This document shows, in pieces, positions 1 through 64,000 of a stretch of DNA of 64,000 nt. Numbering within the stretch: position 1 is the first letter of the stretch; each line of letters starts with the position of its first letter. The notes beneath the pieces were generated by a model. That model was not told the DNA's origin, did no database searches, and saw only the letters and a list, made by a program, of their open reading frames with translations. The stretch covers positions 4,128,001-4,192,000 of the forward strand of contig OY762911.1 of the NCBI GenBank assembly GCA_963666565.1. Direction: 5' to 3'. The translations under genes and the position numbers were made by a program. Source of the DNA: Thermoanaerobaculia bacterium. GTDB taxonomy: Bacteria; Acidobacteriota; Thermoanaerobaculia; Multivoradales; Multivoraceae.

Positions 1-338
1 CCGCTGTTCGAGAGAGTCTCGAGGACGATCCTCGCCCGTCGCTCCCAACGGTCGTGCTCCACCTCCAGGCGATACTGGAACGCGTCCCCCTCCAACTCCA
101 CTTCCAGTCGAAAACACTGAACGTCGCGCTGCTCCCATCTCGTAAGGGACGAGGGCGGGAACACACCCCGATCAGTGACCTTGGCTGTGCCTTCGAGCAG
201 TTTCCGCAACGCGTAAACCACATCCAACACCGCCGTCTTCCCCGCCCCGTTCTGACCGACGAGCAACGTCAATTCCTGAAGCTGCAAGTCGAAGTCGACA
301 AGGGACTTGTAGTTGTCGACGTAGATGCTCTTCAACAC
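1..338 (-). CDS. AAA/ABC-type ATPase (AAA_21/AbiEii-like), N-terminal part, runs off window start
   Basis: Not in the ORF track. GTG at 338 preceded by AGGAGG. Reads VLKSIYVDDYKSLVDFDLQLQELTLLVGQNGAGKTAVLD (Walker A GxNGAGKT). Confidence 0.8.
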   Translation of the reverse strand, partial: MLKSIYVDNYKSLVDFDLQLQELTLLVGQNGAGKTAVLDVVYALRKLLEGTAKVTDRGVFPPSSLTRWEQRDVQCFRLEVELEGDAFQYRLEVEHDRWERRARIVLETLSNS

Positions 339-469
339 CGGTGGGTCCTCCTGACGCGTAGCCGCGTCGGCTTGCGAGCCTAGCGGATCGTGCCGCCGCG
401 CCGCCCGCCGGACTCGGGCGGCAGGTTCGATATCAAGGTCAAGACATCCGTGATACCATCCGCGACGTC

Positions 470-1045
470 GTGCCTGTGCCGTCGAACTCGCAGCCGCCAC
501 GGCCCACGAAGTCGGGCCGATTCCTGCTCCGGATGCCGGCAGCGCTCCACGCCGCACTCGATGGAGCGGCCCGATCCGCGGGCCTGTCGCTGAACGAGTA
601 CTGCGTCCGCCGGCTCGCGTCGGGGGGCAGCCGCCATCCCGAGGCAGCCGTGCTCGTGACCCGGGCCGTCGCCGTCGCTGGCGACCGTCTCCGCGCGGTC
701 GTGCTGCATGGCTCCGTGGTCCGGGGCGAGGCGACGGCGGACTCGGATCTCGATGTCCTCGTCGTCGTCGACGGCGGCGTCCGGCTGGACCGCGACCTCT
801 ACAAGGCCTGGGAAGCCGAGTCCCCGGCACCGGCCGATCAACGACCGGTCGACGCTCACTTCGTCCATTCGCCCGGCGAAGACAGCATGAGCGGACTATG
901 GGCGGAAGCGGCAATCGCCGGCGAAGTCCTGTTCGACGTGGACGGCGAAACGTCCGCCCACCTCGCCCGCGCGCGCCACGAGATTGCCGAAGGGCGGCTT
1001 TGCCGGCGCGTCGTCCACGGACAGCCCTACTGGACGGCCGCCTGA
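470..1045 (+). CDS. HicB-like RHH domain fused to minimal nucleotidyltransferase (MNT) antitoxin
   Basis: N-terminal SGRFLLRMPAALHAAL...GLSLNEY (RHH). GSVVRGEATADSDLDV is the NTase GS...DxD motif. Confidence 0.8.
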   Translation: MPVPSNSQPPRPTKSGRFLLRMPAALHAALDGAARSAGLSLNEYCVRRLASGGSRHPEAAVLVTRAVAVAGDRLRAVVLHGSVVRGEATADSDLDVLVVVDGGVRLDRDLYKAWEAESPAPADQRPVDAHFVHSPGEDSMSGLWAEAAIAGEVLFDVDGETSAHLARARHEIAEGRLCRRVVHGQPYWTAA

Positions 1046-1461
1046 TGCGCAATCGGGCTCTGGCGGCCGACTACGTCCGCCGCGCGCGGGCCCGCCTCCC
1101 CACCCTGGACGTACTGTACGAGGCTCGGAGCTGGGCCGACGTCGTCCGCGAGTCGCAGGAAATCGTCGAACTCGGCCTCAAGGGCCTGCTTCGCTCGGTC
1201 GGCGTCGACCCGCCCCGCCTCCACGACGTCGCCGACGTGCTGGAAGCCGAACGGGCCCGGCTGCCGGCGCCGGTGCTCGAACGCCTGGACGAACTTTCGC
1301 AAGCATCCCGCAGCCTGAGGCGCGACCGGGAGCTCGCGTTCCACGGCGCGGAGGATCTGACGCCGTCGGATTTCTACCGGGAGTCCGACGCCTCGGAGGC
1401 ACGGGCGGCCGCCCGCCTCGTCGTGGAGACGGTCGTGCCGTGCGTACCGGACAGTCGGTGA
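1045..1461 (+). CDS. HEPN domain protein (toxin of MNT-HEPN pair)
   Basis: ATG overlaps upstream TGA. Contains VVRESQEIVELGLKGLL, PPRLHDV and RELAFH (Rx4H). Confidence 0.8.
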   Translation: MRNRALAADYVRRARARLPTLDVLYEARSWADVVRESQEIVELGLKGLLRSVGVDPPRLHDVADVLEAERARLPAPVLERLDELSQASRSLRRDRELAFHGAEDLTPSDFYRESDASEARAAARLVVETVVPCVPDSR

Positions 1462-1473
1462 AGCAAGTACCCA

Positions 1474-1640
1474 CAGCGGTCGTCCGCTGGGCTGGCGCGC
1501 AGGGAACTGGTGGTCCCACGGAAGGGGTGGCGATCCAAGTGGTCGCCGCTTCGCGGCGGCCGTGTCTTTCGGAAGCGGACCAGAAGGTCCGCTGCCGCCG
1601 AAGGCGGCCGGAAACTCGCGCCGGCCGAAGGCCGGCACCG
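1474..1640. repeat. Composite REP-like element (module B - hairpin - module A), inverted homolog of 31060-31365
   Basis: Near-identical blocks such as ggtcgccgcttcgcggc...ggaagcggaccagaaggtccgc and tgccgccgaaggcggccggaaactcg occur in reverse complement at 31 kb. Confidence 0.75.
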
Positions 1641-1742
1641 CATCCGACGCGGCGAGTCCATGCAAGCGCCGCCAACGACGACGAGGGCGGCGCGAGACGC
1701 CTTCCCGGCGGGCCGCTCTTCGGCCAGGGTTCCGCTGACCCG

Positions 1743-2864
1743 CTACGGGTACGGGTAGTCCAGATCCAGGAACGGAAAGGCGCCGAGGACGGTCGGAGGA
1801 TCGACCGGCAGGGCGCGGTGGAGGCAGGAGGCGTCGAGTTCGTCCCAGCCGGTGACGCCGAGCAGGCCGAGGCAGGTGACGATCTCGTGTTCGAGGATCT
1901 TGAGCATCCGGACGACGCCTTCGCGGCCGCCGGCGGCCATGGCGATGGCTTCGAGCCGGCCGATGCCGATGGCGTCGGCGCCGAGGACCATGGCCTTCAC
2001 GACGTCGGTGCCGCGCATGAAGCCGCCGTCGACGACGATCTCGGTGCGGCCGTCGACCTCCTTTACAACCTCCGGCAGGGTGTCGAGGGTGCCGCGGGTG
2101 TGGTCGAGTTGCCGGCCGCCGTGGTTGGAGACGTAGACGACGTCGACGCCGTGCTCGCAGGCCAGCCCCGCGTCCTCCGCCGTGGCGATGCCCTTGAGGA
2201 TGAGCGGGATGTCGAACTCGTCCTTGATCCGCTTGACCAGGTCCCAGGTCATCCGGGCCTGGTAGTTGAGCGGCGCCACGCGGGTGGTCGCCTCGCCGAC
2301 CGAGGGCGGCCGCCAGCGCTTGAGCAGATCGCGCTCGCGGCGGCTGTAGACCTGGGTGTCGACGGTGAGGCAGAAGCCGTTATAGCCGGCGGCCTGGGCG
2401 CGGCGGATCAGGCCGCGCATCCAGTCCTCGTCGTCGGCGAGGTAGAGCTGGTACACCTTGGCCGAGCCGGACGCTTCGGCGGTGCCTTCGAGCCCCGGCA
2501 AGCAAACGGAGCTGACGAAGTTCATGATCCCGAAGTCCTCGGCCGCCTTCCCGGCCGTGGCGCCGCCGCCTTCCTCGAACAGTTGGAGCGAGCCGATCGG
2601 CGCCAGGATGACGGGAATGCGGAGGTCGTGGCCGAGCAGCGAACCGCCGGCCTCGACCTTCGAGACGTCGGTCAGCACGCGCGGACGGAAGGCCACCGAG
2701 TCCAGGGCCTGGCGGTTGCGCTTGACCGACGTCTCCGTCTCGGCACCGCCGACCAGGTAGTCCCAGACGTTCCCGTCGAGGTTGCGGCGAGCGGCGACGA
2801 CGAGCTCGTGGAGAGTCAGCGCGTTCCTGGCCGCTTCTCCCGGCGCCAGCGGGTCGGCCTGCAT
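1743..2864 (-). CDS. FMN-dependent alpha-hydroxy-acid oxidase/dehydrogenase (LldD/glycolate oxidase family)
   Basis: Motifs VSNHGGRQLD, LILKGI, DGGFMRGTDVVKA. Start could be 2891. Confidence 0.9.
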   Translation of the reverse strand: MQADPLAPGEAARNALTLHELVVAARRNLDGNVWDYLVGGAETETSVKRNRQALDSVAFRPRVLTDVSKVEAGGSLLGHDLRIPVILAPIGSLQLFEEGGGATAGKAAEDFGIMNFVSSVCLPGLEGTAEASGSAKVYQLYLADDEDWMRGLIRRAQAAGYNGFCLTVDTQVYSRRERDLLKRWRPPSVGEATTRVAPLNYQARMTWDLVKRIKDEFDIPLILKGIATAEDAGLACEHGVDVVYVSNHGGRQLDHTRGTLDTLPEVVKEVDGRTEIVVDGGFMRGTDVVKAMVLGADAIGIGRLEAIAMAAGGREGVVRMLKILEHEIVTCLGLLGVTGWDELDASCLHRALPVDPPTVLGAFPFLDLDYPYP

Positions 2865-3008
2865 GTTCGGGCGTCGTCTGGGGTCGGTCACGGGGGCGCT
2901 CGGTCTCGTTCGGCGGGGACCCTAGCAGCCCCTGGCAGGCTCCGGATGCCGGCGGGGGCGCCGGCGCACCCGGTGTGCGAACGCTCGGTGGACAGGAGCC
3001 GACGCCCG

Positions 3009-3392
3009 ATGGAAGGCTTGCCGCCGATGATCGAAGTCGACCTGCCGCGGTTCGAGTACCTGCTGGCGCGTGCCCTGGACACGCTGCCGCCCGCGTTCGC
3101 GGAGCTGATCGACAACGTCGCCGTCGTCGTCGAAGAGGAACCGAGCGAGGAGGATCTGCGCCTGGTCGGGCTCGACCCGGAGGAGGACGACCTGCTGGGG
3201 CTCTACCACGGCGTTCCGCTCGACGAACGGGGCAGCGGCTACAGCTCGCTGCCGGACCGGGTCGTGATCTACCGCCTGCCGATCCTCTGGATCTGCGAGA
3301 CGGAGGCGGACGTGGTGAAGGAGGTGCGGGACACGCTGGTCCACGAACTCGGTCATCACTTCGGGCTGGGCGACGAGGACATGCCGTACTGA
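3009..3392 (+). CDS. Zincin-like metallopeptidase family protein (DUF1025-like)
   Basis: LLGLYHGVPL...PDRVVIYR...TLVHELGHHFG (HExxH). Alternative start at 3027. Confidence 0.85.
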   Translation: MEGLPPMIEVDLPRFEYLLARALDTLPPAFAELIDNVAVVVEEEPSEEDLRLVGLDPEEDDLLGLYHGVPLDERGSGYSSLPDRVVIYRLPILWICETEADVVKEVRDTLVHELGHHFGLGDEDMPY

Positions 3393-3394
3393 GG

Positions 3395-3538
3395 CTGGGT
3401 GCGCGGGTCTTCCGACCCGCCCAGAGGCGTAGCCGCAAAGCGGCGAAGCCCGGACAGCAGGGCCGCCGGCCACAGGCCGGCGACAGTGCTGGAGGCCGCC
3501 TGCGGCGGCAAAGCGGGTCAGAAGACCCGCGCACCCAG
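3395..3538. repeat. REPIN/MITE-like element: two inverted REP-like hairpins
   Basis: ctgggtgcgcgggtcttccgacccgc (3395-3420) and gcgggtcagaagacccgcgcacccag (3513-3538) form an inverted pair. Confidence 0.75.
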
Positions 3539-3562
3539 CGGTGCGGCTGCTAGGTTCCATTC

Positions 3563-4435
3563 ATGCCGAAGCACCTTCCCTGGCTGGGCATCGCCGGCGC
3601 GCTCGTCGCCGGCGCGCTGATGGCGGCGGCCGGCGGCAGCCGCGGCGTCGAGGTCGGCGGGCTGCCTGCGTTCGCCGTGCTGATCGCCGCCGCGTTCGCG
3701 GTGCAGTGGATCGCCTTCCTTCCGGCCTGGCTCCTCCAGACCGAGCGCTTCTTCGACCTGACCGGGAGCGTCACCTTCCTGGTCGTGACGGGATGCGCGC
3801 TCGCGATCCGCGGCGGCTTCGACCCGCGCTCGCTCGTCATCGCGGCGGCCATCGCGGTGTGGGCGCTGCGACTCGGGCCGTTCCTCTTCCTGCGCGTCCG
3901 CAAGGACGGCGAGGACCGCCGCTTCCGGCGGATCAAGCCCGACTTCCCCGTCTTTCTGATGACCTGGACCCTGCAGGGCCTCTGGGTGTCGCTGACCGCC
4001 GCCCCGGCGGTGGCCGCGCTGCTCGCGAGCGAGGCGACGCCGCCGGACTGGACCCTCGCCGCCGGGCTCGCCCTGTGGGCCGCCGGCTTCGTCATCGAGG
4101 TGACGGCCGACGCCCAGAAGACCCGCTTCCGTGCCGCGCCGGAGAACCGGGACCGGTTCATCGCGTCTGGACTCTGGGCCTGGTCGCGCCACCCGAACTA
4201 CTTCGGCGAGATCGTCCTCTGGATCGGCATCGCCGCGATGGCGGCGCCGGCGCTTGAGGGCTGGCAACTGGCCACGCTCGTCTCGCCGGTCTTCGTCTGG
4301 CTGCTGCTGACCCGGATCAGCGGCGTCCGGATGCTTGAGGCGCGGGCGAACCGCAAGTGGCGCGACGATCCCGGCTACCGGGAGTACGTCCGCCGCACGA
4401 ACACGCTGCTGCCCTTCCCGCCGCGCAAGGCTTGA
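3563..4435 (+). CDS. DUF1295 / steroid 5-alpha-reductase-like membrane protein
   Basis: Multiple TM segments. Motifs GEDRRF, ADAQK, GLWAWSRHPNYFGE. Confidence 0.9.
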   Translation: MPKHLPWLGIAGALVAGALMAAAGGSRGVEVGGLPAFAVLIAAAFAVQWIAFLPAWLLQTERFFDLTGSVTFLVVTGCALAIRGGFDPRSLVIAAAIAVWALRLGPFLFLRVRKDGEDRRFRRIKPDFPVFLMTWTLQGLWVSLTAAPAVAALLASEATPPDWTLAAGLALWAAGFVIEVTADAQKTRFRAAPENRDRFIASGLWAWSRHPNYFGEIVLWIGIAAMAAPALEGWQLATLVSPVFVWLLLTRISGVRMLEARANRKWRDDPGYREYVRRTNTLLPFPPRKA

Positions 4436-5289
4436 CGGCCTGGCAGCACCTGAGGGCGGCGCTCTGCCTCGCCGGCATCACGCTGAATCTGATCTTCTGG
4501 GGGTTCGCTCTGCTCGTCCTGCTGCCCGCCAAGGCGGCGCCGCGGACCCGCCCGTGGTACCGGCGAGTCGCCGCGCGCATCTACCGCGCTGCCGTGCGGG
4601 TCGACAACGTACTGCTGCGGCGGCTCTCCCGCGCCTCCTGGCACTTCCGCGCACTGACGCTCGACCCGGAGCGGCCTCACATCGTCGTCTCGAACCACCG
4701 CTCCTGGGCCGACGTCTTCCTGGTCCAGGATCTCGTCACCGGGCGCGGCCCGATCGTCACGTTCCTGAGCAAGCGCGAACTCGTCTACGTGCCGATCTTC
4801 GGCCTGATCATCCTCGCCTTCGACTTCCCCGTGCTGCGCCGCCGCACGCCGCGGGGCGTCGATGCCGCGAGCCGCCGCGCCGACGACCGCCGGCGGGTGA
4901 CCGAAGCCGCCGCCGCCCTGCTCGACTCGCCCACCGCCATCCTCTCCTTCGCCGAAGGCACCCGCTTCACCGCGGCCAAGCGCGATGCCGGCGACCGGCC
5001 CTACCTGCATCTGTTGCCTCCCCGCGCCGGCGGCCTGCGCGCCATGATCGAGGCGCTCGCCTCGGGCGGCGGCTCGATCGTGGACGTCACGCTCGTCTAC
5101 CCGCGTTCCGCCACCTTCTGGGAGTTCCTGGGCGGCGCCGTGGGGCCGGTGCAAGTGGCATGGGAGACGATTCCGATCGCTACAGTGAAGTCCGGCGAGG
5201 TGCGGGACTGGCTGAACGACCGCTGGCGGCGCAAGGACGAACTGCTGCACCGATCTTTAGGCGAACGCACTAAGATCTGTACTACCTAA
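4432..5289 (+). CDS. 1-acyl-sn-glycerol-3-phosphate acyltransferase family (PlsC/YihG-like)
   Basis: NHRSWAD (HxxxxD) and FAEGTRFT. TTG start overlaps upstream stop. Confidence 0.85.
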   Translation: MTAWQHLRAALCLAGITLNLIFWGFALLVLLPAKAAPRTRPWYRRVAARIYRAAVRVDNVLLRRLSRASWHFRALTLDPERPHIVVSNHRSWADVFLVQDLVTGRGPIVTFLSKRELVYVPIFGLIILAFDFPVLRRRTPRGVDAASRRADDRRRVTEAAAALLDSPTAILSFAEGTRFTAAKRDAGDRPYLHLLPPRAGGLRAMIEALASGGGSIVDVTLVYPRSATFWEFLGGAVGPVQVAWETIPIATVKSGEVRDWLNDRWRRKDELLHRSLGERTKICTT

Positions 5290-5372
5290 GCGAAATGGAA
5301 TAAGATCCCGCGCCGGTCCCGTTCCGGCGGACACGAACAACCACTGCCCCGAACCGCGAGGCACCCGACCCC

Positions 5373-8147
<2,775 letters not shown>

Positions 8148-8294
8148 CCGCTGGCGCGCCGGCCGTGCCGCGGCCTCCAGGCCCGCATCCAAGGCATCGG
8201 AGCGACGCCGCAAGGCGGCGAGCCCGCTTCGCCCACCGCGGATCGCTCACCCGCACGAGGACCGGCGTCCGCCAGTCGGAACGTCGATCCCGGG

Positions 8295-8624
8295 TCAGGC
8301 GAGGACCTGGTTCAGCGCCTCTTCGTGGTAGCCCACGATCAGCGTGCGGCCCACCCGGACCACCGGCGCCCGCAGGTTGCCGGTCGGTCCGAGCATCAGG
8401 TCGGCAGCGCCCGCGTCCGCGGCCGGCACTTCCGTCTGCTTGCGCCCCTTGGCCACATAGAGGGTCTCCGCATCGGCGAGCAACGCCTCCGCGTCGGCCT
8501 TGCCCAGTTTCCGGCTGGCCGGGGTTCTGTCCGCTATCTCCGCGCCGCGTGCGTCCATCAACTTGGACGCTCTCTTGCAGCTCGTTCAGCCGTTGCGGTG
8601 GTAGTACCAATCGACTCTGCTCAT
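8295..8624 (-). CDS. ArsC/Spx-like thioredoxin-fold selenoprotein (UGA read as Sec, UxxC)
   Basis: AAGGAGG RBS, then ATG 8624: MSRVDWYYHRNG-TGA-TSCKRA... continuing in frame into ORF 8295..8561 (GPTGNLRAP...GRTLIVGY). Confidence 0.85.
8551..8570 (-). promoter_or_regulatory. Putative bacterial SECIS hairpin
   Basis: GCGUCCA-AGUUGA-UGGACGC, a perfect 7-bp stem with a G/U-containing loop, starts 15 nt after the in-frame UGA (8586-8588). Confidence 0.65.
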
Positions 8625-8755
8625 CCTGTTCCTCCTTGAACGTGGGTTCCGGCACTCTAGCGCGACTGAAGACCGGGTGCGCCGGCGTCCCCGCCGGCAT
8701 CCGGCGCGAAGCGCCGGCTTTCGGACCTTCTGCCGCGCCAGGGGCGTTGGAACCG

Positions 8756-10231
8756 TCAGGCCGGCGGCGGGTCGACCTCCCAGTCCTCGTTCACCCGCCG
8801 GCCGTAGTACGGGTAGTAGTCCCAGGGCGCGGGAAGGCCCAGGGCCCGCGGATCGCCGGTCTCCGCGAGATGGTCCATCAGGCGACTCCGCAACTGCTCC
8901 AGAATCGGGCGCGACGACGCGTCGCTCGCCAGGTTGTTCAACTGCCCCGGATCGCTCGCGAGGTCATAGAGCTCGTGCTCGGGCCGCGTCCCGAAGGACA
9001 GTTCGGCCGGATGGTCGATTCCGGGCTCGCCCCGCGACTCCATCATCAGCGTCTTCGTCGGCGAGGAGTCGATCTCGCCATAGGGAATGCCCCGGGCGCA
9101 GTCCTTCGCGTTGGGAGAGCCCGACGGCCAACGGGTGGGCTCGAAGTTCCGGATGTAGAGGTGGCTCTCGGTCCGGATCGCCCGGCAGGGGTAGCCCTTG
9201 CCGCCGCGGCGGCAGCCGTCGTGCCGCTCCATCGCGACGAATGCGGCGTCGCGGTCCTGCTCCACACGGCCGCCGGCCGAAGACGTGAGCGTTGGGAACA
9301 GGCTGCTCGCCGTCATCTCCGCCGCCGGCTCGAGACCCGCCGCTTCGAGGAACGTCGGCGCCAGATCGCTGAGGCTGACGAAGTCGTCCACGACCCGGCC
9401 GCCGGGAACGCGGCCTCCCCAGCGAACGGCGAGCGGCACGCGGCTGCCGTAGTCGTACAGGCTCGCCTTGGCCCGCGGGAACGGCATGCCGTGATCGCTG
9501 GTGACGACGACCAGCGTGTTCTCGAGTTCCCCGGTTCGCTCGAGCAACTCGAGCGCGGCCGCGACCCTCCCGTCGAAGCGCTCCACCTCGACGTAGTAGT
9601 CGAGAATGTCGTCGCGCACGATCGGATGGTCGGGAAGATGCGGCGGGACCTCGACGTCGGCAGTGTCCTTGCCGGACTCGCGCCCCGAGCCCGCCGTGTA
9701 CGGCCGGTGCGGGTCGTAGCTGCCGAGCCAGAAGCAGAACGGCTGGCCTTCGTCCCGCGAACCGAGGAACTCCTCGAAGCTCTCGCACCTGTCGCCGGCC
9801 GGGTTCCGGGTCCGGCCGCCGGGCGGCAGGCGTCCCGGCCCCCAGCCCTTCAGCATGTGGCCGATGGCGTAGCCGGCCTGCTCCAGCATCTCCGTGTAGG
9901 TCGCGAACTTCGCCGGCAACGTGCTGTGGATGTTGCCGGCCTCTTCGAGCCGCCAGATCGGCTGGCCGGTGACGAGAGCGCTGCGCGACGGGCCACAGGT
10001 CGGCGCGTCGCAGAAGGCCTGCGGAAAGAGAACGCCCTCCCCCGCCACCCGGTCGAAGGCCGGCGTGCGGACGACCGGGTCGCCTCCCGCTCCGGTGTGC
10101 AGCCAGGACTGGTCGTCGGAGATGCAGAGGAGGATGTTCGGAGCGCCCACCTCCCGAGCCTGCCGCGCGGGCAGAGCGGCCGCGCTCAGCATCGCGGCCG
10201 AGGAGGTCAGGAAGGCGCGCCGTGTTTGCAC
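8756..10231 (-). CDS. Sulfatase (formylglycine-dependent), Tat-exported
   Basis: TRRAFL Tat motif, PNILLCISDD, CGPSRSALVTG (CxPxR), SDHG. Confidence 0.92.
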   Translation of the reverse strand: MQTRRAFLTSSAAMLSAAALPARQAREVGAPNILLCISDDQSWLHTGAGGDPVVRTPAFDRVAGEGVLFPQAFCDAPTCGPSRSALVTGQPIWRLEEAGNIHSTLPAKFATYTEMLEQAGYAIGHMLKGWGPGRLPPGGRTRNPAGDRCESFEEFLGSRDEGQPFCFWLGSYDPHRPYTAGSGRESGKDTADVEVPPHLPDHPIVRDDILDYYVEVERFDGRVAAALELLERTGELENTLVVVTSDHGMPFPRAKASLYDYGSRVPLAVRWGGRVPGGRVVDDFVSLSDLAPTFLEAAGLEPAAEMTASSLFPTLTSSAGGRVEQDRDAAFVAMERHDGCRRGGKGYPCRAIRTESHLYIRNFEPTRWPSGSPNAKDCARGIPYGEIDSSPTKTLMMESRGEPGIDHPAELSFGTRPEHELYDLASDPGQLNNLASDASSRPILEQLRSRLMDHLAETGDPRALGLPAPWDYYPYYGRRVNEDWEVDPPPA

Positions 10232-10432
10232 GGCTTCGACTCTAGCCCGCATGTTTCACCGACGTCCCGCTGCGGCCGCGGATCCGTTCGCCGTAGCGGG
10301 ACCTTCTCCCTCGCGTCGTCTCGACGTAGTGTCGGCTACGCCTGTGCCGCCGCTTCCGGCGGGTGCGCGGACCTTCCGACCCGTCCCCGGGGCGGCGCCG
10401 CCGGTTGCAGGGGAGAGCCCTATAGTAGGGCG

Positions 10433-11860
10433 GTGACTCGACGACCGCCGGCACGCGCGACCGGGTTCCTGTTCGTCGCGGCGCTCATCCTCCTGCCGGC
10501 GCTCGCCGCTTCGCCGCTGCCGGCGCAGGACCGGCCTCCGAACATCCTCTTCATCGCCGTCGACGACCTGAACGACTGGGTCGGGCACCTCGGCGGGCAC
10601 CCGCAGGCCAGGACGCCCAACATCGATCAGCTGGCCCGCCGCGGCGTCTCCTTCGCCAGGGCCTACGCGCCGGCGCCGCTGTGCAATCCGTCGCGGGTCA
10701 GTCTGCTGTCGGGCGTCCTGCCGTCGAAGTCCGGCGTCTACGGCAACGGCGAGACGTTCCGCGAGAAGCTGCCCGAGGCGGTGACCCTGATGCAGCATCT
10801 GAGGGCCAACGGCTACTCGGCGCGGGGCGGCGGCAAGATCTTCCACGGCCGAACCGCCGGCGACCCGGCTTCCTGGGACGACTACTACGCGCCCGAGCGG
10901 CCACGCGGTCCCCGCCACGTCGGCGAACGGCAGAAAGGCGTCCCGGAGTCGGCGTGGGCGCCCTGGGGTCCGCTCGACCTGGACGACTCCGAGATGTTCG
11001 ACGTGCAGGTCGTCGACTGGGCAATCGGCGAGCTGCGGAAGCCGCACGGCAAGCCCTTCTTCCTGGCGTGCGGCTTCACCAAGCCCCATCTGCCCTGGTA
11101 CGTGCCGAGGAAGTACTTCGACATGCACCCGCTGGGCGCTATCGAGTTGCCGGCAACCCTGGACGACGACCGGGACGACCTCCCCGCGTTCGGGAAGAAA
11201 CTCGCGGCGGAGGTGTACGCGGTCTCCGACTCCCGCAACTTCAGCAGGCACGGCGAGGACCACGCGATGGTGCTGAAGCACAACCAGTGGCGCCGGGCGG
11301 TGCAGAGCTACCTGGCGACGATCAGCTTCGTCGACGCCCACGTCGGCCGCCTGCTGGACGCCCTGGACGAGAGCGAGCACGCCGGCAACACGATCGTCGT
11401 GCTCTGGGGCGACCACGGCTGGCACCTCGGCCAGAAACAACACTGGCGCAAGCACGCGCTCTGGGAGGTGGCGACCCGCACGACCCTGATCGTCTCCCTG
11501 CCGGGAGAAACCCGGCGCGGCGCGACCAGTCCGCGCCCGGTCAGCCTGATCGACCTGTACCCCACCCTGGTGGAACTCGCCGGCGTGTCCGCTCGAAGCG
11601 GGCTGGACGGCCAGAGCCTCGTGCCCCTGCTGGAGAACCCGGAACTGGCGTGGCCGCGGCCGGCGCTGACCACCTACGGCCGCGGGAACCACTCCGTCCG
11701 CACGGAGCGCTGGCGCTACATCGAGTACGAGGACGGCGGCCGGGAGCTCTACGACCACGACGCGGACCCGCACGAGTGGACCAACCTGGCTTCGCGGCCC
11801 GAGTACGCCTCCGTGGTCGAGGAACTCGCCGGATTCGTCCCCAGGACGAACGCCAGATAG
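10433..11860 (+). CDS. Sulfatase (iduronate/choline-sulfatase-like)
   Basis: Signal peptide, PNILFIAVDDL, CNPSRVSLLSG, KPHLPW, GDHGWHLG. True start lies inside the long 8165 ORF. Confidence 0.92.
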   Translation: MTRRPPARATGFLFVAALILLPALAASPLPAQDRPPNILFIAVDDLNDWVGHLGGHPQARTPNIDQLARRGVSFARAYAPAPLCNPSRVSLLSGVLPSKSGVYGNGETFREKLPEAVTLMQHLRANGYSARGGGKIFHGRTAGDPASWDDYYAPERPRGPRHVGERQKGVPESAWAPWGPLDLDDSEMFDVQVVDWAIGELRKPHGKPFFLACGFTKPHLPWYVPRKYFDMHPLGAIELPATLDDDRDDLPAFGKKLAAEVYAVSDSRNFSRHGEDHAMVLKHNQWRRAVQSYLATISFVDAHVGRLLDALDESEHAGNTIVVLWGDHGWHLGQKQHWRKHALWEVATRTTLIVSLPGETRRGATSPRPVSLIDLYPTLVELAGVSARSGLDGQSLVPLLENPELAWPRPALTTYGRGNHSVRTERWRYIEYEDGGRELYDHDADPHEWTNLASRPEYASVVEELAGFVPRTNAR

Positions 11861-11912
11861 GGAGCGCCGCGGAACCCGACGCCCGGACACCGTGTGGCAT
11901 CATGCTCCCTTC

Positions 11913-12818
11913 ATGCCAGCAGACCGTCCTGAAGGCGTTCTCCACGAGACCGCCAAACCGGCGCAGCGCTACCTGGTTCCCGAAGGGACGAAGCGCTTCG
12001 ACCCGCGCAACTGGGCGACGGCGCCGCCGCCGGACGCACCGCGCCACAACGAACTCCGCAAGCTGCGCCGCCGGGCCGTGCGCGACATCAGCCGTCTGCA
12101 GCGGCTGCTCTACGCCGAGGACCGGCGGGCGTTGCTGCTCGTCTTCCAGGCCATGGACGCCGCCGGCAAGGACAGCACGATCAACGCCCTGCTCACCGGC
12201 GTCAACCCGGCCGGCTGCCAGGTGTTCAGCTTCAAGCAGCCGTCGAGCGAGGAGCTCGACCACGACTTCCTCTGGCGCACCGCCCGCAGCCTGCCCGAGC
12301 GCGGCCGCATCGGCGTCTTCAACCGCAGCTACTACGAGGAGGTCCTCGTCGTGCGGGTCCATCCCGAGCTGTTGGAGAAGCAGAAGCTGCCCAACCCGGA
12401 CCCCGGCGGCATCTGGCAGCAGCGGATGGAGTCGATCGTCGAACACGAGCGGCACCTGGCGCGCAACGGCACGGTCATCCTCAAGTTCTTCCTCAACATC
12501 TCCCGCGACGAGCAGAAGACCCGCTTCCTGCGCCGGCTCGACCGTCCGGACAAGCACTGGAAGTTCGCGATCAGCGACGTGCGCGAGCGCGGCTTCTGGG
12601 ACCGTTACATGAGCGCCTACGGCGAGGCGATCCGGTCCACCACGAGAACCCACGCGCCCTGGTACGCGATCCCGGCCGACAGCAAGCCGTACATGCGCTG
12701 GGCGGTCGCCGACATCGTGCGCGACGCGCTGGCCCGCCTGGACCTGAAGCACCCGGAGCCGTCGCTGGCCGATCTGGCCATGTTCGACGAGATGCGCCAG
12801 AGGCTGGAGGACGACTAG
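11913..12818 (+). CDS. ppk2: Polyphosphate kinase 2 family protein
   Basis: QAMDAAGKDS, FKQPSSEELDHDFLWR, FNRSYYE, APWYAIPAD. Confidence 0.93.
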   Translation: MPADRPEGVLHETAKPAQRYLVPEGTKRFDPRNWATAPPPDAPRHNELRKLRRRAVRDISRLQRLLYAEDRRALLLVFQAMDAAGKDSTINALLTGVNPAGCQVFSFKQPSSEELDHDFLWRTARSLPERGRIGVFNRSYYEEVLVVRVHPELLEKQKLPNPDPGGIWQQRMESIVEHERHLARNGTVILKFFLNISRDEQKTRFLRRLDRPDKHWKFAISDVRERGFWDRYMSAYGEAIRSTTRTHAPWYAIPADSKPYMRWAVADIVRDALARLDLKHPEPSLADLAMFDEMRQRLEDD

Positions 12819-13039
12819 GAGGCTGCGCCGCAGAACGCCGCGAAGCGAGTTCTGCGACGCGGCCTCCTGGTGAGGTGGGGGCTGGGGCCAAACACGGAGT
12901 CTGCGACGGGTTTGGCGGCGCCAGGAGACGTGCAAGCGCCTTCCTCGGCTATCATTCGCCGCCTACAGATGATCCCCAGTTCCGGCGCCGCTCGACGCGC
13001 CGAACGACACGGGTCCCCACGGGGACCGGAAAGGCCGCA

Positions 13040-13429
13040 ATGAGACTCCGCAACACCCTGCTTCTGACCCTCGCCGCCGCCCTGCTCGCCTTCGGCTGCA
13101 GCGGCTACGGCGCGCCGGCCCTGCCCGCCGCCGTCGGTTCCTGGAACATGTCCATCGAGACGCCGCTCGGCACCCAGACGCCGACCATCGACGTGACCGG
13201 CGACGCCAGCGGCCTGATGGTGTCGATGGGCTCTCCGGACGGCACGGTGGAGGCCACCGACGTCACCTTCGGCGACGACGGCGCCCTGGGCTTCACGGTC
13301 GACATCGACGCCGGCGGCCAGCAGCTCACGCTGGTGTTCACCGGCATGGTCGAGGGCGACTCGCTGAACGGCACGTTCGCCACCGACTTCGGCGACATGG
13401 AAGCGACCGCCACGCGCGCCGTCGACTAG
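13040..13429 (+). CDS. Hypothetical beta-rich lipoprotein
   Basis: Lipobox LLAFGC followed by a beta-strand-rich domain. Confidence 0.7.
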   Translation: MRLRNTLLLTLAAALLAFGCSGYGAPALPAAVGSWNMSIETPLGTQTPTIDVTGDASGLMVSMGSPDGTVEATDVTFGDDGALGFTVDIDAGGQQLTLVFTGMVEGDSLNGTFATDFGDMEATATRAVD

Positions 13430-13478
13430 CGCCAGGCCATCTCCGCCCGTCGCCGCGCGTCATGCGGCGGCGGGCGCC

Positions 13479-13508
13479 TTGACAAACAGGACCGATTCGA
13501 TCCACTAT
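13479..13508 (+). promoter_or_regulatory. Putative sigma70 promoter of the porin operon
   Basis: TTGACA (13479-13484), 18-nt spacer, CACTAT (13503-13508). Confidence 0.5.
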
Positions 13509-13639
13509 CCGCGGACTCGCCGCGGGCAGCGCCGCTGCCCCGGCGAAACCGAGGAGCGGGCGAACCGGACGGGTACTTGTCCATGCGGCTCGCCCGCCCT
13601 CGCAACCGGGGCCCGCGGGCCCCAGTGGGAGAGCACGGC

Positions 13640-15031
13640 ATGAACGCACTTGTCCGAAAGGCCGGCACCGGACCGCTGGTCCTGCTCGTGGCGCTGACGG
13701 CCCTGGCCCTGCCGGCGGCCCCGGCCGGCGCTCAGGAATCGGCCGAAGAGCGCATCGCGACGCTGGAGGAGCGCATCGAGTCGCTGCGCCAGGCCATCGA
13801 GGAACTCGCCGCCCAGGCGCCCGACGAGCGAGTGGCCGAACTCGAACGGCGGATCGACGTCCTCGCCGAGGAGATCGAGAAGCTCAGCCTCGGCCCTGCG
13901 GCGGCCGTGGGCGCCGAAGCCGGCGAGGGCCTCTACGGCCTGGGCATCGCCGCCTCCAAGGTCTACGGGGTCGAACAGGGCCTGTCGATCGGCGGCTACG
14001 GCGAGATGGTCTTCGAGAGCTACGCGAGCAAGCGCGAGGGCGGCGAGCCCGTCGGCTTCGGCGACGCGTTCGACTTTCTTCGCGCCATCGTCTACGTCGG
14101 CTACAAGTTCGACGAGCGCTGGGTGTTCAACTCGGAGATCGAGTTCGAGCACGCCTCGACGTCCAAGTCCGGCAGCGCCTCCGTCGAGTTCGCGTACGTC
14201 GACTACCTGTGGAAGCCGCAACTGAACTTCCGCACGGGGATCCTCCTGCTCCCGATGGGCTGGCTCAACGAACTGCACGAACCGACCCTCTTCCCGAGCG
14301 CCGAGCGCCCATACGTCGAGCAGGTCCTCATCCCCAGCACCTGGCGCGAGAACGGCGCCGGCATCTTCGGCGACGTGGGGCCCTTCTCCTACCGGAGCTA
14401 CGTCGTCAACGGCCTGAAGGGCGCGGGCTTCACCTCGAACGGCCTGCGCGGCGGCCGCCAGAAAGGCGCCCAGGCCTTGGCCGAGGACTTCGCCTGGACC
14501 GGACGGCTCGACTACACCGCCGTTCCCGGGCTGATCGTCGGCGTCTCGGCCTACATCGGCAACTCCGGCCAGGGTCTGCGCGACGCCGCCGGCGCCACGA
14601 TCGACGCCCGCACCGAGATCGTCGACGTCCACTTCGACTGGCGCCATCGCGGTTTCGGGCTGCGGGGCCTGTGGACCCAAGCCGACGTCGGCGACGCCGC
14701 GCGGCTGAACGGGGCGCTGGGCATCGCCGGCAGCGCCTCGATCGGCGAACGCCTGGAAGGGCACTACCTGGAGGTGTCCTGGGACGTCCTCGCCCGCCGG
14801 GGCGGACGCGCCTCCCTCTCGCCCTTCGTCCGCATCTTGTCGATCGACACCCAGGCCCGCGTGCCGGCCGGATTCGCGAAGAACCCGATCTACGACCGCG
14901 AGATTCTGACCTGGGGCGCCGCCTGGCAGCCGATCGACCAGCTCGTCTTCAAGATCGGCTACCAAGACTGGACCAACCCCGGCGGCACCGCGTTCGACGA
15001 GTGGAACCTGGCGATGGGCTACCTGTTCTAG
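13640..15031 (+). CDS. Outer-membrane beta-barrel porin with N-terminal coiled coil
   Basis: Signal peptide, coiled coil, GGYGE...FNSEIEFEH, C-terminal aromatic residue (MGYLF). Confidence 0.75.
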   Translation: MNALVRKAGTGPLVLLVALTALALPAAPAGAQESAEERIATLEERIESLRQAIEELAAQAPDERVAELERRIDVLAEEIEKLSLGPAAAVGAEAGEGLYGLGIAASKVYGVEQGLSIGGYGEMVFESYASKREGGEPVGFGDAFDFLRAIVYVGYKFDERWVFNSEIEFEHASTSKSGSASVEFAYVDYLWKPQLNFRTGILLLPMGWLNELHEPTLFPSAERPYVEQVLIPSTWRENGAGIFGDVGPFSYRSYVVNGLKGAGFTSNGLRGGRQKGAQALAEDFAWTGRLDYTAVPGLIVGVSAYIGNSGQGLRDAAGATIDARTEIVDVHFDWRHRGFGLRGLWTQADVGDAARLNGALGIAGSASIGERLEGHYLEVSWDVLARRGGRASLSPFVRILSIDTQARVPAGFAKNPIYDREILTWGAAWQPIDQLVFKIGYQDWTNPGGTAFDEWNLAMGYLF

Positions 15032-15069
15032 CGTCCTGAGTCGCCGAAGGCAACGAACGAACGCGAGTC

Positions 15070-15705
15070 GTGGGACGCCAGGTCACCGTGAGGACGAAGT
15101 GCGCCGCGGTCGCGACTGGGTGCGCGGGTCTTCCGACCCGCATCCGGCTGCGGCGCATCGACACGGTCGCAGCCGCTGGCGCCCTGGCGCTGTCGCTGTG
15201 GGCGCCGCAGCCGGCCGCCGGAGGCGTCTTCCTGACCCGCGACGAAGCGCTGAAGCTCGCCTTCCCAGGCTGCGAGGTCGAGCGCGAGGCGCTCTACCTG
15301 ACCCGGGACCAGCAGCAGCGCGCCGCCGATCTGGCCGGCGCAAGAGTCGATTCGCGGCTCGTCGTGCGCTACCGGTCCGATTGCGGAGGCGCCGCCTACT
15401 TCGACGTCCACCGCGTCCGCACCCTGACCGAAACCCTGATGGTCGCAGTGGACGCCGAAGGCCGCGTGGCGCGTCTCGAGATCCTGGCCTTCCTGGAGCC
15501 CGAGGACTACATTCCCCGCCGGAGCTGGTACGAGCAGTTCCTGAGTCTGCGGCTCGACTCGGAACTGCGGCTCAAGCGGTCGATCCACGCCGTGACCGGC
15601 GCCACCCTGACCGCGCGCGCCACCACCGACGCGGTCCGGAGGGTCCTGGCGCTCGATAAGGTGCTCAGGAAGGACCCGTTCCGGGACGGCGAGCTTGTGC
15701 CGTGA
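15070..15705 (+). CDS. FMN-binding (flavinylated) periplasmic protein
   Basis: HAVTGATLTARA contains the [S/T]GA[S/T] flavinylation motif. Start uncertain; a REP-like hairpin lies at 15118-15141. Confidence 0.8.
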   Translation: MGRQVTVRTKCAAVATGCAGLPTRIRLRRIDTVAAAGALALSLWAPQPAAGGVFLTRDEALKLAFPGCEVEREALYLTRDQQQRAADLAGARVDSRLVVRYRSDCGGAAYFDVHRVRTLTETLMVAVDAEGRVARLEILAFLEPEDYIPRRSWYEQFLSLRLDSELRLKRSIHAVTGATLTARATTDAVRRVLALDKVLRKDPFRDGELVP

Positions 15706-16145
15706 ACCGCCTGACCGCCTGGACCGTCCACGCGTCGACATTGCTGGTCGGCGGCACGGGTCTCGTCTACGCCTGGATGCGCTACTTCACCGCGCCCGCC
15801 GACGAGTTCGCGGTCGTCGGCCATCCCTGGCAGCCGCACGTTCAGCATCTCCACCTCTGGACGGCGCCCCTGCTCGTGTTCGGCATCGGCCTGATCTGGC
15901 GGGACCACGTCTGGCGGCACTACCGGCGCCGCGTCCGCGACCGCCGCCGCAGCGGGCTCTCACTGCTCGCGGGCTCCGCCCCGATGATCGCCTCCGGCTA
16001 CCTGATCCAGACCGCCGTCGGCGATCTCTGGCGACAGAGCTGGATCGCGCTCCACCTGATCGCGTCGGCGCTGTTCCTCCTGGGCTACGGCGCCCACATG
16101 GTGAAGCCGCTGCGAGCCGCGCTCGCCAGGAGAGAGCCGGCCTGA
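15702..16145 (+). CDS. Four-TM membrane protein with conserved-looking His residues (cytochrome b-like?)
   Basis: Hydrophobic segments with HLHLW, HVW, LHL and AHM. Start overlaps upstream stop. Confidence 0.65.
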   Translation: MNRLTAWTVHASTLLVGGTGLVYAWMRYFTAPADEFAVVGHPWQPHVQHLHLWTAPLLVFGIGLIWRDHVWRHYRRRVRDRRRSGLSLLAGSAPMIASGYLIQTAVGDLWRQSWIALHLIASALFLLGYGAHMVKPLRAALARREPA

Positions 16146-16254
16146 CGGCCGGCGCGTCTTCCGGCCGCCTTCGGCGCCAGCGGGTCAGAGGACCCGCGCA
16201 CCCGGCGGACAGTCAGTCCCCGCGCGACGGCACGGCGGAACCGCCGCGAGTGCC

Positions 16255-16809
16255 TTAGCCGGCCGGTTCGCTTTCGGCGCCGGAGTCCTCGATGGAGGTG
16301 GCGTGGTCCGCGGACTCGCCGTGGCCCGCTCCGGGCGGCCCGGGGTGCGGCGTGTTCGTGGTGATCAGGACGACCGAGATCAGCATGCCCGCGATGCCGA
16401 CCCAGAGCAGCGGACTCACCTCCAGTTGGCCGCGGCCGCGGTACAGCGTGTAGAGCGCGGTGACGGTGACCGCGCCGCCGAACACGACCGGCATGACGGC
16501 GTAGGGAATCCGCGCGCCGCCGCTGAACATGCTGAGCGTCAGCGACAGTGCGCCCAGCGCGCCCAGGGTGCCGGCATAGAGACCCCAGATTCCCGAGGGT
16601 CCGGTCGGTTCGAAGCTGTCGCCCATCACCCTCATGCCGATCAGGCCGCCGACGATCGCGATGACGAGATAGGCGATGCCGATGCCGACGTAGGGCTTGA
16701 ACGGCGACATGGACTCGTCCACCAGGCGCGCCCTGCCCAGGACCGGACCGTAGAGGCCCCAGCAGAGCGCCGTGCCGAGAGCGAACACGAAGGGGAGGAA
16801 GTTCTTCAT
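16255..16809 (-). CDS. Hypothetical 5-TM membrane protein (DMT/EamA-like)
   Basis: Alternating hydrophobic helices, LCWGLYGP, VMPVVFGGA. Confidence 0.65.
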   Translation of the reverse strand: MKNFLPFVFALGTALCWGLYGPVLGRARLVDESMSPFKPYVGIGIAYLVIAIVGGLIGMRVMGDSFEPTGPSGIWGLYAGTLGALGALSLTLSMFSGGARIPYAVMPVVFGGAVTVTALYTLYRGRGQLEVSPLLWVGIAGMLISVVLITTNTPHPGPPGAGHGESADHATSIEDSGAESEPAG

Positions 16810-16891
16810 TCGATGATCTCCGGAGTTGCCGACGCGGCGAGCACCTGGGCTTCGCGATCGGGCGGAGTGAGCGAGGTCGGGTCGCGAGAGG

Positions 16892-18406
16892 TTACCTTCT
16901 GAGCAGGGATACGGCGGCGATCGTTCCCGGCAGGCCGGTCAGGCCGCCCCCGGGATGGCAACCGGCGCCGCCCAGCCACAGGCCCTCGACCGGGAGCGGC
17001 TCGCCCGCCCAGGCCGACGCCGTCGGCCGCAGCCACAGGCTCTGCGACGGGTTCATCTCGCCGTGGTGAAGACCGCCGGCCGTGGCGCCGTAGTCCGCCT
17101 CGAAGTCGGCGGGAAGCAGCAGCGCGTGCTCCCGGACCAGGCCGCCGATTCCTGGCGCCCACCGTTCGAGTTCGGCCGCCATCCGCTCCAGAAGCTCCGG
17201 GCCGCCCGCGTCCCAGCCGCCCTCGAGGTCGAACGGCAGGTGGTGCGCCGTCGCCAGCAGCAGGTGGCGTCCCGGCGGCGCCAGCGACGGATCGAGAGCC
17301 GTGGGAAGCGCCGCCTCGATCCACGGACGCTCCGGCAGCCGGCGGTACTTCGCGGCGTCGGCGGCACGTTCAATGAAGTCGGGGCGCTCCGCCAGGACGA
17401 TCCGCCCGGTCAGCGCCGGCCGCTCCAGCCCGGGAAACTCCGGCAGCCCGTCGAGCGACAGGGCCAGCCGCGCGGCGGCGCCGCGGTACTTCACGTTCAG
17501 CAGTCGCCGCACGAAACGCGGTTCGAGGTTCGGCGCGCCGATCAGGTCGAGGAAGGTCACGGCCGGCGTCGCGGTGGAGATGACGGCCCCGGCCTCGATC
17601 CGTTCGCCGTCGGCCAGGCGCACACCGGCGACGCGGCCCGCCTCGACGAGGATGCGGGAGACGGCGGCGCCGGTGCGGATCTCCGCTCCCGAGGCCGCGG
17701 CCGAAGCGGCCAGCGCGGCGGCGAACGCCCCGGCGCCGCCGCGCGACCGCACCACCGGCGCCAGCCGGTCCGAGCCGCTCAGGGCGCAGTGATAGAGCAG
17801 CGGCCAGCCGGTTCCGTTGGCGCGCGGGCCGAGCCCCGTCGCCGGGAGCGCGATGCCCGCGAGACCGGCGAGGAGCGACGGATTCTCGAAGCGCTCGCGC
17901 AGCATCTCGTCGAGCGGCGAACTCAGCACGCGCAGGAGCTCCGGCTCGATGAGCAGCCGCCCCATGTCGGCGAGTTCCGGCGGCCGGCAGAGGAGCGGCT
18001 CGAGCGCAGCGGCGCGCTCGGCCAGTTCGAACACGAAGCCCGGCCAGGCGGCGGCGTCCCGCCGGCTGACCCGGCCCAGGCCCTCGACGGTGCGCGCGAC
18101 CTCCGGCCACAGCACGACGGCGCTCGCGCCTTCCGTCGCCGGCACGGCGGCGACCGCCGGCGCCTCGATCGCCTCCAGCCCGTGCGCGCCAAGTTCCAGT
18201 TCCTCCATCACGGAACGGCGGAACATCCCCAGGTCGTTGCTTCCCACATCGACCCGGTGGCCGGGGATGAGCTGCCGCGTCGAGGCGAGACCGCCGAGTT
18301 CCGGGCGCGCCTCCAGCAGGACGACGTCCCGGCCCGAACGCGCCAGCAGCGCCGCCGCGACCAGTCCGTTGTGGCCGCCGCCTACGATCGCGACCCGGCC
18401 GCTCAC
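16892..18406 (-). CDS. Phytoene desaturase-like FAD-dependent oxidoreductase
   Basis: VAIVGGGHNGLVAAALLA, DPSLAPPGRH, GCHPGGGLTGLPG. Confidence 0.88.
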   Translation of the reverse strand: MSGRVAIVGGGHNGLVAAALLARSGRDVVLLEARPELGGLASTRQLIPGHRVDVGSNDLGMFRRSVMEELELGAHGLEAIEAPAVAAVPATEGASAVVLWPEVARTVEGLGRVSRRDAAAWPGFVFELAERAAALEPLLCRPPELADMGRLLIEPELLRVLSSPLDEMLRERFENPSLLAGLAGIALPATGLGPRANGTGWPLLYHCALSGSDRLAPVVRSRGGAGAFAAALAASAAASGAEIRTGAAVSRILVEAGRVAGVRLADGERIEAGAVISTATPAVTFLDLIGAPNLEPRFVRRLLNVKYRGAAARLALSLDGLPEFPGLERPALTGRIVLAERPDFIERAADAAKYRRLPERPWIEAALPTALDPSLAPPGRHLLLATAHHLPFDLEGGWDAGGPELLERMAAELERWAPGIGGLVREHALLLPADFEADYGATAGGLHHGEMNPSQSLWLRPTASAWAGEPLPVEGLWLGGAGCHPGGGLTGLPGTIAAVSLLRR

Positions 18407-18479
18407 GGTGCGCCCCCTTCCCCGCCGGAGGCAGGCGTCTCGGCGTTGTGGCTGCCGCCGACGATCGCGACGCGGCGGC

Positions 18480-20219
18480 TCAACGGCCTTCCCCTTCGCC
18501 TTCCCCGCCGGAGGCCGGCGTTCCGGCGCCTCTCAGATCGCTCAGCACCCGCAGCGCGGCGAGCCGGGCGGGTCCGCCCGAGATGCCGCCGCCGAACTGG
18601 GTCGACGAACCGCACAGGTAGTAGCCGGGCAGCGGCGTCCGGAACGACGCCGCGGCCGGGTCCGGCCGCAGCAGGAAGAGCTGCGAGAGCCGCAACTCGC
18701 CGTGGAAGATGTTGCCGCCCGGAATGCCCGCGATCCGTTCGATGTCGGGCGGCACGAGTACCTGCCGGTGCAGGACCTGGTTCTCGATGCCCGGCGCGTA
18801 CTCGGCGAGCGTCCGCACCACGGCGTCGCCGAACGCCTCGCGTTGCGCGTCGCTCCAGGCCCCGTCCGCCAGCTCGTAGGGCGCGTACTGCACGAAGCAG
18901 GAGAGGACGTGCTTGCCCGGCGGCGCCATGTCCGGGTCGAGGACGGACGGGACGATCATGTCGATGAAGGGCCGCTCCGAGAAGCCGCCGTACTTCGCGT
19001 CGTCGTAGGCGCGGTCGACGTAGTCGAGACCCGGGACGATCGTGATGCCGCCCGACAGGTGGGGGCCCGGTTCCGGCATGCACTCGAAGCGCGGCAGGCC
19101 GGAGATCGCCAGGTTCACCTTGCCGGCGCAGCCGCGGCTCCGCCACCGGGCCGCGCGCTCGACCAGCCCGGCGCCGCCGTCGCCCGGAACGTCGGCCGGA
19201 TCGAGAAGGCCGCCGAGGCTGATCTGCGGCGCCGCCGACGACACGACGACGCCGGCACGAAGCTCGTCGCCATTCGCGAGCGCGACGCCCGACGCCCGGC
19301 CGTCGCGGGCCAGCACCCGCGCAACCGGACAGCCGGTGCGGATCTCGGCGCCGTGGCTTCGCGCCGCCGAGGCGATCGCCGCCGCCACCGCTCCGGTGCC
19401 ACCCTTCTGAAATCCCCACTCCCGGTACACGCCGTCGACCTCGCCCATGTAGTGGTGCAGCAGCACATACGCCGAGCCCGGCGTCCGCGGCGACAGCATC
19501 GATCCGATGATGCTGGAGCTCGAGAGCGCGGCCACGAGCGCGTCCGTCTCGAACCACTGGCCGAGGAAGTCGGCCGAGCTCATCGTCAGCATCTGCACGA
19601 AGGAGCGCAGCCGGGCCGCCGGCAGGTCGAGGAAGTAGCGGGCGATGTCGGCGACCTCCGCCGACACCTCGACGTCCATGTGCTCCGACTCCAGACTCTC
19701 GCCGACCCGGTCGCCGATCGCCGCGGCCAGTTCGTCGGGCGCCGCCCGTTGCAGCCGGTACATCAGGTGGCCCATCCGGCGCATCTCCAGCTTGTACTCG
19801 AACAGGGCCTCGGCGTCGCGCCGCGAGTGGCGGGCGATGTGACGGTACGTCCGCCGCGGATCCGCCTCGCGGAACAGGCAGTCGCCGCCCGGCAGCGGGT
19901 TCAGGGTGCTCGCCGTGGGCACGAGGAACAGGCCGTGACGGACGAGGTCGAGTTCGTGGATGACCTCGGGCCGCAGCAGCGAGACGAGGTAGGAGAAGAC
20001 GCTGAACCGGAAGCCCGGGAAGGCCTCCTCGCTGCGGGTGGCGCCGCCGATGTCCGGCGAGGCCTCCAGCACGACGACGTCGAGGCCGGCGCGGGCGAGG
20101 TAGGCCGCGGCGACCAGCCCGTTGTGGCCGGCGCCGACGACGATCGCGTCGAAGCGGCCGCCGCGGCGGTCCGGCGGTCCGCTGCCGGCTGCGGCCGCCG
20201 CCGTCGCCTCGGTCGTCAT
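18480..20219 (-). CDS. Phytoene desaturase-like FAD-dependent oxidoreductase (second paralog)
   Basis: IVVGAGHNGLVAAAYLA, LLHHYMGE, GGNIFHGEL, CGSSTQFGGGISG. Confidence 0.9.
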   Translation of the reverse strand: MTTEATAAAAAGSGPPDRRGGRFDAIVVGAGHNGLVAAAYLARAGLDVVVLEASPDIGGATRSEEAFPGFRFSVFSYLVSLLRPEVIHELDLVRHGLFLVPTASTLNPLPGGDCLFREADPRRTYRHIARHSRRDAEALFEYKLEMRRMGHLMYRLQRAAPDELAAAIGDRVGESLESEHMDVEVSAEVADIARYFLDLPAARLRSFVQMLTMSSADFLGQWFETDALVAALSSSSIIGSMLSPRTPGSAYVLLHHYMGEVDGVYREWGFQKGGTGAVAAAIASAARSHGAEIRTGCPVARVLARDGRASGVALANGDELRAGVVVSSAAPQISLGGLLDPADVPGDGGAGLVERAARWRSRGCAGKVNLAISGLPRFECMPEPGPHLSGGITIVPGLDYVDRAYDDAKYGGFSERPFIDMIVPSVLDPDMAPPGKHVLSCFVQYAPYELADGAWSDAQREAFGDAVVRTLAEYAPGIENQVLHRQVLVPPDIERIAGIPGGNIFHGELRLSQLFLLRPDPAAASFRTPLPGYYLCGSSTQFGGGISGGPARLAALRVLSDLRGAGTPASGGEGEGEGR

Positions 20220-21838
20220 TCGCCGGCGCCCCGCGGCGCGGTCGCCGGCGCGGCCCGCCGTTCGCTCCGGCCTTCGCCCTCGGGGCGGCCTTCACGTCCG
20301 GGGCGGCCTTCACGTTCGGGACGGCCGCCCGGAACCAGGGCCGGATCGACCGCCGTCTTGCGCCGCGGCTGGAAGAACGGCCGCTTCACGACTCGCGCCC
20401 GGGCGCGGCGCCGGCCGTAGCCCACCGCGACCTCGACGTCCAGCTCGGTCCCGAGGGCGGCCGCCTCCGCCTCCACCGTGGCGAGGCCGACGTACTTCTT
20501 GAGCACGGGCGAGAAGAACCGGGTGGTGCACTGGCCGACCTGCTCTCCGCCGGCAGCGAACACCGGCGTCGGCTCGCGGCACGCCGGCTCGCCCACGACC
20601 GGCGGGCGCAGGTCGATCTCGGACCACAGCCGCTCCAGCTCGAACCAGTCGACCTCCAGGCCGACCGTCGCCCAGGCCGGTCCGCGGTGGCGTTGCCGTT
20701 CGAGCGCGCGGCGGCCCACGAAGTCGGCCCGCTTGTCGAGCTTCACGGTGAAGCCGAGGCCCGCCTCCGCCGGCGTCACCTTCAGCGCCTCGATCTCGGC
20801 GTGCGCCGCCGACACGTAGTCGACGTCGATCAGCACCAGGCCCGCTTCGGCCCTCGCCATGTCGAGCGCCAGCAGGCCGGCGGGCAGGAGCCCGTGGTCC
20901 CTGCCGGCCTCGGCGAGGGCGTCCCACAGCGCCTCCGCGTGCTCGGCCGCCGCCCAGATCTCGTAACCGAGGTCGCCGGTGTAGCCGGTCCGGGTCACCG
21001 TGACGGGAACGCCCCGACCGTCGCCAGCCAGGTCGCCGAGCTCGCCTTCAGCCAGATCGAAGTAGCGCATCGCGCCGAAGTCGATGCCGGCCACGGCGGC
21101 CTCGGCCACCGCCCGCGCCCGCGGCCCCTGGAGCGCCAGTACGCCCATCTCTTCCGAGACGTCCCGCACCTCGGCGTCCATGCCCCAACCGCAGTCCTCG
21201 AACCAGCGCAGGCAGGGCTCCGCGGCGCTCACCAGGAACCGGTCGGCTTCCAGCCGCTGCACGTTGCCGTCCTGCAGCAGGTGGCCGTCCTCGTTGCACC
21301 ACGAGGAGTACGCGACCCGGCCGACCCGGCAGGCCGTCATGTCCCGCGTCATCACGCGGTCCAGCAGCCGCTCCGCGTCGGCGCCCGCGACCTCGTACTT
21401 GAAGAGCGGCGAGACGTCGAAGAGGGCGGCCGCGTTGCGGACCGCCCAGTACTCGCGCTCGGGCGTCGGTTCGTAGGTCTCGGCGCAGGCGTAGCCCGAC
21501 CAGTCGCGCCATGCGCCGCTCTCGCAGGCCGCCGAGGCGCGCCGATGGAACGGCGTCCGCAGCGGTTCGAGCAACCGCGGACCGTTGCGGCGCGGCGGCC
21601 GCACGCCGCCGCCAAACCCGCTCTCGGGCTGCCACCGGTAGGCCCGGCCGTCCGCGCCGCGGCCGATCAGCCCCTCCGCCTCCAGCACGCCGAGCAGCCG
21701 GTGCGTCGTCGACGGATGGAGCCCGTGCGCCGCCGCCAGCTCCGACAACCGGTGCTCCGGCCGCTCCGCCGTGAACGACCGGTAGAGCGACAGCGCCCGC
21801 TGGATGGCCTGCGTTCCCTGCGGCGCCTGGCGCGACAT
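20216..21838 (-). CDS. IclR-type HTH fused to GcvT/aminomethyltransferase-family (folate-dependent demethylase-like) protein
   Basis: N-terminal TQAIQRALSL...LSELAAAHGLHPSTTHRLLGVL, then TPFH, FDVSPLFK, ALQGPRA, TRTGYTGDLGYEIW, ARAEAG. Confidence 0.85.
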   Translation of the reverse strand: MSRQAPQGTQAIQRALSLYRSFTAERPEHRLSELAAAHGLHPSTTHRLLGVLEAEGLIGRGADGRAYRWQPESGFGGGVRPPRRNGPRLLEPLRTPFHRRASAACESGAWRDWSGYACAETYEPTPEREYWAVRNAAALFDVSPLFKYEVAGADAERLLDRVMTRDMTACRVGRVAYSSWCNEDGHLLQDGNVQRLEADRFLVSAAEPCLRWFEDCGWGMDAEVRDVSEEMGVLALQGPRARAVAEAAVAGIDFGAMRYFDLAEGELGDLAGDGRGVPVTVTRTGYTGDLGYEIWAAAEHAEALWDALAEAGRDHGLLPAGLLALDMARAEAGLVLIDVDYVSAAHAEIEALKVTPAEAGLGFTVKLDKRADFVGRRALERQRHRGPAWATVGLEVDWFELERLWSEIDLRPPVVGEPACREPTPVFAAGGEQVGQCTTRFFSPVLKKYVGLATVEAEAAALGTELDVEVAVGYGRRRARARVVKRPFFQPRRKTAVDPALVPGGRPEREGRPGREGRPEGEGRSERRAAPATAPRGAGE

Positions 21839-21950
21839 GGCGCGCATGATCGCACATCGTGGAAGGTCCTCGGGTGGAGAGGACCGGTCCGGCGGCGGCC
21901 CCGCCGCCGACGGCGCACGGCGCGGCGCGGCGTTCCGGGCGCCTGCCGGT

Positions 21951-24536
21951 CTACCGGCCCCAGCGATAGTGGAGGCGCGCGTAGTAGTAGCCGCCGCCCA
22001 GGCCCCAGGGCGTGAACTGGCTGTAGGGCAGGCCGAAGCGGTCGGCGAACAGGTCCATGCGGTCCGAGAACGTGTCGAAGACGTTCTGGCCTCCCAGCGC
22101 GAGCGTCGCATCGCGCACGAGCGGGATGCCGACCTCCAGGTCGAGGATGTAGCGCCCGGAGAGCACCGGCGCCTCGGCGCGCCGCACCGAGCGGGCGTCC
22201 AGGTGGTCGACCCAGGACCCGAACCAGTGCAGGCGGGCCAGAACGTCGACCGGCCCGATGCCCTGTTCGACGGCCAGGTTCCACCGCGTCTTCGGCACGC
22301 CGCGCTCCAGGGCGAGCACGTCGCCGGGGCCGAGCAGGGCCGAGTCCTTGGTCACTTCCGTCTCCGTGCGGTTGAACGCCAGACTGAACACGGTGTCGCC
22401 GCCGAGCGCCGGCGGCGCCCAGGTCGAGACGACGTCGATTCCCCGCGTGCGCGTCGAGAAGTCGTTGATGAAGAACCGGAACGAGGACAGCGTGCGCGCC
22501 GACGCGATCCCCTCCGACAGCAGCAGCGCGCGCTCGTCCTCCGCGAGCACGAAGAACTGCGAAAGGGCGAGGCGTTTGTCGACGTCGACGTGGAATGCGT
22601 CGGCGGTAAGCGTGAACGACCCCCTGTCGATCACCAGCCCCGCCGTCGCGTTCGTCGACGTCTCGGGTTCGAGCGGCTGCCCGCCGCGAAGCTGCGCGGC
22701 GAGGAAGGTCGAGGGCACGGTGGCGCTGTCGACCAGGTCGAGCGTCTCCGGGTTGATCGTCGACTGCACGTTGAACACGTTCTGCTGACCGGGCGTGGGG
22801 GCGCGGAAACCGGTGCTGACGCCGCCGCGCACGGCCACGGCGTCGGTCAGCGCGTAGCGGCCCGACAGCTTGCCGTTCGTCGTGTCGCCGAAGATGTCGA
22901 AGTGCTCGAACCGCAGGGCGCCGCCGACCGTCCAGCGGCCGTCCGGGTCCCGCAGTTCCAGGTCGCCGTAGACGGCCGCGTTGGCGCGGTTCCAGGTTCC
23001 GGCCGTGTAGTCGGGGAAGCCGGCGAATCCGTTCGACCCGGAGACGAACCCCTGCGCGGCGTAGGGACCGACCTCCCACGACGGCCGCTCGCCGGCGCGG
23101 ATGGTGAACCGCTCGTCGCGCCACTCCGCGCCGCCGGCCAGATGAAGGCGCTCGCCCACGGCGTAGGAGACGTCGAAGTTCAGGTTCAGTTCGGCCTGCC
23201 GGTAGACGCCCGGGTCGAAGTCGCGCGGCGTCGCCGGGCCGAGCGAGGCGTTGACCGTGTTGAACAGGAAGAAGTCCGCCTCGTGGCTGCCGTAGGCGGC
23301 GCTGACATCCCAGGTCAGGCCGTTCTTCATCGTCCGGCGCAGGCCCGCCACGGCGGAGGCGTCGGTGATCACGCCGCTGAACCAGGGAGTGAAGCCGCCC
23401 GGAGCGACCTCCTGGAAGGTGAAGCAGTTCGGGTCGGCGAACACTTGCGCCAGCGCGTCCTGGTCCGGCCGGTTGCCCGTGATCGTCACGGTCGGGCATC
23501 CCGCCGAGCCGTCCCGCACGCCGTCCCGCGCGTCGAGCACGTCGCCGACGAGCAGCGTGCGGCCACCGTCCAGGCTGAAGATGTTGGCGCGGGTGTTGGG
23601 ATTGCGGTAGTAGAAACCCTGCGTCGCCGTCTTCTCGGCGTAGTTGGCGTGCCCGTACACCTGTGCGCCGTTCCCAAGCAGCTTGCCGAAGTTGCCGAAC
23701 AGCTTCAGGTCGTCCTCGTACTCCGAATCGCCCCAGACCTGCGCCGGGTCGCGGACGTTCGCGTTGCCGGCGGCGATCAGCGCCGCCGCGTCGGCCCGCT
23801 GCACGCTGCGGCTCGTCGGGTCGGCGTTGCCGTACTCCATGCTCAGATGCGCGAACCCGTTCTCGCCCAGGGGCAGCCCGACGTCGCCGGCAATCGTGTA
23901 CGCCCGGCCGTCGCCCGCGCCGTAGCCGCCGCTCTTCACCTCCAGGCTGCCGCCGGAGGGCGAGTCCTTGAGCAGGAAGTTCATGACGCCGGCGATCGCG
24001 TCCGAGCCGTACTGCGCCGAGGCGCCGTCGCGCAGCACCTCGACCTGGCGCAGCGCGGTCGCGGGGATGGTCGAGAGATCGGGCCCCTGGGTGCCGTCGG
24101 TGACGCCGCCGAACCACACCAGGATCGCCGAGCGGTGGCGGCGCTTGCCGTTGACCAGCACCAGCGTGTGGTCGTGCGCCAGGTTGCGCAGGCTGGCCGG
24201 CCTCACGAGCGACGCCGCGCCGCTGATGGGATGCGTGGCGACGTTGAACGAGGGCACGAGGTTCCGCAACTGGTAGTCGAGGCTGGCGGCGCCCTGACGG
24301 GCAACGTCTTCGACCGGGATGGCGTCGATCGGGACGGACGACTCGGTCGCCGACCGGGGTCGCGCGCGGCTTCCGACCACCACGAGTTCTTCGTCGAACT
24401 CCGCGACCTCCTCTGAGACCTCCTCCGAGACCTGTTCCTCCGCGGGCGGCGCCGTCGCCTCGGCCTCCTGGGCGCGAACCGCGACGGGCGCCGCGGACGC
24501 GCCGAGCAGGACGGCGAGCAGGAAGAGACGCGACAC
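21951..24536 (-). CDS. TonB-dependent receptor
   Basis: Signal peptide, TonB box EELVVVGSR, VLVNGKRRH, VEVLRDGASAQYGSDAIAGV, GFRAP, C-terminal YYARLHYRW. Confidence 0.93.
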   Translation of the reverse strand: MSRLFLLAVLLGASAAPVAVRAQEAEATAPPAEEQVSEEVSEEVAEFDEELVVVGSRARPRSATESSVPIDAIPVEDVARQGAASLDYQLRNLVPSFNVATHPISGAASLVRPASLRNLAHDHTLVLVNGKRRHRSAILVWFGGVTDGTQGPDLSTIPATALRQVEVLRDGASAQYGSDAIAGVMNFLLKDSPSGGSLEVKSGGYGAGDGRAYTIAGDVGLPLGENGFAHLSMEYGNADPTSRSVQRADAAALIAAGNANVRDPAQVWGDSEYEDDLKLFGNFGKLLGNGAQVYGHANYAEKTATQGFYYRNPNTRANIFSLDGGRTLLVGDVLDARDGVRDGSAGCPTVTITGNRPDQDALAQVFADPNCFTFQEVAPGGFTPWFSGVITDASAVAGLRRTMKNGLTWDVSAAYGSHEADFFLFNTVNASLGPATPRDFDPGVYRQAELNLNFDVSYAVGERLHLAGGAEWRDERFTIRAGERPSWEVGPYAAQGFVSGSNGFAGFPDYTAGTWNRANAAVYGDLELRDPDGRWTVGGALRFEHFDIFGDTTNGKLSGRYALTDAVAVRGGVSTGFRAPTPGQQNVFNVQSTINPETLDLVDSATVPSTFLAAQLRGGQPLEPETSTNATAGLVIDRGSFTLTADAFHVDVDKRLALSQFFVLAEDERALLLSEGIASARTLSSFRFFINDFSTRTRGIDVVSTWAPPALGGDTVFSLAFNRTETEVTKDSALLGPGDVLALERGVPKTRWNLAVEQGIGPVDVLARLHWFGSWVDHLDARSVRRAEAPVLSGRYILDLEVGIPLVRDATLALGGQNVFDTFSDRMDLFADRFGLPYSQFTPWGLGGGYYYARLHYRWGR

Positions 24537-24581
24537 GGCGGGATAATGGCACACGCGGGCCGCCCCGCTAGGATTCGCCCC

Positions 24582-25766
24582 ATGGACACGCTCACGGTTC
24601 CGCGCAAGGCGCCCCGGCCCCTGGACGGCCGGCTCTACACCGACCCCGCCGTCTTCGACGAGGAGATGGAGCGCATCTTCTCGCCGATGTGGGTGTGCGG
24701 CGGGCGGATCGAGGAGCTGGACGAGCCGGGCCGGTTCGTGACCCGCGAGATCGGCGGCGAATCGATCGTCGCGGTGCGAACCGCGGCGGGGCCGGGCGGC
24801 TCGCCGGTCGACCGCGCATCCGCCGGGAACGGGCACGGCGGCCGTGACGGCGACGCCGGTGCCGCGAGCGGCGCGTCCTCCGGTCTGGCCGCGTTCTTCA
24901 ACGTCTGCCGGCACCGCGGCGCCCGGGTGGTCGACGAGTGCGCCGGGAACGCGAAGGTGTTCCAGTGCCCGTACCACGCCTGGACCTACGGGCTCGACGG
25001 CCGGCTCGTCGGCGCGCCGCACATGGACGCCGACTTCGACGCCGCGAGCGCCGGCCTGGCGCCGGTACGGATCGACGCGCTCGGCGGTTTCTTCTTCCTG
25101 TCCCTGGCGCCCGAAGGGCCGCCGCTCGCCGAGGTCGCCGCCGACCTGCCGGATCTCTCGCGGTTCACGCTCGACCGGCTCGTCCGCGGCGCGTACCGCG
25201 AGTACGAGGCGGCCGCCAACTGGAAGATCCTGTGCGAGAACTACAACGAGTGCTACCACTGCGCGGTCGTCCACCCGGAACTCAACCGGATCTCGGACTA
25301 CCGCAGCGGCGGCGACCTGGAGTTCGGGCGCTACTTCGTCGGCGGACCGATGACGCTCAACGACGGCTGCAACACGATGTCGGCGTCCGGCTACAGCGAC
25401 CGTCCCGACCTGCCGGCCATCGGCGCCGCCGACCGGACCTCGGTCCAGTACTACCACGTCTACCCCAACCTGCTGATCAGCCTGCACCGGGACTACGTGA
25501 TGACCCACATCCTGTGGCCGGTGGAGGCGAACCGGACCCGGATCGTCTGCGAGTGGCTGTTCGATCCCGAAACCGTCGCCGCGCCCGATTTCGACCCCTC
25601 CGACGCGGTCGACTTCTGGCACCTGGTCAACAGCCAGGACTGGGACGTCTGCGCCCGCACGCAACTCGGCGTCGGCTCGCGCGGCTACCGCCCCACCGCC
25701 TACGAGGGCAGCGAGGCCTGCCTCCAGGTCTTCGACGGCTGGTATCTCGATCAGATGGGCCTGTGA
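24582..25766 (+). CDS. Rieske oxygenase alpha subunit (glycine-betaine/choline/stachydrine demethylase-like)
   Basis: NVCRHRG...CPYHAW Rieske motif and ENYNECYHCAVVHPEL mononuclear Fe site. Confidence 0.9.
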   Translation: MDTLTVPRKAPRPLDGRLYTDPAVFDEEMERIFSPMWVCGGRIEELDEPGRFVTREIGGESIVAVRTAAGPGGSPVDRASAGNGHGGRDGDAGAASGASSGLAAFFNVCRHRGARVVDECAGNAKVFQCPYHAWTYGLDGRLVGAPHMDADFDAASAGLAPVRIDALGGFFFLSLAPEGPPLAEVAADLPDLSRFTLDRLVRGAYREYEAAANWKILCENYNECYHCAVVHPELNRISDYRSGGDLEFGRYFVGGPMTLNDGCNTMSASGYSDRPDLPAIGAADRTSVQYYHVYPNLLISLHRDYVMTHILWPVEANRTRIVCEWLFDPETVAAPDFDPSDAVDFWHLVNSQDWDVCARTQLGVGSRGYRPTAYEGSEACLQVFDGWYLDQMGL

Positions 25767-25897
25767 CCGGCCGGCCACCGAGCCCGAGAACCCGGCGCCG
25801 CGGGTGCGCGGCGCCGGTCCGCGTGCCGGTCGGCATCCGCCCCGGCCGTGCCGCCGCGGTGCGCGGATCCCGGCGACGCGGCGGCTGAGGACTCGCC

Positions 25898-27331
25898 ATG
25901 TGGCTCCGGGAACACGCGCTGATCCTCGTCCTGTTCGCCCTCTACACGGGCGTCCTGGTCCATCACGCGCTGATCGGGCAGCGACGCACCCGCGACCTGG
26001 CCGACTTCCTGGTCGGCGGCCGCTCGCTCGGCGGCGTCATCCTGGGCGTCTCCTTCTTCGCCACCTACGCCAGCACGAACAGCTTCATCGGCTTCGCCGG
26101 CAGGGCCTACGCCTCCGGCATCGCCTGGCTGCTGATCGTCCCGACCGCGGTCGTCCTGTCGTTCGTCGCCTGGGCATGGCTGGCGCCGAGGCTCCGCGGC
26201 GTCACCGAGATCCTGGGCTCGGTGACCATCCCGGACTACATCGGCTTCCGCTTCAACAGCCAGGCGGCCCGCTTCGCCGCGGCCCTGATCGTCATCTTCT
26301 CCAGCTTCCTCTACATGACGGCCGTGTTCAAGGGCATCGGCTCGCTGCTCGTCGAGCTGCTCGACCTGAGCTACGGCCTGTCGCTGTTCGTCGTCGTCCT
26401 CATCGTCTGCCTTTACACGATGGTCGGCGGCTTCCACTCCGTGGCGCGCACCGACTTCGTCCAGGGCATGCTGATGACGCTCGCGGCCGTGCTCATGTTC
26501 TTCGCGATCACGCGCGCCGCGGGCGGCATCGGCCGGCTCGCCGACCTGGCGCAGGTCGGCGACGGCGCCCTCGCCCGCTGGGACACCGCGCAGCCGCTCG
26601 GGATGCTGATCGGCGTGGTCTTCGCCTCCACCGTCAAGCTGATCGTCGAGCCGCGGCAGCTCTCCCGCTTCTACGCCCTGGAGACCGAGGGAGCGGCGAG
26701 AAGCGGCCTCGTCGTTTCGACCTTGAGCTTCCTCGTCGTGTTCAGCCTGCTGGCGCCGCTCGGCCTTTACGCCCACTTCGTCGTCGGACAGGGCGTAGCC
26801 GACACGGACCAGGTCATCCCGATGATGCTGAGCGATCCGGCCATCTTCCACCCGGCGATCCAGGCGTTCCTGTTCCTGGCCCTCGTCTCCGCCGCCATGT
26901 CCTCGCTCGACAGCGTCCTCCTCGTGATGGCCTCGACCTTCCAGCGCGACCTGCTCGGCCTCTTCGTCCCGGCCGACGACCGCCACGCGGTCCGCAACAC
27001 CCGCGTGTGCGTCGTACTGTTCGCGGCGATCACCGCGATCCTCGCCATCGACCCGCCCGGCGGCATCGTCGAACTGACGTCGTTCTCGGGCGCCCTCTAC
27101 GCCGCCTGCTTCCTGCCCTCGCTTGCCCTGGGCCTCACCTGGCGCCGAGGCAACGGCGCGGCGGCGCTCTGGTCCTTCGCCGCCGGCGGCGCGACGCTGG
27201 GGCTGTGGATGCTGCTCGACATCCAGGGCATGCACGCGGTCTTCCCGGCGATGGCGATCTCGTTCGCCGCCTACTGCATCGCCGCCTGGCTGGCGCCCGA
27301 GGCGAAGGCGGCGAAGGGGTTGTTCGGGTAG
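25898..27331 (+). CDS. Sodium:solute symporter (SSF, PutP/PanF-like)
   Basis: DFLVGGRS, STNSFIGFAG, YTMVGG...TDFVQG, SAAMSSLDS. Confidence 0.9.
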   Translation: MWLREHALILVLFALYTGVLVHHALIGQRRTRDLADFLVGGRSLGGVILGVSFFATYASTNSFIGFAGRAYASGIAWLLIVPTAVVLSFVAWAWLAPRLRGVTEILGSVTIPDYIGFRFNSQAARFAAALIVIFSSFLYMTAVFKGIGSLLVELLDLSYGLSLFVVVLIVCLYTMVGGFHSVARTDFVQGMLMTLAAVLMFFAITRAAGGIGRLADLAQVGDGALARWDTAQPLGMLIGVVFASTVKLIVEPRQLSRFYALETEGAARSGLVVSTLSFLVVFSLLAPLGLYAHFVVGQGVADTDQVIPMMLSDPAIFHPAIQAFLFLALVSAAMSSLDSVLLVMASTFQRDLLGLFVPADDRHAVRNTRVCVVLFAAITAILAIDPPGGIVELTSFSGALYAACFLPSLALGLTWRRGNGAAALWSFAAGGATLGLWMLLDIQGMHAVFPAMAISFAAYCIAAWLAPEAKAAKGLFG

Positions 27332-27436
27332 CGGCGGTAGCGGACTCGCTTCTCGTCTCAATCTCCGAACGAGGGACGTCCCTCGCGGTCATCGGTGTAA
27401 ACTAGTCGAACCAGTTTTCTCACTCAGGAGTTCAGC

Positions 27437-27682
27437 ATGCGGATCGTCGGCGCCTTTGAAGCCAAGACCCACCTCTCCAGCCTCCTCGATGCTGCCGAGA
27501 ACGGTGAGGTCATAACGATCACCAAGAGAGGACGGCCGGTCGCACGGCTCATGCCTCCCGCGCCCGTGGATCGAGTGAAGGCCAAACGGGCCGTGCGGAA
27601 CATCCGGGCACTGCGCCGGAAGATCGGCTGGTCCGGAACCGTCGACGAGATCCTTGCTCTTCGCGACGCCGGACGCCGATGA
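27437..27682 (+). CDS. Phd/YefM antitoxin
   Basis: VGAFEAKTHLSSLLD...ITKRGRPVARL. Confidence 0.9.
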   Translation: MRIVGAFEAKTHLSSLLDAAENGEVITITKRGRPVARLMPPAPVDRVKAKRAVRNIRALRRKIGWSGTVDEILALRDAGRR

Positions 27683-28083
27683 GCGCTCCGGTGCTCGACT
27701 GCTCGGTCGCCTGCGCCTGGCTACTTGGCGACGAGAGCGTGCCCGGCGCCGACCGGATCCTCGAACAGGCCGCGAACCACGGCGCATCGGCACCCGGCCT
27801 GTTCTGGGCGGAACTGCGCAACGCCCTTGTCATGGCGGAGCGCCGATGTCGACTCGCTCCCACGCAGACGACGTCAGCGCTGGCCGAGATCGAGCACCTC
27901 GACATTGAGTTGGACGGGGAGCCCGATGAGGAGACGACGCTGCGCCTGGCCCGCGAGCACCGGTTGACCGTGTACGACGCGCTGTACCTGGAACTGGCAA
28001 TCCGTCAGAAACGAGAGCTCGCCACTTTTGACACGGCACTTCAACGGGCCGCGGAGTCCGAGGGCGTCACAGTATGCCGTTGA
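27679..28083 (+). CDS. vapC: VapC (PIN) toxin
   Basis: VLDCSV...E...LTVYDALYLELA...LATFD. ATGA overlap with the antitoxin. Confidence 0.9.
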   Translation: MSAPVLDCSVACAWLLGDESVPGADRILEQAANHGASAPGLFWAELRNALVMAERRCRLAPTQTTSALAEIEHLDIELDGEPDEETTLRLAREHRLTVYDALYLELAIRQKRELATFDTALQRAAESEGVTVCR

Positions 28084-28211
28084 GATTGAGGCGATGAAGG
28101 ACGGCCGAGACCGTCGCAGAAGCCGGGCCACCGCGGCTCGGTTGGTGGTCATCGCCGCCGCAGCCTGATTGTCCAGTCGACCAACTTCCCCAGAAAGACC
28201 GAGAGTTCGAA

Positions 28212-29054
28212 GTGCCGGCGTCGCCCTTCCGCGTACTTCCCTCCGAACTCGTCGCGAACCTGGAAGGTGCCCCGTACCGATACGCGTCCACGATGGCGGG
28301 CATTCCCCACTACTACACGCTGCGAAAGCAGTGGAAAGACGACGAGCAGTTCCTCCGAACCGTGGCGGAGATGCGGAAGCACGAAGTCGTGCGGCCGTTC
28401 TACAAGAGGAAGCAACGCTACTTGGACGTCAACGGCTTCCAGTACTGGACGATGGATGCGAAGGTGCGCGAGACCACGCTGATCAACCGCCAGTACTGCT
28501 GGCATGGTGCCTACTGGTCCGGGTACGACGCGGCCGCGCAAGGCTACGACTCGCCGTGGGGCGGCGAGTGGGCGCTGCAGAAGGCACGTGAAACGCACTA
28601 CGAACTCGCCCAGCCCCGGGGCTGCGTGCTCGACATCGGGTGCGGCACCGGTCTTTTCGTCGACTATCGCTACCAGGACATCGATCGCGAGAAGTACGTC
28701 GGGATCGATCCGAGCTTCGGCATGCTGGCCAAGTTCAGACTGAAGCACCCGGACTACGACGCGCACGCGACACTGCTGCGCACCACCTTCGAGGACTACG
28801 AGACCACCGTGCGGTTCGACACGATCGTCGCCCTGTTCGGCGCCGGGTCCTACGTCACCGGCACGGATGTCGTGGCCAAGACGCAGCGCCTGCTCGCGCC
28901 CGGAGGCTGGGCGATCCTGACCTTCTACCGTGACGCCGCCGGCTTCTACGAAGGCTCAGGTCTCGGCAAGACGCCTGAACTGGCTTCGGTCCCCGCCGCC
29001 ACCTCGAAACACGGCGAGTTCCACGTCCTGGAACTCACCGCCGCCGCCGACTGA
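28212..29054 (+). CDS. Class I SAM-dependent methyltransferase with an uncharacterised aromatic-rich N-terminal domain
   Basis: VLDIGCGTG and GIDPSFGML; N-terminal YASTMAGIPHYY...FQYWTM...TLINR. Confidence 0.75.
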   Translation: MPASPFRVLPSELVANLEGAPYRYASTMAGIPHYYTLRKQWKDDEQFLRTVAEMRKHEVVRPFYKRKQRYLDVNGFQYWTMDAKVRETTLINRQYCWHGAYWSGYDAAAQGYDSPWGGEWALQKARETHYELAQPRGCVLDIGCGTGLFVDYRYQDIDREKYVGIDPSFGMLAKFRLKHPDYDAHATLLRTTFEDYETTVRFDTIVALFGAGSYVTGTDVVAKTQRLLAPGGWAILTFYRDAAGFYEGSGLGKTPELASVPAATSKHGEFHVLELTAAAD

Positions 29055-29267
29055 CTTCCGGTAATCCCCGACAGCCCCTCCAGCCCTGGGAAGCGGGGCG
29101 CGTTGCCCGCACCCGGCCACGAAGGTCGGAACTTCGGGATCGCCCTGCCCGAGCTGCTCCGTCCGGGCGACCGGGTCGCCGGGCGCCGCGGCGGTCGACG
29201 TTTCCGGGGCCGCCGGTTCGCGGGCGGCTGACACCGGCCGAGCACCCGCAGCTACACTCTACGCCGC

Positions 29268-30341
29268 ATGTCGAACGACGGGTCCTTGCTGGCCTATCTG
29301 TCTTCCCGCTTCCCGGGGAAGACAGAAGACACCGCCGTCGAGGCGCTCGGCTACATCCTGTCGACATCTGAGGCTGCCAGGGCTGGACTCCTGGGCCTCC
29401 TCCGATCGAGCGGAGCGAACGTGAAGGGGATCAGTCGAGTCGACACCCAGGTTGCCGGCGACGAGGGAGAGCGACCGGACCTTGTCGGCTGGGACAACGA
29501 GGGTGACGAACGCCTCCTGATCGAAGCCAAGTTCTGGGCTGGCCTGACGGACAACCAGCCGAACGCCTACTTGAAGCGTTTGCGTCCGGGCGGAGTTCTG
29601 CTGTTCGTGGCGCCAGAGGCGCGACTCGACGCTCTCTGGCCGGAATTGGAGCGGTTGGCGAAGCAGGGGTACGAGTGGACAGCCGACGCCGAGAGTTCGA
29701 GAACGGCGGACGTCGACGGGCGGCACCTGGTTTTGACGTCCTGGAGGACGTTGCTGGAGGCGGCGAAACACCGCGCCGTGGCCGCTGGTGACACCGCCGC
29801 GGTCGACAGCATTCGGCAGTTGAACGGGCTCTGCGAGCGAGAGGACGAATCCGCGTTCGTGCCGCTCAGGCCCGGCGAGTTGGGCCCCGACCTGCCGCGG
29901 CGCCTGATGAACCTCCAGACGATCATCGATCGGTGCTTCGCCAAGGCCGAAGCAAAGGGACTCGCTAGACCGACCGGGAAGGCCGCCAGTCCGAAACAGG
30001 ACGGCTACGGACGCTGGCTTGAACTGGGAGTCCAAGACGATGGTACCTGGGTGAATGGCAAACCTGCGGGTGCTCGTCTCTGCGTACACTACCCAGCATG
30101 GTCCCAGTACCGGGAAACGCCCATCTGGTTGGAACTGGCTGACCGTCAGCCCGATTGGGACGTGCTCCCCCTGAAGAAAGTCCGAAAACGCCTTCGGGGC
30201 GACATCGTGGTCGGTAGGGACGGAACGGACTTCGTTCCGATCCACCTATCCACCGGCGTCGAACTCGACCACGTCGTGGACTCGGTCGTCGCCCAACTCC
30301 GCGACCTCGCGCACCGGATCGCCGGCGTAGCGCCGGACTGA
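29268..30341 (+). CDS. PD-(D/E)XK nuclease-like protein
   Basis: RPDLVG...LLIEAKFWAGLTDNQPNAY (PD...ExK...Q..Y). Confidence 0.65.
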   Translation: MSNDGSLLAYLSSRFPGKTEDTAVEALGYILSTSEAARAGLLGLLRSSGANVKGISRVDTQVAGDEGERPDLVGWDNEGDERLLIEAKFWAGLTDNQPNAYLKRLRPGGVLLFVAPEARLDALWPELERLAKQGYEWTADAESSRTADVDGRHLVLTSWRTLLEAAKHRAVAAGDTAAVDSIRQLNGLCEREDESAFVPLRPGELGPDLPRRLMNLQTIIDRCFAKAEAKGLARPTGKAASPKQDGYGRWLELGVQDDGTWVNGKPAGARLCVHYPAWSQYRETPIWLELADRQPDWDVLPLKKVRKRLRGDIVVGRDGTDFVPIHLSTGVELDHVVDSVVAQLRDLAHRIAGVAPD

Positions 30342-30369
30342 ATCGGCGGTGCCCGCCTCGCGAAACGGC

Positions 30370-30978
30370 TCAGTCCGGGGCTTCGGAGGGTCCGAATTTC
30401 CGTTCGACCGCCGCCCAGAGAGCGTCGATGTCCAGTTCGACGTCAGCCACTGCGGAGGACCTCCAGATTCCGCCGTCCGGCACATGGACCACAAAGTGCC
30501 CGCCGTCGTTCACCAGCAACTCGACCGTTCGCGCCGCAGGATCGACCAGCCAGTACTCCCTCACGCCCGCCTCGGCATAGCGGTTCAGCTTGAGCACGCG
30601 GTCCATGCGCGCCGTGCTCGGGGACAGCACCTCGACCACCAGATCCGGCGCGCCCTCGATCCAGTCCTGGAGAATCTCCCGCCTGTCCGGGGAGACATAG
30701 AGAACGTCGGGCTGCACGACGGTGTGATCCGCGAGATGGACGTCCATCGGGGCTACGAGGGCTTCACCACCTCGTTCCTCGGCTACGACCTGCAGCAGTT
30801 GCCAGAAGTGCGTGACCAGGAATTGATGAACTCGGCGTGGACTCGGACTCACGTAGAACCTGCCATGGAGCAACTCGCAGCGGGGATCGTCGGGAAGCGC
30901 GGCGTAGTCCGCCCGACGATAGGGGCCCGGCTCGCTTGGAACCGTCGGCGGCGGCTGATCGAACAGCGTCACGGACAT
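30370..30978 (-). CDS. Uma2 family endonuclease
   Basis: VQPDV...APDLVVEVLSPST...KLNRYAEAGVREYWLVDP. Confidence 0.92.
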   Translation of the reverse strand: MSVTLFDQPPPTVPSEPGPYRRADYAALPDDPRCELLHGRFYVSPSPRRVHQFLVTHFWQLLQVVAEERGGEALVAPMDVHLADHTVVQPDVLYVSPDRREILQDWIEGAPDLVVEVLSPSTARMDRVLKLNRYAEAGVREYWLVDPAARTVELLVNDGGHFVVHVPDGGIWRSSAVADVELDIDALWAAVERKFGPSEAPD

Positions 30979-31059
30979 GCACTGGAGTATACGGAGTGGC
31001 CGGAGACGCCGTCCAAGCAACCGGTTGCCCGCTGGCTCGCACGGGACCGGGCCGTCGGG

Positions 31060-31365
31060 GCGGTCCCGGCCTTCGGCCGGCACGAGTTTCCGGCCGCCTT
31101 CGGCGGCAGCGGACCAGAAGGTCCGCGCACCCGGAGAGCCACCCCGGCGGGAGCGCGACTCTGTTCTGCAACCGCCACGGCGTCACTGCGAGCGACGTGC
31201 TTGCGAGCAGAGACTCCCCCTCCGGGCAAGCGCGTGCTCCGGGTGCGCGGACCTTCTGGTCCGCTTCCGGGAAACACCGCGCCGCGAAGCGGCGACCGCC
31301 TGGATCGGCGCCCCTGTACGGAAACGCAGTTCCCTGAGCGACAGCCGCGCGGACGACGCTGGCGC
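31060..31365. repeat. Composite REP-like element with two hairpins flanking a 108-bp spacer
   Basis: gcggaccagaaggtccgcgcaccc (31109-31132) and gggtgcgcggaccttctggtccgc (31241-31264). Outer modules match 1474-1640. Confidence 0.75.
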
Positions 31366-31379
31366 GTTGACCGGCCGAT

Positions 31380-32504
31380 CTACCGGCGCCGGTTCTTCTT
31401 CGCCTGCTGGACCGACTTGTAGAACGCGCCCAACTTCCGCTCCGCGGCGCGGCGGGAGGCTTCGTCGCGGCGCTGTTCCAACCGGCGCTGTTCTTCGCGG
31501 AGATCGTCGTAGTTGCGCAGGCGCGCCGGGTCGAGCGAGCCGTTCCGGATCGCCGCCCGAACGGCGCAGCCGGGCTCGCTGCCGTGGCCGCAGTCGCGGA
31601 AGCGGCATTCGCGCGCCAGATCCTCGATGTCGTCGAAGGTCTCTTCCAGGCTGCCCTCGTCGTCGGCCCAGAGCTGGAGCTCGCGGATTCCGGGGTTGTC
31701 GATCAGGAGACCGCCGCCCGGCAACTGAACCAGTCGCCGATGGGTCGTCGTGTGGCGGCCGCGGTCGTCGCTTTCCCTCACCGGGGCGGTACGCATCACG
31801 ATCTCGCCGCAGAGCGCGTTGAGCAGGGTCGACTTGCCCGCGCCCGACGAGCCGATCATGGCCACGGTCCTGCCGGCCGCCAAGTGAGCCGCCAGCGGCG
31901 CCAGGTTCCCGAGCGGCGTAGCCGGTGTCGAGCCGGACCTCGTCTTCTCGCCCGCCAGGGCGTTGATGGCAACGACCGTCGTTCCCGGCGCCGCGTGCTC
32001 GGCCCGGACGCGTCCTGCTTCCGGGTCGTCGCAAAGATCCGCCTTGGTCAGCACGACGACGGGCTCGGCGCCGCTCTCCCTGACCATGGCGACGAAGCGC
32101 TCCAGGCGACGGGGGTTGAAGTCGCCGTCGAGGCCCATCACCAGGAACACGGCGTCGACGTTCGCGGCCACGACCTGCTCTTCCGTCCGCGCGCCCGCGG
32201 CCTTGCGCGACAGGCGGCTCCGGCGGTCCAGCACGTGGACGATCCTCGGGTCTACGCCGGGAACCGAGAAGGACTCGACCACCACCCAGTCGCCGACTGC
32301 CGGCGGGCCGGTCGCCGAGGTGCGCACACGCTTCAACACGCGCGCACCCATCTCGCCCTCCGCGGCCGCGACGTGGAACACGCCGCGCGCCATCGAAACC
32401 ACGCGGGCCGGAAACAGATGCTCGGGCGCGGCCGCCGACTCCAGGAATCGGTCGCAGGATTCGGCGAAGTCGGGCGCCCAACCCCAGGATTCGAGCAGCG
32501 CCAC
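31380..32504 (-). CDS. rsgA: Ribosome small subunit-dependent GTPase A
   Basis: AVGDWV, TKAD, GSSGAGKST, GRHTTT, DNPGIRE, CRFRDCGHGSEPGC. Start approximate. Confidence 0.93.
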   Translation of the reverse strand: MALLESWGWAPDFAESCDRFLESAAAPEHLFPARVVSMARGVFHVAAAEGEMGARVLKRVRTSATGPPAVGDWVVVESFSVPGVDPRIVHVLDRRSRLSRKAAGARTEEQVVAANVDAVFLVMGLDGDFNPRRLERFVAMVRESGAEPVVVLTKADLCDDPEAGRVRAEHAAPGTTVVAINALAGEKTRSGSTPATPLGNLAPLAAHLAAGRTVAMIGSSGAGKSTLLNALCGEIVMRTAPVRESDDRGRHTTTHRRLVQLPGGGLLIDNPGIRELQLWADDEGSLEETFDDIEDLARECRFRDCGHGSEPGCAVRAAIRNGSLDPARLRNYDDLREEQRRLEQRRDEASRRAAERKLGAFYKSVQQAKKNRRR

Positions 32505-32661
32505 GTTTACGAACCGTCCGCCCTGGGACCGAGGGCGGGCAACATGCCCGCGTGCCATTCGCACATCCGATGACGGAAGCACGGAGTGGGCCGCGGGCGG
32601 CGGGGACCGGGCCACGCGGGTTCCCAAGCCATCGAACACCCGTCCTCCCCCAAGGAGACCA

Positions 32662-33492
32662 CTACGTCAACCGTCGTTTCGGATCGAACGTGTCGCGCAG
32701 CCAGTCGCCCAGCATGTTCGACGCCAGGCAGGACGCCATGATCGCCAGCCCCGGCATCGTGATCAGCCACCAGGCGACCTCGATGAAATTGCGGCCGTCC
32801 GCCAGCATTCCGCCCCACGAGACCTGGGGCGGTTGGATGCCGAGCCCCAGGAAGCTCAAGCCCGCCTCGAAGACGATCACGCTGCCGAACTGGAGCGTCG
32901 CCAGAACCAGGAGCGTGTTCAGGACGTTCGGGGTCAGGTGCCGGATCAGGATCATCGAACTCGATACCCCCGCGACCCTGGCCACGGTGATGAAGTCGCG
33001 CTCGCGCAGGCTCAGCGCCTCGCCCCGCACGATGCGGGCGTACCAGGTCCAGTACGTCAGGACAATGATCGTGATGACCATGCCCTCGCCGGGCGGCAGC
33101 ACGGCGGCGAACAACATGGCCAGGGGAATGGACGGAATCGACATCTGCACGTCGATCAACCGCGAGATCACGGCGTCCACCGCACCGCCGAAGTAGCCGG
33201 CGGCGAGCCCCAGCGCGGCGCCGATGCCGCCCGAGAGCGCGATGGCGTAGAGGGCCACCGTCACCGACACGCGCGCGCCGGCGATGATGCGGCTCAGGAT
33301 GTCGCGCCCCAGCATGTCCGTTCCGAGCGGATAGTCGAAGCTGCCGCCGGCCCGCCAGAACGGCGGGGTCATCGACTCGGCAAGCGCGATCTCGGAGGCC
33401 TCGTGAGGCGCGAACCACGGTCCCGCGACGGCACACAGCAGGACCAGGCCGAGAACCAGGCAGGAGACGACGGGCACCCGCCGCTCAGCCAT
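32662..33492 (-). CDS. Peptide/nickel ABC transporter permease (DppC-like)
   Basis: PLGTDMLGRDILSR and EAGLSFLGLG..PP..SWG. Confidence 0.92.
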   Translation of the reverse strand: MAERRVPVVSCLVLGLVLLCAVAGPWFAPHEASEIALAESMTPPFWRAGGSFDYPLGTDMLGRDILSRIIAGARVSVTVALYAIALSGGIGAALGLAAGYFGGAVDAVISRLIDVQMSIPSIPLAMLFAAVLPPGEGMVITIIVLTYWTWYARIVRGEALSLRERDFITVARVAGVSSSMILIRHLTPNVLNTLLVLATLQFGSVIVFEAGLSFLGLGIQPPQVSWGGMLADGRNFIEVAWWLITMPGLAIMASCLASNMLGDWLRDTFDPKRRLT

Positions 33493-34402
33493 GGCGGATC
33501 CTCGGGTCGATCAGCCCGTAGCTCAGGTCGACCAGGAGGTTCACGACGACGAAGATGACCGCCGACAGCACGACCCCGGCTTGCACCACCGGAAAGTCGC
33601 GCGCGAAGACGGCGTCGACCACCGCGCGGCCGACTCCCGGCCAGGCGAACACGACCTCGATCACGAAGGCGCCGCCGAGCATGTTCGCGAAGTAGACGCC
33701 GATCATCGTCGCCAGGGGCACGGCGGCGTTGCGCAGCGCGTAGCGCCAGATGACCGTGCGCTCCGGCAGGCCCATCACCCGACCGGTACGGATGTAATCG
33801 CTGTCCAGGATGTCGAGCATCGATGAGCGCAGCGTGCGGGTCATCGCGGCGACCGGGTACCAGCCGAGGGCGATCGCCGGCAGAACGAGGTGGAACGGTC
33901 CCTCGCGGCCGAACGCCGGCAGCCACTGGAGCCGCACGGCCAGGAAGAGGATGAGCAGGAGGCCGACCCAGAACCCCGGCATCGCCTGGCCGAGGAGAGC
34001 CAGCACCTTCGCCAGCCGGTCGACCCAGCGGCCGCGGTAGACGGCCGACATCACGCCCAGCGGCACGGCCAGCAGCAGCGCGAAGGCGAGGCCCGCCAGC
34101 GCCAGCTCCAGGGTCGCCGGCAGCCGCTCGAGCAGCAGCGGCATCGCCGGCGCCTGCCACTGGTAGGACTCGCCGAAGTCGCCGGTGAACGCGTCGCGCA
34201 GGAAGACGAGGAACTGGACCGGCAGCGGCCGGTCGAGGCCGAGGGCCTCGCGCATCGCCGCGAAGTCCTCCTCCGAAGCGTCCATCGGCAGCAACAGGGC
34301 GACCGGGTCGCCGGCCAGGCGCTGCGCCACGAAGACGATCACGAGCGCACCGAGCACCGCCACCGCGCCCTGCCAGAGCCGCCGGATCAGATAGGCGCGC
34401 AT
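33485..34402 (-). CDS. Peptide/nickel ABC transporter permease (DppB-like)
   Basis: GLDRPLPVQF, RLPATLEL, EVVFAWPGVG, DPRIR. Confidence 0.92.
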   Translation of the reverse strand: MRAYLIRRLWQGAVAVLGALVIVFVAQRLAGDPVALLLPMDASEEDFAAMREALGLDRPLPVQFLVFLRDAFTGDFGESYQWQAPAMPLLLERLPATLELALAGLAFALLLAVPLGVMSAVYRGRWVDRLAKVLALLGQAMPGFWVGLLLILFLAVRLQWLPAFGREGPFHLVLPAIALGWYPVAAMTRTLRSSMLDILDSDYIRTGRVMGLPERTVIWRYALRNAAVPLATMIGVYFANMLGGAFVIEVVFAWPGVGRAVVDAVFARDFPVVQAGVVLSAVIFVVVNLLVDLSYGLIDPRIRHG

Positions 34403-34557
34403 CGCTTCGAGGCCTTCACCGAACCGCCGGGCCGCCGCGCCTGGCCGCCGCCTGCGCCGCGGGCGTCATCGCGCCGGCTCTTCGTCCATCGCCCGGTCCG
34501 CCAGACCGATGTGCCGCATCGTCCGCACCAAGGGTTCCCGCGCCTGCGCCGAAGGCG

Positions 34558-36147
34558 TCACTGCCCGGACTCCCCACGTGCCACGGGCTCGGCCGGGCCG
34601 ATGTCCCGCATCATCCGCCAATTCGCCTGCGGCCAGGGCTCGAAACGCAGCGTGTCGCGCCAGGCCAGCGTCACGAGCGGCCGGTAGGTCGGCAGGCCGC
34701 CGGCTACCCGCTCGTGCTTGAGCCGGGCGATCTCCCGGATCAGCGCCTCCTTGGCCTCCGGGTCTGCCGTGACGCGCAGGGTCTCGACCATCTCGTCCAG
34801 TTCCGGGTCGTCGTGGTATGAGTACCAGCCCCAGCCGTCGCGGTACGAGTGCAGGTGGCCGCCCCATGCGTCGGTCGGATCGCCGAGAGCGCCGTGGCCC
34901 CACATCCAGCTCGCGATGCCGTCCATCTCCGGGCGGGCGTCGCGGCGGCCGAGGTTGATCCAGGCGCCGTACTCGAGCTGCACGATCCGGCAGCGGATGC
35001 CCGCGGCGGTCAGGTAGGCGAACATCGCCTCGCCCACTTCCTTGAGGTACGGCTCGCGCGGCGTCGTCAGGTTGTAGCAGTTCACGTTGATGCCGCGGCC
35101 GTAGCCGGCCTGCCGCAGCAGCTCGCGGGAGCGGTCCGGGTCGAACGCGTACGCATCAAGCGCGGGATCGTGCCCCGGCGCTCCCGGCGTCACCTGGACC
35201 GTCCGAATGCCCTGCCCGTGAAGGATGTACCGGATGATCGCGTCGAAGTCGACGGCGTGCGCCACGGCCCGTCGCACGCGGACGTCTCCCAGCGGACTTC
35301 GCGGGTCGAGAGCGTTCAGCGCGAGGAACAGGTTGTTGCTCGTGGGCAGCGAGGCGACCTTCACGCCGGGCGTCCGCTCGAAGTCCGCGACCTGTGCCGG
35401 CGGCACGGCGTCGATCCAGTCGACCGCGCCGGTCTTGAACGCGGCGACCCGGGTCGTGTCCTCCGGGACGATCTTGATCGTCAGCCGGCGGATGCCCGGC
35501 AGCGAGTCGGGGTCCCAGTAGTCGTCGAACCGCTCGACGACGATCTCCTCCCGCACGCTGCGCGACACGAACCTCCAGGGCCCGGTGCCGATCGGATGCG
35601 CCTGCACTCCTTCGTTCCCGACCTCCTCGTAGTACCGCCGGGGAATGGCCCAGAGGTCGAGGTTGAGCGGCAGGAGCGCCGAGTCCGGCAGGCCCTTGAA
35701 GACGATCTCCAGTTCGTAGTCGCCGAGCACCCGCACGTCGGCCACGTGCCGCCAGCGCCCGGCCTGGCGCGAAAGGGACGGATCCCGCTGGCGAAGATAG
35801 CTGTAGCGGAGATCGTGGGCCGTCAGTTCGTCGCCGTTGTGGAACCGGACGCCCCGCCGCAGCTCGACGCCGATCAGCCAGACGCCGTCGCGCTCGAAGA
35901 GCCGCCAGGACTCGGCCAGCCAGTTCCGCTGCTTCAGGTCCGGGCCCACCGTGAGCAACTGCTCATAGAACAGCGCCATGAAGTACTGGTCGACGCCGGC
36001 CGAAGTCCGAGTGGGGTCGATCTGCGTCGGCTCCGCGGCGAACGCAACGACGACGTGGGCGTCGCCACCATCGTCGACGGCCGCGAGCGGCAGCGACAGC
36101 AGGCAGCCAGCGCACAGACACGCCGCCGCCATCACTCCACGCCGCAT
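34558..36147 (-). CDS. ABC transporter substrate-binding protein (family 5)
   Basis: Signal peptide, LRRGVRFHNG, PIGTGPW, DVRVRRAVAHAVD. Confidence 0.92.
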   Translation of the reverse strand: MRRGVMAAACLCAGCLLSLPLAAVDDGGDAHVVVAFAAEPTQIDPTRTSAGVDQYFMALFYEQLLTVGPDLKQRNWLAESWRLFERDGVWLIGVELRRGVRFHNGDELTAHDLRYSYLRQRDPSLSRQAGRWRHVADVRVLGDYELEIVFKGLPDSALLPLNLDLWAIPRRYYEEVGNEGVQAHPIGTGPWRFVSRSVREEIVVERFDDYWDPDSLPGIRRLTIKIVPEDTTRVAAFKTGAVDWIDAVPPAQVADFERTPGVKVASLPTSNNLFLALNALDPRSPLGDVRVRRAVAHAVDFDAIIRYILHGQGIRTVQVTPGAPGHDPALDAYAFDPDRSRELLRQAGYGRGINVNCYNLTTPREPYLKEVGEAMFAYLTAAGIRCRIVQLEYGAWINLGRRDARPEMDGIASWMWGHGALGDPTDAWGGHLHSYRDGWGWYSYHDDPELDEMVETLRVTADPEAKEALIREIARLKHERVAGGLPTYRPLVTLAWRDTLRFEPWPQANWRMMRDIGPAEPVARGESGQ

Positions 36148-36223
36148 GAAGGGAACCTACCGCAAGGACGCAGAGGCCCCGCAGGACGAACCAAGCGCCA
36201 CGGCGCCCGGTCGTGACGCGCCG

Positions 36224-36652
36224 CTACCCATGCTCCGACCAGGGATTCAACATGGGCACGTTCATCAGCGAGAAGTCCCGTACGTTCCGCGTAACCACGG
36301 TCATCCCGTGCCGACGCGCCACCGCCGCGATCTGGGCGTCAACGACCGGAAGCGGCAGCCCCGCCTTGTCCCCGGCCGCCAGCATCTCGCCCCAGATGGT
36401 CGCCGCCTCCGCGTCGAAGGGCAGAATGCGACCCTTGAAGTCCCCCATCAGTTGACGTTCGATCCATGCCGCGTAGGCGCGACGCCTTGCTTCGTCCCGC
36501 AGCCTGCGCGCACCGCGGACGATCTCCCCGACCGTGATGACCGAGAGATAGAGATCCGTCGCCAGGCGCCCCGCCAACCAATCGACGACCTGCTGTGCGG
36601 GCCTCGGCTTGAACGTCTCGCTGAGGACGTTGGTGTCGAGCAGAAAAGTCAC
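36224..36652 (-). CDS. vapC: VapC (PIN) toxin
   Basis: FLLDTNVLSE...SVITVGEI...DAQIAAVA...VTRNVRDF. Confidence 0.92.
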   Translation of the reverse strand: MTFLLDTNVLSETFKPRPAQQVVDWLAGRLATDLYLSVITVGEIVRGARRLRDEARRRAYAAWIERQLMGDFKGRILPFDAEAATIWGEMLAAGDKAGLPLPVVDAQIAAVARRHGMTVVTRNVRDFSLMNVPMLNPWSEHG

Positions 36653-36972
36653 TCGAGGTCGACCGGGCGGCCCGTGGAGCGGTCGCGCTCAAACTCCAAC
36701 TCCTCCATGCCCTTTGGCAGGCTCGAACGCAAGGCGGCGATCAGATCCGCCCCAGTCCTGATCGGCGGCGCCGAAACGAGGTCGGCAAGCCGCCGCCGGA
36801 CCACCGCGCCCGCCCCGCCTCCTTCCCGGAGAGTTCGCCCGACCGCCCGGATCAGGTCCGCGTCCTCCGCCGGCACCGTCACTTCAACTCTCTTCGACCC
36901 CTCGGCCAGCACCCTCCTGCGATGCCGCCTCACTCGCTCCCTCGACGTTTCTCTCGTTGCAGGCTCAGCCAT
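36649..36972 (-). CDS. Putative antitoxin (MazE/DUF3018-like N-terminus)
   Basis: SRERVRRHRRR...KRVEVTVPAEDADLIR. Directly upstream of and overlapping vapC. Confidence 0.7.
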   Translation of the reverse strand: MAEPATRETSRERVRRHRRRVLAEGSKRVEVTVPAEDADLIRAVGRTLREGGGAGAVVRRRLADLVSAPPIRTGADLIAALRSSLPKGMEELEFERDRSTGRPVDLE

Positions 36973-37071
36973 GGCGTAGTCCCGGTAACGTTTCCGGGAA
37001 CCTAGCGCATCGCCTGCTCGAACGTCAATCCCGCCGGGAATCGCCAACGCGCCGGCGCATAGAGTCGGCAC

Positions 37072-38124
37072 ATGGCTGAACCGGTCGCCAAGCCTGCCAG
37101 ACGAGTTCCCCACGACCCTCGTCCGCCTCGGGCCGCCGACTTCCCCGGCTGCCGCGAGAAGACGATCCCGCGCGACGAGATCGAGGACTACGAGGGCCGC
37201 ATCGAGTACTGGGACGCCCGCAACGAAGCCGCATTCATCGCGGAGCCGACCACCACGTATCACGAGTACGGCGCCCGGCGCCTGACCCGTCTCGTGGCGC
37301 TGATCGGGATGCGGCGCGGGGCAGCGATCACGGTCGTGGGATCGGCCGACCTCGTGGTGCGCGACGGGCAGAGCCATCGCCGCGTCATCCAGGCCGACGA
37401 GAGCGTGTACCTGCGGACGGCGGACGCTCCCGAGGATCGGTGGATCGAAACCGGCGTCCACCGCCTCCCGGACGTCGTCCTGGAGGTCGACTACAGCACC
37501 GACGCGAGGCGCTACAAGCTCGGCGTCTACGAGTCCTGGGGCTTCCCGGAGGTCTGGATCGAAGTGCCCGACGCCGGTTGGCGCTACCGTCCGAAGAACC
37601 GAGGTTCGGCCCTCACGATTCACCTGCTGGAAGGCGGCTGCTACGTCGAGGCGCCGTCGAGCCGGGCGTTCCCGGGCTGGACCGCCGAGGAGATCCACCG
37701 GGCGCTGAACGAGACCGAGCCCTCCGCGGAGACCGTCGAGATCGCGCGCCGCGTGGCCGATGCCCTCGCCGCCGCCGGCGGCACGAGCCCCGACGACGAT
37801 CCCCTGCTGCGCCGGGAGCGCGCCGAGGGGCGGGAGAAGGGTCGCGCCGAGGGCCGGGCCGACGAGCGCCTCGACATCGTGCGAAGCGCAGTTCAGGACG
37901 CGTTCACCGCGCGCTCCCTTGCGATCACGCCCGGCCTGCGGTCCTGGCTCAACGAAGCGGATCCGGCGCTGGTCCCGGTCGAACTGATCCGTCTGGCCTG
38001 GGAGTGCCGCGACGCGGACGACTTCCTGAGCCGCGCGGCTGCCGCGCCGCGAGCGCGTAGCGGAGGCGGCCGAGGGTGGACTCGGGAGGAACTCTACGGG
38101 CGCGGCCGTGCGCGTACTGATTGA
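37072..38124 (+). CDS. Uma2 family endonuclease with C-terminal extension
   Basis: QADES...PDVVLEVDYSTD...KLGVYESWGFPEVW, followed by an EGREKGRAEGRA helical tail. Confidence 0.8.
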   Translation: MAEPVAKPARRVPHDPRPPRAADFPGCREKTIPRDEIEDYEGRIEYWDARNEAAFIAEPTTTYHEYGARRLTRLVALIGMRRGAAITVVGSADLVVRDGQSHRRVIQADESVYLRTADAPEDRWIETGVHRLPDVVLEVDYSTDARRYKLGVYESWGFPEVWIEVPDAGWRYRPKNRGSALTIHLLEGGCYVEAPSSRAFPGWTAEEIHRALNETEPSAETVEIARRVADALAAAGGTSPDDDPLLRRERAEGREKGRAEGRADERLDIVRSAVQDAFTARSLAITPGLRSWLNEADPALVPVELIRLAWECRDADDFLSRAAAAPRARSGGGRGWTREELYGRGRARTD

Positions 38125-38330
38125 CGACACGGCGGCAGTCGGCCGGAAGGCCAGCGCGCGTCGCAAAGAGGAGAACGAAGACCAGCCGCCGCAACCATCA
38201 GGCCGACCCGATCCAAGGCGCAGTGGAGCGCTCTCGACGAGAGCATTCCCTGCTTCGCCGAGTACCCCGAGTGGCGAGGCGCACCTCTCCTTCTCCTGAC
38301 CTGGACGGAAAGCCGCGCCGGAAGCCCGTG

Positions 38331-39146
38331 TCAGCGCGCGGCGCGAAGACCCGCCGGCAGGCCGCCGGTCGGGTTCGCGTTCTTGTAGAACCGGGACTCG
38401 AGCACGCGCATCCGGCGCTTGTAGAGGTCCTTCTGGTCGGCGGCGGTCAGGTCGAAGGCGCGCACGAAGAAGCGGCACTCGCGTTCCACCGTCCAGAGAT
38501 GCACGGGGAGGGTCTGCCGCAGAAACTCGGTCTCGGTGAGCAGTCGGCTCGCCTGGACCGCGCCGACCGGCAGTTGCCTGCGCGCGGCCTCGTGTTCGGG
38601 AGCGCGGGCGGGCGCCACGATGAAGCCGCCCGGCGCCAGCGCGATGTCGAACAGGTAGGCGACCGTGCCGTCCCGGTCGTACCAGCAGCTCGGGTGATCC
38701 GTGCCGCCGCCGCCCCGGGCGCGCTCCTGGACCTCCAGCCGCTCGATTCGCCGGTTGGCGCGGTCGAGTCGCTCGGCAAGCGCGGCGGCGCTCTTCTCGG
38801 ACTCCCGGAGCCGGTTCACGATCTCCGGCGCCGACGGCTCGGGAATCGTCGTCTCCATCTCGCGTACGAGTTCCCGCCAGTTGTCGGCGTCCCGGTGTTC
38901 GTCCACCCGCTCACGCAGCGCCGCCTTGAGCGCCACCGGGTCCTCCGGCAGCGCCTCCTCCTCGAACAGCGCGTCGATCCGCTCGAAGCGCACCAGTTCC
39001 TGTTCGGCCGCCTGCCGCCGGTCCGACTCGCGCGCGAGCAGGGCGGCCAGCGCGAGCAGAAGGACGAAGATGATCAGGATGGCGATCTCCGCCATCGTGA
39101 GGCCGAGGACCAGGCCGCGCGGGAACGTGCGGCCGCGCTCGCTCAC
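38331..39146 (-). CDS. Single-TM coiled-coil protein, MotB/ZorB-like membrane anchor without OmpA domain
   Basis: GLVLGLTMAEIAILIIFVLLL (acidic residue at TM start), coiled coil, C-terminal domain with PSCW...ECRFFV. GTGA overlap with the upstream gene. Confidence 0.6.
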   Translation of the reverse strand: MSERGRTFPRGLVLGLTMAEIAILIIFVLLLALAALLARESDRRQAAEQELVRFERIDALFEEEALPEDPVALKAALRERVDEHRDADNWRELVREMETTIPEPSAPEIVNRLRESEKSAAALAERLDRANRRIERLEVQERARGGGGTDHPSCWYDRDGTVAYLFDIALAPGGFIVAPARAPEHEAARRQLPVGAVQASRLLTETEFLRQTLPVHLWTVERECRFFVRAFDLTAADQKDLYKRRMRVLESRFYKNANPTGGLPAGLRAAR

Positions 39147-40183
39147 CAGAAACCCCAACGCCGCAACTCGCGCCGACGGCCGCCCTCCTCCGCGACGGCG
39201 TCGAGCCGGTCCGCCATGCGCAGCAGCGACCGGTTCATCGCCTGCGAGAGGTGGCGGTTCTCTTCGAGGATCTCCGTCAACCGCGCCACCGCGCCCTGGT
39301 TCTGCTCGATGACCCGCAACTGGCTCGCCTCGAGGCGCCGCAGACCCTCCGCGACGGAAAGGAACTCCCGCGCCAGTTCCTGGAACCGCTCCGACGTCGG
39401 CCCAATCAACTCCTCGACGAACTCGCGCCGGAAGTCCACGGAACGGAAGTTCGCGAGCAGTTGCCGAAGGGAGTCGCTCACGGCCTCCGACTCGGAGACG
39501 AAGCGCTCCCGTTGAGCCTGGATGTCGCGGGCCGACGCGGCGGCGGCTTCGTCGACCTCGCCGACGCGCTGCCGGAGCGCCCCCAGCCGGGCGGCGCCGC
39601 TCTCCAGGTCTTCGATCCGCTCTTCCAGCGCGGCGCCCGCGGCGGTCACGCCCCGATCGAGTTGCTCGAACACCCGCTTCGCCTCCGCCCGAAACTGCTG
39701 GAACTCGTCGATCGAGTACTCCATCTCGGCACGCAGACGGCGGTTCGCGCGGGCCAGGTCCTCGCGCGCCCCCGCTTCCGCCCGTTCCTCGTCCTGCGGC
39801 TGGTTCAGGAGGATGCGTCCGGCCAGACCGAGGATCGTGCTGGTCAGGGCCAGACCGAAGTTCGTGACGATGGAGCTCGTCGCCCCTTCGGTGTTGAACT
39901 GGTACAGCGAGATGGCCAGCGAGATCAGCGTGTAGAGAAAGCCCAAGTAGTAGAGGTTGTCGCCCGCGAAGTCGTACCTGGGCCGCATCTCCGGCCACTC
40001 CACGAGCAGGCAGGCGTAGCTGCCCATCAGGACGATCGGCAGCAGCACGGCGAGAAGCGGGCTCGCCGTCAACGACTTCATCAGCAGGATGAGGAAGCCC
40101 CCGCCGGCGAAGAACGCCAGAAACAGCCCGCGGCCGCTCCCCGGCCCGGAATCCACCGACCGTTGCCGCGATGCGACGGACAT
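39143..40183 (-). CDS. MotA/TolQ/ExbB-like (ZorA-like) membrane protein with helical tail
   Basis: GDNLYYLGFLYTLISL and NFGLALTSTILGLAGRILL resemble MotA TM3/TM4, followed by a long coiled-coil tail. Confidence 0.65.
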   Translation of the reverse strand: MSVASRQRSVDSGPGSGRGLFLAFFAGGGFLILLMKSLTASPLLAVLLPIVLMGSYACLLVEWPEMRPRYDFAGDNLYYLGFLYTLISLAISLYQFNTEGATSSIVTNFGLALTSTILGLAGRILLNQPQDEERAEAGAREDLARANRRLRAEMEYSIDEFQQFRAEAKRVFEQLDRGVTAAGAALEERIEDLESGAARLGALRQRVGEVDEAAAASARDIQAQRERFVSESEAVSDSLRQLLANFRSVDFRREFVEELIGPTSERFQELAREFLSVAEGLRRLEASQLRVIEQNQGAVARLTEILEENRHLSQAMNRSLLRMADRLDAVAEEGGRRRELRRWGFW

Positions 40184-41025
40184 CAGTTGAGGCCGTCGAC
40201 GCGCACGACCCGAATCAGGGCGCCTCCCTGGTCCTCGATCCACCGCTGCCAGAAGTCGATCAGGCCGCGGGCGCCGTCCAGGCGGTCGTGGACCGCGCGC
40301 TGAACGAACAGGACCTCGACCGCGGTTCCCCGAAGGTCCGTGCGCAGCGCGGCGGCGCCGGTCGTCGCGGCGAAGGCGTCGTAGTCGACCGCCTGGCGGA
40401 AGAAGGAGAGGTTGCGCGTGTTCTGCATCAGGTCGGACACCAGGATCAGGCGTCTTGGAAGATCCGCGTACTCGTGCCGGCCGAGCACGGATACCGCCAC
40501 GCTCTGCACGCTCTCCATGAGCGGCGAAGTCGGCGCCGCCTCCCGGCCGAGCAAGTCGGCGAACAGGTCCTCGAGCGGCCGCTCGAACCGCTCCTCCAGC
40601 CGTCGCCGGATCAACCGCGGGTTCTCCGTCCACTCGCTGGCCTGGTCGGGATCGCCCGGATGGCAGACCGAGAGCAGCGGGGCTCCGATCTCGCTCCCGA
40701 CCGGCTTCGCCTCGAAGGCCAGGACCATCTCGTCCTCCCGGCTGCCGGCCACGTACTCGTCGAGGTGAGCGAGCACGTCGGCGCGGCTGATCGCGCCGAC
40801 CTGGTCCGTGACATCGACCAGGATCGCGGTCAGGGCCGCGGGCCCGGCCTCGGGACAGCCCGTCTCCGGGTCGCGATCCGGCGGCTTCGGAGCGAAGATC
40901 GTGAGGCGCGCGCCCACGACCAGGAGCAGCAGGGCGACGACCGCGATGCCGCCGCCGACCGCCAGATCCCGCGACGAGAGGTCGCCGCGCCGCGACCGAT
41001 GGCGCCGCCGCCTACGAGCCGCCAC
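40183..41025 (-). CDS. Membrane-anchored vWA-like domain protein
   Basis: N-terminal TM; AILVDVTD...TSP...LILVSD (MIDAS-like). Confidence 0.6.
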   Translation of the reverse strand: MAARRRRRHRSRRGDLSSRDLAVGGGIAVVALLLLVVGARLTIFAPKPPDRDPETGCPEAGPAALTAILVDVTDQVGAISRADVLAHLDEYVAGSREDEMVLAFEAKPVGSEIGAPLLSVCHPGDPDQASEWTENPRLIRRRLEERFERPLEDLFADLLGREAAPTSPLMESVQSVAVSVLGRHEYADLPRRLILVSDLMQNTRNLSFFRQAVDYDAFAATTGAAALRTDLRGTAVEVLFVQRAVHDRLDGARGLIDFWQRWIEDQGGALIRVVRVDGLN

Positions 41026-42400
41026 GACTTGCGGGAACGGCCGCCGGCGGGCGCTCGCGGGCCATCGAGCCCTGGAGGTCCAACCGCAACTGGGTCCGTT
41101 CCCACTCCCCGTGTACGCGTCCCAGCGCCGACTCGTACTGTTCGTTCAGCCCCTCCAGATCCACGTCTTCGACGGCGCCCGGCTCGCTGCGGCGCCGGTG
41201 CGGCGCCGGCGGATCCATCCTCCAGGGCCTGCCGTACGCCTCGGGCGTGCCGCGGTCGAAGCGCGCCGAGCGGTTCGCCTCCCGGTACTCCTCGATCAGC
41301 ATCGTCCCGAAGCGCTGCAACTGTTCGACATGAGAGTCGAACGCGGCCAGGAGCTTCGTCTCGCTCTCGGCCGCGCGCCGGCGTTCGACCGGCTGGCTCT
41401 TCGCCTCGTGCGCCGTGCGCCGGATCGCGTCCAGGCCGTCTTCGCGGATGGTGCGCAACTGCTCCACCACGTCCTGCCAGAGGTCGTCGTAGTCGGCCCG
41501 CGCGTCCTCCATCCTGCGGTGATTCCGGGAGTAGCCGGGGTAGGAGTCGCCGAAGAGCTTGCGGCCGTCGAAGAAGGCGACGCCGGAGAAGAAGAAGCCG
41601 AGCACGAAGAGCAGCCACGATTCGGCGTCCTGCAGGCCCAGCGGCGAAGCCTGGAAGCGGCTCAGCGCCTCGGCGCCGATGTTCTCGCTCAGGTCGGCCG
41701 AAGCGTCCCGGAAGTGCGCGAGTCCCAGGTTGAGGACGAATGCGGTCGCAAGCCACCCCAGGATCGCCAGCACTCCCACGGCCTTCAAGAGCACGCGGAT
41801 ATGGCTCACGAAACGGCTGACCGGACCGAAGAAAAGCGCCGGCAGCACCAGGTTCACGACGCTGAAGCCCAGCGCCAGACCCCAACCGCCCACCAGACCG
41901 CCCTCGCTGCCGACCGCCAGGAAGGCGCCGTTCAGCCCGCTCTCGACCACGAACAGCAGGACGATCAGGCCCACCAGCAACAGCGTCGTCCGCTGGCTCG
42001 CGTAGTCCGGCTCGCGGTCCAGCCGGTTGCGGTGCTTGAAGTCGAAGAAGTCCCTCCGCCTGCGCTCGAACTCGTGCAGGTTCGCCTTGAGCGCCTGCAG
42101 TTCGCTCTGTTCGACCTCCCTGAACTCGGTCTCGGCCTTGCGCGCCGACGACTCCAGGTCGCCGGCGAGCACCGCCCGGTCGAGCTGGTCCAGATGGCGG
42201 TCGACCTGCTCGAGCTGCTCGTCGCGGATCCGTACCGCGTCGTTCTTCTTCGCCTCGATGAACTCCTCGATCTCGGTCTGGCCGGGGTCGTCCGTTGCGT
42301 CGAGCGGCGGCATGCCGCGCTCTCCCGCCTGGCGTCCAAGCCGTTCCGGCTCGATCTCCGCCCGCAGATCCTCGATCAGCAGTTCCGGGAAGACCTTCAT
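41012..42400 (-). CDS. Four-TM protein with flanking coiled coils (hypothetical)
   Basis: Helical N-terminus, TM block with VESGLNGAFL...GGLVGG, then SYPGY and a helical C-terminus. Confidence 0.7.
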   Translation of the reverse strand: MKVFPELLIEDLRAEIEPERLGRQAGERGMPPLDATDDPGQTEIEEFIEAKKNDAVRIRDEQLEQVDRHLDQLDRAVLAGDLESSARKAETEFREVEQSELQALKANLHEFERRRRDFFDFKHRNRLDREPDYASQRTTLLLVGLIVLLFVVESGLNGAFLAVGSEGGLVGGWGLALGFSVVNLVLPALFFGPVSRFVSHIRVLLKAVGVLAILGWLATAFVLNLGLAHFRDASADLSENIGAEALSRFQASPLGLQDAESWLLFVLGFFFSGVAFFDGRKLFGDSYPGYSRNHRRMEDARADYDDLWQDVVEQLRTIREDGLDAIRRTAHEAKSQPVERRRAAESETKLLAAFDSHVEQLQRFGTMLIEEYREANRSARFDRGTPEAYGRPWRMDPPAPHRRRSEPGAVEDVDLEGLNEQYESALGRVHGEWERTQLRLDLQGSMARERPPAAVPASRGGS

Positions 42401-42417
42401 CGCCGGCTGGAAGCGCC

Positions 42418-44142
42418 CTACTCCGCCGGCAACGCGAACGTGAACAGCGCCCGGCCGGCGGCGATCGTCACGTGCTGCTGCCCGCCCGCCTCGTAGCTGA
42501 TCGGCGCCGCGACGACGTCGCCGCCGAGCCGCCGGTGCCAGAGTTCGTCGCCGGTTTCGGCGTCGAGGGCGTAGAAGATGCCGGCCACGCTGCCACCGAA
42601 GACCAGTCCGCCCTTCGTGGCCAGCAGGCCGGACCTGGACCGGGGCTGCACCTGGTACTGCCACTTCCTGTCGCCGGTCAGCGGATCGATCGCGCGCACC
42701 GCGCTGACGTACTGGTCTGCCGGCCCGGCCGGCTTGCCGTAACCGCCGACGAAGAGCTCACCCTCTTCGTACTCGGCCTCGGCCATGTAGTAACGCATTT
42801 CCGCGTCGTAGGCCTGGATATAGAACAGGCCGGTGTCGGGGCTGTAGGTGGGCGAGAACCAGTTCGCTGCGCCGCCGATCGTCGGCGCCACGAGGGTGCC
42901 CTCCTCGCTGGGGAACATGTTCGGCACCCGGATCGGCCGGCCGGTCTCCTGGTCGATCCCCTCGGCCCAGGTCTGCCGCGCGAACTCGCGCGCGAACAGG
43001 AACTCCCCGGTCTCGCGGTCCAGCAGATAGAAGAAGGCGTTCCGGTTGGCGAAGGCCATCAGCTTGCGCCGCTCGCCCCGGTACTCGGCGTCGAACAGGA
43101 TCGGCACCTGGCAGGCGTCCCAGTCGTGGACGTCGTGCGGCGTGAACTGGAAGGTCCAGACGATCTCGCCCGTGTCCGGGCGAATCGCCAGCACGGAATC
43201 CGAGTGCAGGTTGTCGCCCTCGCGGACCTCGCCGTTCCAGTCCGGCCCCGGATTGCCCGTTCCCCAGTAGAGGAGATCGAGTTCGGGGTCGTAGGAGCCG
43301 GTCATCCAGGTCGGCGCGCCGCCCGTCTTCCAGGAGTCGCCCTCCCAGGTCTCGTTGCCCGGTTCGCCCGGTCCGGGAATGGTCCAGGTGCGCCAGCGGA
43401 GTTCGCCGGTGTCCGCGTCGTAGGCGTCGAGGAAGCCCCGGATGCCGTACTCGCCGCCGCCTATCCCGGTGATCACGAGGTCGCGGACGACCATCGGCGC
43501 CGCCGTGATCGACTGCCCGGTGCGCGGGTCGCCCACTTCCGTGTCCCAGATCGGGGCGCCGGTCTTCGCATCCAGGGAGACGAGATGCGCGTCGATCGTG
43601 CCCATGTAGAGCCGGTCGCCGAGAACGGCCACGCCGCGGTTCTGCTTGCCGCAGCAGAGGGCGAGCTGGTCCGGCAGTTCGTGAGAGTAGGACCAGTACC
43701 GCCGGCCGGTGCGGGCATCGAGCGCGATGACGACGTTGTCCGGCGTCGTCGCGTACATCACCTCGTCGATCACGAGCGGCGTGGTTTCCAGGCGTCCGAG
43801 GGTCGGCATCTGGTACACCCAGCGAAGCTGGAGCTTCGCGGCGTTCGAGCGATCGATCTCGTCGAGGCGGCTGAAGCGCTGGCTGTTGTACTCGCCCGAG
43901 TACATGAGCCAGTTGGCCGGGTCGTCGGCCGCGGCCTTCAACTGTTCGTAGGAGACCCCGCCCTGAGCGGACAAGCTGGTGGCCGCAATCGTGAACGCCG
44001 CAAAGACGATGGCGCCGAGCGGCCTGTTCGGAGCCGGCGCTGCGCGCCGGATGCCGGCGGGGGCGCCGGCGTACCCAGTGTGTGTCATCTTCTCTCCGGC
44101 CGTAGCAAGCAAGGTGACGCCGGAGTACTTGGTGTTTGTCAT
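42418..44142 (-). CDS. PQQ-dependent dehydrogenase, methanol/ethanol family
   Basis: LCCG vicinal cysteines, NRGVA, GGAPTWMTGSYDPE, WGTGNP, TPHDVHDWDA. Start 44142 or 44088. Confidence 0.92.
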   Translation of the reverse strand: MTNTKYSGVTLLATAGEKMTHTGYAGAPAGIRRAAPAPNRPLGAIVFAAFTIAATSLSAQGGVSYEQLKAAADDPANWLMYSGEYNSQRFSRLDEIDRSNAAKLQLRWVYQMPTLGRLETTPLVIDEVMYATTPDNVVIALDARTGRRYWSYSHELPDQLALCCGKQNRGVAVLGDRLYMGTIDAHLVSLDAKTGAPIWDTEVGDPRTGQSITAAPMVVRDLVITGIGGGEYGIRGFLDAYDADTGELRWRTWTIPGPGEPGNETWEGDSWKTGGAPTWMTGSYDPELDLLYWGTGNPGPDWNGEVREGDNLHSDSVLAIRPDTGEIVWTFQFTPHDVHDWDACQVPILFDAEYRGERRKLMAFANRNAFFYLLDRETGEFLFAREFARQTWAEGIDQETGRPIRVPNMFPSEEGTLVAPTIGGAANWFSPTYSPDTGLFYIQAYDAEMRYYMAEAEYEEGELFVGGYGKPAGPADQYVSAVRAIDPLTGDRKWQYQVQPRSRSGLLATKGGLVFGGSVAGIFYALDAETGDELWHRRLGGDVVAAPISYEAGGQQHVTIAAGRALFTFALPAE

Positions 44143-44144
44143 CG

Positions 44145-45089
44145 TCACTCCGGCCGCAGCGAGTAGAGGTAGGCGACCAGGTCGTCGAGGTCCCGGCCGC
44201 GGAAGAAGCTGCTCAGCGGCGGCATCAGCGACTCCTCCGGCTTGTCGACCTCCGCGAGATCCGCTTTCTGGAAGGACCGCAGGTTCTCGAACTCGTCCAG
44301 GAGCTGGATCGAGTAGCGGTCCTCGTTGCGCAGCACGCCGCGCACGATGCCGCCCTCGCGGGTCCGCACCTCGACCGTCCTGTAGTCGGCGTCCATCGCG
44401 GCGGAAGGATCGGTGATCGAAGCGCGGATGTGGCCCGGCGCGCGCCGCCAGCCAAGATCGCTCAGATCGGGCCCGATGCGGCCGCCCGAGCCGTTCAGCC
44501 GGTGGCAGTCGGAGCAGGAGCCGCGGCTCATGTAGAGGTTCCGGCCCCGCCGCGGATCGCCGGGCAGGTCTTCCTCGCCGCCGGCGCGGCTGAGCGAGCG
44601 CAGGTACGACACGACCTGCCAGATCGACCTGTCCGGCTGGTAGATGCCGCCCATGCCCGTGTTCGGGATGCCGGTCAGGATGTTGCGGAACAGCGCCGCG
44701 TCGCTGCTGCCGTGGCGGAAGACGCCGCGGGTGAGGTCCGGCCCGTCGGCGCCCGTTCCGTCCGCGCCGTGGCAGAGCGAACAACTGCGGCGGAACACCT
44801 TGGCGCCGGCCTCGATGTCGGCTTCGGTCGTGTGCGGATTCTCCTGAACGCGTTCCTGGAGCGCCCTGGAGAGCACGTTCTGGGCGGCGACCGGATAGCC
44901 CCAAAGCGCGATCGCCGCCACAAGAACCGGCGCCCCGAACATCGAGACCCGAAGACGGCGGTCAGGAGACCTCCGCCAACGACCGACCCCGAAACCCGTG
45001 GAGGGAGACTCCTCCCGACGTCGGCCGACCGGGCATCGGCGAGGCCCTGCTCCGGCGCTCCCGGAAGGCGTCGGTTCGACCGGTGACAT
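44145..45089 (-). CDS. Di-heme c-type cytochrome (partner of the PQQ dehydrogenase)
   Basis: CSLCH and CSDCH, GPDL, SLMP. Start 45089 (leaderless signature) or 44942. Confidence 0.85.
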   Translation of the reverse strand: MSPVEPTPSGSAGAGPRRCPVGRRREESPSTGFGVGRWRRSPDRRLRVSMFGAPVLVAAIALWGYPVAAQNVLSRALQERVQENPHTTEADIEAGAKVFRRSCSLCHGADGTGADGPDLTRGVFRHGSSDAALFRNILTGIPNTGMGGIYQPDRSIWQVVSYLRSLSRAGGEEDLPGDPRRGRNLYMSRGSCSDCHRLNGSGGRIGPDLSDLGWRRAPGHIRASITDPSAAMDADYRTVEVRTREGGIVRGVLRNEDRYSIQLLDEFENLRSFQKADLAEVDKPEESLMPPLSSFFRGRDLDDLVAYLYSLRPE

Positions 45090-45263
45090 GGCGGGAAGCG
45101 TAGCACCCGAACAGTGGGCGAAGGTCGAAACCCGAGGGGCGAGGAGGCGTATACTCGGATACCGTGCAAGCCGCATCGGACGCACCGACGCTCCAAGTCG
45201 TAGACGCATCCGGCATCCGCAAGGTTGCGTGACACCCCTCCATCCGACTCCGAAGGACACGAC

Positions 45264-46835
45264 ATGAACCGGATCCCCTTCCGCGCGCTCGCGGCAACGA
45301 CCGTCGCACTCGGACTGTTCGCCATGCCGGCGACGGGCCTCGCCCTGAACCTGGACCAGCCCACCTTCGTCGACGACATCGCGCCGATCCTCCACGAGAA
45401 CTGCGCGTCCTGCCATCGGCCGGACGAGATCGCGCCGATGTCGCTCCGCACCTACCGCGAAGTCCGGCCCTGGGCGCGTTCCATCGCCCGGGCGGTCGAG
45501 AACGGCGACATGCCGCCCTGGGACGCCGATCCCGGCTACGGCCCGTGGGCGAACGACATCTCCCTGAGCGACGACGAGATCGCCGCGATCACCCGCTGGG
45601 CCACGAACGGCGCGCCCCGCGGCGACGGCGACGAACCCGTCTACGAGTCGCCGGCAACCGGAGGCGACTGGGCGCTTGGCGAACCGGACTGGGTCTACGA
45701 GTTCGATCCCTTCGCGGTCGCCGCCGACGGGCCGGATCTGTTCGCGATCCTCCCGGTCGAGACCGGCTGGGAAGAGGACCGCTGGATCCGCGCCGTCGAG
45801 GTCCAGCCCGGCGACCGCGAGGTGCTCCACCACTTCATCCTCTGGCGGGCCGCTCCGGGCGGCGAGGTCCAGGACGCCTGGATCGACGCCTGGGCCGCCG
45901 GCATCGGCGCGACCGGATTCCCCGCCGGCACGGCGCGCCTGGTCCCCAAGGGCCAGGACCTGCTCGGCGACTTCCACTACCACCCGAACGGCACGGCCTC
46001 GACCGACAAGACCCGCATCGGCGTCTGGTTCGCGGAACCCGAAGAGGTCGAGAAGGAACTGATCAACCTCTGGGTCATGAACTCCACGTTCAAGATCCCC
46101 GCGGGCGACGCCAACCACGAGGCCCGCGCCCAGCACGTCTTCACGGACGACGTCGTGGTGCGCTCGCTCGGGCCGCACATGCACTACCGCGGCAAGGACA
46201 TGAGCTACACGGCCTTCCTGCCCGACGGCACGGAGCGCGAACTGCTGAGCGTCAGCCGCTACGACTTCAACTGGCAGACCTTCTACGAGTTCGCCGAACC
46301 CGTGGCGCTGCCGGCCGGCACCCGGGTCGAGGTCGTGGCGCACTGGGACAACTCCGCCGACAACCCGGCCAACCCCGACCCGACGATCGACGTCACCTGG
46401 GGCACCGAGTCGACGGACGAGATGCTGATCGGGTTCGTCGACTACGTGGCCGCCGAGGGCGTCAGCCCGAAGCCGGCCAGCCCGGTCATCTCGAAGCTGG
46501 CGGAACTGGCCCAGACGCACCCCGGCGAGGCATGGCGCTTCGACATCGAGCGCGAACCCGGCAAGGGACCGGAGCCGACCGCCATGCTCCTGCCGCGCAA
46601 CGGCGGGCAGGGCGGCTGGTTCGTCCAGTTCGGCACCCTCGTGCTGCCAGCGCCGATCGTCGACATCGTCTGGGACGGCGACCACGTGACCGCCACCGCG
46701 CAGACGCCCGGCAACACGATGCAGCTCAAGGGTTCCGTCCAGGCGGACGGCACGCTGCGGATGCACATGGGACCGGGCGAGGTCGTCGGCACGCCGGCCG
46801 GGAACGAGACGCCGTCGACGCTGCCGACCGGGTAG
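45264..46835 (+). CDS. Heme-c plus copper type II (PHM/DBH-like) monooxygenase domain protein
   Basis: Signal peptide, CASCH...MPPW, VLHHF, FHYH, PHMHYRGK, DEM (CuM Met). Confidence 0.8.
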   Translation: MNRIPFRALAATTVALGLFAMPATGLALNLDQPTFVDDIAPILHENCASCHRPDEIAPMSLRTYREVRPWARSIARAVENGDMPPWDADPGYGPWANDISLSDDEIAAITRWATNGAPRGDGDEPVYESPATGGDWALGEPDWVYEFDPFAVAADGPDLFAILPVETGWEEDRWIRAVEVQPGDREVLHHFILWRAAPGGEVQDAWIDAWAAGIGATGFPAGTARLVPKGQDLLGDFHYHPNGTASTDKTRIGVWFAEPEEVEKELINLWVMNSTFKIPAGDANHEARAQHVFTDDVVVRSLGPHMHYRGKDMSYTAFLPDGTERELLSVSRYDFNWQTFYEFAEPVALPAGTRVEVVAHWDNSADNPANPDPTIDVTWGTESTDEMLIGFVDYVAAEGVSPKPASPVISKLAELAQTHPGEAWRFDIEREPGKGPEPTAMLLPRNGGQGGWFVQFGTLVLPAPIVDIVWDGDHVTATAQTPGNTMQLKGSVQADGTLRMHMGPGEVVGTPAGNETPSTLPTG

Positions 46836-46917
46836 CGGCGGTCCCGGTGGGGCCTGGGTGCGCGGGTCTTCCGACCCGCTGCCGCCGAAGGCGGCCGCAG
46901 TCGCTTCGCTGGCGCGC

Positions 46918-48024
46918 ATGAGACTGGCCGCGTACCGGCTGCGCCGGCGCTCTCGCCGGCTGGCGGTGGCGGCCGCGGACTCGTCGGCCTTGCAGAGGCT
47001 TCCCCGGCGACGGGCCGTCGAGGCGGCAGGAACCCTGGGGCTTGCCGCGCTTGCCGCGCTTGCCGCGCTGGGCTGCGGCGCCAACGCGCCGCCTCCGGCC
47101 GACGGCGACGGCGGCACTCCGCCGCCAGTGGCGGCGCCGGAGTTCACCGCGCCGATCGTCTTCCAGCGTTTCGAGAACACAGGTGCTACGCCGAAGATGC
47201 CCGGCTTCTACGGCGGCGCGGACATCTGGATCATGGAGGGCGACGGCAGCGGCGTACGCCTGGTACGAAAGGGCGTGCCGCAGCACCTGGACCACCCGTC
47301 CCTGACCTTCGATCTGCGGAGCGTCGTCTACGCCGAGTTCACCGACGCGGAAGCCGGCGTCGAAGCCGGGGCCCGGATCTTCCGCGAGGATCTGGCGACC
47401 GGCGAACGCGAAGTGCTGCGCGAAGTCGAGGGGTGCGCCGTCCATCACGCCAGCGTCTCCCCGATCACCCGCCAGCTCGTCTACGCCCGGAACTGCCCCG
47501 AAGGCGACGGCTTCAACCAGGGACTGATCGTCGAGATCGGCGCCCGCCGCCGGCTCGATGCGGCCCAGACCACCGCGCTCCGCGTCGGCAACGGCGTCGG
47601 CCTGCCACGCGCCGTGCTGTTCCAGGCCGAAGGCGAGCCCGTGGACGGCGAGCGGCGGATGGAGATCGCCATCATCCGCTTCGACGGCTACGGCCAGGGC
47701 ACCTACGCCGCCCTCACCGACCGCGACCACCGCCACCGCCGGCCCGCCGTCTCGCCCGACGGCCGAACCATCGCCTGGCAGACCAACCGCGAAGGCCCCG
47801 ACGACGACATCTTCCTGGCCGACATCGACGGCTCGAACCAGCGCCGTCTCACCGTGTCCGACGCCAACGACGGCCACCCCTGGTTCTCCCGCGACGGCCG
47901 CTGGATCGTCTTCGAGTCCGACCGCTCCGGTAACTGGGAGTTCTGGAAGATCGAGATCGAGACCGGTGAGGCGGTGCAGTTGACGGACGATCCGGCCTAC
48001 GTCAGTACGCGGCCTCGCTGGTAG
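46918..48024 (+). CDS. TolB-like (PD40) beta-propeller lipoprotein
   Basis: LAALGC lipobox; PAVSPDGRTIAW and PWFSRDGRWIVFESDRSG. Start uncertain. Confidence 0.8.
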   Translation: MRLAAYRLRRRSRRLAVAAADSSALQRLPRRRAVEAAGTLGLAALAALAALGCGANAPPPADGDGGTPPPVAAPEFTAPIVFQRFENTGATPKMPGFYGGADIWIMEGDGSGVRLVRKGVPQHLDHPSLTFDLRSVVYAEFTDAEAGVEAGARIFREDLATGEREVLREVEGCAVHHASVSPITRQLVYARNCPEGDGFNQGLIVEIGARRRLDAAQTTALRVGNGVGLPRAVLFQAEGEPVDGERRMEIAIIRFDGYGQGTYAALTDRDHRHRRPAVSPDGRTIAWQTNREGPDDDIFLADIDGSNQRRLTVSDANDGHPWFSRDGRWIVFESDRSGNWEFWKIEIETGEAVQLTDDPAYVSTRPRW

Positions 48025-48200
48025 GGCATTCCCTCTTGTAGTATCCCACCTGTGACGAAACGGACGAGCATCGTGACAACACCGGCGGCGCCCTCTACCC
48101 TCTCGTCGAAACGTGAGTGGCATGCACGCGATTCTGTTCCAGTCCTAAGCGTCGCGACGGTGTCGCTGCTGGCACCGCTCGTGCCGAGTCGGGGCGCTGC

Positions 48201-49451
48201 ATGAGGATCGACTACCGCGACCCGCAGCACGAGCGGTTGCCGCACATCGTCCGGTTCTCGGGTGGCCGCTCGTCGGCCGCGATGACCTTCCTGCTGGCAG
48301 ATGCCGGCGTCCTGCAACCGGAGCGCGGCGACGTCGTGCTCTTCGCGAACACGTCCGCCGAACACCCGGGCACCTACACCTTCGCCGCCGAGTGCAAACA
48401 CCGGGTCGAGCAGGAGTATGGGATTCCGTTTCTCTGGTATGAGTTCTGCACCGTCGAGGACGCTTGGCGGGGCTCTTACCGAAGGAAGCTCTCCTACCGT
48501 CTGGTAGACGCCGTACCGGTCCAACGGGATGCCCAGCGCGGCTACCGCTCGAACGGCGAGGTCTTTGAGGAGCTCCTGTCGTTCCAAGGAATGCTGCCGA
48601 CGCCGATGTCGCGCTCCTGCACGTCGAAGCTGAAGCTCTACCCGCAGCACCTGTTGCTGGCCGAGTGGTTGGGGCCTGGCGACGGTCCGGCACACGACGG
48701 CCACCATGCGGAGCGGCCCTTCATGACCGCAGACGCGGCGATGCGCCTCTACCGCAAGAACCGCGGGAGCGCGAGCGAGGACAGCTACCGAGAGCGCGTC
48801 GCCTGCATGATCGGAAAGCCGCCGGCGCGGCAGAAACAGCGCTGGAGCGACTTCACGTCTCCTTCGTCCGACAGATGGGCAGCTAGGGAGTGGGCGCGAA
48901 ACCGTCCGCGGCTCGTCGAGCTCTGGGGGCGCAAGGCCGCCCGCTTCGTGACCCTACTGGGGCTGCGCGCGGACGAGCCCAGTCGCGTACGGCGAGTCGT
49001 GTCGCGATCTTTCTACGCCGAGGATGCGCCCAGGCGCCACTGCTCGGTGCGCACCCAACCGCCAGGCGAACGACCCTACTTCCCGCTCTTCGACGCGGGC
49101 TTCGGCACTGAGGACGTTCACGAGTACTGGAACGGCCGGAACTTCGACCTGGCCTGTCCATCCCATGCCGGCAACTGCGTCTTCTGCTTCATGAAGGGAA
49201 CGGAGCAGTTGGCGCGAGCATCCCAGCTCGAGGACTCGCTGCGCCAAGAGGGACGACCTTCGGACATTCGGTGGTGGGCGGCGATGGAGCGGAAGTACCG
49301 CCGCGAGGCGCCGAAGCGAAACGGCGAAGGCGTTTCCCGATTCGGTTTCTTGGGCGTATCCGGCCCGACCTACGAACAACTGGCGGCGGGCGACCCCGGT
49401 CGGCGAACCCGCTTCTCCGGCGGCGAGCCCGCCTGCGACTGCACGGACTGA
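48201..49451 (+). CDS. PP-loop (PAPS-reductase/adenine nucleotide alpha-hydrolase-like) Cys-rich protein
   Basis: FSGGRSS PP-loop, FANTSAEHPGTY, RSCTSKLK, GLRADE, GNCVFCFMKG, C-terminal CDCTD. Confidence 0.8.
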   Translation: MRIDYRDPQHERLPHIVRFSGGRSSAAMTFLLADAGVLQPERGDVVLFANTSAEHPGTYTFAAECKHRVEQEYGIPFLWYEFCTVEDAWRGSYRRKLSYRLVDAVPVQRDAQRGYRSNGEVFEELLSFQGMLPTPMSRSCTSKLKLYPQHLLLAEWLGPGDGPAHDGHHAERPFMTADAAMRLYRKNRGSASEDSYRERVACMIGKPPARQKQRWSDFTSPSSDRWAAREWARNRPRLVELWGRKAARFVTLLGLRADEPSRVRRVVSRSFYAEDAPRRHCSVRTQPPGERPYFPLFDAGFGTEDVHEYWNGRNFDLACPSHAGNCVFCFMKGTEQLARASQLEDSLRQEGRPSDIRWWAAMERKYRREAPKRNGEGVSRFGFLGVSGPTYEQLAAGDPGRRTRFSGGEPACDCTD

Positions 49452-51389
49452 ATGGCGGATCTGCACTTCCCACGCACCTGGAAGTCCGAAGGGCTCTCGG
49501 TCCAGTCGATGGCCCAGCACGACGGTTCCGCCGACCCCGTTGTCCGCGAGCTGCTTCAGAACTGCCTGGACGCCGCGCGCAAGGCGGGCCGGGCGACCCG
49601 CGAAAGCCCCCTGCGGGTGGCCTTCTCGATCAACGAGTGGCAGGTCGACGACTTACCGGGCATTGCAGCGTATCGGCGCGCATTCGAGGCGGCACGGAGA
49701 GAGGAACCCGCCGACCGGGCGACTCCGGCCGCAGCGGAGGCGATCAGACGCATCCAGAAGGCTCTGGACCAGGAATGGACGAGAGTGCTGTTCTGCGCCG
49801 ACAACGGCCACGGTCTGAATCGGGACCGGATGCGCGCGATCCTGTCGGAGGCACGCGGCGACAAGGGCGGTGACCGGCAGCTCGCAGGCTCCTATGGCCT
49901 CGGTCATCTGACCGCCTTCTCCGCCTCTGATCTTCGCTACGTCCTCTACGGCGGCCTGTCGAGCGAGGGCCTCTGCGTAAGCGGTCACGCGATCCTGGCC
50001 TCTCACTTCGATACGGCCGCCGGCCTCCACCGCGCCGGCGAGGGCTTTTGGACTGACGATCCCGAACCCGATCTGCATTCGTGCGACTTCCCGAACGAGG
50101 TCCCGCCGCTGCTGGAAGTCGAGATGGAAGAGATCGCGAGCGAGGACGCAGGTGGTGCCGGCACCGTTGTCTGCATTACCGGCTTCAACCACTTCCGGGA
50201 GCACGACGAACAAGCCGCAGTGAACGAGATCCTCCGCGTGGCGGCCACTAACTTCGTCGCAGCCATCGCCCGGGGGGAAATGGAGTTGGAGGTTCTGGCG
50301 GAGTCGAACGATCTCGAAGAGCGCCTCGACCGGAGGACATTGCAGGACCGCCTCAAAGCCCACTCGGGCCAGCAGCGCAGCCGCCGCGGTTCGGGGGGCG
50401 GCTGGCTTCCCGGCGCGCAGGCGTTCGCGGCTTGGCGGACGCTCCAACAGGGACGGAGGCTGGACGAAACAGAAGCAGGGGTGGAAGTGCTTCTGCGGCC
50501 AGTGACGGACCAGCCCAGTGCCCGCGGCCGAGTCAACGTGTTTCGAAACGGCATGTGGATCACGAACAGCGCGCCGGAGCTTCAGCCTGGCAGCTTTGTC
50601 GGCGCAAGACCCTTCGACGCGGTAGTCCTGCTCGAAGAAGGCGATCTGTTCGACCTCGTTCGCGCTTCGGAAGGGCCCGAACACCGAGGGATCGACCTGA
50701 AGCGGCTGAGCAAGGCTAGGCGCCGTGCTCTCGTTGCTGACTTGAACCAACTCGCGCAACGCCTGCGAATGGCAGCCGGGGAAGCAGCGGCCGCCGACCG
50801 GTTCCGGCCTCCGGGTTTCGCCGTGTTCGAGGGCAGCGACCTGAGAAGGGCTGAGCGGTTGCGCCCCCTGAGGCATCGGACGAGCGATGGACAGGAAAAA
50901 CCCAGCGCGCCTAGCCCCGGACCTGGGAAAGGCCCCCAACCGGTTCCCGGCGAACCGAACCCCAGAAACCTAAAGCCGGGCCGCGCCTTGTCCATGCGAG
51001 CAGCTTGCCGCCCGCTGCTGAACGGAGACGGGCTGGTGGACCGGGTCGCCGTCGACCTTGAGGTTCGCGACAGTCGTCTAACCCAGGCGTCTGAGCTTGG
51101 CTTCCGATTGCGACAGGACTCGGGCTCCGATGCGTCCTGCGAACAACCGTTCCCGCCGGTCTGGCTGGACCTGAGATCGATCGAGATCGTGGACGCCGCA
51201 ACGGCTGCCGGAGGCTCGAGGGCGCCCATCGGCCCGTCGAACGGAAGCGTCAAGGAACTTTCCCTGCCGGTCGGTGTCTCCCGGGTCATCGTCAGTCTCG
51301 GCGAACCGCTCGCCGACACCCGTGGCCTTCAGGTGGACCTTGTCCACAGGAAGGCGGAACGAGTGACCGCTCCCCAGGGGAAGCCATGA
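49452..51389 (+). CDS. GHKL (HATPase/MORC-like) ATPase
   Basis: RELLQNCLDA, DNGHG, GSYGLG, GTVV Bergerat-fold motifs. Confidence 0.8.
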   Translation: MADLHFPRTWKSEGLSVQSMAQHDGSADPVVRELLQNCLDAARKAGRATRESPLRVAFSINEWQVDDLPGIAAYRRAFEAARREEPADRATPAAAEAIRRIQKALDQEWTRVLFCADNGHGLNRDRMRAILSEARGDKGGDRQLAGSYGLGHLTAFSASDLRYVLYGGLSSEGLCVSGHAILASHFDTAAGLHRAGEGFWTDDPEPDLHSCDFPNEVPPLLEVEMEEIASEDAGGAGTVVCITGFNHFREHDEQAAVNEILRVAATNFVAAIARGEMELEVLAESNDLEERLDRRTLQDRLKAHSGQQRSRRGSGGGWLPGAQAFAAWRTLQQGRRLDETEAGVEVLLRPVTDQPSARGRVNVFRNGMWITNSAPELQPGSFVGARPFDAVVLLEEGDLFDLVRASEGPEHRGIDLKRLSKARRRALVADLNQLAQRLRMAAGEAAAADRFRPPGFAVFEGSDLRRAERLRPLRHRTSDGQEKPSAPSPGPGKGPQPVPGEPNPRNLKPGRALSMRAACRPLLNGDGLVDRVAVDLEVRDSRLTQASELGFRLRQDSGSDASCEQPFPPVWLDLRSIEIVDAATAAGGSRAPIGPSNGSVKELSLPVGVSRVIVSLGEPLADTRGLQVDLVHRKAERVTAPQGKP

Positions 51390-52156
51390 TCCCCGTGCTG
51401 CGCCAGGACGGTTCGAGTCTGGACTGGAAGTCCGCCACGTACCATGTGGACGTAGAGGCGAACGGCACTGGTGCGGTCGTCACTCACGAACTGAGAGACG
51501 CACCGGAGTTGGTCAGGCTGATCGAAGACGGTGCCGCCGCCTATGCCGTGGAAGCGCGCTGCCCTAGGACGCTCTTCGCCCGAACGTGGCTGAGCCGCAA
51601 GCAGCGGCTGGAAGTGGACTGGCGCGAGACCGACGTGGACGGCCAAGTCTTCCTGTTCCCCGGCGTAGTGGCCCTGAAGGAGACGTCCTTGGCGACCGCC
51701 GGCCTTATCGAACTATGGGAAGAAGATCAGGTCCGCGTGCCATTGGGCGCATGGCTCGCACGCGGCGCCGAGTTCGCCGCCAAGAATCTCGCCGCGTCGC
51801 TGATCGAGTTTCGCAAGGACGAGTCGCTTCAGTCGGGACGAATGAGGGTGGTCGAGGACACTAGCGGCGACGATGCCCGTTTCCTGGTCAAGCTCGCCCC
51901 AGAGTTGTACCAACGCGCAACGCAAGGGGACCGGGATGTCCAGGTGGCCGGGCTAATCGCCGCGTTCGCCAAGCTGCCGGACTCTCCACGCTTCGCTGAG
52001 GACTCGGCTAGTCCGGTCGCACGGATGCTCCGGGATCGGCTCGAGAGCGCGGAAGTTCCGACTTGGGACGACGGTTACGACTGGGATCCGGCTTGGGCCG
52101 CGACCACGATCGAGAAGTTCTACCCGGCGACCGCCGAAGACGAGACAGCGCCTTGA
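51386..52156 (+). CDS. Hypothetical protein
   Basis: ATGA overlap with the GHKL gene; long open frame with protein-like composition. Confidence 0.75.
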   Translation: MIPVLRQDGSSLDWKSATYHVDVEANGTGAVVTHELRDAPELVRLIEDGAAAYAVEARCPRTLFARTWLSRKQRLEVDWRETDVDGQVFLFPGVVALKETSLATAGLIELWEEDQVRVPLGAWLARGAEFAAKNLAASLIEFRKDESLQSGRMRVVEDTSGDDARFLVKLAPELYQRATQGDRDVQVAGLIAAFAKLPDSPRFAEDSASPVARMLRDRLESAEVPTWDDGYDWDPAWAATTIEKFYPATAEDETAP

Positions 52157-53142
52157 CACTGGAAACGAACGGTTTCCCTGCCGGCGAGGCAAAGTCGGCA
52201 TCCAGTCTCGCCGACGAGAGTCTTCGGGACCGCTACGGCCAGTGGGTGGCGGAGCTGATCTGGGTTGCGCGGGCCGAACGGCACCGGAACGATGCCGAAC
52301 GGGAACGCCGGCATCGCCATGTAACCCAGCGCCAACGCGAACTGCGCCGAGCGATCGGGGACGGGCCGAACACGGCCGCTGCGTGGCTTCGAACACAACT
52401 AGGGCTGGAGGAATCGGGAGCGCTCCTGATCGAAGCGCCGCAGCTGCCCCGGCCACTGACGGCCGACGAGTTCATCGAGCCGCCGTTCGAACTGGAGCTA
52501 GAGATCGGTCAAGCGCTTTCGGCCGAGATCACTACGCGAGACGCCGCCCGTCCCTGGTTCTGGCTGCTCTGCCACATCGCGTGGCTCGAACGGGGCGACA
52601 TCGCAGACAACGTTCGAAGGGCCTTCTGCTGGAGCAGCGCCGCCGCCGGCAAGTCGGACGAAACCGACCAGTTGGAGGCGGAAACCCGCAACTTCCTGCG
52701 CCGTACCGGCGGAATCGAGATGGTCCGAGGCAAGGTATCCGTACTCAGCGACTGTCCGCTCGCCCGGGCTTGGTGGCGTTACCGTCTTGCCCACAACGCG
52801 GCTCACACTGCAGGTGACGGAAAGGTCCTGAACGCCGCGGATGCCCACCGGTGCCTCCATCACAGCGGCCCGATCTGGGAGGAACTCGTTCGCCTGGGAG
52901 TGAAACGCCTGACCGTCGTCAACCACGACCGGGCCCGCGCCGCCGTTGTCGCGGCACTCGCCCAGGTCGTCTCAAGGGCAGCGCCCGATGGCAAGATCGA
53001 GTGGGGGACCCAGCACATTGCGCGAGCGGCCAAGGAACTCGGGCGGGAAGCGCTTGTCCGGTCGTTAGGACAAATCGAGTGGTCCGAGCTGTGCGGCATC
53101 GTGGAGAACGCGACCCCGGGGCCCGAGGGAGCCGCGTCTTGA
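52153..53142 (+). CDS. Hypothetical protein (possibly DUF6339-like)
   Basis: TTG overlaps upstream TGA. FWLLCHIAW...PLARAWW resembles the LxRxWW motif recalled for DUF6339. Confidence 0.6.
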   Translation: MTLETNGFPAGEAKSASSLADESLRDRYGQWVAELIWVARAERHRNDAERERRHRHVTQRQRELRRAIGDGPNTAAAWLRTQLGLEESGALLIEAPQLPRPLTADEFIEPPFELELEIGQALSAEITTRDAARPWFWLLCHIAWLERGDIADNVRRAFCWSSAAAGKSDETDQLEAETRNFLRRTGGIEMVRGKVSVLSDCPLARAWWRYRLAHNAAHTAGDGKVLNAADAHRCLHHSGPIWEELVRLGVKRLTVVNHDRARAAVVAALAQVVSRAAPDGKIEWGTQHIARAAKELGREALVRSLGQIEWSELCGIVENATPGPEGAAS

Positions 53143-55241
53143 CCACCGCCCTCACTCTCCCGTCCTCACCGCCAACCCCCGGCAACCCTTGGGGCGTCGC
53201 CCGCACACCGCTCGTGCCCGGTGCCTATCGGCGCCGATACGGTGACAGCACGGCAGCTCGCGACCTGCGGAACGCGGTCGCCAATCCGAACCTGACGCTC
53301 CACGACTTGGGCGCGCGCTTCTGGGACAAAGCGCCTTGGTCGACCGTGCCTCGGAGGGCTTTCAAGAGCCTCCGCCTCCAGCTCGCGCGATTCCGGGTAC
53401 CCTCGGACGTCGAAGTGCTGGTCGCGGGTACGCGCACCGAGCACCTGTTGGCTCTGCCTCTCGGTACCCGCGCCCACAACTTCATCAGGATCGCCGGGCA
53501 GGAGGAAGCGGTCGAAGGTCGACTGCGGCGGACCCTAACGGCTGGCGACGTGCTGGCGTATCGGAATGCGGGCGTCATGGTACTGCTCGAACTGCTCGCG
53601 GTCGTCGAAGGTCATCGATTAGCGCAACGGCCGGCCTCGGAAGCGGGCGTTGACCGGCCAGCCGCTGAACAGAGCGAGCCATCGGACGACAGCGCAATCC
53701 TCTTGCCAAAGAGATTGATAGACCTGCTGGCGGTCGCTCGCGAGTTCCGCAGCGCCACAACTCTGAAGGAAGCGCTCGAACTCGATGGCAGCTCTCTTGC
53801 CGAGCGAACCGGCCTCGCGGCTGAACTGGACGCAGTGAGCCTCGACGACCTAGGGATCGGCGAGGGCATGACTCACGCAGCCGGTCTGCTCGCGGAGACC
53901 GAGGCCTTGGATTCGGAACTGACCCAGCATGAGGAGACGATCCTCCAACGTCGGCTCTTCCGCCGGCGGCCGGCCACACTTGCGGCGCTCGGCAAGCTAC
54001 AGGGGATCACAAGAGAGCGTGTCCGCCAGATCGAGTCCAAGCTGAAGAGGCGACTCGAGAGCCGCCTCGGGCGACGCGTCGGAATCGTAGCCGGTGCAGT
54101 AGCAGAACGGATCGCACCGATCTCCCGGCCCGAGGAGATCGACCGACAGATCGGAGCAGTCTTCGAAGGCCGAGATCATCCTTCGGTCCCACTCGCTTGC
54201 CGGATGCTCCGCAGCCGGCTGGGCTACCGCGCCAAAGGCGAACTGGAACTGAACGAGGACGCCTCCAAGGCAGTGACCGAGCTTCGCAGCTTCGCTCGCG
54301 AGCAGCAGGACGACGCCGGTCTGCTTGACGAGGACACGCTTCAGTCCCGGCTGGCTGACCTGTCCTGGGCGGAACACTGGGAACTGCTTGTCGAGACTTG
54401 CGGCTTTCACCGGATCGACGGCCTCCTGGGACTCCGCAACACGAAGAAGGCGCGGGTCAAGGCCGCCGTCCTGAACATCGGCCGGATCGCTTCCAGGGAA
54501 GAGATCGCGGCCAGATGCGGCCTCTCCCGGCAACGCACCGTCAGTTACCTCTCGGCACTGCCGTCTGTCGCTCGGGCAGATCGAACGCGTTGGGGCCTCA
54601 CCGAGTGGATCGACGATGTGTACGAAGGCGTCGCGAACGAGATCCTGCAGCGGATCGACGAGGACGGCGGCGCTACCCGTGTCGAACGCGTGCTCGACGA
54701 ACTGCCGCGACTGTTCGGCGCGACCGAGGCGACGGTCCGAGCGTACCTAGCAGCACCGCAGTTCGAGGTTCGGAGCGGCTGGGTTCGCCGGGCCGACCCA
54801 TCGGCAGTGCGACTCCGCCCGCTCGACGACGCGATCGACGGGCGGGACGAGCTCGGAAGGCCGTGCTGGAGCTTTCAAGTGAAGGCGGACTACTTCAAGG
54901 GTTACAGCTTGGCGGGCCTGCCGCCGGAGATCGCCCGTGAGCTGGGTTGCCCTCCGAACGGACGCACTGAAGTACGCCTTGTCGAGCCGTCGGACTGCCG
55001 CCCATTGAGCCTGACCTGGCGGCTCACTTCGTTGACGGGTCCCAATCTCGGCTACTTGTCCACGCCGCTGGAGCGCCTGGGAGCCAAGGCTGGCGACCGC
55101 GTGCAGCTCATCCTGCGCGGCAACGGCTCGGTCGAACTCCGCCGGAACGGTCGACGGGTGTCGCCTAGCGATCCAGGCGCCCCGCCCAAGCCTGCCGAGG
55201 AAATTCTCGAACGCCTCAAGCAAAGGCGCCAAGTGCTGTAG
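53139..55241 (+). CDS. RNAP alpha-CTD-like + sigma70 region 4 HTH + winged-helix protein
   Basis: LPLGTRAHN...LAYRNAGVMVLLEL (alpha-CTD-like), LTQHEETILQRR...TLAALGKLQGITRERVRQIE (sigma4), RWGLTEW. Confidence 0.75.
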   Translation: MTTALTLPSSPPTPGNPWGVARTPLVPGAYRRRYGDSTAARDLRNAVANPNLTLHDLGARFWDKAPWSTVPRRAFKSLRLQLARFRVPSDVEVLVAGTRTEHLLALPLGTRAHNFIRIAGQEEAVEGRLRRTLTAGDVLAYRNAGVMVLLELLAVVEGHRLAQRPASEAGVDRPAAEQSEPSDDSAILLPKRLIDLLAVAREFRSATTLKEALELDGSSLAERTGLAAELDAVSLDDLGIGEGMTHAAGLLAETEALDSELTQHEETILQRRLFRRRPATLAALGKLQGITRERVRQIESKLKRRLESRLGRRVGIVAGAVAERIAPISRPEEIDRQIGAVFEGRDHPSVPLACRMLRSRLGYRAKGELELNEDASKAVTELRSFAREQQDDAGLLDEDTLQSRLADLSWAEHWELLVETCGFHRIDGLLGLRNTKKARVKAAVLNIGRIASREEIAARCGLSRQRTVSYLSALPSVARADRTRWGLTEWIDDVYEGVANEILQRIDEDGGATRVERVLDELPRLFGATEATVRAYLAAPQFEVRSGWVRRADPSAVRLRPLDDAIDGRDELGRPCWSFQVKADYFKGYSLAGLPPEIARELGCPPNGRTEVRLVEPSDCRPLSLTWRLTSLTGPNLGYLSTPLERLGAKAGDRVQLILRGNGSVELRRNGRRVSPSDPGAPPKPAEEILERLKQRRQVL

Positions 55242-55259
55242 GCCGACCGGAGACGAACT

Positions 55260-57521
55260 GTGCTTGCTGACGAAGCGACGCTCGAACCGCGGCTTTATCG
55301 CCTGCCCGACGATCCTGTGGCGGATCGCGTGTTGATCCCCGGATTCCGTTCGGCGACATCGGTTCGGGGCGCGTTCGGTTGGTTCGGCGCCGGCTGGATT
55401 CGCCAACTTGCGCCGGGGCTTGCCCACTACCTGAACCGAGAAAGCCCGCAGCCGATCGAATTCACCGTGGCCCCCCTTCACTACGAACCGGAACTGGCAG
55501 CGATGAGAGCAGCCCAGACAATGTCGGCGAAACAGGCGACGGAGCGAGTGGCGCACCTATTCGTCAACGGTCGCGTCGACCGGTCCGCACTGGGCCGCCA
55601 CGCTCTGGACTGCTTGGCTTGGATGCTCACCTGTGACCTCCTCCGCCTGCAGGTCGCGGTGCCGGAATCCGATTCGAACTTCCACCCCAAGATGTGGCTC
55701 TTCTCCGACGGGGACGGTCGAGTGCTGGCCCGCGGCTCAGGCAACGCCACGGGTATGGGTGTTGCGTCAGGTATCGAGCAGATGGACGTTGACGTCTCCT
55801 GGATCAAGGAGAGCCGCCAGCGCGTGTTGCAGGGCGAGCGCATCCTTTGCGACTGGTCCAGCGCGCGTGGGGCCGGTATCGTGGAAGTGGTCCCTCTTCC
55901 AGAGGCGCTAAAGCGGAAGATCATCCGTGTGGCGCCGTCATCGGCACCAAGCCCCGACGACTACCTAGTGGCGGCCGCCGAAGACGGAAGCCCGCGGTGG
56001 GCGGTGGACGCCTGGCAACAACTGGACGCCCGCCTCCGCAGCGTTCGTGGCCGCGGATCGGCGCCCCGACTCGAGATTCCGGCGTGGCTCGAATGGGAGA
56101 CTGGCCACTACGGCCACCAGAAGGAAGCCGTGGATGCCTGGGAGGCAGAGCCGGAACCCGAACGCGGCACGCTCGCCATGGCGACGGGAGCGGGCAAGAC
56201 GTTGACGGCCCTGATCTGCGCTGCCCGGGCGCAGGACCGGCTGCCCGGCGGCTCGGCCTTCGCCGTGGTCGTCGCGGCGCCCTCCCGGCCCCTCCTGCTG
56301 CAGTGGAAGGAAGAGGTGTCGAAGTTCGGCGTCGCCGCAGAAACGCCAACCTTCTCTTCCGACACGGCCGCCTCCCTGACTAACTTCCTGCGCGGGCTGG
56401 ACGGTGATGGCACCCGGGTTGCGGTTGTGACCAACAACCTGCTCTGCACGTCGTCGTTCCAACGAACACTCGAATCGGGACTGCGCGGACGACCGTCGCT
56501 GCTGATCGCCGACGAAGCGCATCGGCTTGGCGCGGAAGGGTTCATCCGCCAGACGCCAAACTTCTTTGAACGGCGCTTGGCCCTTTCCGCCACACCGGTA
56601 CGCCAGTACGACCCGGATGGGACCGAACGGATCTTCGAGTTCTTCGGCCCACCCGTCTACGAGTTTGGTCTGGACCGGGCTATAGGCTTCTGTCTGGTCC
56701 CGTACGACTACCATGTTCACGCCGCAACACTGGACGAAGAGGAGACGGACGAGTTCACGCAACTGACCCGCAAGATCGGCGCGGCAATGGCCGGTGCCGA
56801 GGATCGAAAACCGAGCGACCGCGAACGAGAAGCCCTGAACGGGTTGCTGCTGAAGCGCCGGCGAATCATCGAGGCGGCGGAGGCGAAGATCCCGCTGCTC
56901 CAGGCCGTGCTGGAGCGCCGCGGACCGCGAAGGATCGAGCAGGCGCTGGTCTACGCATCCGCCAAGAAGCGGGACCAGTTCGAACGCATCGGCCAGGTAC
57001 TAACGCAACTCGGGATTCGCTGGGCACCGGTTACGCAAGAGGAGACAGCCCAACGGTCGAAGCTCGAAGGAACGTTGGAGGCGTTCCGCACGGGCGGCCT
57101 CCAAGTGCTCCTGGCGAAGAAGGTTCTCGACGAAGGCGTCGACATTCCGTCGATCCGCGAGGCGTACATCGTCGCCTCATCCACGGTCGAACGCGAGTGG
57201 GTGCAGCGCCGCGGTCGAGTGCTTCGCCGCCATCCCGGAAAGGAGTGTGCGGTCGTGCACGACTTCCTCGCCCTGCCGGTGGCGAGCACCGTCCGAGGGG
57301 GCGACCAACCGCTCAAACGGCTGGTACGGAGGGAACTGGAGCGAGCGCTCGCCTTCGCCGGATACGCTCGAAACGCCGCCGGCTCCGCAGGTGCGCTCGC
57401 CTGGATTGAGCGAATCCGCGAGACGTTCTGGCCAAGTCGGCGCCAGCGCTACGACCAACTCGCCGAAACGCCAAGCTACCAGAGAATCGCGCCAACGCTC
57501 GAGGGGAGAGACGCGAGATGA
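55260..57521 (+). CDS. PLD-nuclease::SF2 (DEAH) helicase, restriction-like
   Basis: FHPKMWLFSD...GSGN (HKD), MATGAGKT, DEAH, LSAT, DEGVDIP, QRRGRVLR. Confidence 0.88.
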   Translation: MLADEATLEPRLYRLPDDPVADRVLIPGFRSATSVRGAFGWFGAGWIRQLAPGLAHYLNRESPQPIEFTVAPLHYEPELAAMRAAQTMSAKQATERVAHLFVNGRVDRSALGRHALDCLAWMLTCDLLRLQVAVPESDSNFHPKMWLFSDGDGRVLARGSGNATGMGVASGIEQMDVDVSWIKESRQRVLQGERILCDWSSARGAGIVEVVPLPEALKRKIIRVAPSSAPSPDDYLVAAAEDGSPRWAVDAWQQLDARLRSVRGRGSAPRLEIPAWLEWETGHYGHQKEAVDAWEAEPEPERGTLAMATGAGKTLTALICAARAQDRLPGGSAFAVVVAAPSRPLLLQWKEEVSKFGVAAETPTFSSDTAASLTNFLRGLDGDGTRVAVVTNNLLCTSSFQRTLESGLRGRPSLLIADEAHRLGAEGFIRQTPNFFERRLALSATPVRQYDPDGTERIFEFFGPPVYEFGLDRAIGFCLVPYDYHVHAATLDEEETDEFTQLTRKIGAAMAGAEDRKPSDREREALNGLLLKRRRIIEAAEAKIPLLQAVLERRGPRRIEQALVYASAKKRDQFERIGQVLTQLGIRWAPVTQEETAQRSKLEGTLEAFRTGGLQVLLAKKVLDEGVDIPSIREAYIVASSTVEREWVQRRGRVLRRHPGKECAVVHDFLALPVASTVRGGDQPLKRLVRRELERALAFAGYARNAAGSAGALAWIERIRETFWPSRRQRYDQLAETPSYQRIAPTLEGRDAR

Positions 57522-57751
57522 ACAATATCGACCGAGTGGCCGCGGAGATCCGCCAGCGCGCCGCACAGGAGTCGGTTGACGGACTGAGTGCGGACGAACT
57601 GGTCACCTTCCTGCTGGAAGTCGTGAACGTCGAGGATCTCCACCTTCGGCGTCCCCGGAACGTGCAGAAGGAGGTCGACACCATGGTGCGCGCATTGGCC
57701 CGGCGATTGGCCCCAAAGAACCCAACTCCGACCGGAGACAGCGGATGCTGA
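57518..57751 (+). CDS. Small helical hypothetical protein
   Basis: ATGA overlap with the helicase and overlap with the SMC gene start. Confidence 0.7.
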   Translation: MNNIDRVAAEIRQRAAQESVDGLSADELVTFLLEVVNVEDLHLRRPRNVQKEVDTMVRALARRLAPKNPTPTGDSGC

Positions 57752-59994
57752 AGTTCAAGCGCATCGAGATCCGCAACTTTGCCGTCTTCGAGCACCTGGA
57801 GGTCGAGCCGTCGACGGATCCTGAGGGCCCGCTTACGGTTGTCCGTGCCGAGAATGGCTCCGGCAAGACGACCTTCCTGCGAGCCCTCCTCTGGGGTATG
57901 TATGGGGAGAAGGGACTGCCCGGAGCGAATCCCGGGCGCTACTCCGTCCATCCGGCATGGTGGCGCCCTGACGAGCAAGGAGTCCAGACGACGGTAACGA
58001 TCGAGTTCGAGACCGATGGCTCCGACCGACACGATCCCGCCGCCGGTACCAAGATGGACGCCTACCTGCTAAGTCGATCAGTGACGACAGTGAGGCGCGA
58101 TGCTGCCCGCGACGACGAGCCTGACTTCGAGCGCCGGGAAGAAATGCCCTCGCTCATGAAGCGAGTAGATTCGGGCGCTTGGGAACCGGCCAACGTAGGT
58201 GTGGACGCGGCCGTCCAACAGTTACTTCCCTGGGACCTCCGCGACTTCTTTGTCATGGACGCCGATCAGGCGGCGGACTTCGTGGGCGGTACCGAGAACC
58301 GTCAGATCAGCGTCCACGAGGTCGAGAAGAAGACAACGGACGCCGTTCGAAGTCTGCTCGGCATCGACGTCTTTGAGGCGGCGGCGAACCGCCTGCGGAA
58401 GGCATCAAGGAACTTCGGGAGCGAGGCGACGAAGACCGTCAAGGATCACGAACTCCACCAACTCCAGGCGGAGCAGAATCGCCTGGAAGATCGAGTGGAA
58501 CAGATCAAGGGCGATCTGGACAAAGCACGGGAGGACGCTCGCGACCTGAAGGGCAGGCTGGATGACCGCAGCCAGCGACTCAAGGAGGAACTCCTCCACC
58601 AAGGAGCGTACGAACCCCTGGTCAAACTCAGGGACGAAGCACGGAAGAAGCAGGAGACATCCCGCAACGCCCGTCGTGAAGCGGCCGCCGGTTTGGCGGC
58701 CGGGTTGGCGGACGCCTCACTCTTCGCACCGTTGGCGTCGCCGGCTCTCCTCCGCGTTGAGGGAGCCCTCAAGCCTCTCCATGACGCCGGCAGGATTCCG
58801 CTGAAGCACGTCAGCTTCGTTCGACAACTGCTTGAGCGCGGCGAATGCGTCTGCGGGCGACGCTTGGACACCGACACGGAAACGCGTAGCCGGGTCGAAG
58901 GGGAACTCGCACGTTCCGCCGAACGTGAAGAAGAGGCGGAGTACCTAGGGCGGCTCTATGAAGCGGCCGCTCACCATCGGGCGGCAAAGACGGGAGCCGG
59001 CTGGAGCGCACGCAAGAAGCGGCTCTCTGCCGAGATCGCGCGGGCCAACTCTTCGGCCAACGAAGCCAGCCTGGAGCTTCGGGACACGGAGCGGAAGCTC
59101 GACGGGATCGATCAGGAGAAGGTCCGGGTACTTCGCGCCGAAGAAGCGGCGCTCACGACCCAGTTGGAAAAGAAGCAGCAAACGGTCGGCAGTCTCAACC
59201 TTCAGCTTGAGACGATGTCGAAGTCGCTCTCCGGCGTAAGCAAGCGCCTCGTGGCCGCCCAGCGCAGGCATTCCGCAGCCGCCGACAGCACCGCCGCACG
59301 GGACCTGGCGAGCCTGGGAGCCAGAATTCTTGACGACTCGGTCGCGGAGCTAAGGAAGCGACAGGTGAAGGACCTCTCCGATCGAATGAAGCGCTTGTTC
59401 GACCAGATGGCCGCGAACGTCACGGACGCCGATTTCGACGGCGCCGAGGAAGGACGCGAATCAGTCCGCATGATCGCACGGGTCGGCATCCGCCCAGTCG
59501 AGGACAGCCTAGATCGCTTCGAGATCTTCGCCCTGAACCACCGCGACCGGGTCATGCCGCCGACCGAGATCAACGGCGCCTCTCGCAGGGTGCTCGCCGT
59601 GTCCTTCGTTCTCGCTCTCTGCCAGGAGTCCCGTACACATGCGCCGCTCATCGCCGACTCCCTGTTGAACTCCATGTCCGGAGCGGTACGACGCAACACC
59701 CTGAACGCTACGGTGGAGAACTCCGAGCAGCCGATCCTGCTGCTGACTGGGTCGGACCTGGAGGGAGAAACAGAGGTCGCAACGGTCCGCCGCTTCGGGG
59801 GTGCCGTCTACACGCTTACCGGGCAGTGGGACGCAGTCGCAGCCGGGCGGGGAGGCGATGTCGTCCGACAGACTTCAAGCAATGCCAATGTCGCCGTGCT
59901 GTGCAAGTGCGGGCCGCGCCAGTTCTGTGATGTCTGCGAGCGTCAGGGGCAGCGCGAAGCCGCAGGCTGGTCCGAACGCGCAGCGACCGACTAG
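57745..59994 (+). CDS. DndD/Rad50-like SMC-family ATPase
   Basis: AENGSGKTT...WGMYG, DFFVMDAD, coiled coils with central ECVCG hook, PLIADS Walker B, C-terminal CKC..CDVC. Confidence 0.85.
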   Translation: MLKFKRIEIRNFAVFEHLEVEPSTDPEGPLTVVRAENGSGKTTFLRALLWGMYGEKGLPGANPGRYSVHPAWWRPDEQGVQTTVTIEFETDGSDRHDPAAGTKMDAYLLSRSVTTVRRDAARDDEPDFERREEMPSLMKRVDSGAWEPANVGVDAAVQQLLPWDLRDFFVMDADQAADFVGGTENRQISVHEVEKKTTDAVRSLLGIDVFEAAANRLRKASRNFGSEATKTVKDHELHQLQAEQNRLEDRVEQIKGDLDKAREDARDLKGRLDDRSQRLKEELLHQGAYEPLVKLRDEARKKQETSRNARREAAAGLAAGLADASLFAPLASPALLRVEGALKPLHDAGRIPLKHVSFVRQLLERGECVCGRRLDTDTETRSRVEGELARSAEREEEAEYLGRLYEAAAHHRAAKTGAGWSARKKRLSAEIARANSSANEASLELRDTERKLDGIDQEKVRVLRAEEAALTTQLEKKQQTVGSLNLQLETMSKSLSGVSKRLVAAQRRHSAAADSTAARDLASLGARILDDSVAELRKRQVKDLSDRMKRLFDQMAANVTDADFDGAEEGRESVRMIARVGIRPVEDSLDRFEIFALNHRDRVMPPTEINGASRRVLAVSFVLALCQESRTHAPLIADSLLNSMSGAVRRNTLNATVENSEQPILLLTGSDLEGETEVATVRRFGGAVYTLTGQWDAVAAGRGGDVVRQTSSNANVAVLCKCGPRQFCDVCERQGQREAAGWSERAATD

Positions 59995-60012
59995 GGAACG
60001 GAGGAGCGACCC

Positions 60013-60516
60013 ATGAACTACTTCGAGAGCAGACTGCGAGCACAGGCCCACACACTCGCGCTGCCCAAAGATCTGCGCGACGACGTGGACCGCTATGTCC
60101 AGAGTCATCGACCCGGCGCGGATCCTGAGCAGGCACCGTTCCCGCGACGTCTCGATCTCTGGGCCTACGGGATCTTCGCGGCTCTGGCACTGGGACTCGA
60201 ACCGGAGGACCAGTCCAAGACAAGGCGAACCACCTACAAGTTCAAGGACACGGCATCCGTGAACATGTCGTCCGAACTCTGCGAACTGCTTGCTGTCGTG
60301 GCCGCGGCCGGCCTAGGACCCGAGAACGAACGGGTCACCGAACCAGCGGAGATCATCCGATACGCCAACTGCTTGGCCGCTGTCGGTTGCCCGGTCGTGA
60401 TCGGCGAACTCAACAAGGTGGACCTTCGGCTGACTCCGCTGGAGAAGATGGTCCGCCACGCGGAGACGCTACTTGAGAGGACTCAGGAGCACCTGAGAGC
60501 GGCGATACCAACGTAG
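60013..60516 (+). CDS. dnd-system-associated protein 4 / DndE-like small protein
   Basis: APFPRRLDLWAYGIFAALALG...IIRYAN..G resembles the protein that follows DndD-like ATPases (recalled similarity). GGAGG RBS. Confidence 0.5.
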   Translation: MNYFESRLRAQAHTLALPKDLRDDVDRYVQSHRPGADPEQAPFPRRLDLWAYGIFAALALGLEPEDQSKTRRTTYKFKDTASVNMSSELCELLAVVAAAGLGPENERVTEPAEIIRYANCLAAVGCPVVIGELNKVDLRLTPLEKMVRHAETLLERTQEHLRAAIPT

Positions 60517-60548
60517 TCCTCGACGCCCGGCGACGAAGGTGACTCAGC

Positions 60549-60700
60549 ATGACAGAACGGCATGTAGAGATTCAGGGACTCCAGTACAACCAGAACGGTT
60601 GCTTGGAGGAAGTACAACACGGGACGACTCCGCTCGTCACGGCGCGTGAACAAGCCATGGAGCGGATCATGCCGGAGTCCCAGCCGTATGAATGCGGAGC
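60549..60700 (+). pseudogene. Degenerate Phd/YefM antitoxin relic
   Basis: MTERHVEIQGLQYNQNGCLEEVQHGTTPLVTAREQAMERIMPE keeps the spacing of the Phd consensus but with many substitutions. Confidence 0.4.
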
Positions 60701-60865
60701 ACAATCACCCTATCTTCCCGGGGATGGGAGGGTTGCGGAAGATCAGGCCGTTGGTCCGCCGGCGAGGCGAGGGCAACATGGACGACATCGTGAGAGAAAA
60801 CCGGCGGTGAGTTCCCTCTACGGGGACACGAGCGCCCTCAGGAGCTCCGCGGAGGCCATGGCTGG

Positions 60866-61339
60866 ATGAAACCGAGTGTCTACATCGAGACCTCGGTAGT
60901 CAGCTATCTCACCGCTCGGCCTTCCCGGGATGTCATGGTCGCTGCCTACCAGGACGTAACGCAGCGCTGGTGGGCAAGTGCGCCCGCCAGGTTCCGGCTC
61001 TTCGCCTCCGAGCTGGTACACGACGAGGCCGGTGCCGGCGACACTGGTGCCGCTCGCGCACGCCAAGACGCCCTCCACGGGATTCCGCTGCTTGAAGCCA
61101 CCCGAGAAGACGGCGAGCTTGCAGCGAAGCTCTTTGAGTTCCGGGCCGTGCCGCGGAGCGCGGCGAACGATGCCGCCCATGTCGCCATCGCGGCCGTCAA
61201 CCGTGTTGACTACCTCGTTACCTGGAACTTCCGCCATATCGCCAACGCCGCAATGAGATCTAGAATCGAAGACGTCTGCAGCCGTGCGGGTCATCGGCCG
61301 CCCGTCATCTGCTCCCCCAACCAGCTCATGGAGACATGA
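60866..61339 (+). CDS. PIN domain (VapC-like) protein
   Basis: VYIETSVVSY...DAAHVAIA...YLVTWNFRHIAN. Confidence 0.88.
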   Translation: MKPSVYIETSVVSYLTARPSRDVMVAAYQDVTQRWWASAPARFRLFASELVHDEAGAGDTGAARARQDALHGIPLLEATREDGELAAKLFEFRAVPRSAANDAAHVAIAAVNRVDYLVTWNFRHIANAAMRSRIEDVCSRAGHRPPVICSPNQLMET

Positions 61340-61340
61340 C

Positions 61341-61541
61341 ATGCGCAAGAACGAGCACGCCCGTCCCGAGCAACCGGCCGGCGACCCGGTGATCGAGGAA
61401 CTCTGGGCCGTGCGCGACGAGTACGCCGCTTCCTGCGGCTACGACGTGCACGAGCTGTTCCGGCGGATTCGAGCTCGGCAGCGAACCTCCGGGCGCGAGT
61501 ACGTCCGCCTCTCTCCTCGGAACACGTCTTCCGCCGACTAG
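61341..61541 (+). CDS. Small putative antitoxin partner of the PIN protein
   Basis: DPVIEELWAVRDEYAASCGYDV, the short downstream partner typical of this PIN subfamily. Confidence 0.65.
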   Translation: MRKNEHARPEQPAGDPVIEELWAVRDEYAASCGYDVHELFRRIRARQRTSGREYVRLSPRNTSSAD

Positions 61542-61590
61542 GACTGCGTGGCCCCGCCACCTCGGCGACAGCCGCCACCATCCGCATCGC

Positions 61591-61818
61591 ATGCGCATCA
61601 CAGTGACCATCGACGATGACGTGCTGGCTACCGCCAGGGCGTCGGCCGCGCGCAAGGGCTGCAGCCTGGGCCGCGCCCTGTCTGAACTGGCTCGGCGCGG
61701 ATTCACGACCGCCATCCCAGTCCGAAAGGGCGATGACGATACGGCGTTTGCCGTTCGCGCGGACGCGGAATCCATCACCAACGACGACGTACACCGATCC
61801 TTGGCCGACTGGCCGTGA
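61591..61818 (+). CDS. CopG/VapB-type RHH antitoxin (orphan)
   Basis: MRITVTIDDDVLATARASA...SLGRALSELARRG. The overlapping GTG frame (VKALPTR*) ends immediately. Confidence 0.75.
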   Translation: MRITVTIDDDVLATARASAARKGCSLGRALSELARRGFTTAIPVRKGDDDTAFAVRADAESITNDDVHRSLADWP

Positions 61819-61882
61819 AGGCACTGCCAACCCGCTGATCGCCTTTGACGCCAAGAACGCTGCCTGGGCTCGCCGACTACGG

Positions 61883-62093
61883 TCAACTCTCCCCGAGGAG
61901 TCTCATCTCGTACGAGTTCGCCACCAAGAGGCGTCCGAGCGTGGCGAGCATCTCGAACGGATCACTCCCGTCGATCTTCTCCGCCTCCATCACTTCCCGC
62001 ACATCGCTCCGGCTGGTAGGCGGGATCCGCACCTCGAAGAAGGGCCAGAGGAAGTTCGCCCGGTAGCGCTCTGTTGTCTCCGGAAAGGCCGAA
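61883..62093 (-). pseudogene. C-terminal fragment of a HipA-N-terminal-domain-like protein truncated by ISL3
   Basis: AFPETTERYRANFLWPFFEVRIPPTSRSDV...DPFEMLATLG. The 5' part is replaced by the IS end. Confidence 0.5.
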
Positions 62094-62974
62094 GGCTCTT
62101 CCGGGTTGATGGTGGAAATCGCGTAGTGTGGCGCGATGCGCGACACAGACTTGTACGGTCGGATTCTCGGCATCGAGAGTCCCTGGAAGGTGACGGACGT
62201 CGAGTTGCGGATCGAGTCCGGCGAGGTGGAGGTTCTCGTGGCTCGTGGCGCCGGCGAGTCCTATCGTTGTCCGAAGTGCGGCGGCGCTGCGCGCCGGCAC
62301 GATTCGCGTCGTCGGCGCTGGCGGCATCTGCCGACGTGCCAGTACCGGACGATCCTGACCGCGGACGTGCCTCGGGTGCGGTGCGCGGAGCACGGAGTGC
62401 TGACGATCGGCGTGCCCTGGTCGGACCCGACAAGTTCCACGTCGCGGCCCATCTGGGCGACGCCGTGAACCGGGTGCGGGTGGCGGAGCACCGAGAGCTG
62501 CAGAACCGGGGGGACGACCGGCTGGCCGGCACCCGGTACATGTGGCTGTACCACACCGACCGGTTGCCGGAGAGGCATGCGGCCTCCTTCAAGACCTTGG
62601 TGAACGCGACCTGGAAGACGGCGCGTTGCTGGCACCTGAAGGAGGTGGCGATGATGATGTGGGAGACGCGGGACCGCGTCGAGGCGCGTGAGACCTTCGA
62701 CGGCTGGTACTCGTGGGCGATCCGCAGCCGTCTCGAGCCCATGAAGGAAGTCGCCCGCATGATCAAGGCTCATCTCGACGGCGTGCTGAACGCGATCGAG
62801 CGGGGCGTCACCAACGCCCGCCTCGAAGGCATCAACTCGGTCATCCAGTCGCTCAAGAAGACCGCCCGCGGCTACCGGAACCGCGACCGGTTCCGCGACG
62901 CCATCTACTTCCATCTCGGCGGCCTGAACCTCTACCCTGATTCCCTCACGTTCCACACGAAACCCTGAAGAGCC
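62094..62974 (+). mobile_element. ISL3-family insertion sequence, internally deleted
   Basis: Imperfect terminal IRs ggctcttccgggttgatggtggaa and ttccacacgaaaccctgaagagcc; ISL3 transposase motifs inside; no target duplication. Confidence 0.88.
62136..62968 (+). pseudogene. ISL3 transposase, deleted and frameshifted near 62425
   Basis: Frame 1 has CPKCG...WRHL...PRVRCAEHG..VPW. It jumps to frame 2 with DKFH...TNARLEGINS...ARGYRN. Confidence 0.88.
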
Positions 62975-64000
62975 GCGGGAGAGAACGTCGCACTGATCGG
63001 CTGTAGGCAGAAGGTGCGAGACGATGACGACTGGGCGCAGGCCTTCGCCACCGCTCGGATCGCAGAAAGCTGTGCGATCTCGAACACAACCCGCGAAATC
63101 AACTGCGTTTTCCCGCTGTACCTCTACCCGGGGGTCGGCAAGGCCTCGGCGGCGCTGTTCAATCGCTGGCCGGAAGGCAAGGACGGACGAACTCCAAACC
63201 TGGACACAGAGTTTGTCGAGGCAACTGCGGTAGCCACCAAACTCCGATTCCTCAGCGACGGCCGCGGTGATCCGCGAGCGACCTTCGGCCCCGAGGACGT
63301 GCTTGCCTGGATCTACGCCATGTTTCACAGCCCGGGCTACCGCAGCCTGTATGAGGCACACCTCAAGCTCGACTTCCCCCGCGTTCCGCCACCCGGGAAC
63401 ACGGACATCTTCCGGGCGTTGACGGAGGCGGGCCACGACCTGCTGACCGTCCACCTGCTTGAGTCCCGGAAGCTCACCGAGACCATCACGGACTATGCCG
63501 GCCCTAGAGCGCCCGAGGTCGGCCGCGTCGGCTGGTCGGCAGGGATGGTCTGACTCGACGCTCGGAAGACTCTGGCCCGGGAGGGGCATCGCGCCGCGCA
63601 GCCCGGCACGATAGGCTTCCACGGAGTACCCGAAGAAGTCTGGGACTTCCAAGTCGGGGGCTATCAGGTCTGCCACAAGTGGCTCAAGGACCGGAAGGGG
63701 CGCACGCTCTCGGACGAGGACATCGCCCACTACCAGAAGATCGTCGTCGCCCTGAACAAGACGATCCGGCTCATGACCGAGATCGACGAGGTCATCGAGG
63801 CCTACGGTGGTTGGCCCGCGGCCTTCGAGCCTCGGACGGCGGCAGCCACGAGCGCGGAGGAAACGGCGAAGCTCCTGCCGTTCCGGCCACGGACCGTCGA
63901 ACCAGCGCCGGAGGACCGTTACGTCAACTGCGTTCCGCTCGTACCACTCCAAGTGGCCGCCGGCGGGTTCGGCAGCCAGCAGCACCTCGAGGACGACGGC
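62975..64000 (+). pseudogene. Type ISP restriction-modification enzyme C-terminal fragment with internal stop, followed by the start of an S24/LexA-like domain
   Basis: FPLYLYP, YAMFHSPGYR...LKLDFPRVP, TGA at 63551, VPEEVWDFQVGGYQVCHKWLKDRKGRTL, then VPLVPLQVAAGGF. The 5' end is cut by the IS. Confidence 0.8.

Follow-up and report, generated by a model that had tools for sequence, protein, structure and literature searches.

Gene organization of the locus

The window, by which we mean the whole stretch of 64,000 nucleotides that was analysed, carries nine genes (g1 to g9) on the + strand between positions 48201 and 60516. All nine ORFs were confirmed as co-oriented genes, and the abutting and overlapping stop and start codons claimed in the original prediction were found. 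g1 abuts g2, the g2/g3, g3/g4, g4/g5, and g6/g7 pairs overlap by 4 bases, and g7 and g8 overlap by 7 bases; gaps of 18 bases separate g5 from g6 and g8 from g9. The G+C content of the operon was 65.6%, compared with 70.4% for positions 1–48200 of the window and 65.4% for the downstream flank. The operon had been described as more AT-rich than its flanks, and this applies to the upstream side only. Because the downstream flank is also low in G+C, the AT-richer island extends to the end of the window.

The complete nine-gene order was found again in a metagenome contig (L084; protein identity 71–87%), and given this recurrence, the arrangement is more than chance. When neighbourhood conservation was checked further, 75 of 80 related loci, from at least five phyla, had g1 to g4 in collinear order. 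Pbe genes (PbeC) were present in only six of these 80 cassette loci, all six from Thermoanaerobaculia, and PbeC was missing from 74. The nine genes are thus three parts and not one system: g1–g4 (48201–53142), an unnamed and undescribed four-gene cassette that is the novel unit of the operon; g5; and the Pbe genes g6–g9.

A PP-loop enzyme on a PDC-M33-type chassis

g1 (48201–49451) encodes a PP-loop ATP pyrophosphatase of 416 aa that belongs to the PAPS-reductase clade. It resembles SspD, carries two inserts, and has a C-terminus rich in Cys. Five motifs, SGGRSS (aa 20–25), RSCT (138–141), GLRADE (254–259), GNCVFCFMKG (324–333), and CDCTD (412–416), were invariant across 25 aligned sequences, and a WW motif was also seen. 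In a structural search with the AF2 model (pLDDT 75, pTM 0.80), PAPS/APS reductases led at Z 10.0–10.4 (PAPS reductase 7rge, Z 10.4, rmsd 3.8, 177 aligned; APS reductase 2goy, Z 10.3), followed by the PP-loop proteins GMP synthetase (Z 9.8), NcsA (9.4), Cap9 (8.7), and TilS (8.6). The closest sequence relative found was a bona fide SspD of 269 aa adjoined by SspA and SspC (hhalign 96%, E 4.9e-9, 179 columns), the alignment spanning the SGG, RxCT..LK..P, GxRADE, and C..FCF motifs. The PADLOC SspD model matched at 1.1e-7 without any single significant stretch, and Pfam PAPS_reduct scored 17.1 bits, under its cut-off of 22.5. The NCBIfam scan gave no match of g1 to TIGR03183 (DndC), and hhalign to DndC was 1.5%; the assignment of g1 as DndC was rejected, as had been anticipated. 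The phage-type likeness proposed for the enzyme held in part, g1 partly resembling "PAPS reductase family" proteins of phages and plasmids.

g2 (49452–51389) encodes a 645-aa GHKL (Bergerat-fold) ATPase distantly related to PDC-M33A (PADLOC, 8.3e-19), and its GHKL boxes, ELLQNCLDA (aa 33–41), DNGHG (117–121), and GSYGLG (146–151), were invariant in the g2 alignment. A sacsin-type ATP-binding domain of NCBIfam fell under the cut-off (9.2e-7), and a profile search against PDB matched the HSP90 N-domain (E 0.0016) and, weakly, MutL and MORC3. g3 (51386–52156) encodes a 256-aa beta-sandwich plus helical protein homologous to PDC-M33B (PADLOC, 1.3e-6; hhalign against true M33B 96.2%, E 2.2e-9, 236 columns). 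Its AF2 model (pLDDT 91.8) matched generic FN3/Ig folds only (Z <= 7.5), and g3 is probably a non-catalytic adaptor. g4 (52153–53142; TTG start) encodes a 329-aa protein with a conserved motif in its N-terminal part. The C-terminal two thirds of the protein are distantly related to PDC-M33C, which matches Pfam DUF6339 (1.3e-39). g4 itself gave no family match in the Pfam, PADLOC, and NCBIfam scans; the relation was seen by alignment of g4 126–319 with M33C (hhalign 78%, E 1.8e-5, 157 columns).

Residues 100–114 of g4, which lie outside the M33C-shared region, were predicted to contact residues 87–93 and 164–174 of g1 with a score of 0.67 (best control, 0.00). Among solved complexes, 58 of 80 reached this score, as did two of 110 mismatched pairs; these rates apply only roughly because the prediction was a three-chain job with custom alignments. 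The docking runs agreed in at least 87% of contacts with a partner pLDDT of at least 83. The conserved N-terminal motif of g4 is therefore predicted to dock g1.

PDC-M33 is a PADLOC candidate system that was not named in any paper found in our literature search. It has the same gene order as g2–g4, a GHKL ATPase, a B protein, and a DUF6339-type C protein, although the similarity is distant and was detected for the C protein by profile comparison only. In all three strong PDC-M33A loci, a C5 cytosine methyltransferase gene lies directly upstream of M33A-B-C in the same orientation, in the position of g1. These are a second locus of the same genome (L113/L102; PADLOC MTase_II in L113, 3e-63), a locus of G461 in which a Vsr gene is also present (L114/L101; MTase_II in L114, 5.9e-69), and a locus of G552 (L103), where the methyltransferase was identified by tblastn (61% identity, E 1.5e-137) instead of the PADLOC scan applied to L113 and L114. 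Judged from gene position and homology, g1 takes the place of the cytosine methyltransferase in a PDC-M33-type chassis: where PDC-M33 bears a Dcm-type methyltransferase, with or without Vsr, the cassette has a PP-loop enzyme, and g4 has an additional N-terminal part, the predicted g1 dock. This kinship to a chassis that normally bears a Dcm-type methyltransferase had been left out of the original prediction. The chassis also looks like one of the GHKL ATPase/cytosine-methylase/Vsr restriction-modification operons (MORC/paraMORC) described in 2008 by Iyer, Abhiman and Aravind, for which passages of that paper (PMC2292703) mention HNH genes as occasional neighbours, as is the case for the cassette. 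Because an SspD-like enzyme occupies the site of the DNA cytosine methyltransferase of related cassettes, g1 is the predicted writer of a DNA mark, which is probably a self-mark of a new kind.

The PbeABCD genes, g5, and partners of the cassette elsewhere

g6–g9 (55260–60516) shows the four parts of PbeABCD (Xiong et al. 2019, PMC6459918; Rakesh, Aravind and Krishnan 2024, PMC10853773) in the same order, which passages of PMC10853773 give as an HKD-SF2 helicase, a small protein, a CxC-hook coiled-coil ABC ATPase, and a small protein in the DndE position. g6 (55260–57521; GTG start) encodes PbeA, an HKD (PLD-family) nuclease fused with an SF2 helicase (PADLOC, 8.8e-150; Pfam ResIII, DEAD, and Helicase_C; TIGR04095, 6.7e-97, at 325 bits below the 600-bit cut-off), with an HKD-like motif at aa 142–150 and GSGN, GAGKT, and DEAH motifs. 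g7 (57518–57751) encodes a 77-aa protein in the PbeB position, its codons overlapping those of PbeA and PbeC. It had no HMM match in Pfam, NCBIfam, or PADLOC, and was conserved at 32–72% in L001–L005 and 74% in L084; PbeB is described in part of PMC10853773 as a small, rapidly evolving protein. g8 (57745–59994), in the PbeC position, matched PbeC at 1.6e-44 and DndD at 5.5e-22 in PADLOC, and TIGR03185 below the cut-off (3.9e-27); it has a Walker A motif (aa 38–42) and CVCG (aa 368–371). Because g6–g9 corresponds to PbeABCD, this SMC-like ATPase belongs to a restriction/scanning module and not, as had been supposed, to the writer. g9 (60013–60516), which encodes a protein of 167 aa, occupies the place of PbeD, the DndE cognate. 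It had no HMM match in Pfam, NCBIfam, or PADLOC, and the dnd-assoc-4 likeness suggested for it was not confirmed; by tblastn, it was related to the gene that follows PbeC in an SspCDA-PbeA-PbeC locus (L089; 32% identity, E 1.6e-9), a gene that itself had no PADLOC match. The identity of g9 was 52–85% in L001, L004, L005, L007, and L084. By homology and gene order, g6–g9 is the described PbeABCD/CxC-ABC-ATPase system. The proposal of one undescribed nine-gene system consequently does not stand: these four genes match a described system, and g1–g4 do not.

The partners of PbeABCD given in passages of PMC10853773 are DndCDEA or cytosine methylases, whereas here they are the PP-loop/GHKL cassette and a sigma-4 protein; the main text of that paper contains no "GHKL" and no PP-loop partner other than DndC. 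Among 401 genomes of the phylum, only two other PbeA loci were found, adjoining SspC-SspD-SspA (L089) and DndB-DndC-DndD (L090).

g5 (53139–55241; TTG start) encodes a 700-aa protein of a rare family, with only 41 homologs in a set of 5.8 billion proteins. The predicted sigma-70 region-4 HTH was found (Sigma70_r4, 3.7e-7, aa 260–301); the predicted alpha-CTD was absent from the Pfam scan of g5, though PF03118 is precomputed on three of the 41 homologs. g5 occurred in five of the 80 cassette loci, every one with Pbe genes, and its placement varied: it lay upstream in L005 and on the downstream side in L001, and L004 lacked it. g4 abuts PbeA regardless, and the g4-PbeA junction was retained across the three placements at a PbeA identity of 62–81%. 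We infer that g5 is a regulator or a DNA-binding coupler.

A bona fide SspE gene (9.5e-263) lies directly 3' of g4 in L049, an SspE homolog (82% identity by tblastn) directly follows the cassette in L052, and an SspE-like gene (29% identity) diverges from g1 in L048; the SspD model had no match in these three genomes. DUF262 (HEC-05-like) genes were found in 14 of the 80 loci and HNH genes in 11; in L047 and L054, there is a 4-base overlap between the DUF262 gene and the g4 stop. By these assignments, the partners of the cassette elsewhere are modification-linked nucleases. The cassette resembles SspABCD-SspE in its SspD homolog, in its combination of a PP-loop writer, an ATPase, and a pair of accessory proteins, and in the adjacent SspE; it differs in lacking the SspA desulfurase, SspB (DUF4007), and SspC (DUF499 P-loop ATPase), and in its GHKL ATPase. 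DndABCDE and BREX type 4 likewise combine a PAPS-reductase-clade PP-loop DNA writer with an ATPase. However, DndB, DndD as a writer part, DndE, BrxC, PglZ, and BrxL were not found among the nine genes (Pfam, PADLOC, NCBIfam), and g1 matched BrxP at only 7.5e-4.

A proposed composite modification and restriction operon

The modification-plus-restriction logic of the original prediction is the best-supported reading. We give a probability of about one half to a composite in which a PDC-M33-chassis cassette with a PP-loop writer, self-contained and spreading by horizontal transfer, is joined with PbeABCD, which would use its mark, and with g5. g4 would dock g1, the GHKL ATPase and g3 would provide ATP-driven engagement of DNA, and g1, through its PP-loop and conserved cysteines, would spend ATP on marking host DNA in an adenylation-dependent manner. 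Scanning of DNA would fall to the CxC ABC ATPase together with the DndE-like protein, and PbeA would act on unmarked DNA, so that PbeABCD tells self from non-self by the mark of the cassette, and g5, found in composites only, would regulate or couple both modules. Against this count the great sequence divergence of g1, the g4-M33C relation of only 78%, and the occurrence of PbeABCD alone in many bacteria (passages of PMC10853773). SspE can also stand alone: in two of the three SspE-bearing genomes of a 201-genome order sample, it adjoins neither the cassette nor any PADLOC match. The cassette may be complete by itself or an orphan writer, and its linkage to Pbe, limited to one class, may reflect a single acquisition event.

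It is possible, though doubtful, that two independent systems share a defence island, g1–g4 being a complete restriction-modification-like system in which g1 marks and the chassis reads or restricts, and PbeABCD working without the mark. No Pbe, SspE, DUF262, or HNH gene lies within 10 kb of 54 of the 80 cassettes, true PDC-M33 operons are self-contained, CxC/Pbe systems are reported in passages of PMC10853773 to be independent of modification genes, and unrelated defence genes, PDC-S01 (nine loci) and Schlafen/AlbA_2 (six), lie near other cassettes. The tight packing across g1–g9, the retained g4-PbeA junction, the confinement of g5 to composites, and the PAPS-reductase-type writers beside both other PbeA loci argue instead for the composite.

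Within the composite reading, the mark would most likely be a phosphorothioate with sulfur from a housekeeping cysteine desulfurase. No DndA, DndB, DndFGH, methyltransferase, or cysteine desulfurase is encoded inside the operon, as predicted for the first four, and a genome search found no DndC. The missing desulfurase also fits a different mark, such as base thiolation, amination, or another adenylation-activated change parallel to the cytosine methylation of PDC-M33, as do the substitution of g1 for a base-modifying enzyme, the base- or nucleotide-modifying relatives at similar Z, and the two large inserts and CDCTD tail absent from SspD. We consider this unlikely, since the nearest relative of g1 is a true SspD, and its recurring partners SspE and PbeABCD are described together with phosphorothioation in parts of PMC6459918 and PMC9646914.

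Least probable is that g1 modifies no DNA and is an effector, metabolic, or RNA-modifying enzyme under GHKL control (tRNA thiolation, nucleotide depletion, or QueC-like Cap9 protein conjugation): PP-loop enzymes usually target RNA, nucleotides, or cofactors, Cap9 is among the fold matches, and we only infer that DNA is the substrate, but g1 holds the position of a DNA methyltransferase in three of three homologous chassis, and it is neighboured by nucleases that act on DNA and by ATPases that scan it. Strong matches were distributed patchily in the genus (the same genome and five of 20 others), and identity across phyla was 55–60%, which fits mobile defence genes and not housekeeping.

Organization of the operon and its PbeABCD module

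Nine co-oriented ORFs (g1 to g9) spanned positions 48201-60516 of the window. The gene junctions read from the sequence in the original prediction were borne out: g1 and g2 abut, the pairs g2/g3, g3/g4, g4/g5 and g6/g7 share 4 bases each, and g7/g8 share 7, while the two remaining intergenic gaps are 18 bases each. The impression of a region richer in AT than its flanks held for the upstream side (G+C content of 65.6% in the operon against 70.4%) but not for the downstream flank, which is equally low (65.4%). The complete g1-g9 order was repeated on a metagenome contig (L084) with protein identities of 71-87%. In a search of sequencing runs, no RNA run was listed as containing the sequence. 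Downstream of g9, two overlapping small ORFs of 106 and 157 aa (60549-61339) showed no Pfam match at E up to 0.001, and their layout resembles that of a toxin-antitoxin pair. The edge of the low-G+C island is marked by an ORF at 61616-62968, which carries an ISL3 transposase domain in its C-terminal part alone (aa 272-428) and is probably a remnant.

The nine genes had been proposed to form a single undescribed system. This description fits g1-g4 (48201-53142, hereafter the cassette), whereas g6-g9 correspond to the described PbeABCD, with PADLOC matches to PbeA and PbeC; the operon is a known restriction/scanning module joined to an undescribed PP-loop/GHKL cassette. In PMC10853773, PbeA is described as an HKD nuclease joined to an SF2 helicase, PbeB as a small, fast-evolving protein, PbeC as a CxC-type ABC ATPase and PbeD as a DndE cognate, and PbeABCD is described as occurring with DndCDEA, with cytosine methylases or on its own. 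The product of g6 matched PbeA (8.8e-150) across aa 13-707 and contained the HKD-like, GAGKT and DEAH motifs of an HKD nuclease and an SF2 helicase. The product of g8 matched PbeC (1.6e-44) and agrees with a DndD-like ABC ATPase whose coiled coil bears a CxC zinc hook (Walker A at aa 38-42 and CVCG at aa 368-371). g7, a 77-aa ORF overlapping the genes on either side, agrees with PbeB by size and position alone; it gave no match to the HMMs searched, PADLOC models among them, as expected for a fast-evolving protein. g9 (167 aa), which had no match in Pfam, NCBIfam or PADLOC, is a candidate PbeD by position, and the gene following PbeC in another Pbe locus, L089, is a homolog of it (E 1.6e-9). 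As a DndE cognate, PbeD would carry two ribbon-helix-helix domains.

The archaeal type of PbeABCD is coupled to DndCDEA. In this operon, by contrast, the slot upstream is filled by g1-g4, and DndC (TIGR03183) was absent from the genome, which is 97% complete and assembled as one contig. Writers stand beside other PbeABCD loci: L090 has DndB-DndC-DndD beside PbeC-x-PbeA, and L089 (G351:C1:1098000-1117900) holds at 6035-17066 a composite operon, SspC-SspD-SspA-PbeA-PbeC-PbeD, that is, an Ssp-type writer with PbeABCD. The SspC ORF of L089 has about 200 additional N-terminal residues. Of 401 genomes searched in the phylum, the present one and two others had a PbeA homolog, and none of the nine same-genus genomes sampled had one; a metagenome scan with PbeA returned a single locus, L084. 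Strong g1 matches within the genus were found in the present genome and in 5 of 20 others. On this distribution within the genus, both modules are accessory.

The proteins of the cassette

In an alignment of g1 with 24 of 120 listed matches, the motifs SGGRSS, RSCT, GLRADE, GNCVFCFMKG, WW and CDCTD were all invariant. The SGGxxS motif and an adenine-nucleotide alpha-hydrolase fold place g1 among the PP-loop ATP pyrophosphatases. The best structural matches of its predicted model (pLDDT 75, pTM 0.80) were PAPS/APS reductases (7rge, Z 10.4, rmsd 3.8 over 177 residues; 2goy, Z 10.3; 7lhr, Z 10.0), with GMP synthetases, CysH and NcsA tied with the reductases inside one Z unit. In all, 22 chains reached Z >= 8, and those listed were PP-loop or related nucleotide-binding enzymes. 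Foldseek against the PDB gave weak N-terminal matches (E about 0.1 over 70 residues), and sequence-profile searches of the PDB with g1, g3 and g4 gave nothing significant.

The original prediction that the PP-loop enzyme is not DndC was upheld, as hhalign against the DndC of L090 gave 1.5% and g1 had neither a TIGR03183 match at E up to 0.01 nor a PADLOC DndC match. On the other hand, hhalign against an SspD protein (itself matching the PADLOC model of SspD at 2.7e-112) gave 96% and an E value of 4.9e-9 over 179 columns with all core motifs included, and g1 contains the core of SspD, a PAPS-reductase-type PP-loop with SGG, RxCT, GxRADE and CxxC. The match of g1 to the PADLOC SspD model itself (1.1e-7, 29.8 bits) contained no single significant stretch and was not full-length, and SspA, SspB and SspC had no PADLOC match among the nine operon genes. 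On this comparison, g1 is an SspD-like enzyme that carries two inserts, at about aa 85-120 and aa 157-250, and ends in a Cys-rich tail. As for BREX type 4, g1 matched BrxP at 7.5e-4 only, and no PADLOC match to BrxC, PglZ or BrxL was found among the nine genes. Among viral models, g1 was closest to an unnamed protein of a Vibrio phage (E 6.2e-8), with phage PAPS reductases next. When plasmids, phages and viral contigs were searched for g1, only partial or distant matches from the PAPS-reductase family were obtained, and g2-g4 were present in none of 10 viral g1 loci.

The GHKL motifs I (ExxxNxxD), II (DxGxG) and III (GxxGxG) were invariant in 16 g2 sequences (the alignment drew on 15 of the 79 loci with g2), which identifies g2 as a GHKL ATPase; its profile match was to the HSP90 N-domain (E 0.0016). 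The model of g3 (pLDDT 91.8) is a beta-sandwich with helices, and the g3 alignment sampled 21 of the 77 loci that have the gene. Its structural matches, including those from Foldseek against the PDB, were generic FN3/Ig folds only, and its ESM Atlas matches were unnamed clusters only. For g4, neither a family match of its own nor a usable ESM Atlas match was found. A paralogous relation between g3 and g4 was rejected, since the two had been merged in ORF clustering through run-on ORFs and showed no BLASTP similarity.

Binding of g4 to g1 is supported, but not shown, by structure prediction. In a three-chain prediction of g4, g3 residues 1-250 and g1, g1 as the scored partner obtained 0.67 (runs of 0.58, 0.72 and 0.67), and the best control obtained 0.00. 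Among solved complexes, 58 of 80 attained this mark, against 2 of 110 for mismatched pairs, a calibration that is rough for a three-chain job with its own alignments. At least 87% of the contacts agreed between runs, and the partner pLDDT was at least 83. The predicted interface joins g4 residues 100-114 with g1 residues 87-93 and 164-174, and the g4 stretch is a conserved motif. The g4 alignment was drawn from 20 of the 75 loci with g4.

Partners and distribution of the cassette

g1 has more than 1000 homologs without a Pfam domain, typically 55-60% identical, and "hypothetical protein" is the sole name shown for the 120 listed. Scanning one genome per species gave 101 confirmed loci, of which 80 (L001-L080) were kept; 73 of these belong to other classes and phyla, and their g1 shows the same typical identity. 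Conservation of the neighbourhood elsewhere was found in part: g1-g4 kept the same order and orientation in 75 of the 80 loci, but Pbe genes accompanied them in few. The five exceptions were L037 and L050, on contigs ending early; L026, without g3 and g4; L066, with g1 alone; and L058, which lacks g4 and has in its place a DUF262 gene (14051-15301) starting 4 bases before the g3 stop. The median identities of g1, g2, g3 and g4 were 57, 38, 41 and 38%, respectively. Antisense ORF clusters 5, 6, 8 and 17, on the strand opposite the cassette, were dropped as high-G+C artefacts.

PbeC was found in six and PbeA in five of the 80 loci (L001-L005 and L007), all six in Thermoanaerobaculia. A bona fide SspE gene (PADLOC 9.5e-263) follows g4 co-oriented in L049, as does an SspE homolog (82% identity by tblastn) in L052, and an SspE-like gene (29% identity) is divergent from g1 in L048; a match to the SspD model was absent from all three genomes. 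The 83-residue partial SspE matches in L025 and L026 were excluded from this count. HEC-05-like DUF262 genes are neighbours of the cassette in 14 of the 80 loci, overlapping the g4 stop by 4 bases in L047 and L054, and HNH genes occur in 11. Other recurring neighbours are PDC-S01 ATPases (nine loci) and Schlafen/AlbA_2 proteins (six loci).

The main rival to a coupled modification-restriction system, which we consider rather unlikely, is mere adjacency of the two modules, with the cassette forming a complete system alone. As a union count, none of Pbe, SspE, DUF262 and HNH was found in 54 of the 80 loci, and at least one of them in 26. SspE was present in 3 of 201 genomes of the order concerned, two of which had it without a cassette or an adjoining PADLOC match; because such orphan genes exist, SspE is weakened as proof of coupling.

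Only 41 homologs of g5 were found, and almost all of them carry a sigma-70 region-4 domain. The place of g5 varies among the composites: g4 and PbeA flank it in the window, L002, L003 and L084, and g4 and PbeC flank it in L007, a locus without PbeA; it stands upstream in L005 and after PbeD in L001. g4 directly adjoins PbeA in L001, L004 and L005.

By record title, the cassette loci belong to Thermoanaerobaculia, Bryobacterales, Dehalococcoidia and other Chloroflexota, Acidimicrobiia, Longimicrobiales, Gemmatimonadota and Opitutales. The identity of g1 across phyla was 52-68%, and sequence comparison suggests that the cassette may have spread horizontally within one kind of community. Many of the 80 loci lie in genome bins titled as sponge-associated candidate taxa (Poriferisodalis, Poriferisocius, Hopanoidivorans cymbastelae). 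Tandem diverged copies of the cassette occur in L036 (5959-14885) and L043 (about 7400-15500), both from Longimicrobiales/Aldehydirespirator-type genomes.

Relation to PDC-M33 and proposed role

g2 and g3 weakly matched PDC-M33A (8.3e-19) and PDC-M33B (1.3e-6), components of the PADLOC candidate system PDC-M33, whose third component, M33C, is Pfam DUF6339. In hhalign comparisons, g3 matched M33B over its full length (96.2%), and g4 residues 126-319 matched M33C (78%, E 1.8e-5) with a shared RN...RG...D...SR.WW stretch; the predicted g1-contacting motif of g4 lies outside this shared part. Since true A, B and C members score 3e-92, 4e-40 and 2e-33, g2-g4 are distant relatives of PDC-M33 rather than members. 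A search of 401 genomes of the phylum for PDC-M33 gave 14 with a match, three of them strong, one being a second locus of the present genome. Each of the three strong loci has a C5 cytosine methyltransferase gene immediately before M33A-M33B-M33C and in the same orientation (PADLOC MTase_II, 3e-63 and 5.9e-69 in L113 and L114; tblastn, 61% identity and E 1.5e-137 in L103), and a Vsr gene is next in the PDC-M33 locus of genome G461. In the cassette, the upstream gene is instead g1, for a PP-loop enzyme. g1 thus occupies exactly the position that a DNA methyltransferase has on the homologous chassis. Iyer et al. 2008 (PMC2292703) reported restriction-modification operons that combine GHKL ATPases with cytosine methylases, Vsr and HNH genes; the terms PAPS, PP-loop and phosphorothioate are absent from that paper.

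The cassette enzyme most plausibly marks DNA, and phosphorothioation is the leading candidate for the mark, being favoured by the homology of g1 to SspD, by the nature of the partners that recur and by the writers that adjoin the other PbeABCD loci. We infer that DNA would be the substrate, sulfur the chemistry and PbeABCD the reader of the mark. In the known phosphorothioation writers (Dnd, Ssp and BREX type 4), the PAPS-reductase-like enzyme has an ABC or DUF499 ATPase as its partner. The cassette differs in that its PAPS-reductase-like enzyme is paired with a GHKL ATPase, and its chassis bears a cytosine methyltransferase elsewhere. The finding would be a modification-restriction system, possibly with a new class of writer. 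Tentatively, with a probability of about 0.35, g1-g4 would represent a fourth, undescribed family of phosphorothioate (or other sulfur/adenylation-dependent) DNA writers, in which a DUF6339-like adaptor brings an SspD-derived PP-loop enzyme, swappable in evolution with a Dcm methyltransferase on one chassis, to a GHKL clamp, spread horizontally via at least five phyla (many of the hosts sponge-associated candidate taxa) and served by three readers, PbeABCD, SspE and split DUF262/HNH.

If this is confirmed, DNA-marking enzymes of unrelated chemistry would be interchangeable on one targeting machine, and the cassette family, with its unnamed homologs, predicts a testable modification in uncultured lineages. 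Rakesh et al. 2024 (PMC10853773) raised the question of what marks DNA for DndDE/CxC systems without DndC, to which the cassette is a concrete candidate answer. A limited literature search found no publication on PDC-M33 or DUF6339, none pairing GHKL/HSP90 with PAPS reductase or PP-loop in defence and, judged by titles and abstract openings, no relevant one on GHKL with phosphorothioation, although Supplementary Data S1 of PMC10853773 may include neighbourhoods of this kind; the terms GHKL, HSP90, PP-loop, MORC and CxC are absent from the BREX paper PMC12839542.

The second locus of the present genome (G000:C1, about 3297100-3303400; L113 8137-14375) is a true PDC-M33 operon with a Dcm-type methyltransferase, M33A, M33B and M33C. 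Its M33C was matched in two pieces, 12030-12617 and 14214-14375, and the intervening stretch of about 1.6 kb contains an ORF of 540 aa that matched neither Pfam nor PADLOC, which suggests that the gene was split by an insertion. In a genome of the same genus, the cassette is more diverged (G600:C7:552136-555922, L104; g1-like, E 2.6e-104) and its GHKL protein is nearer to PDC-M33A (4.8e-30); this cassette may be an intermediate of the two chassis types.
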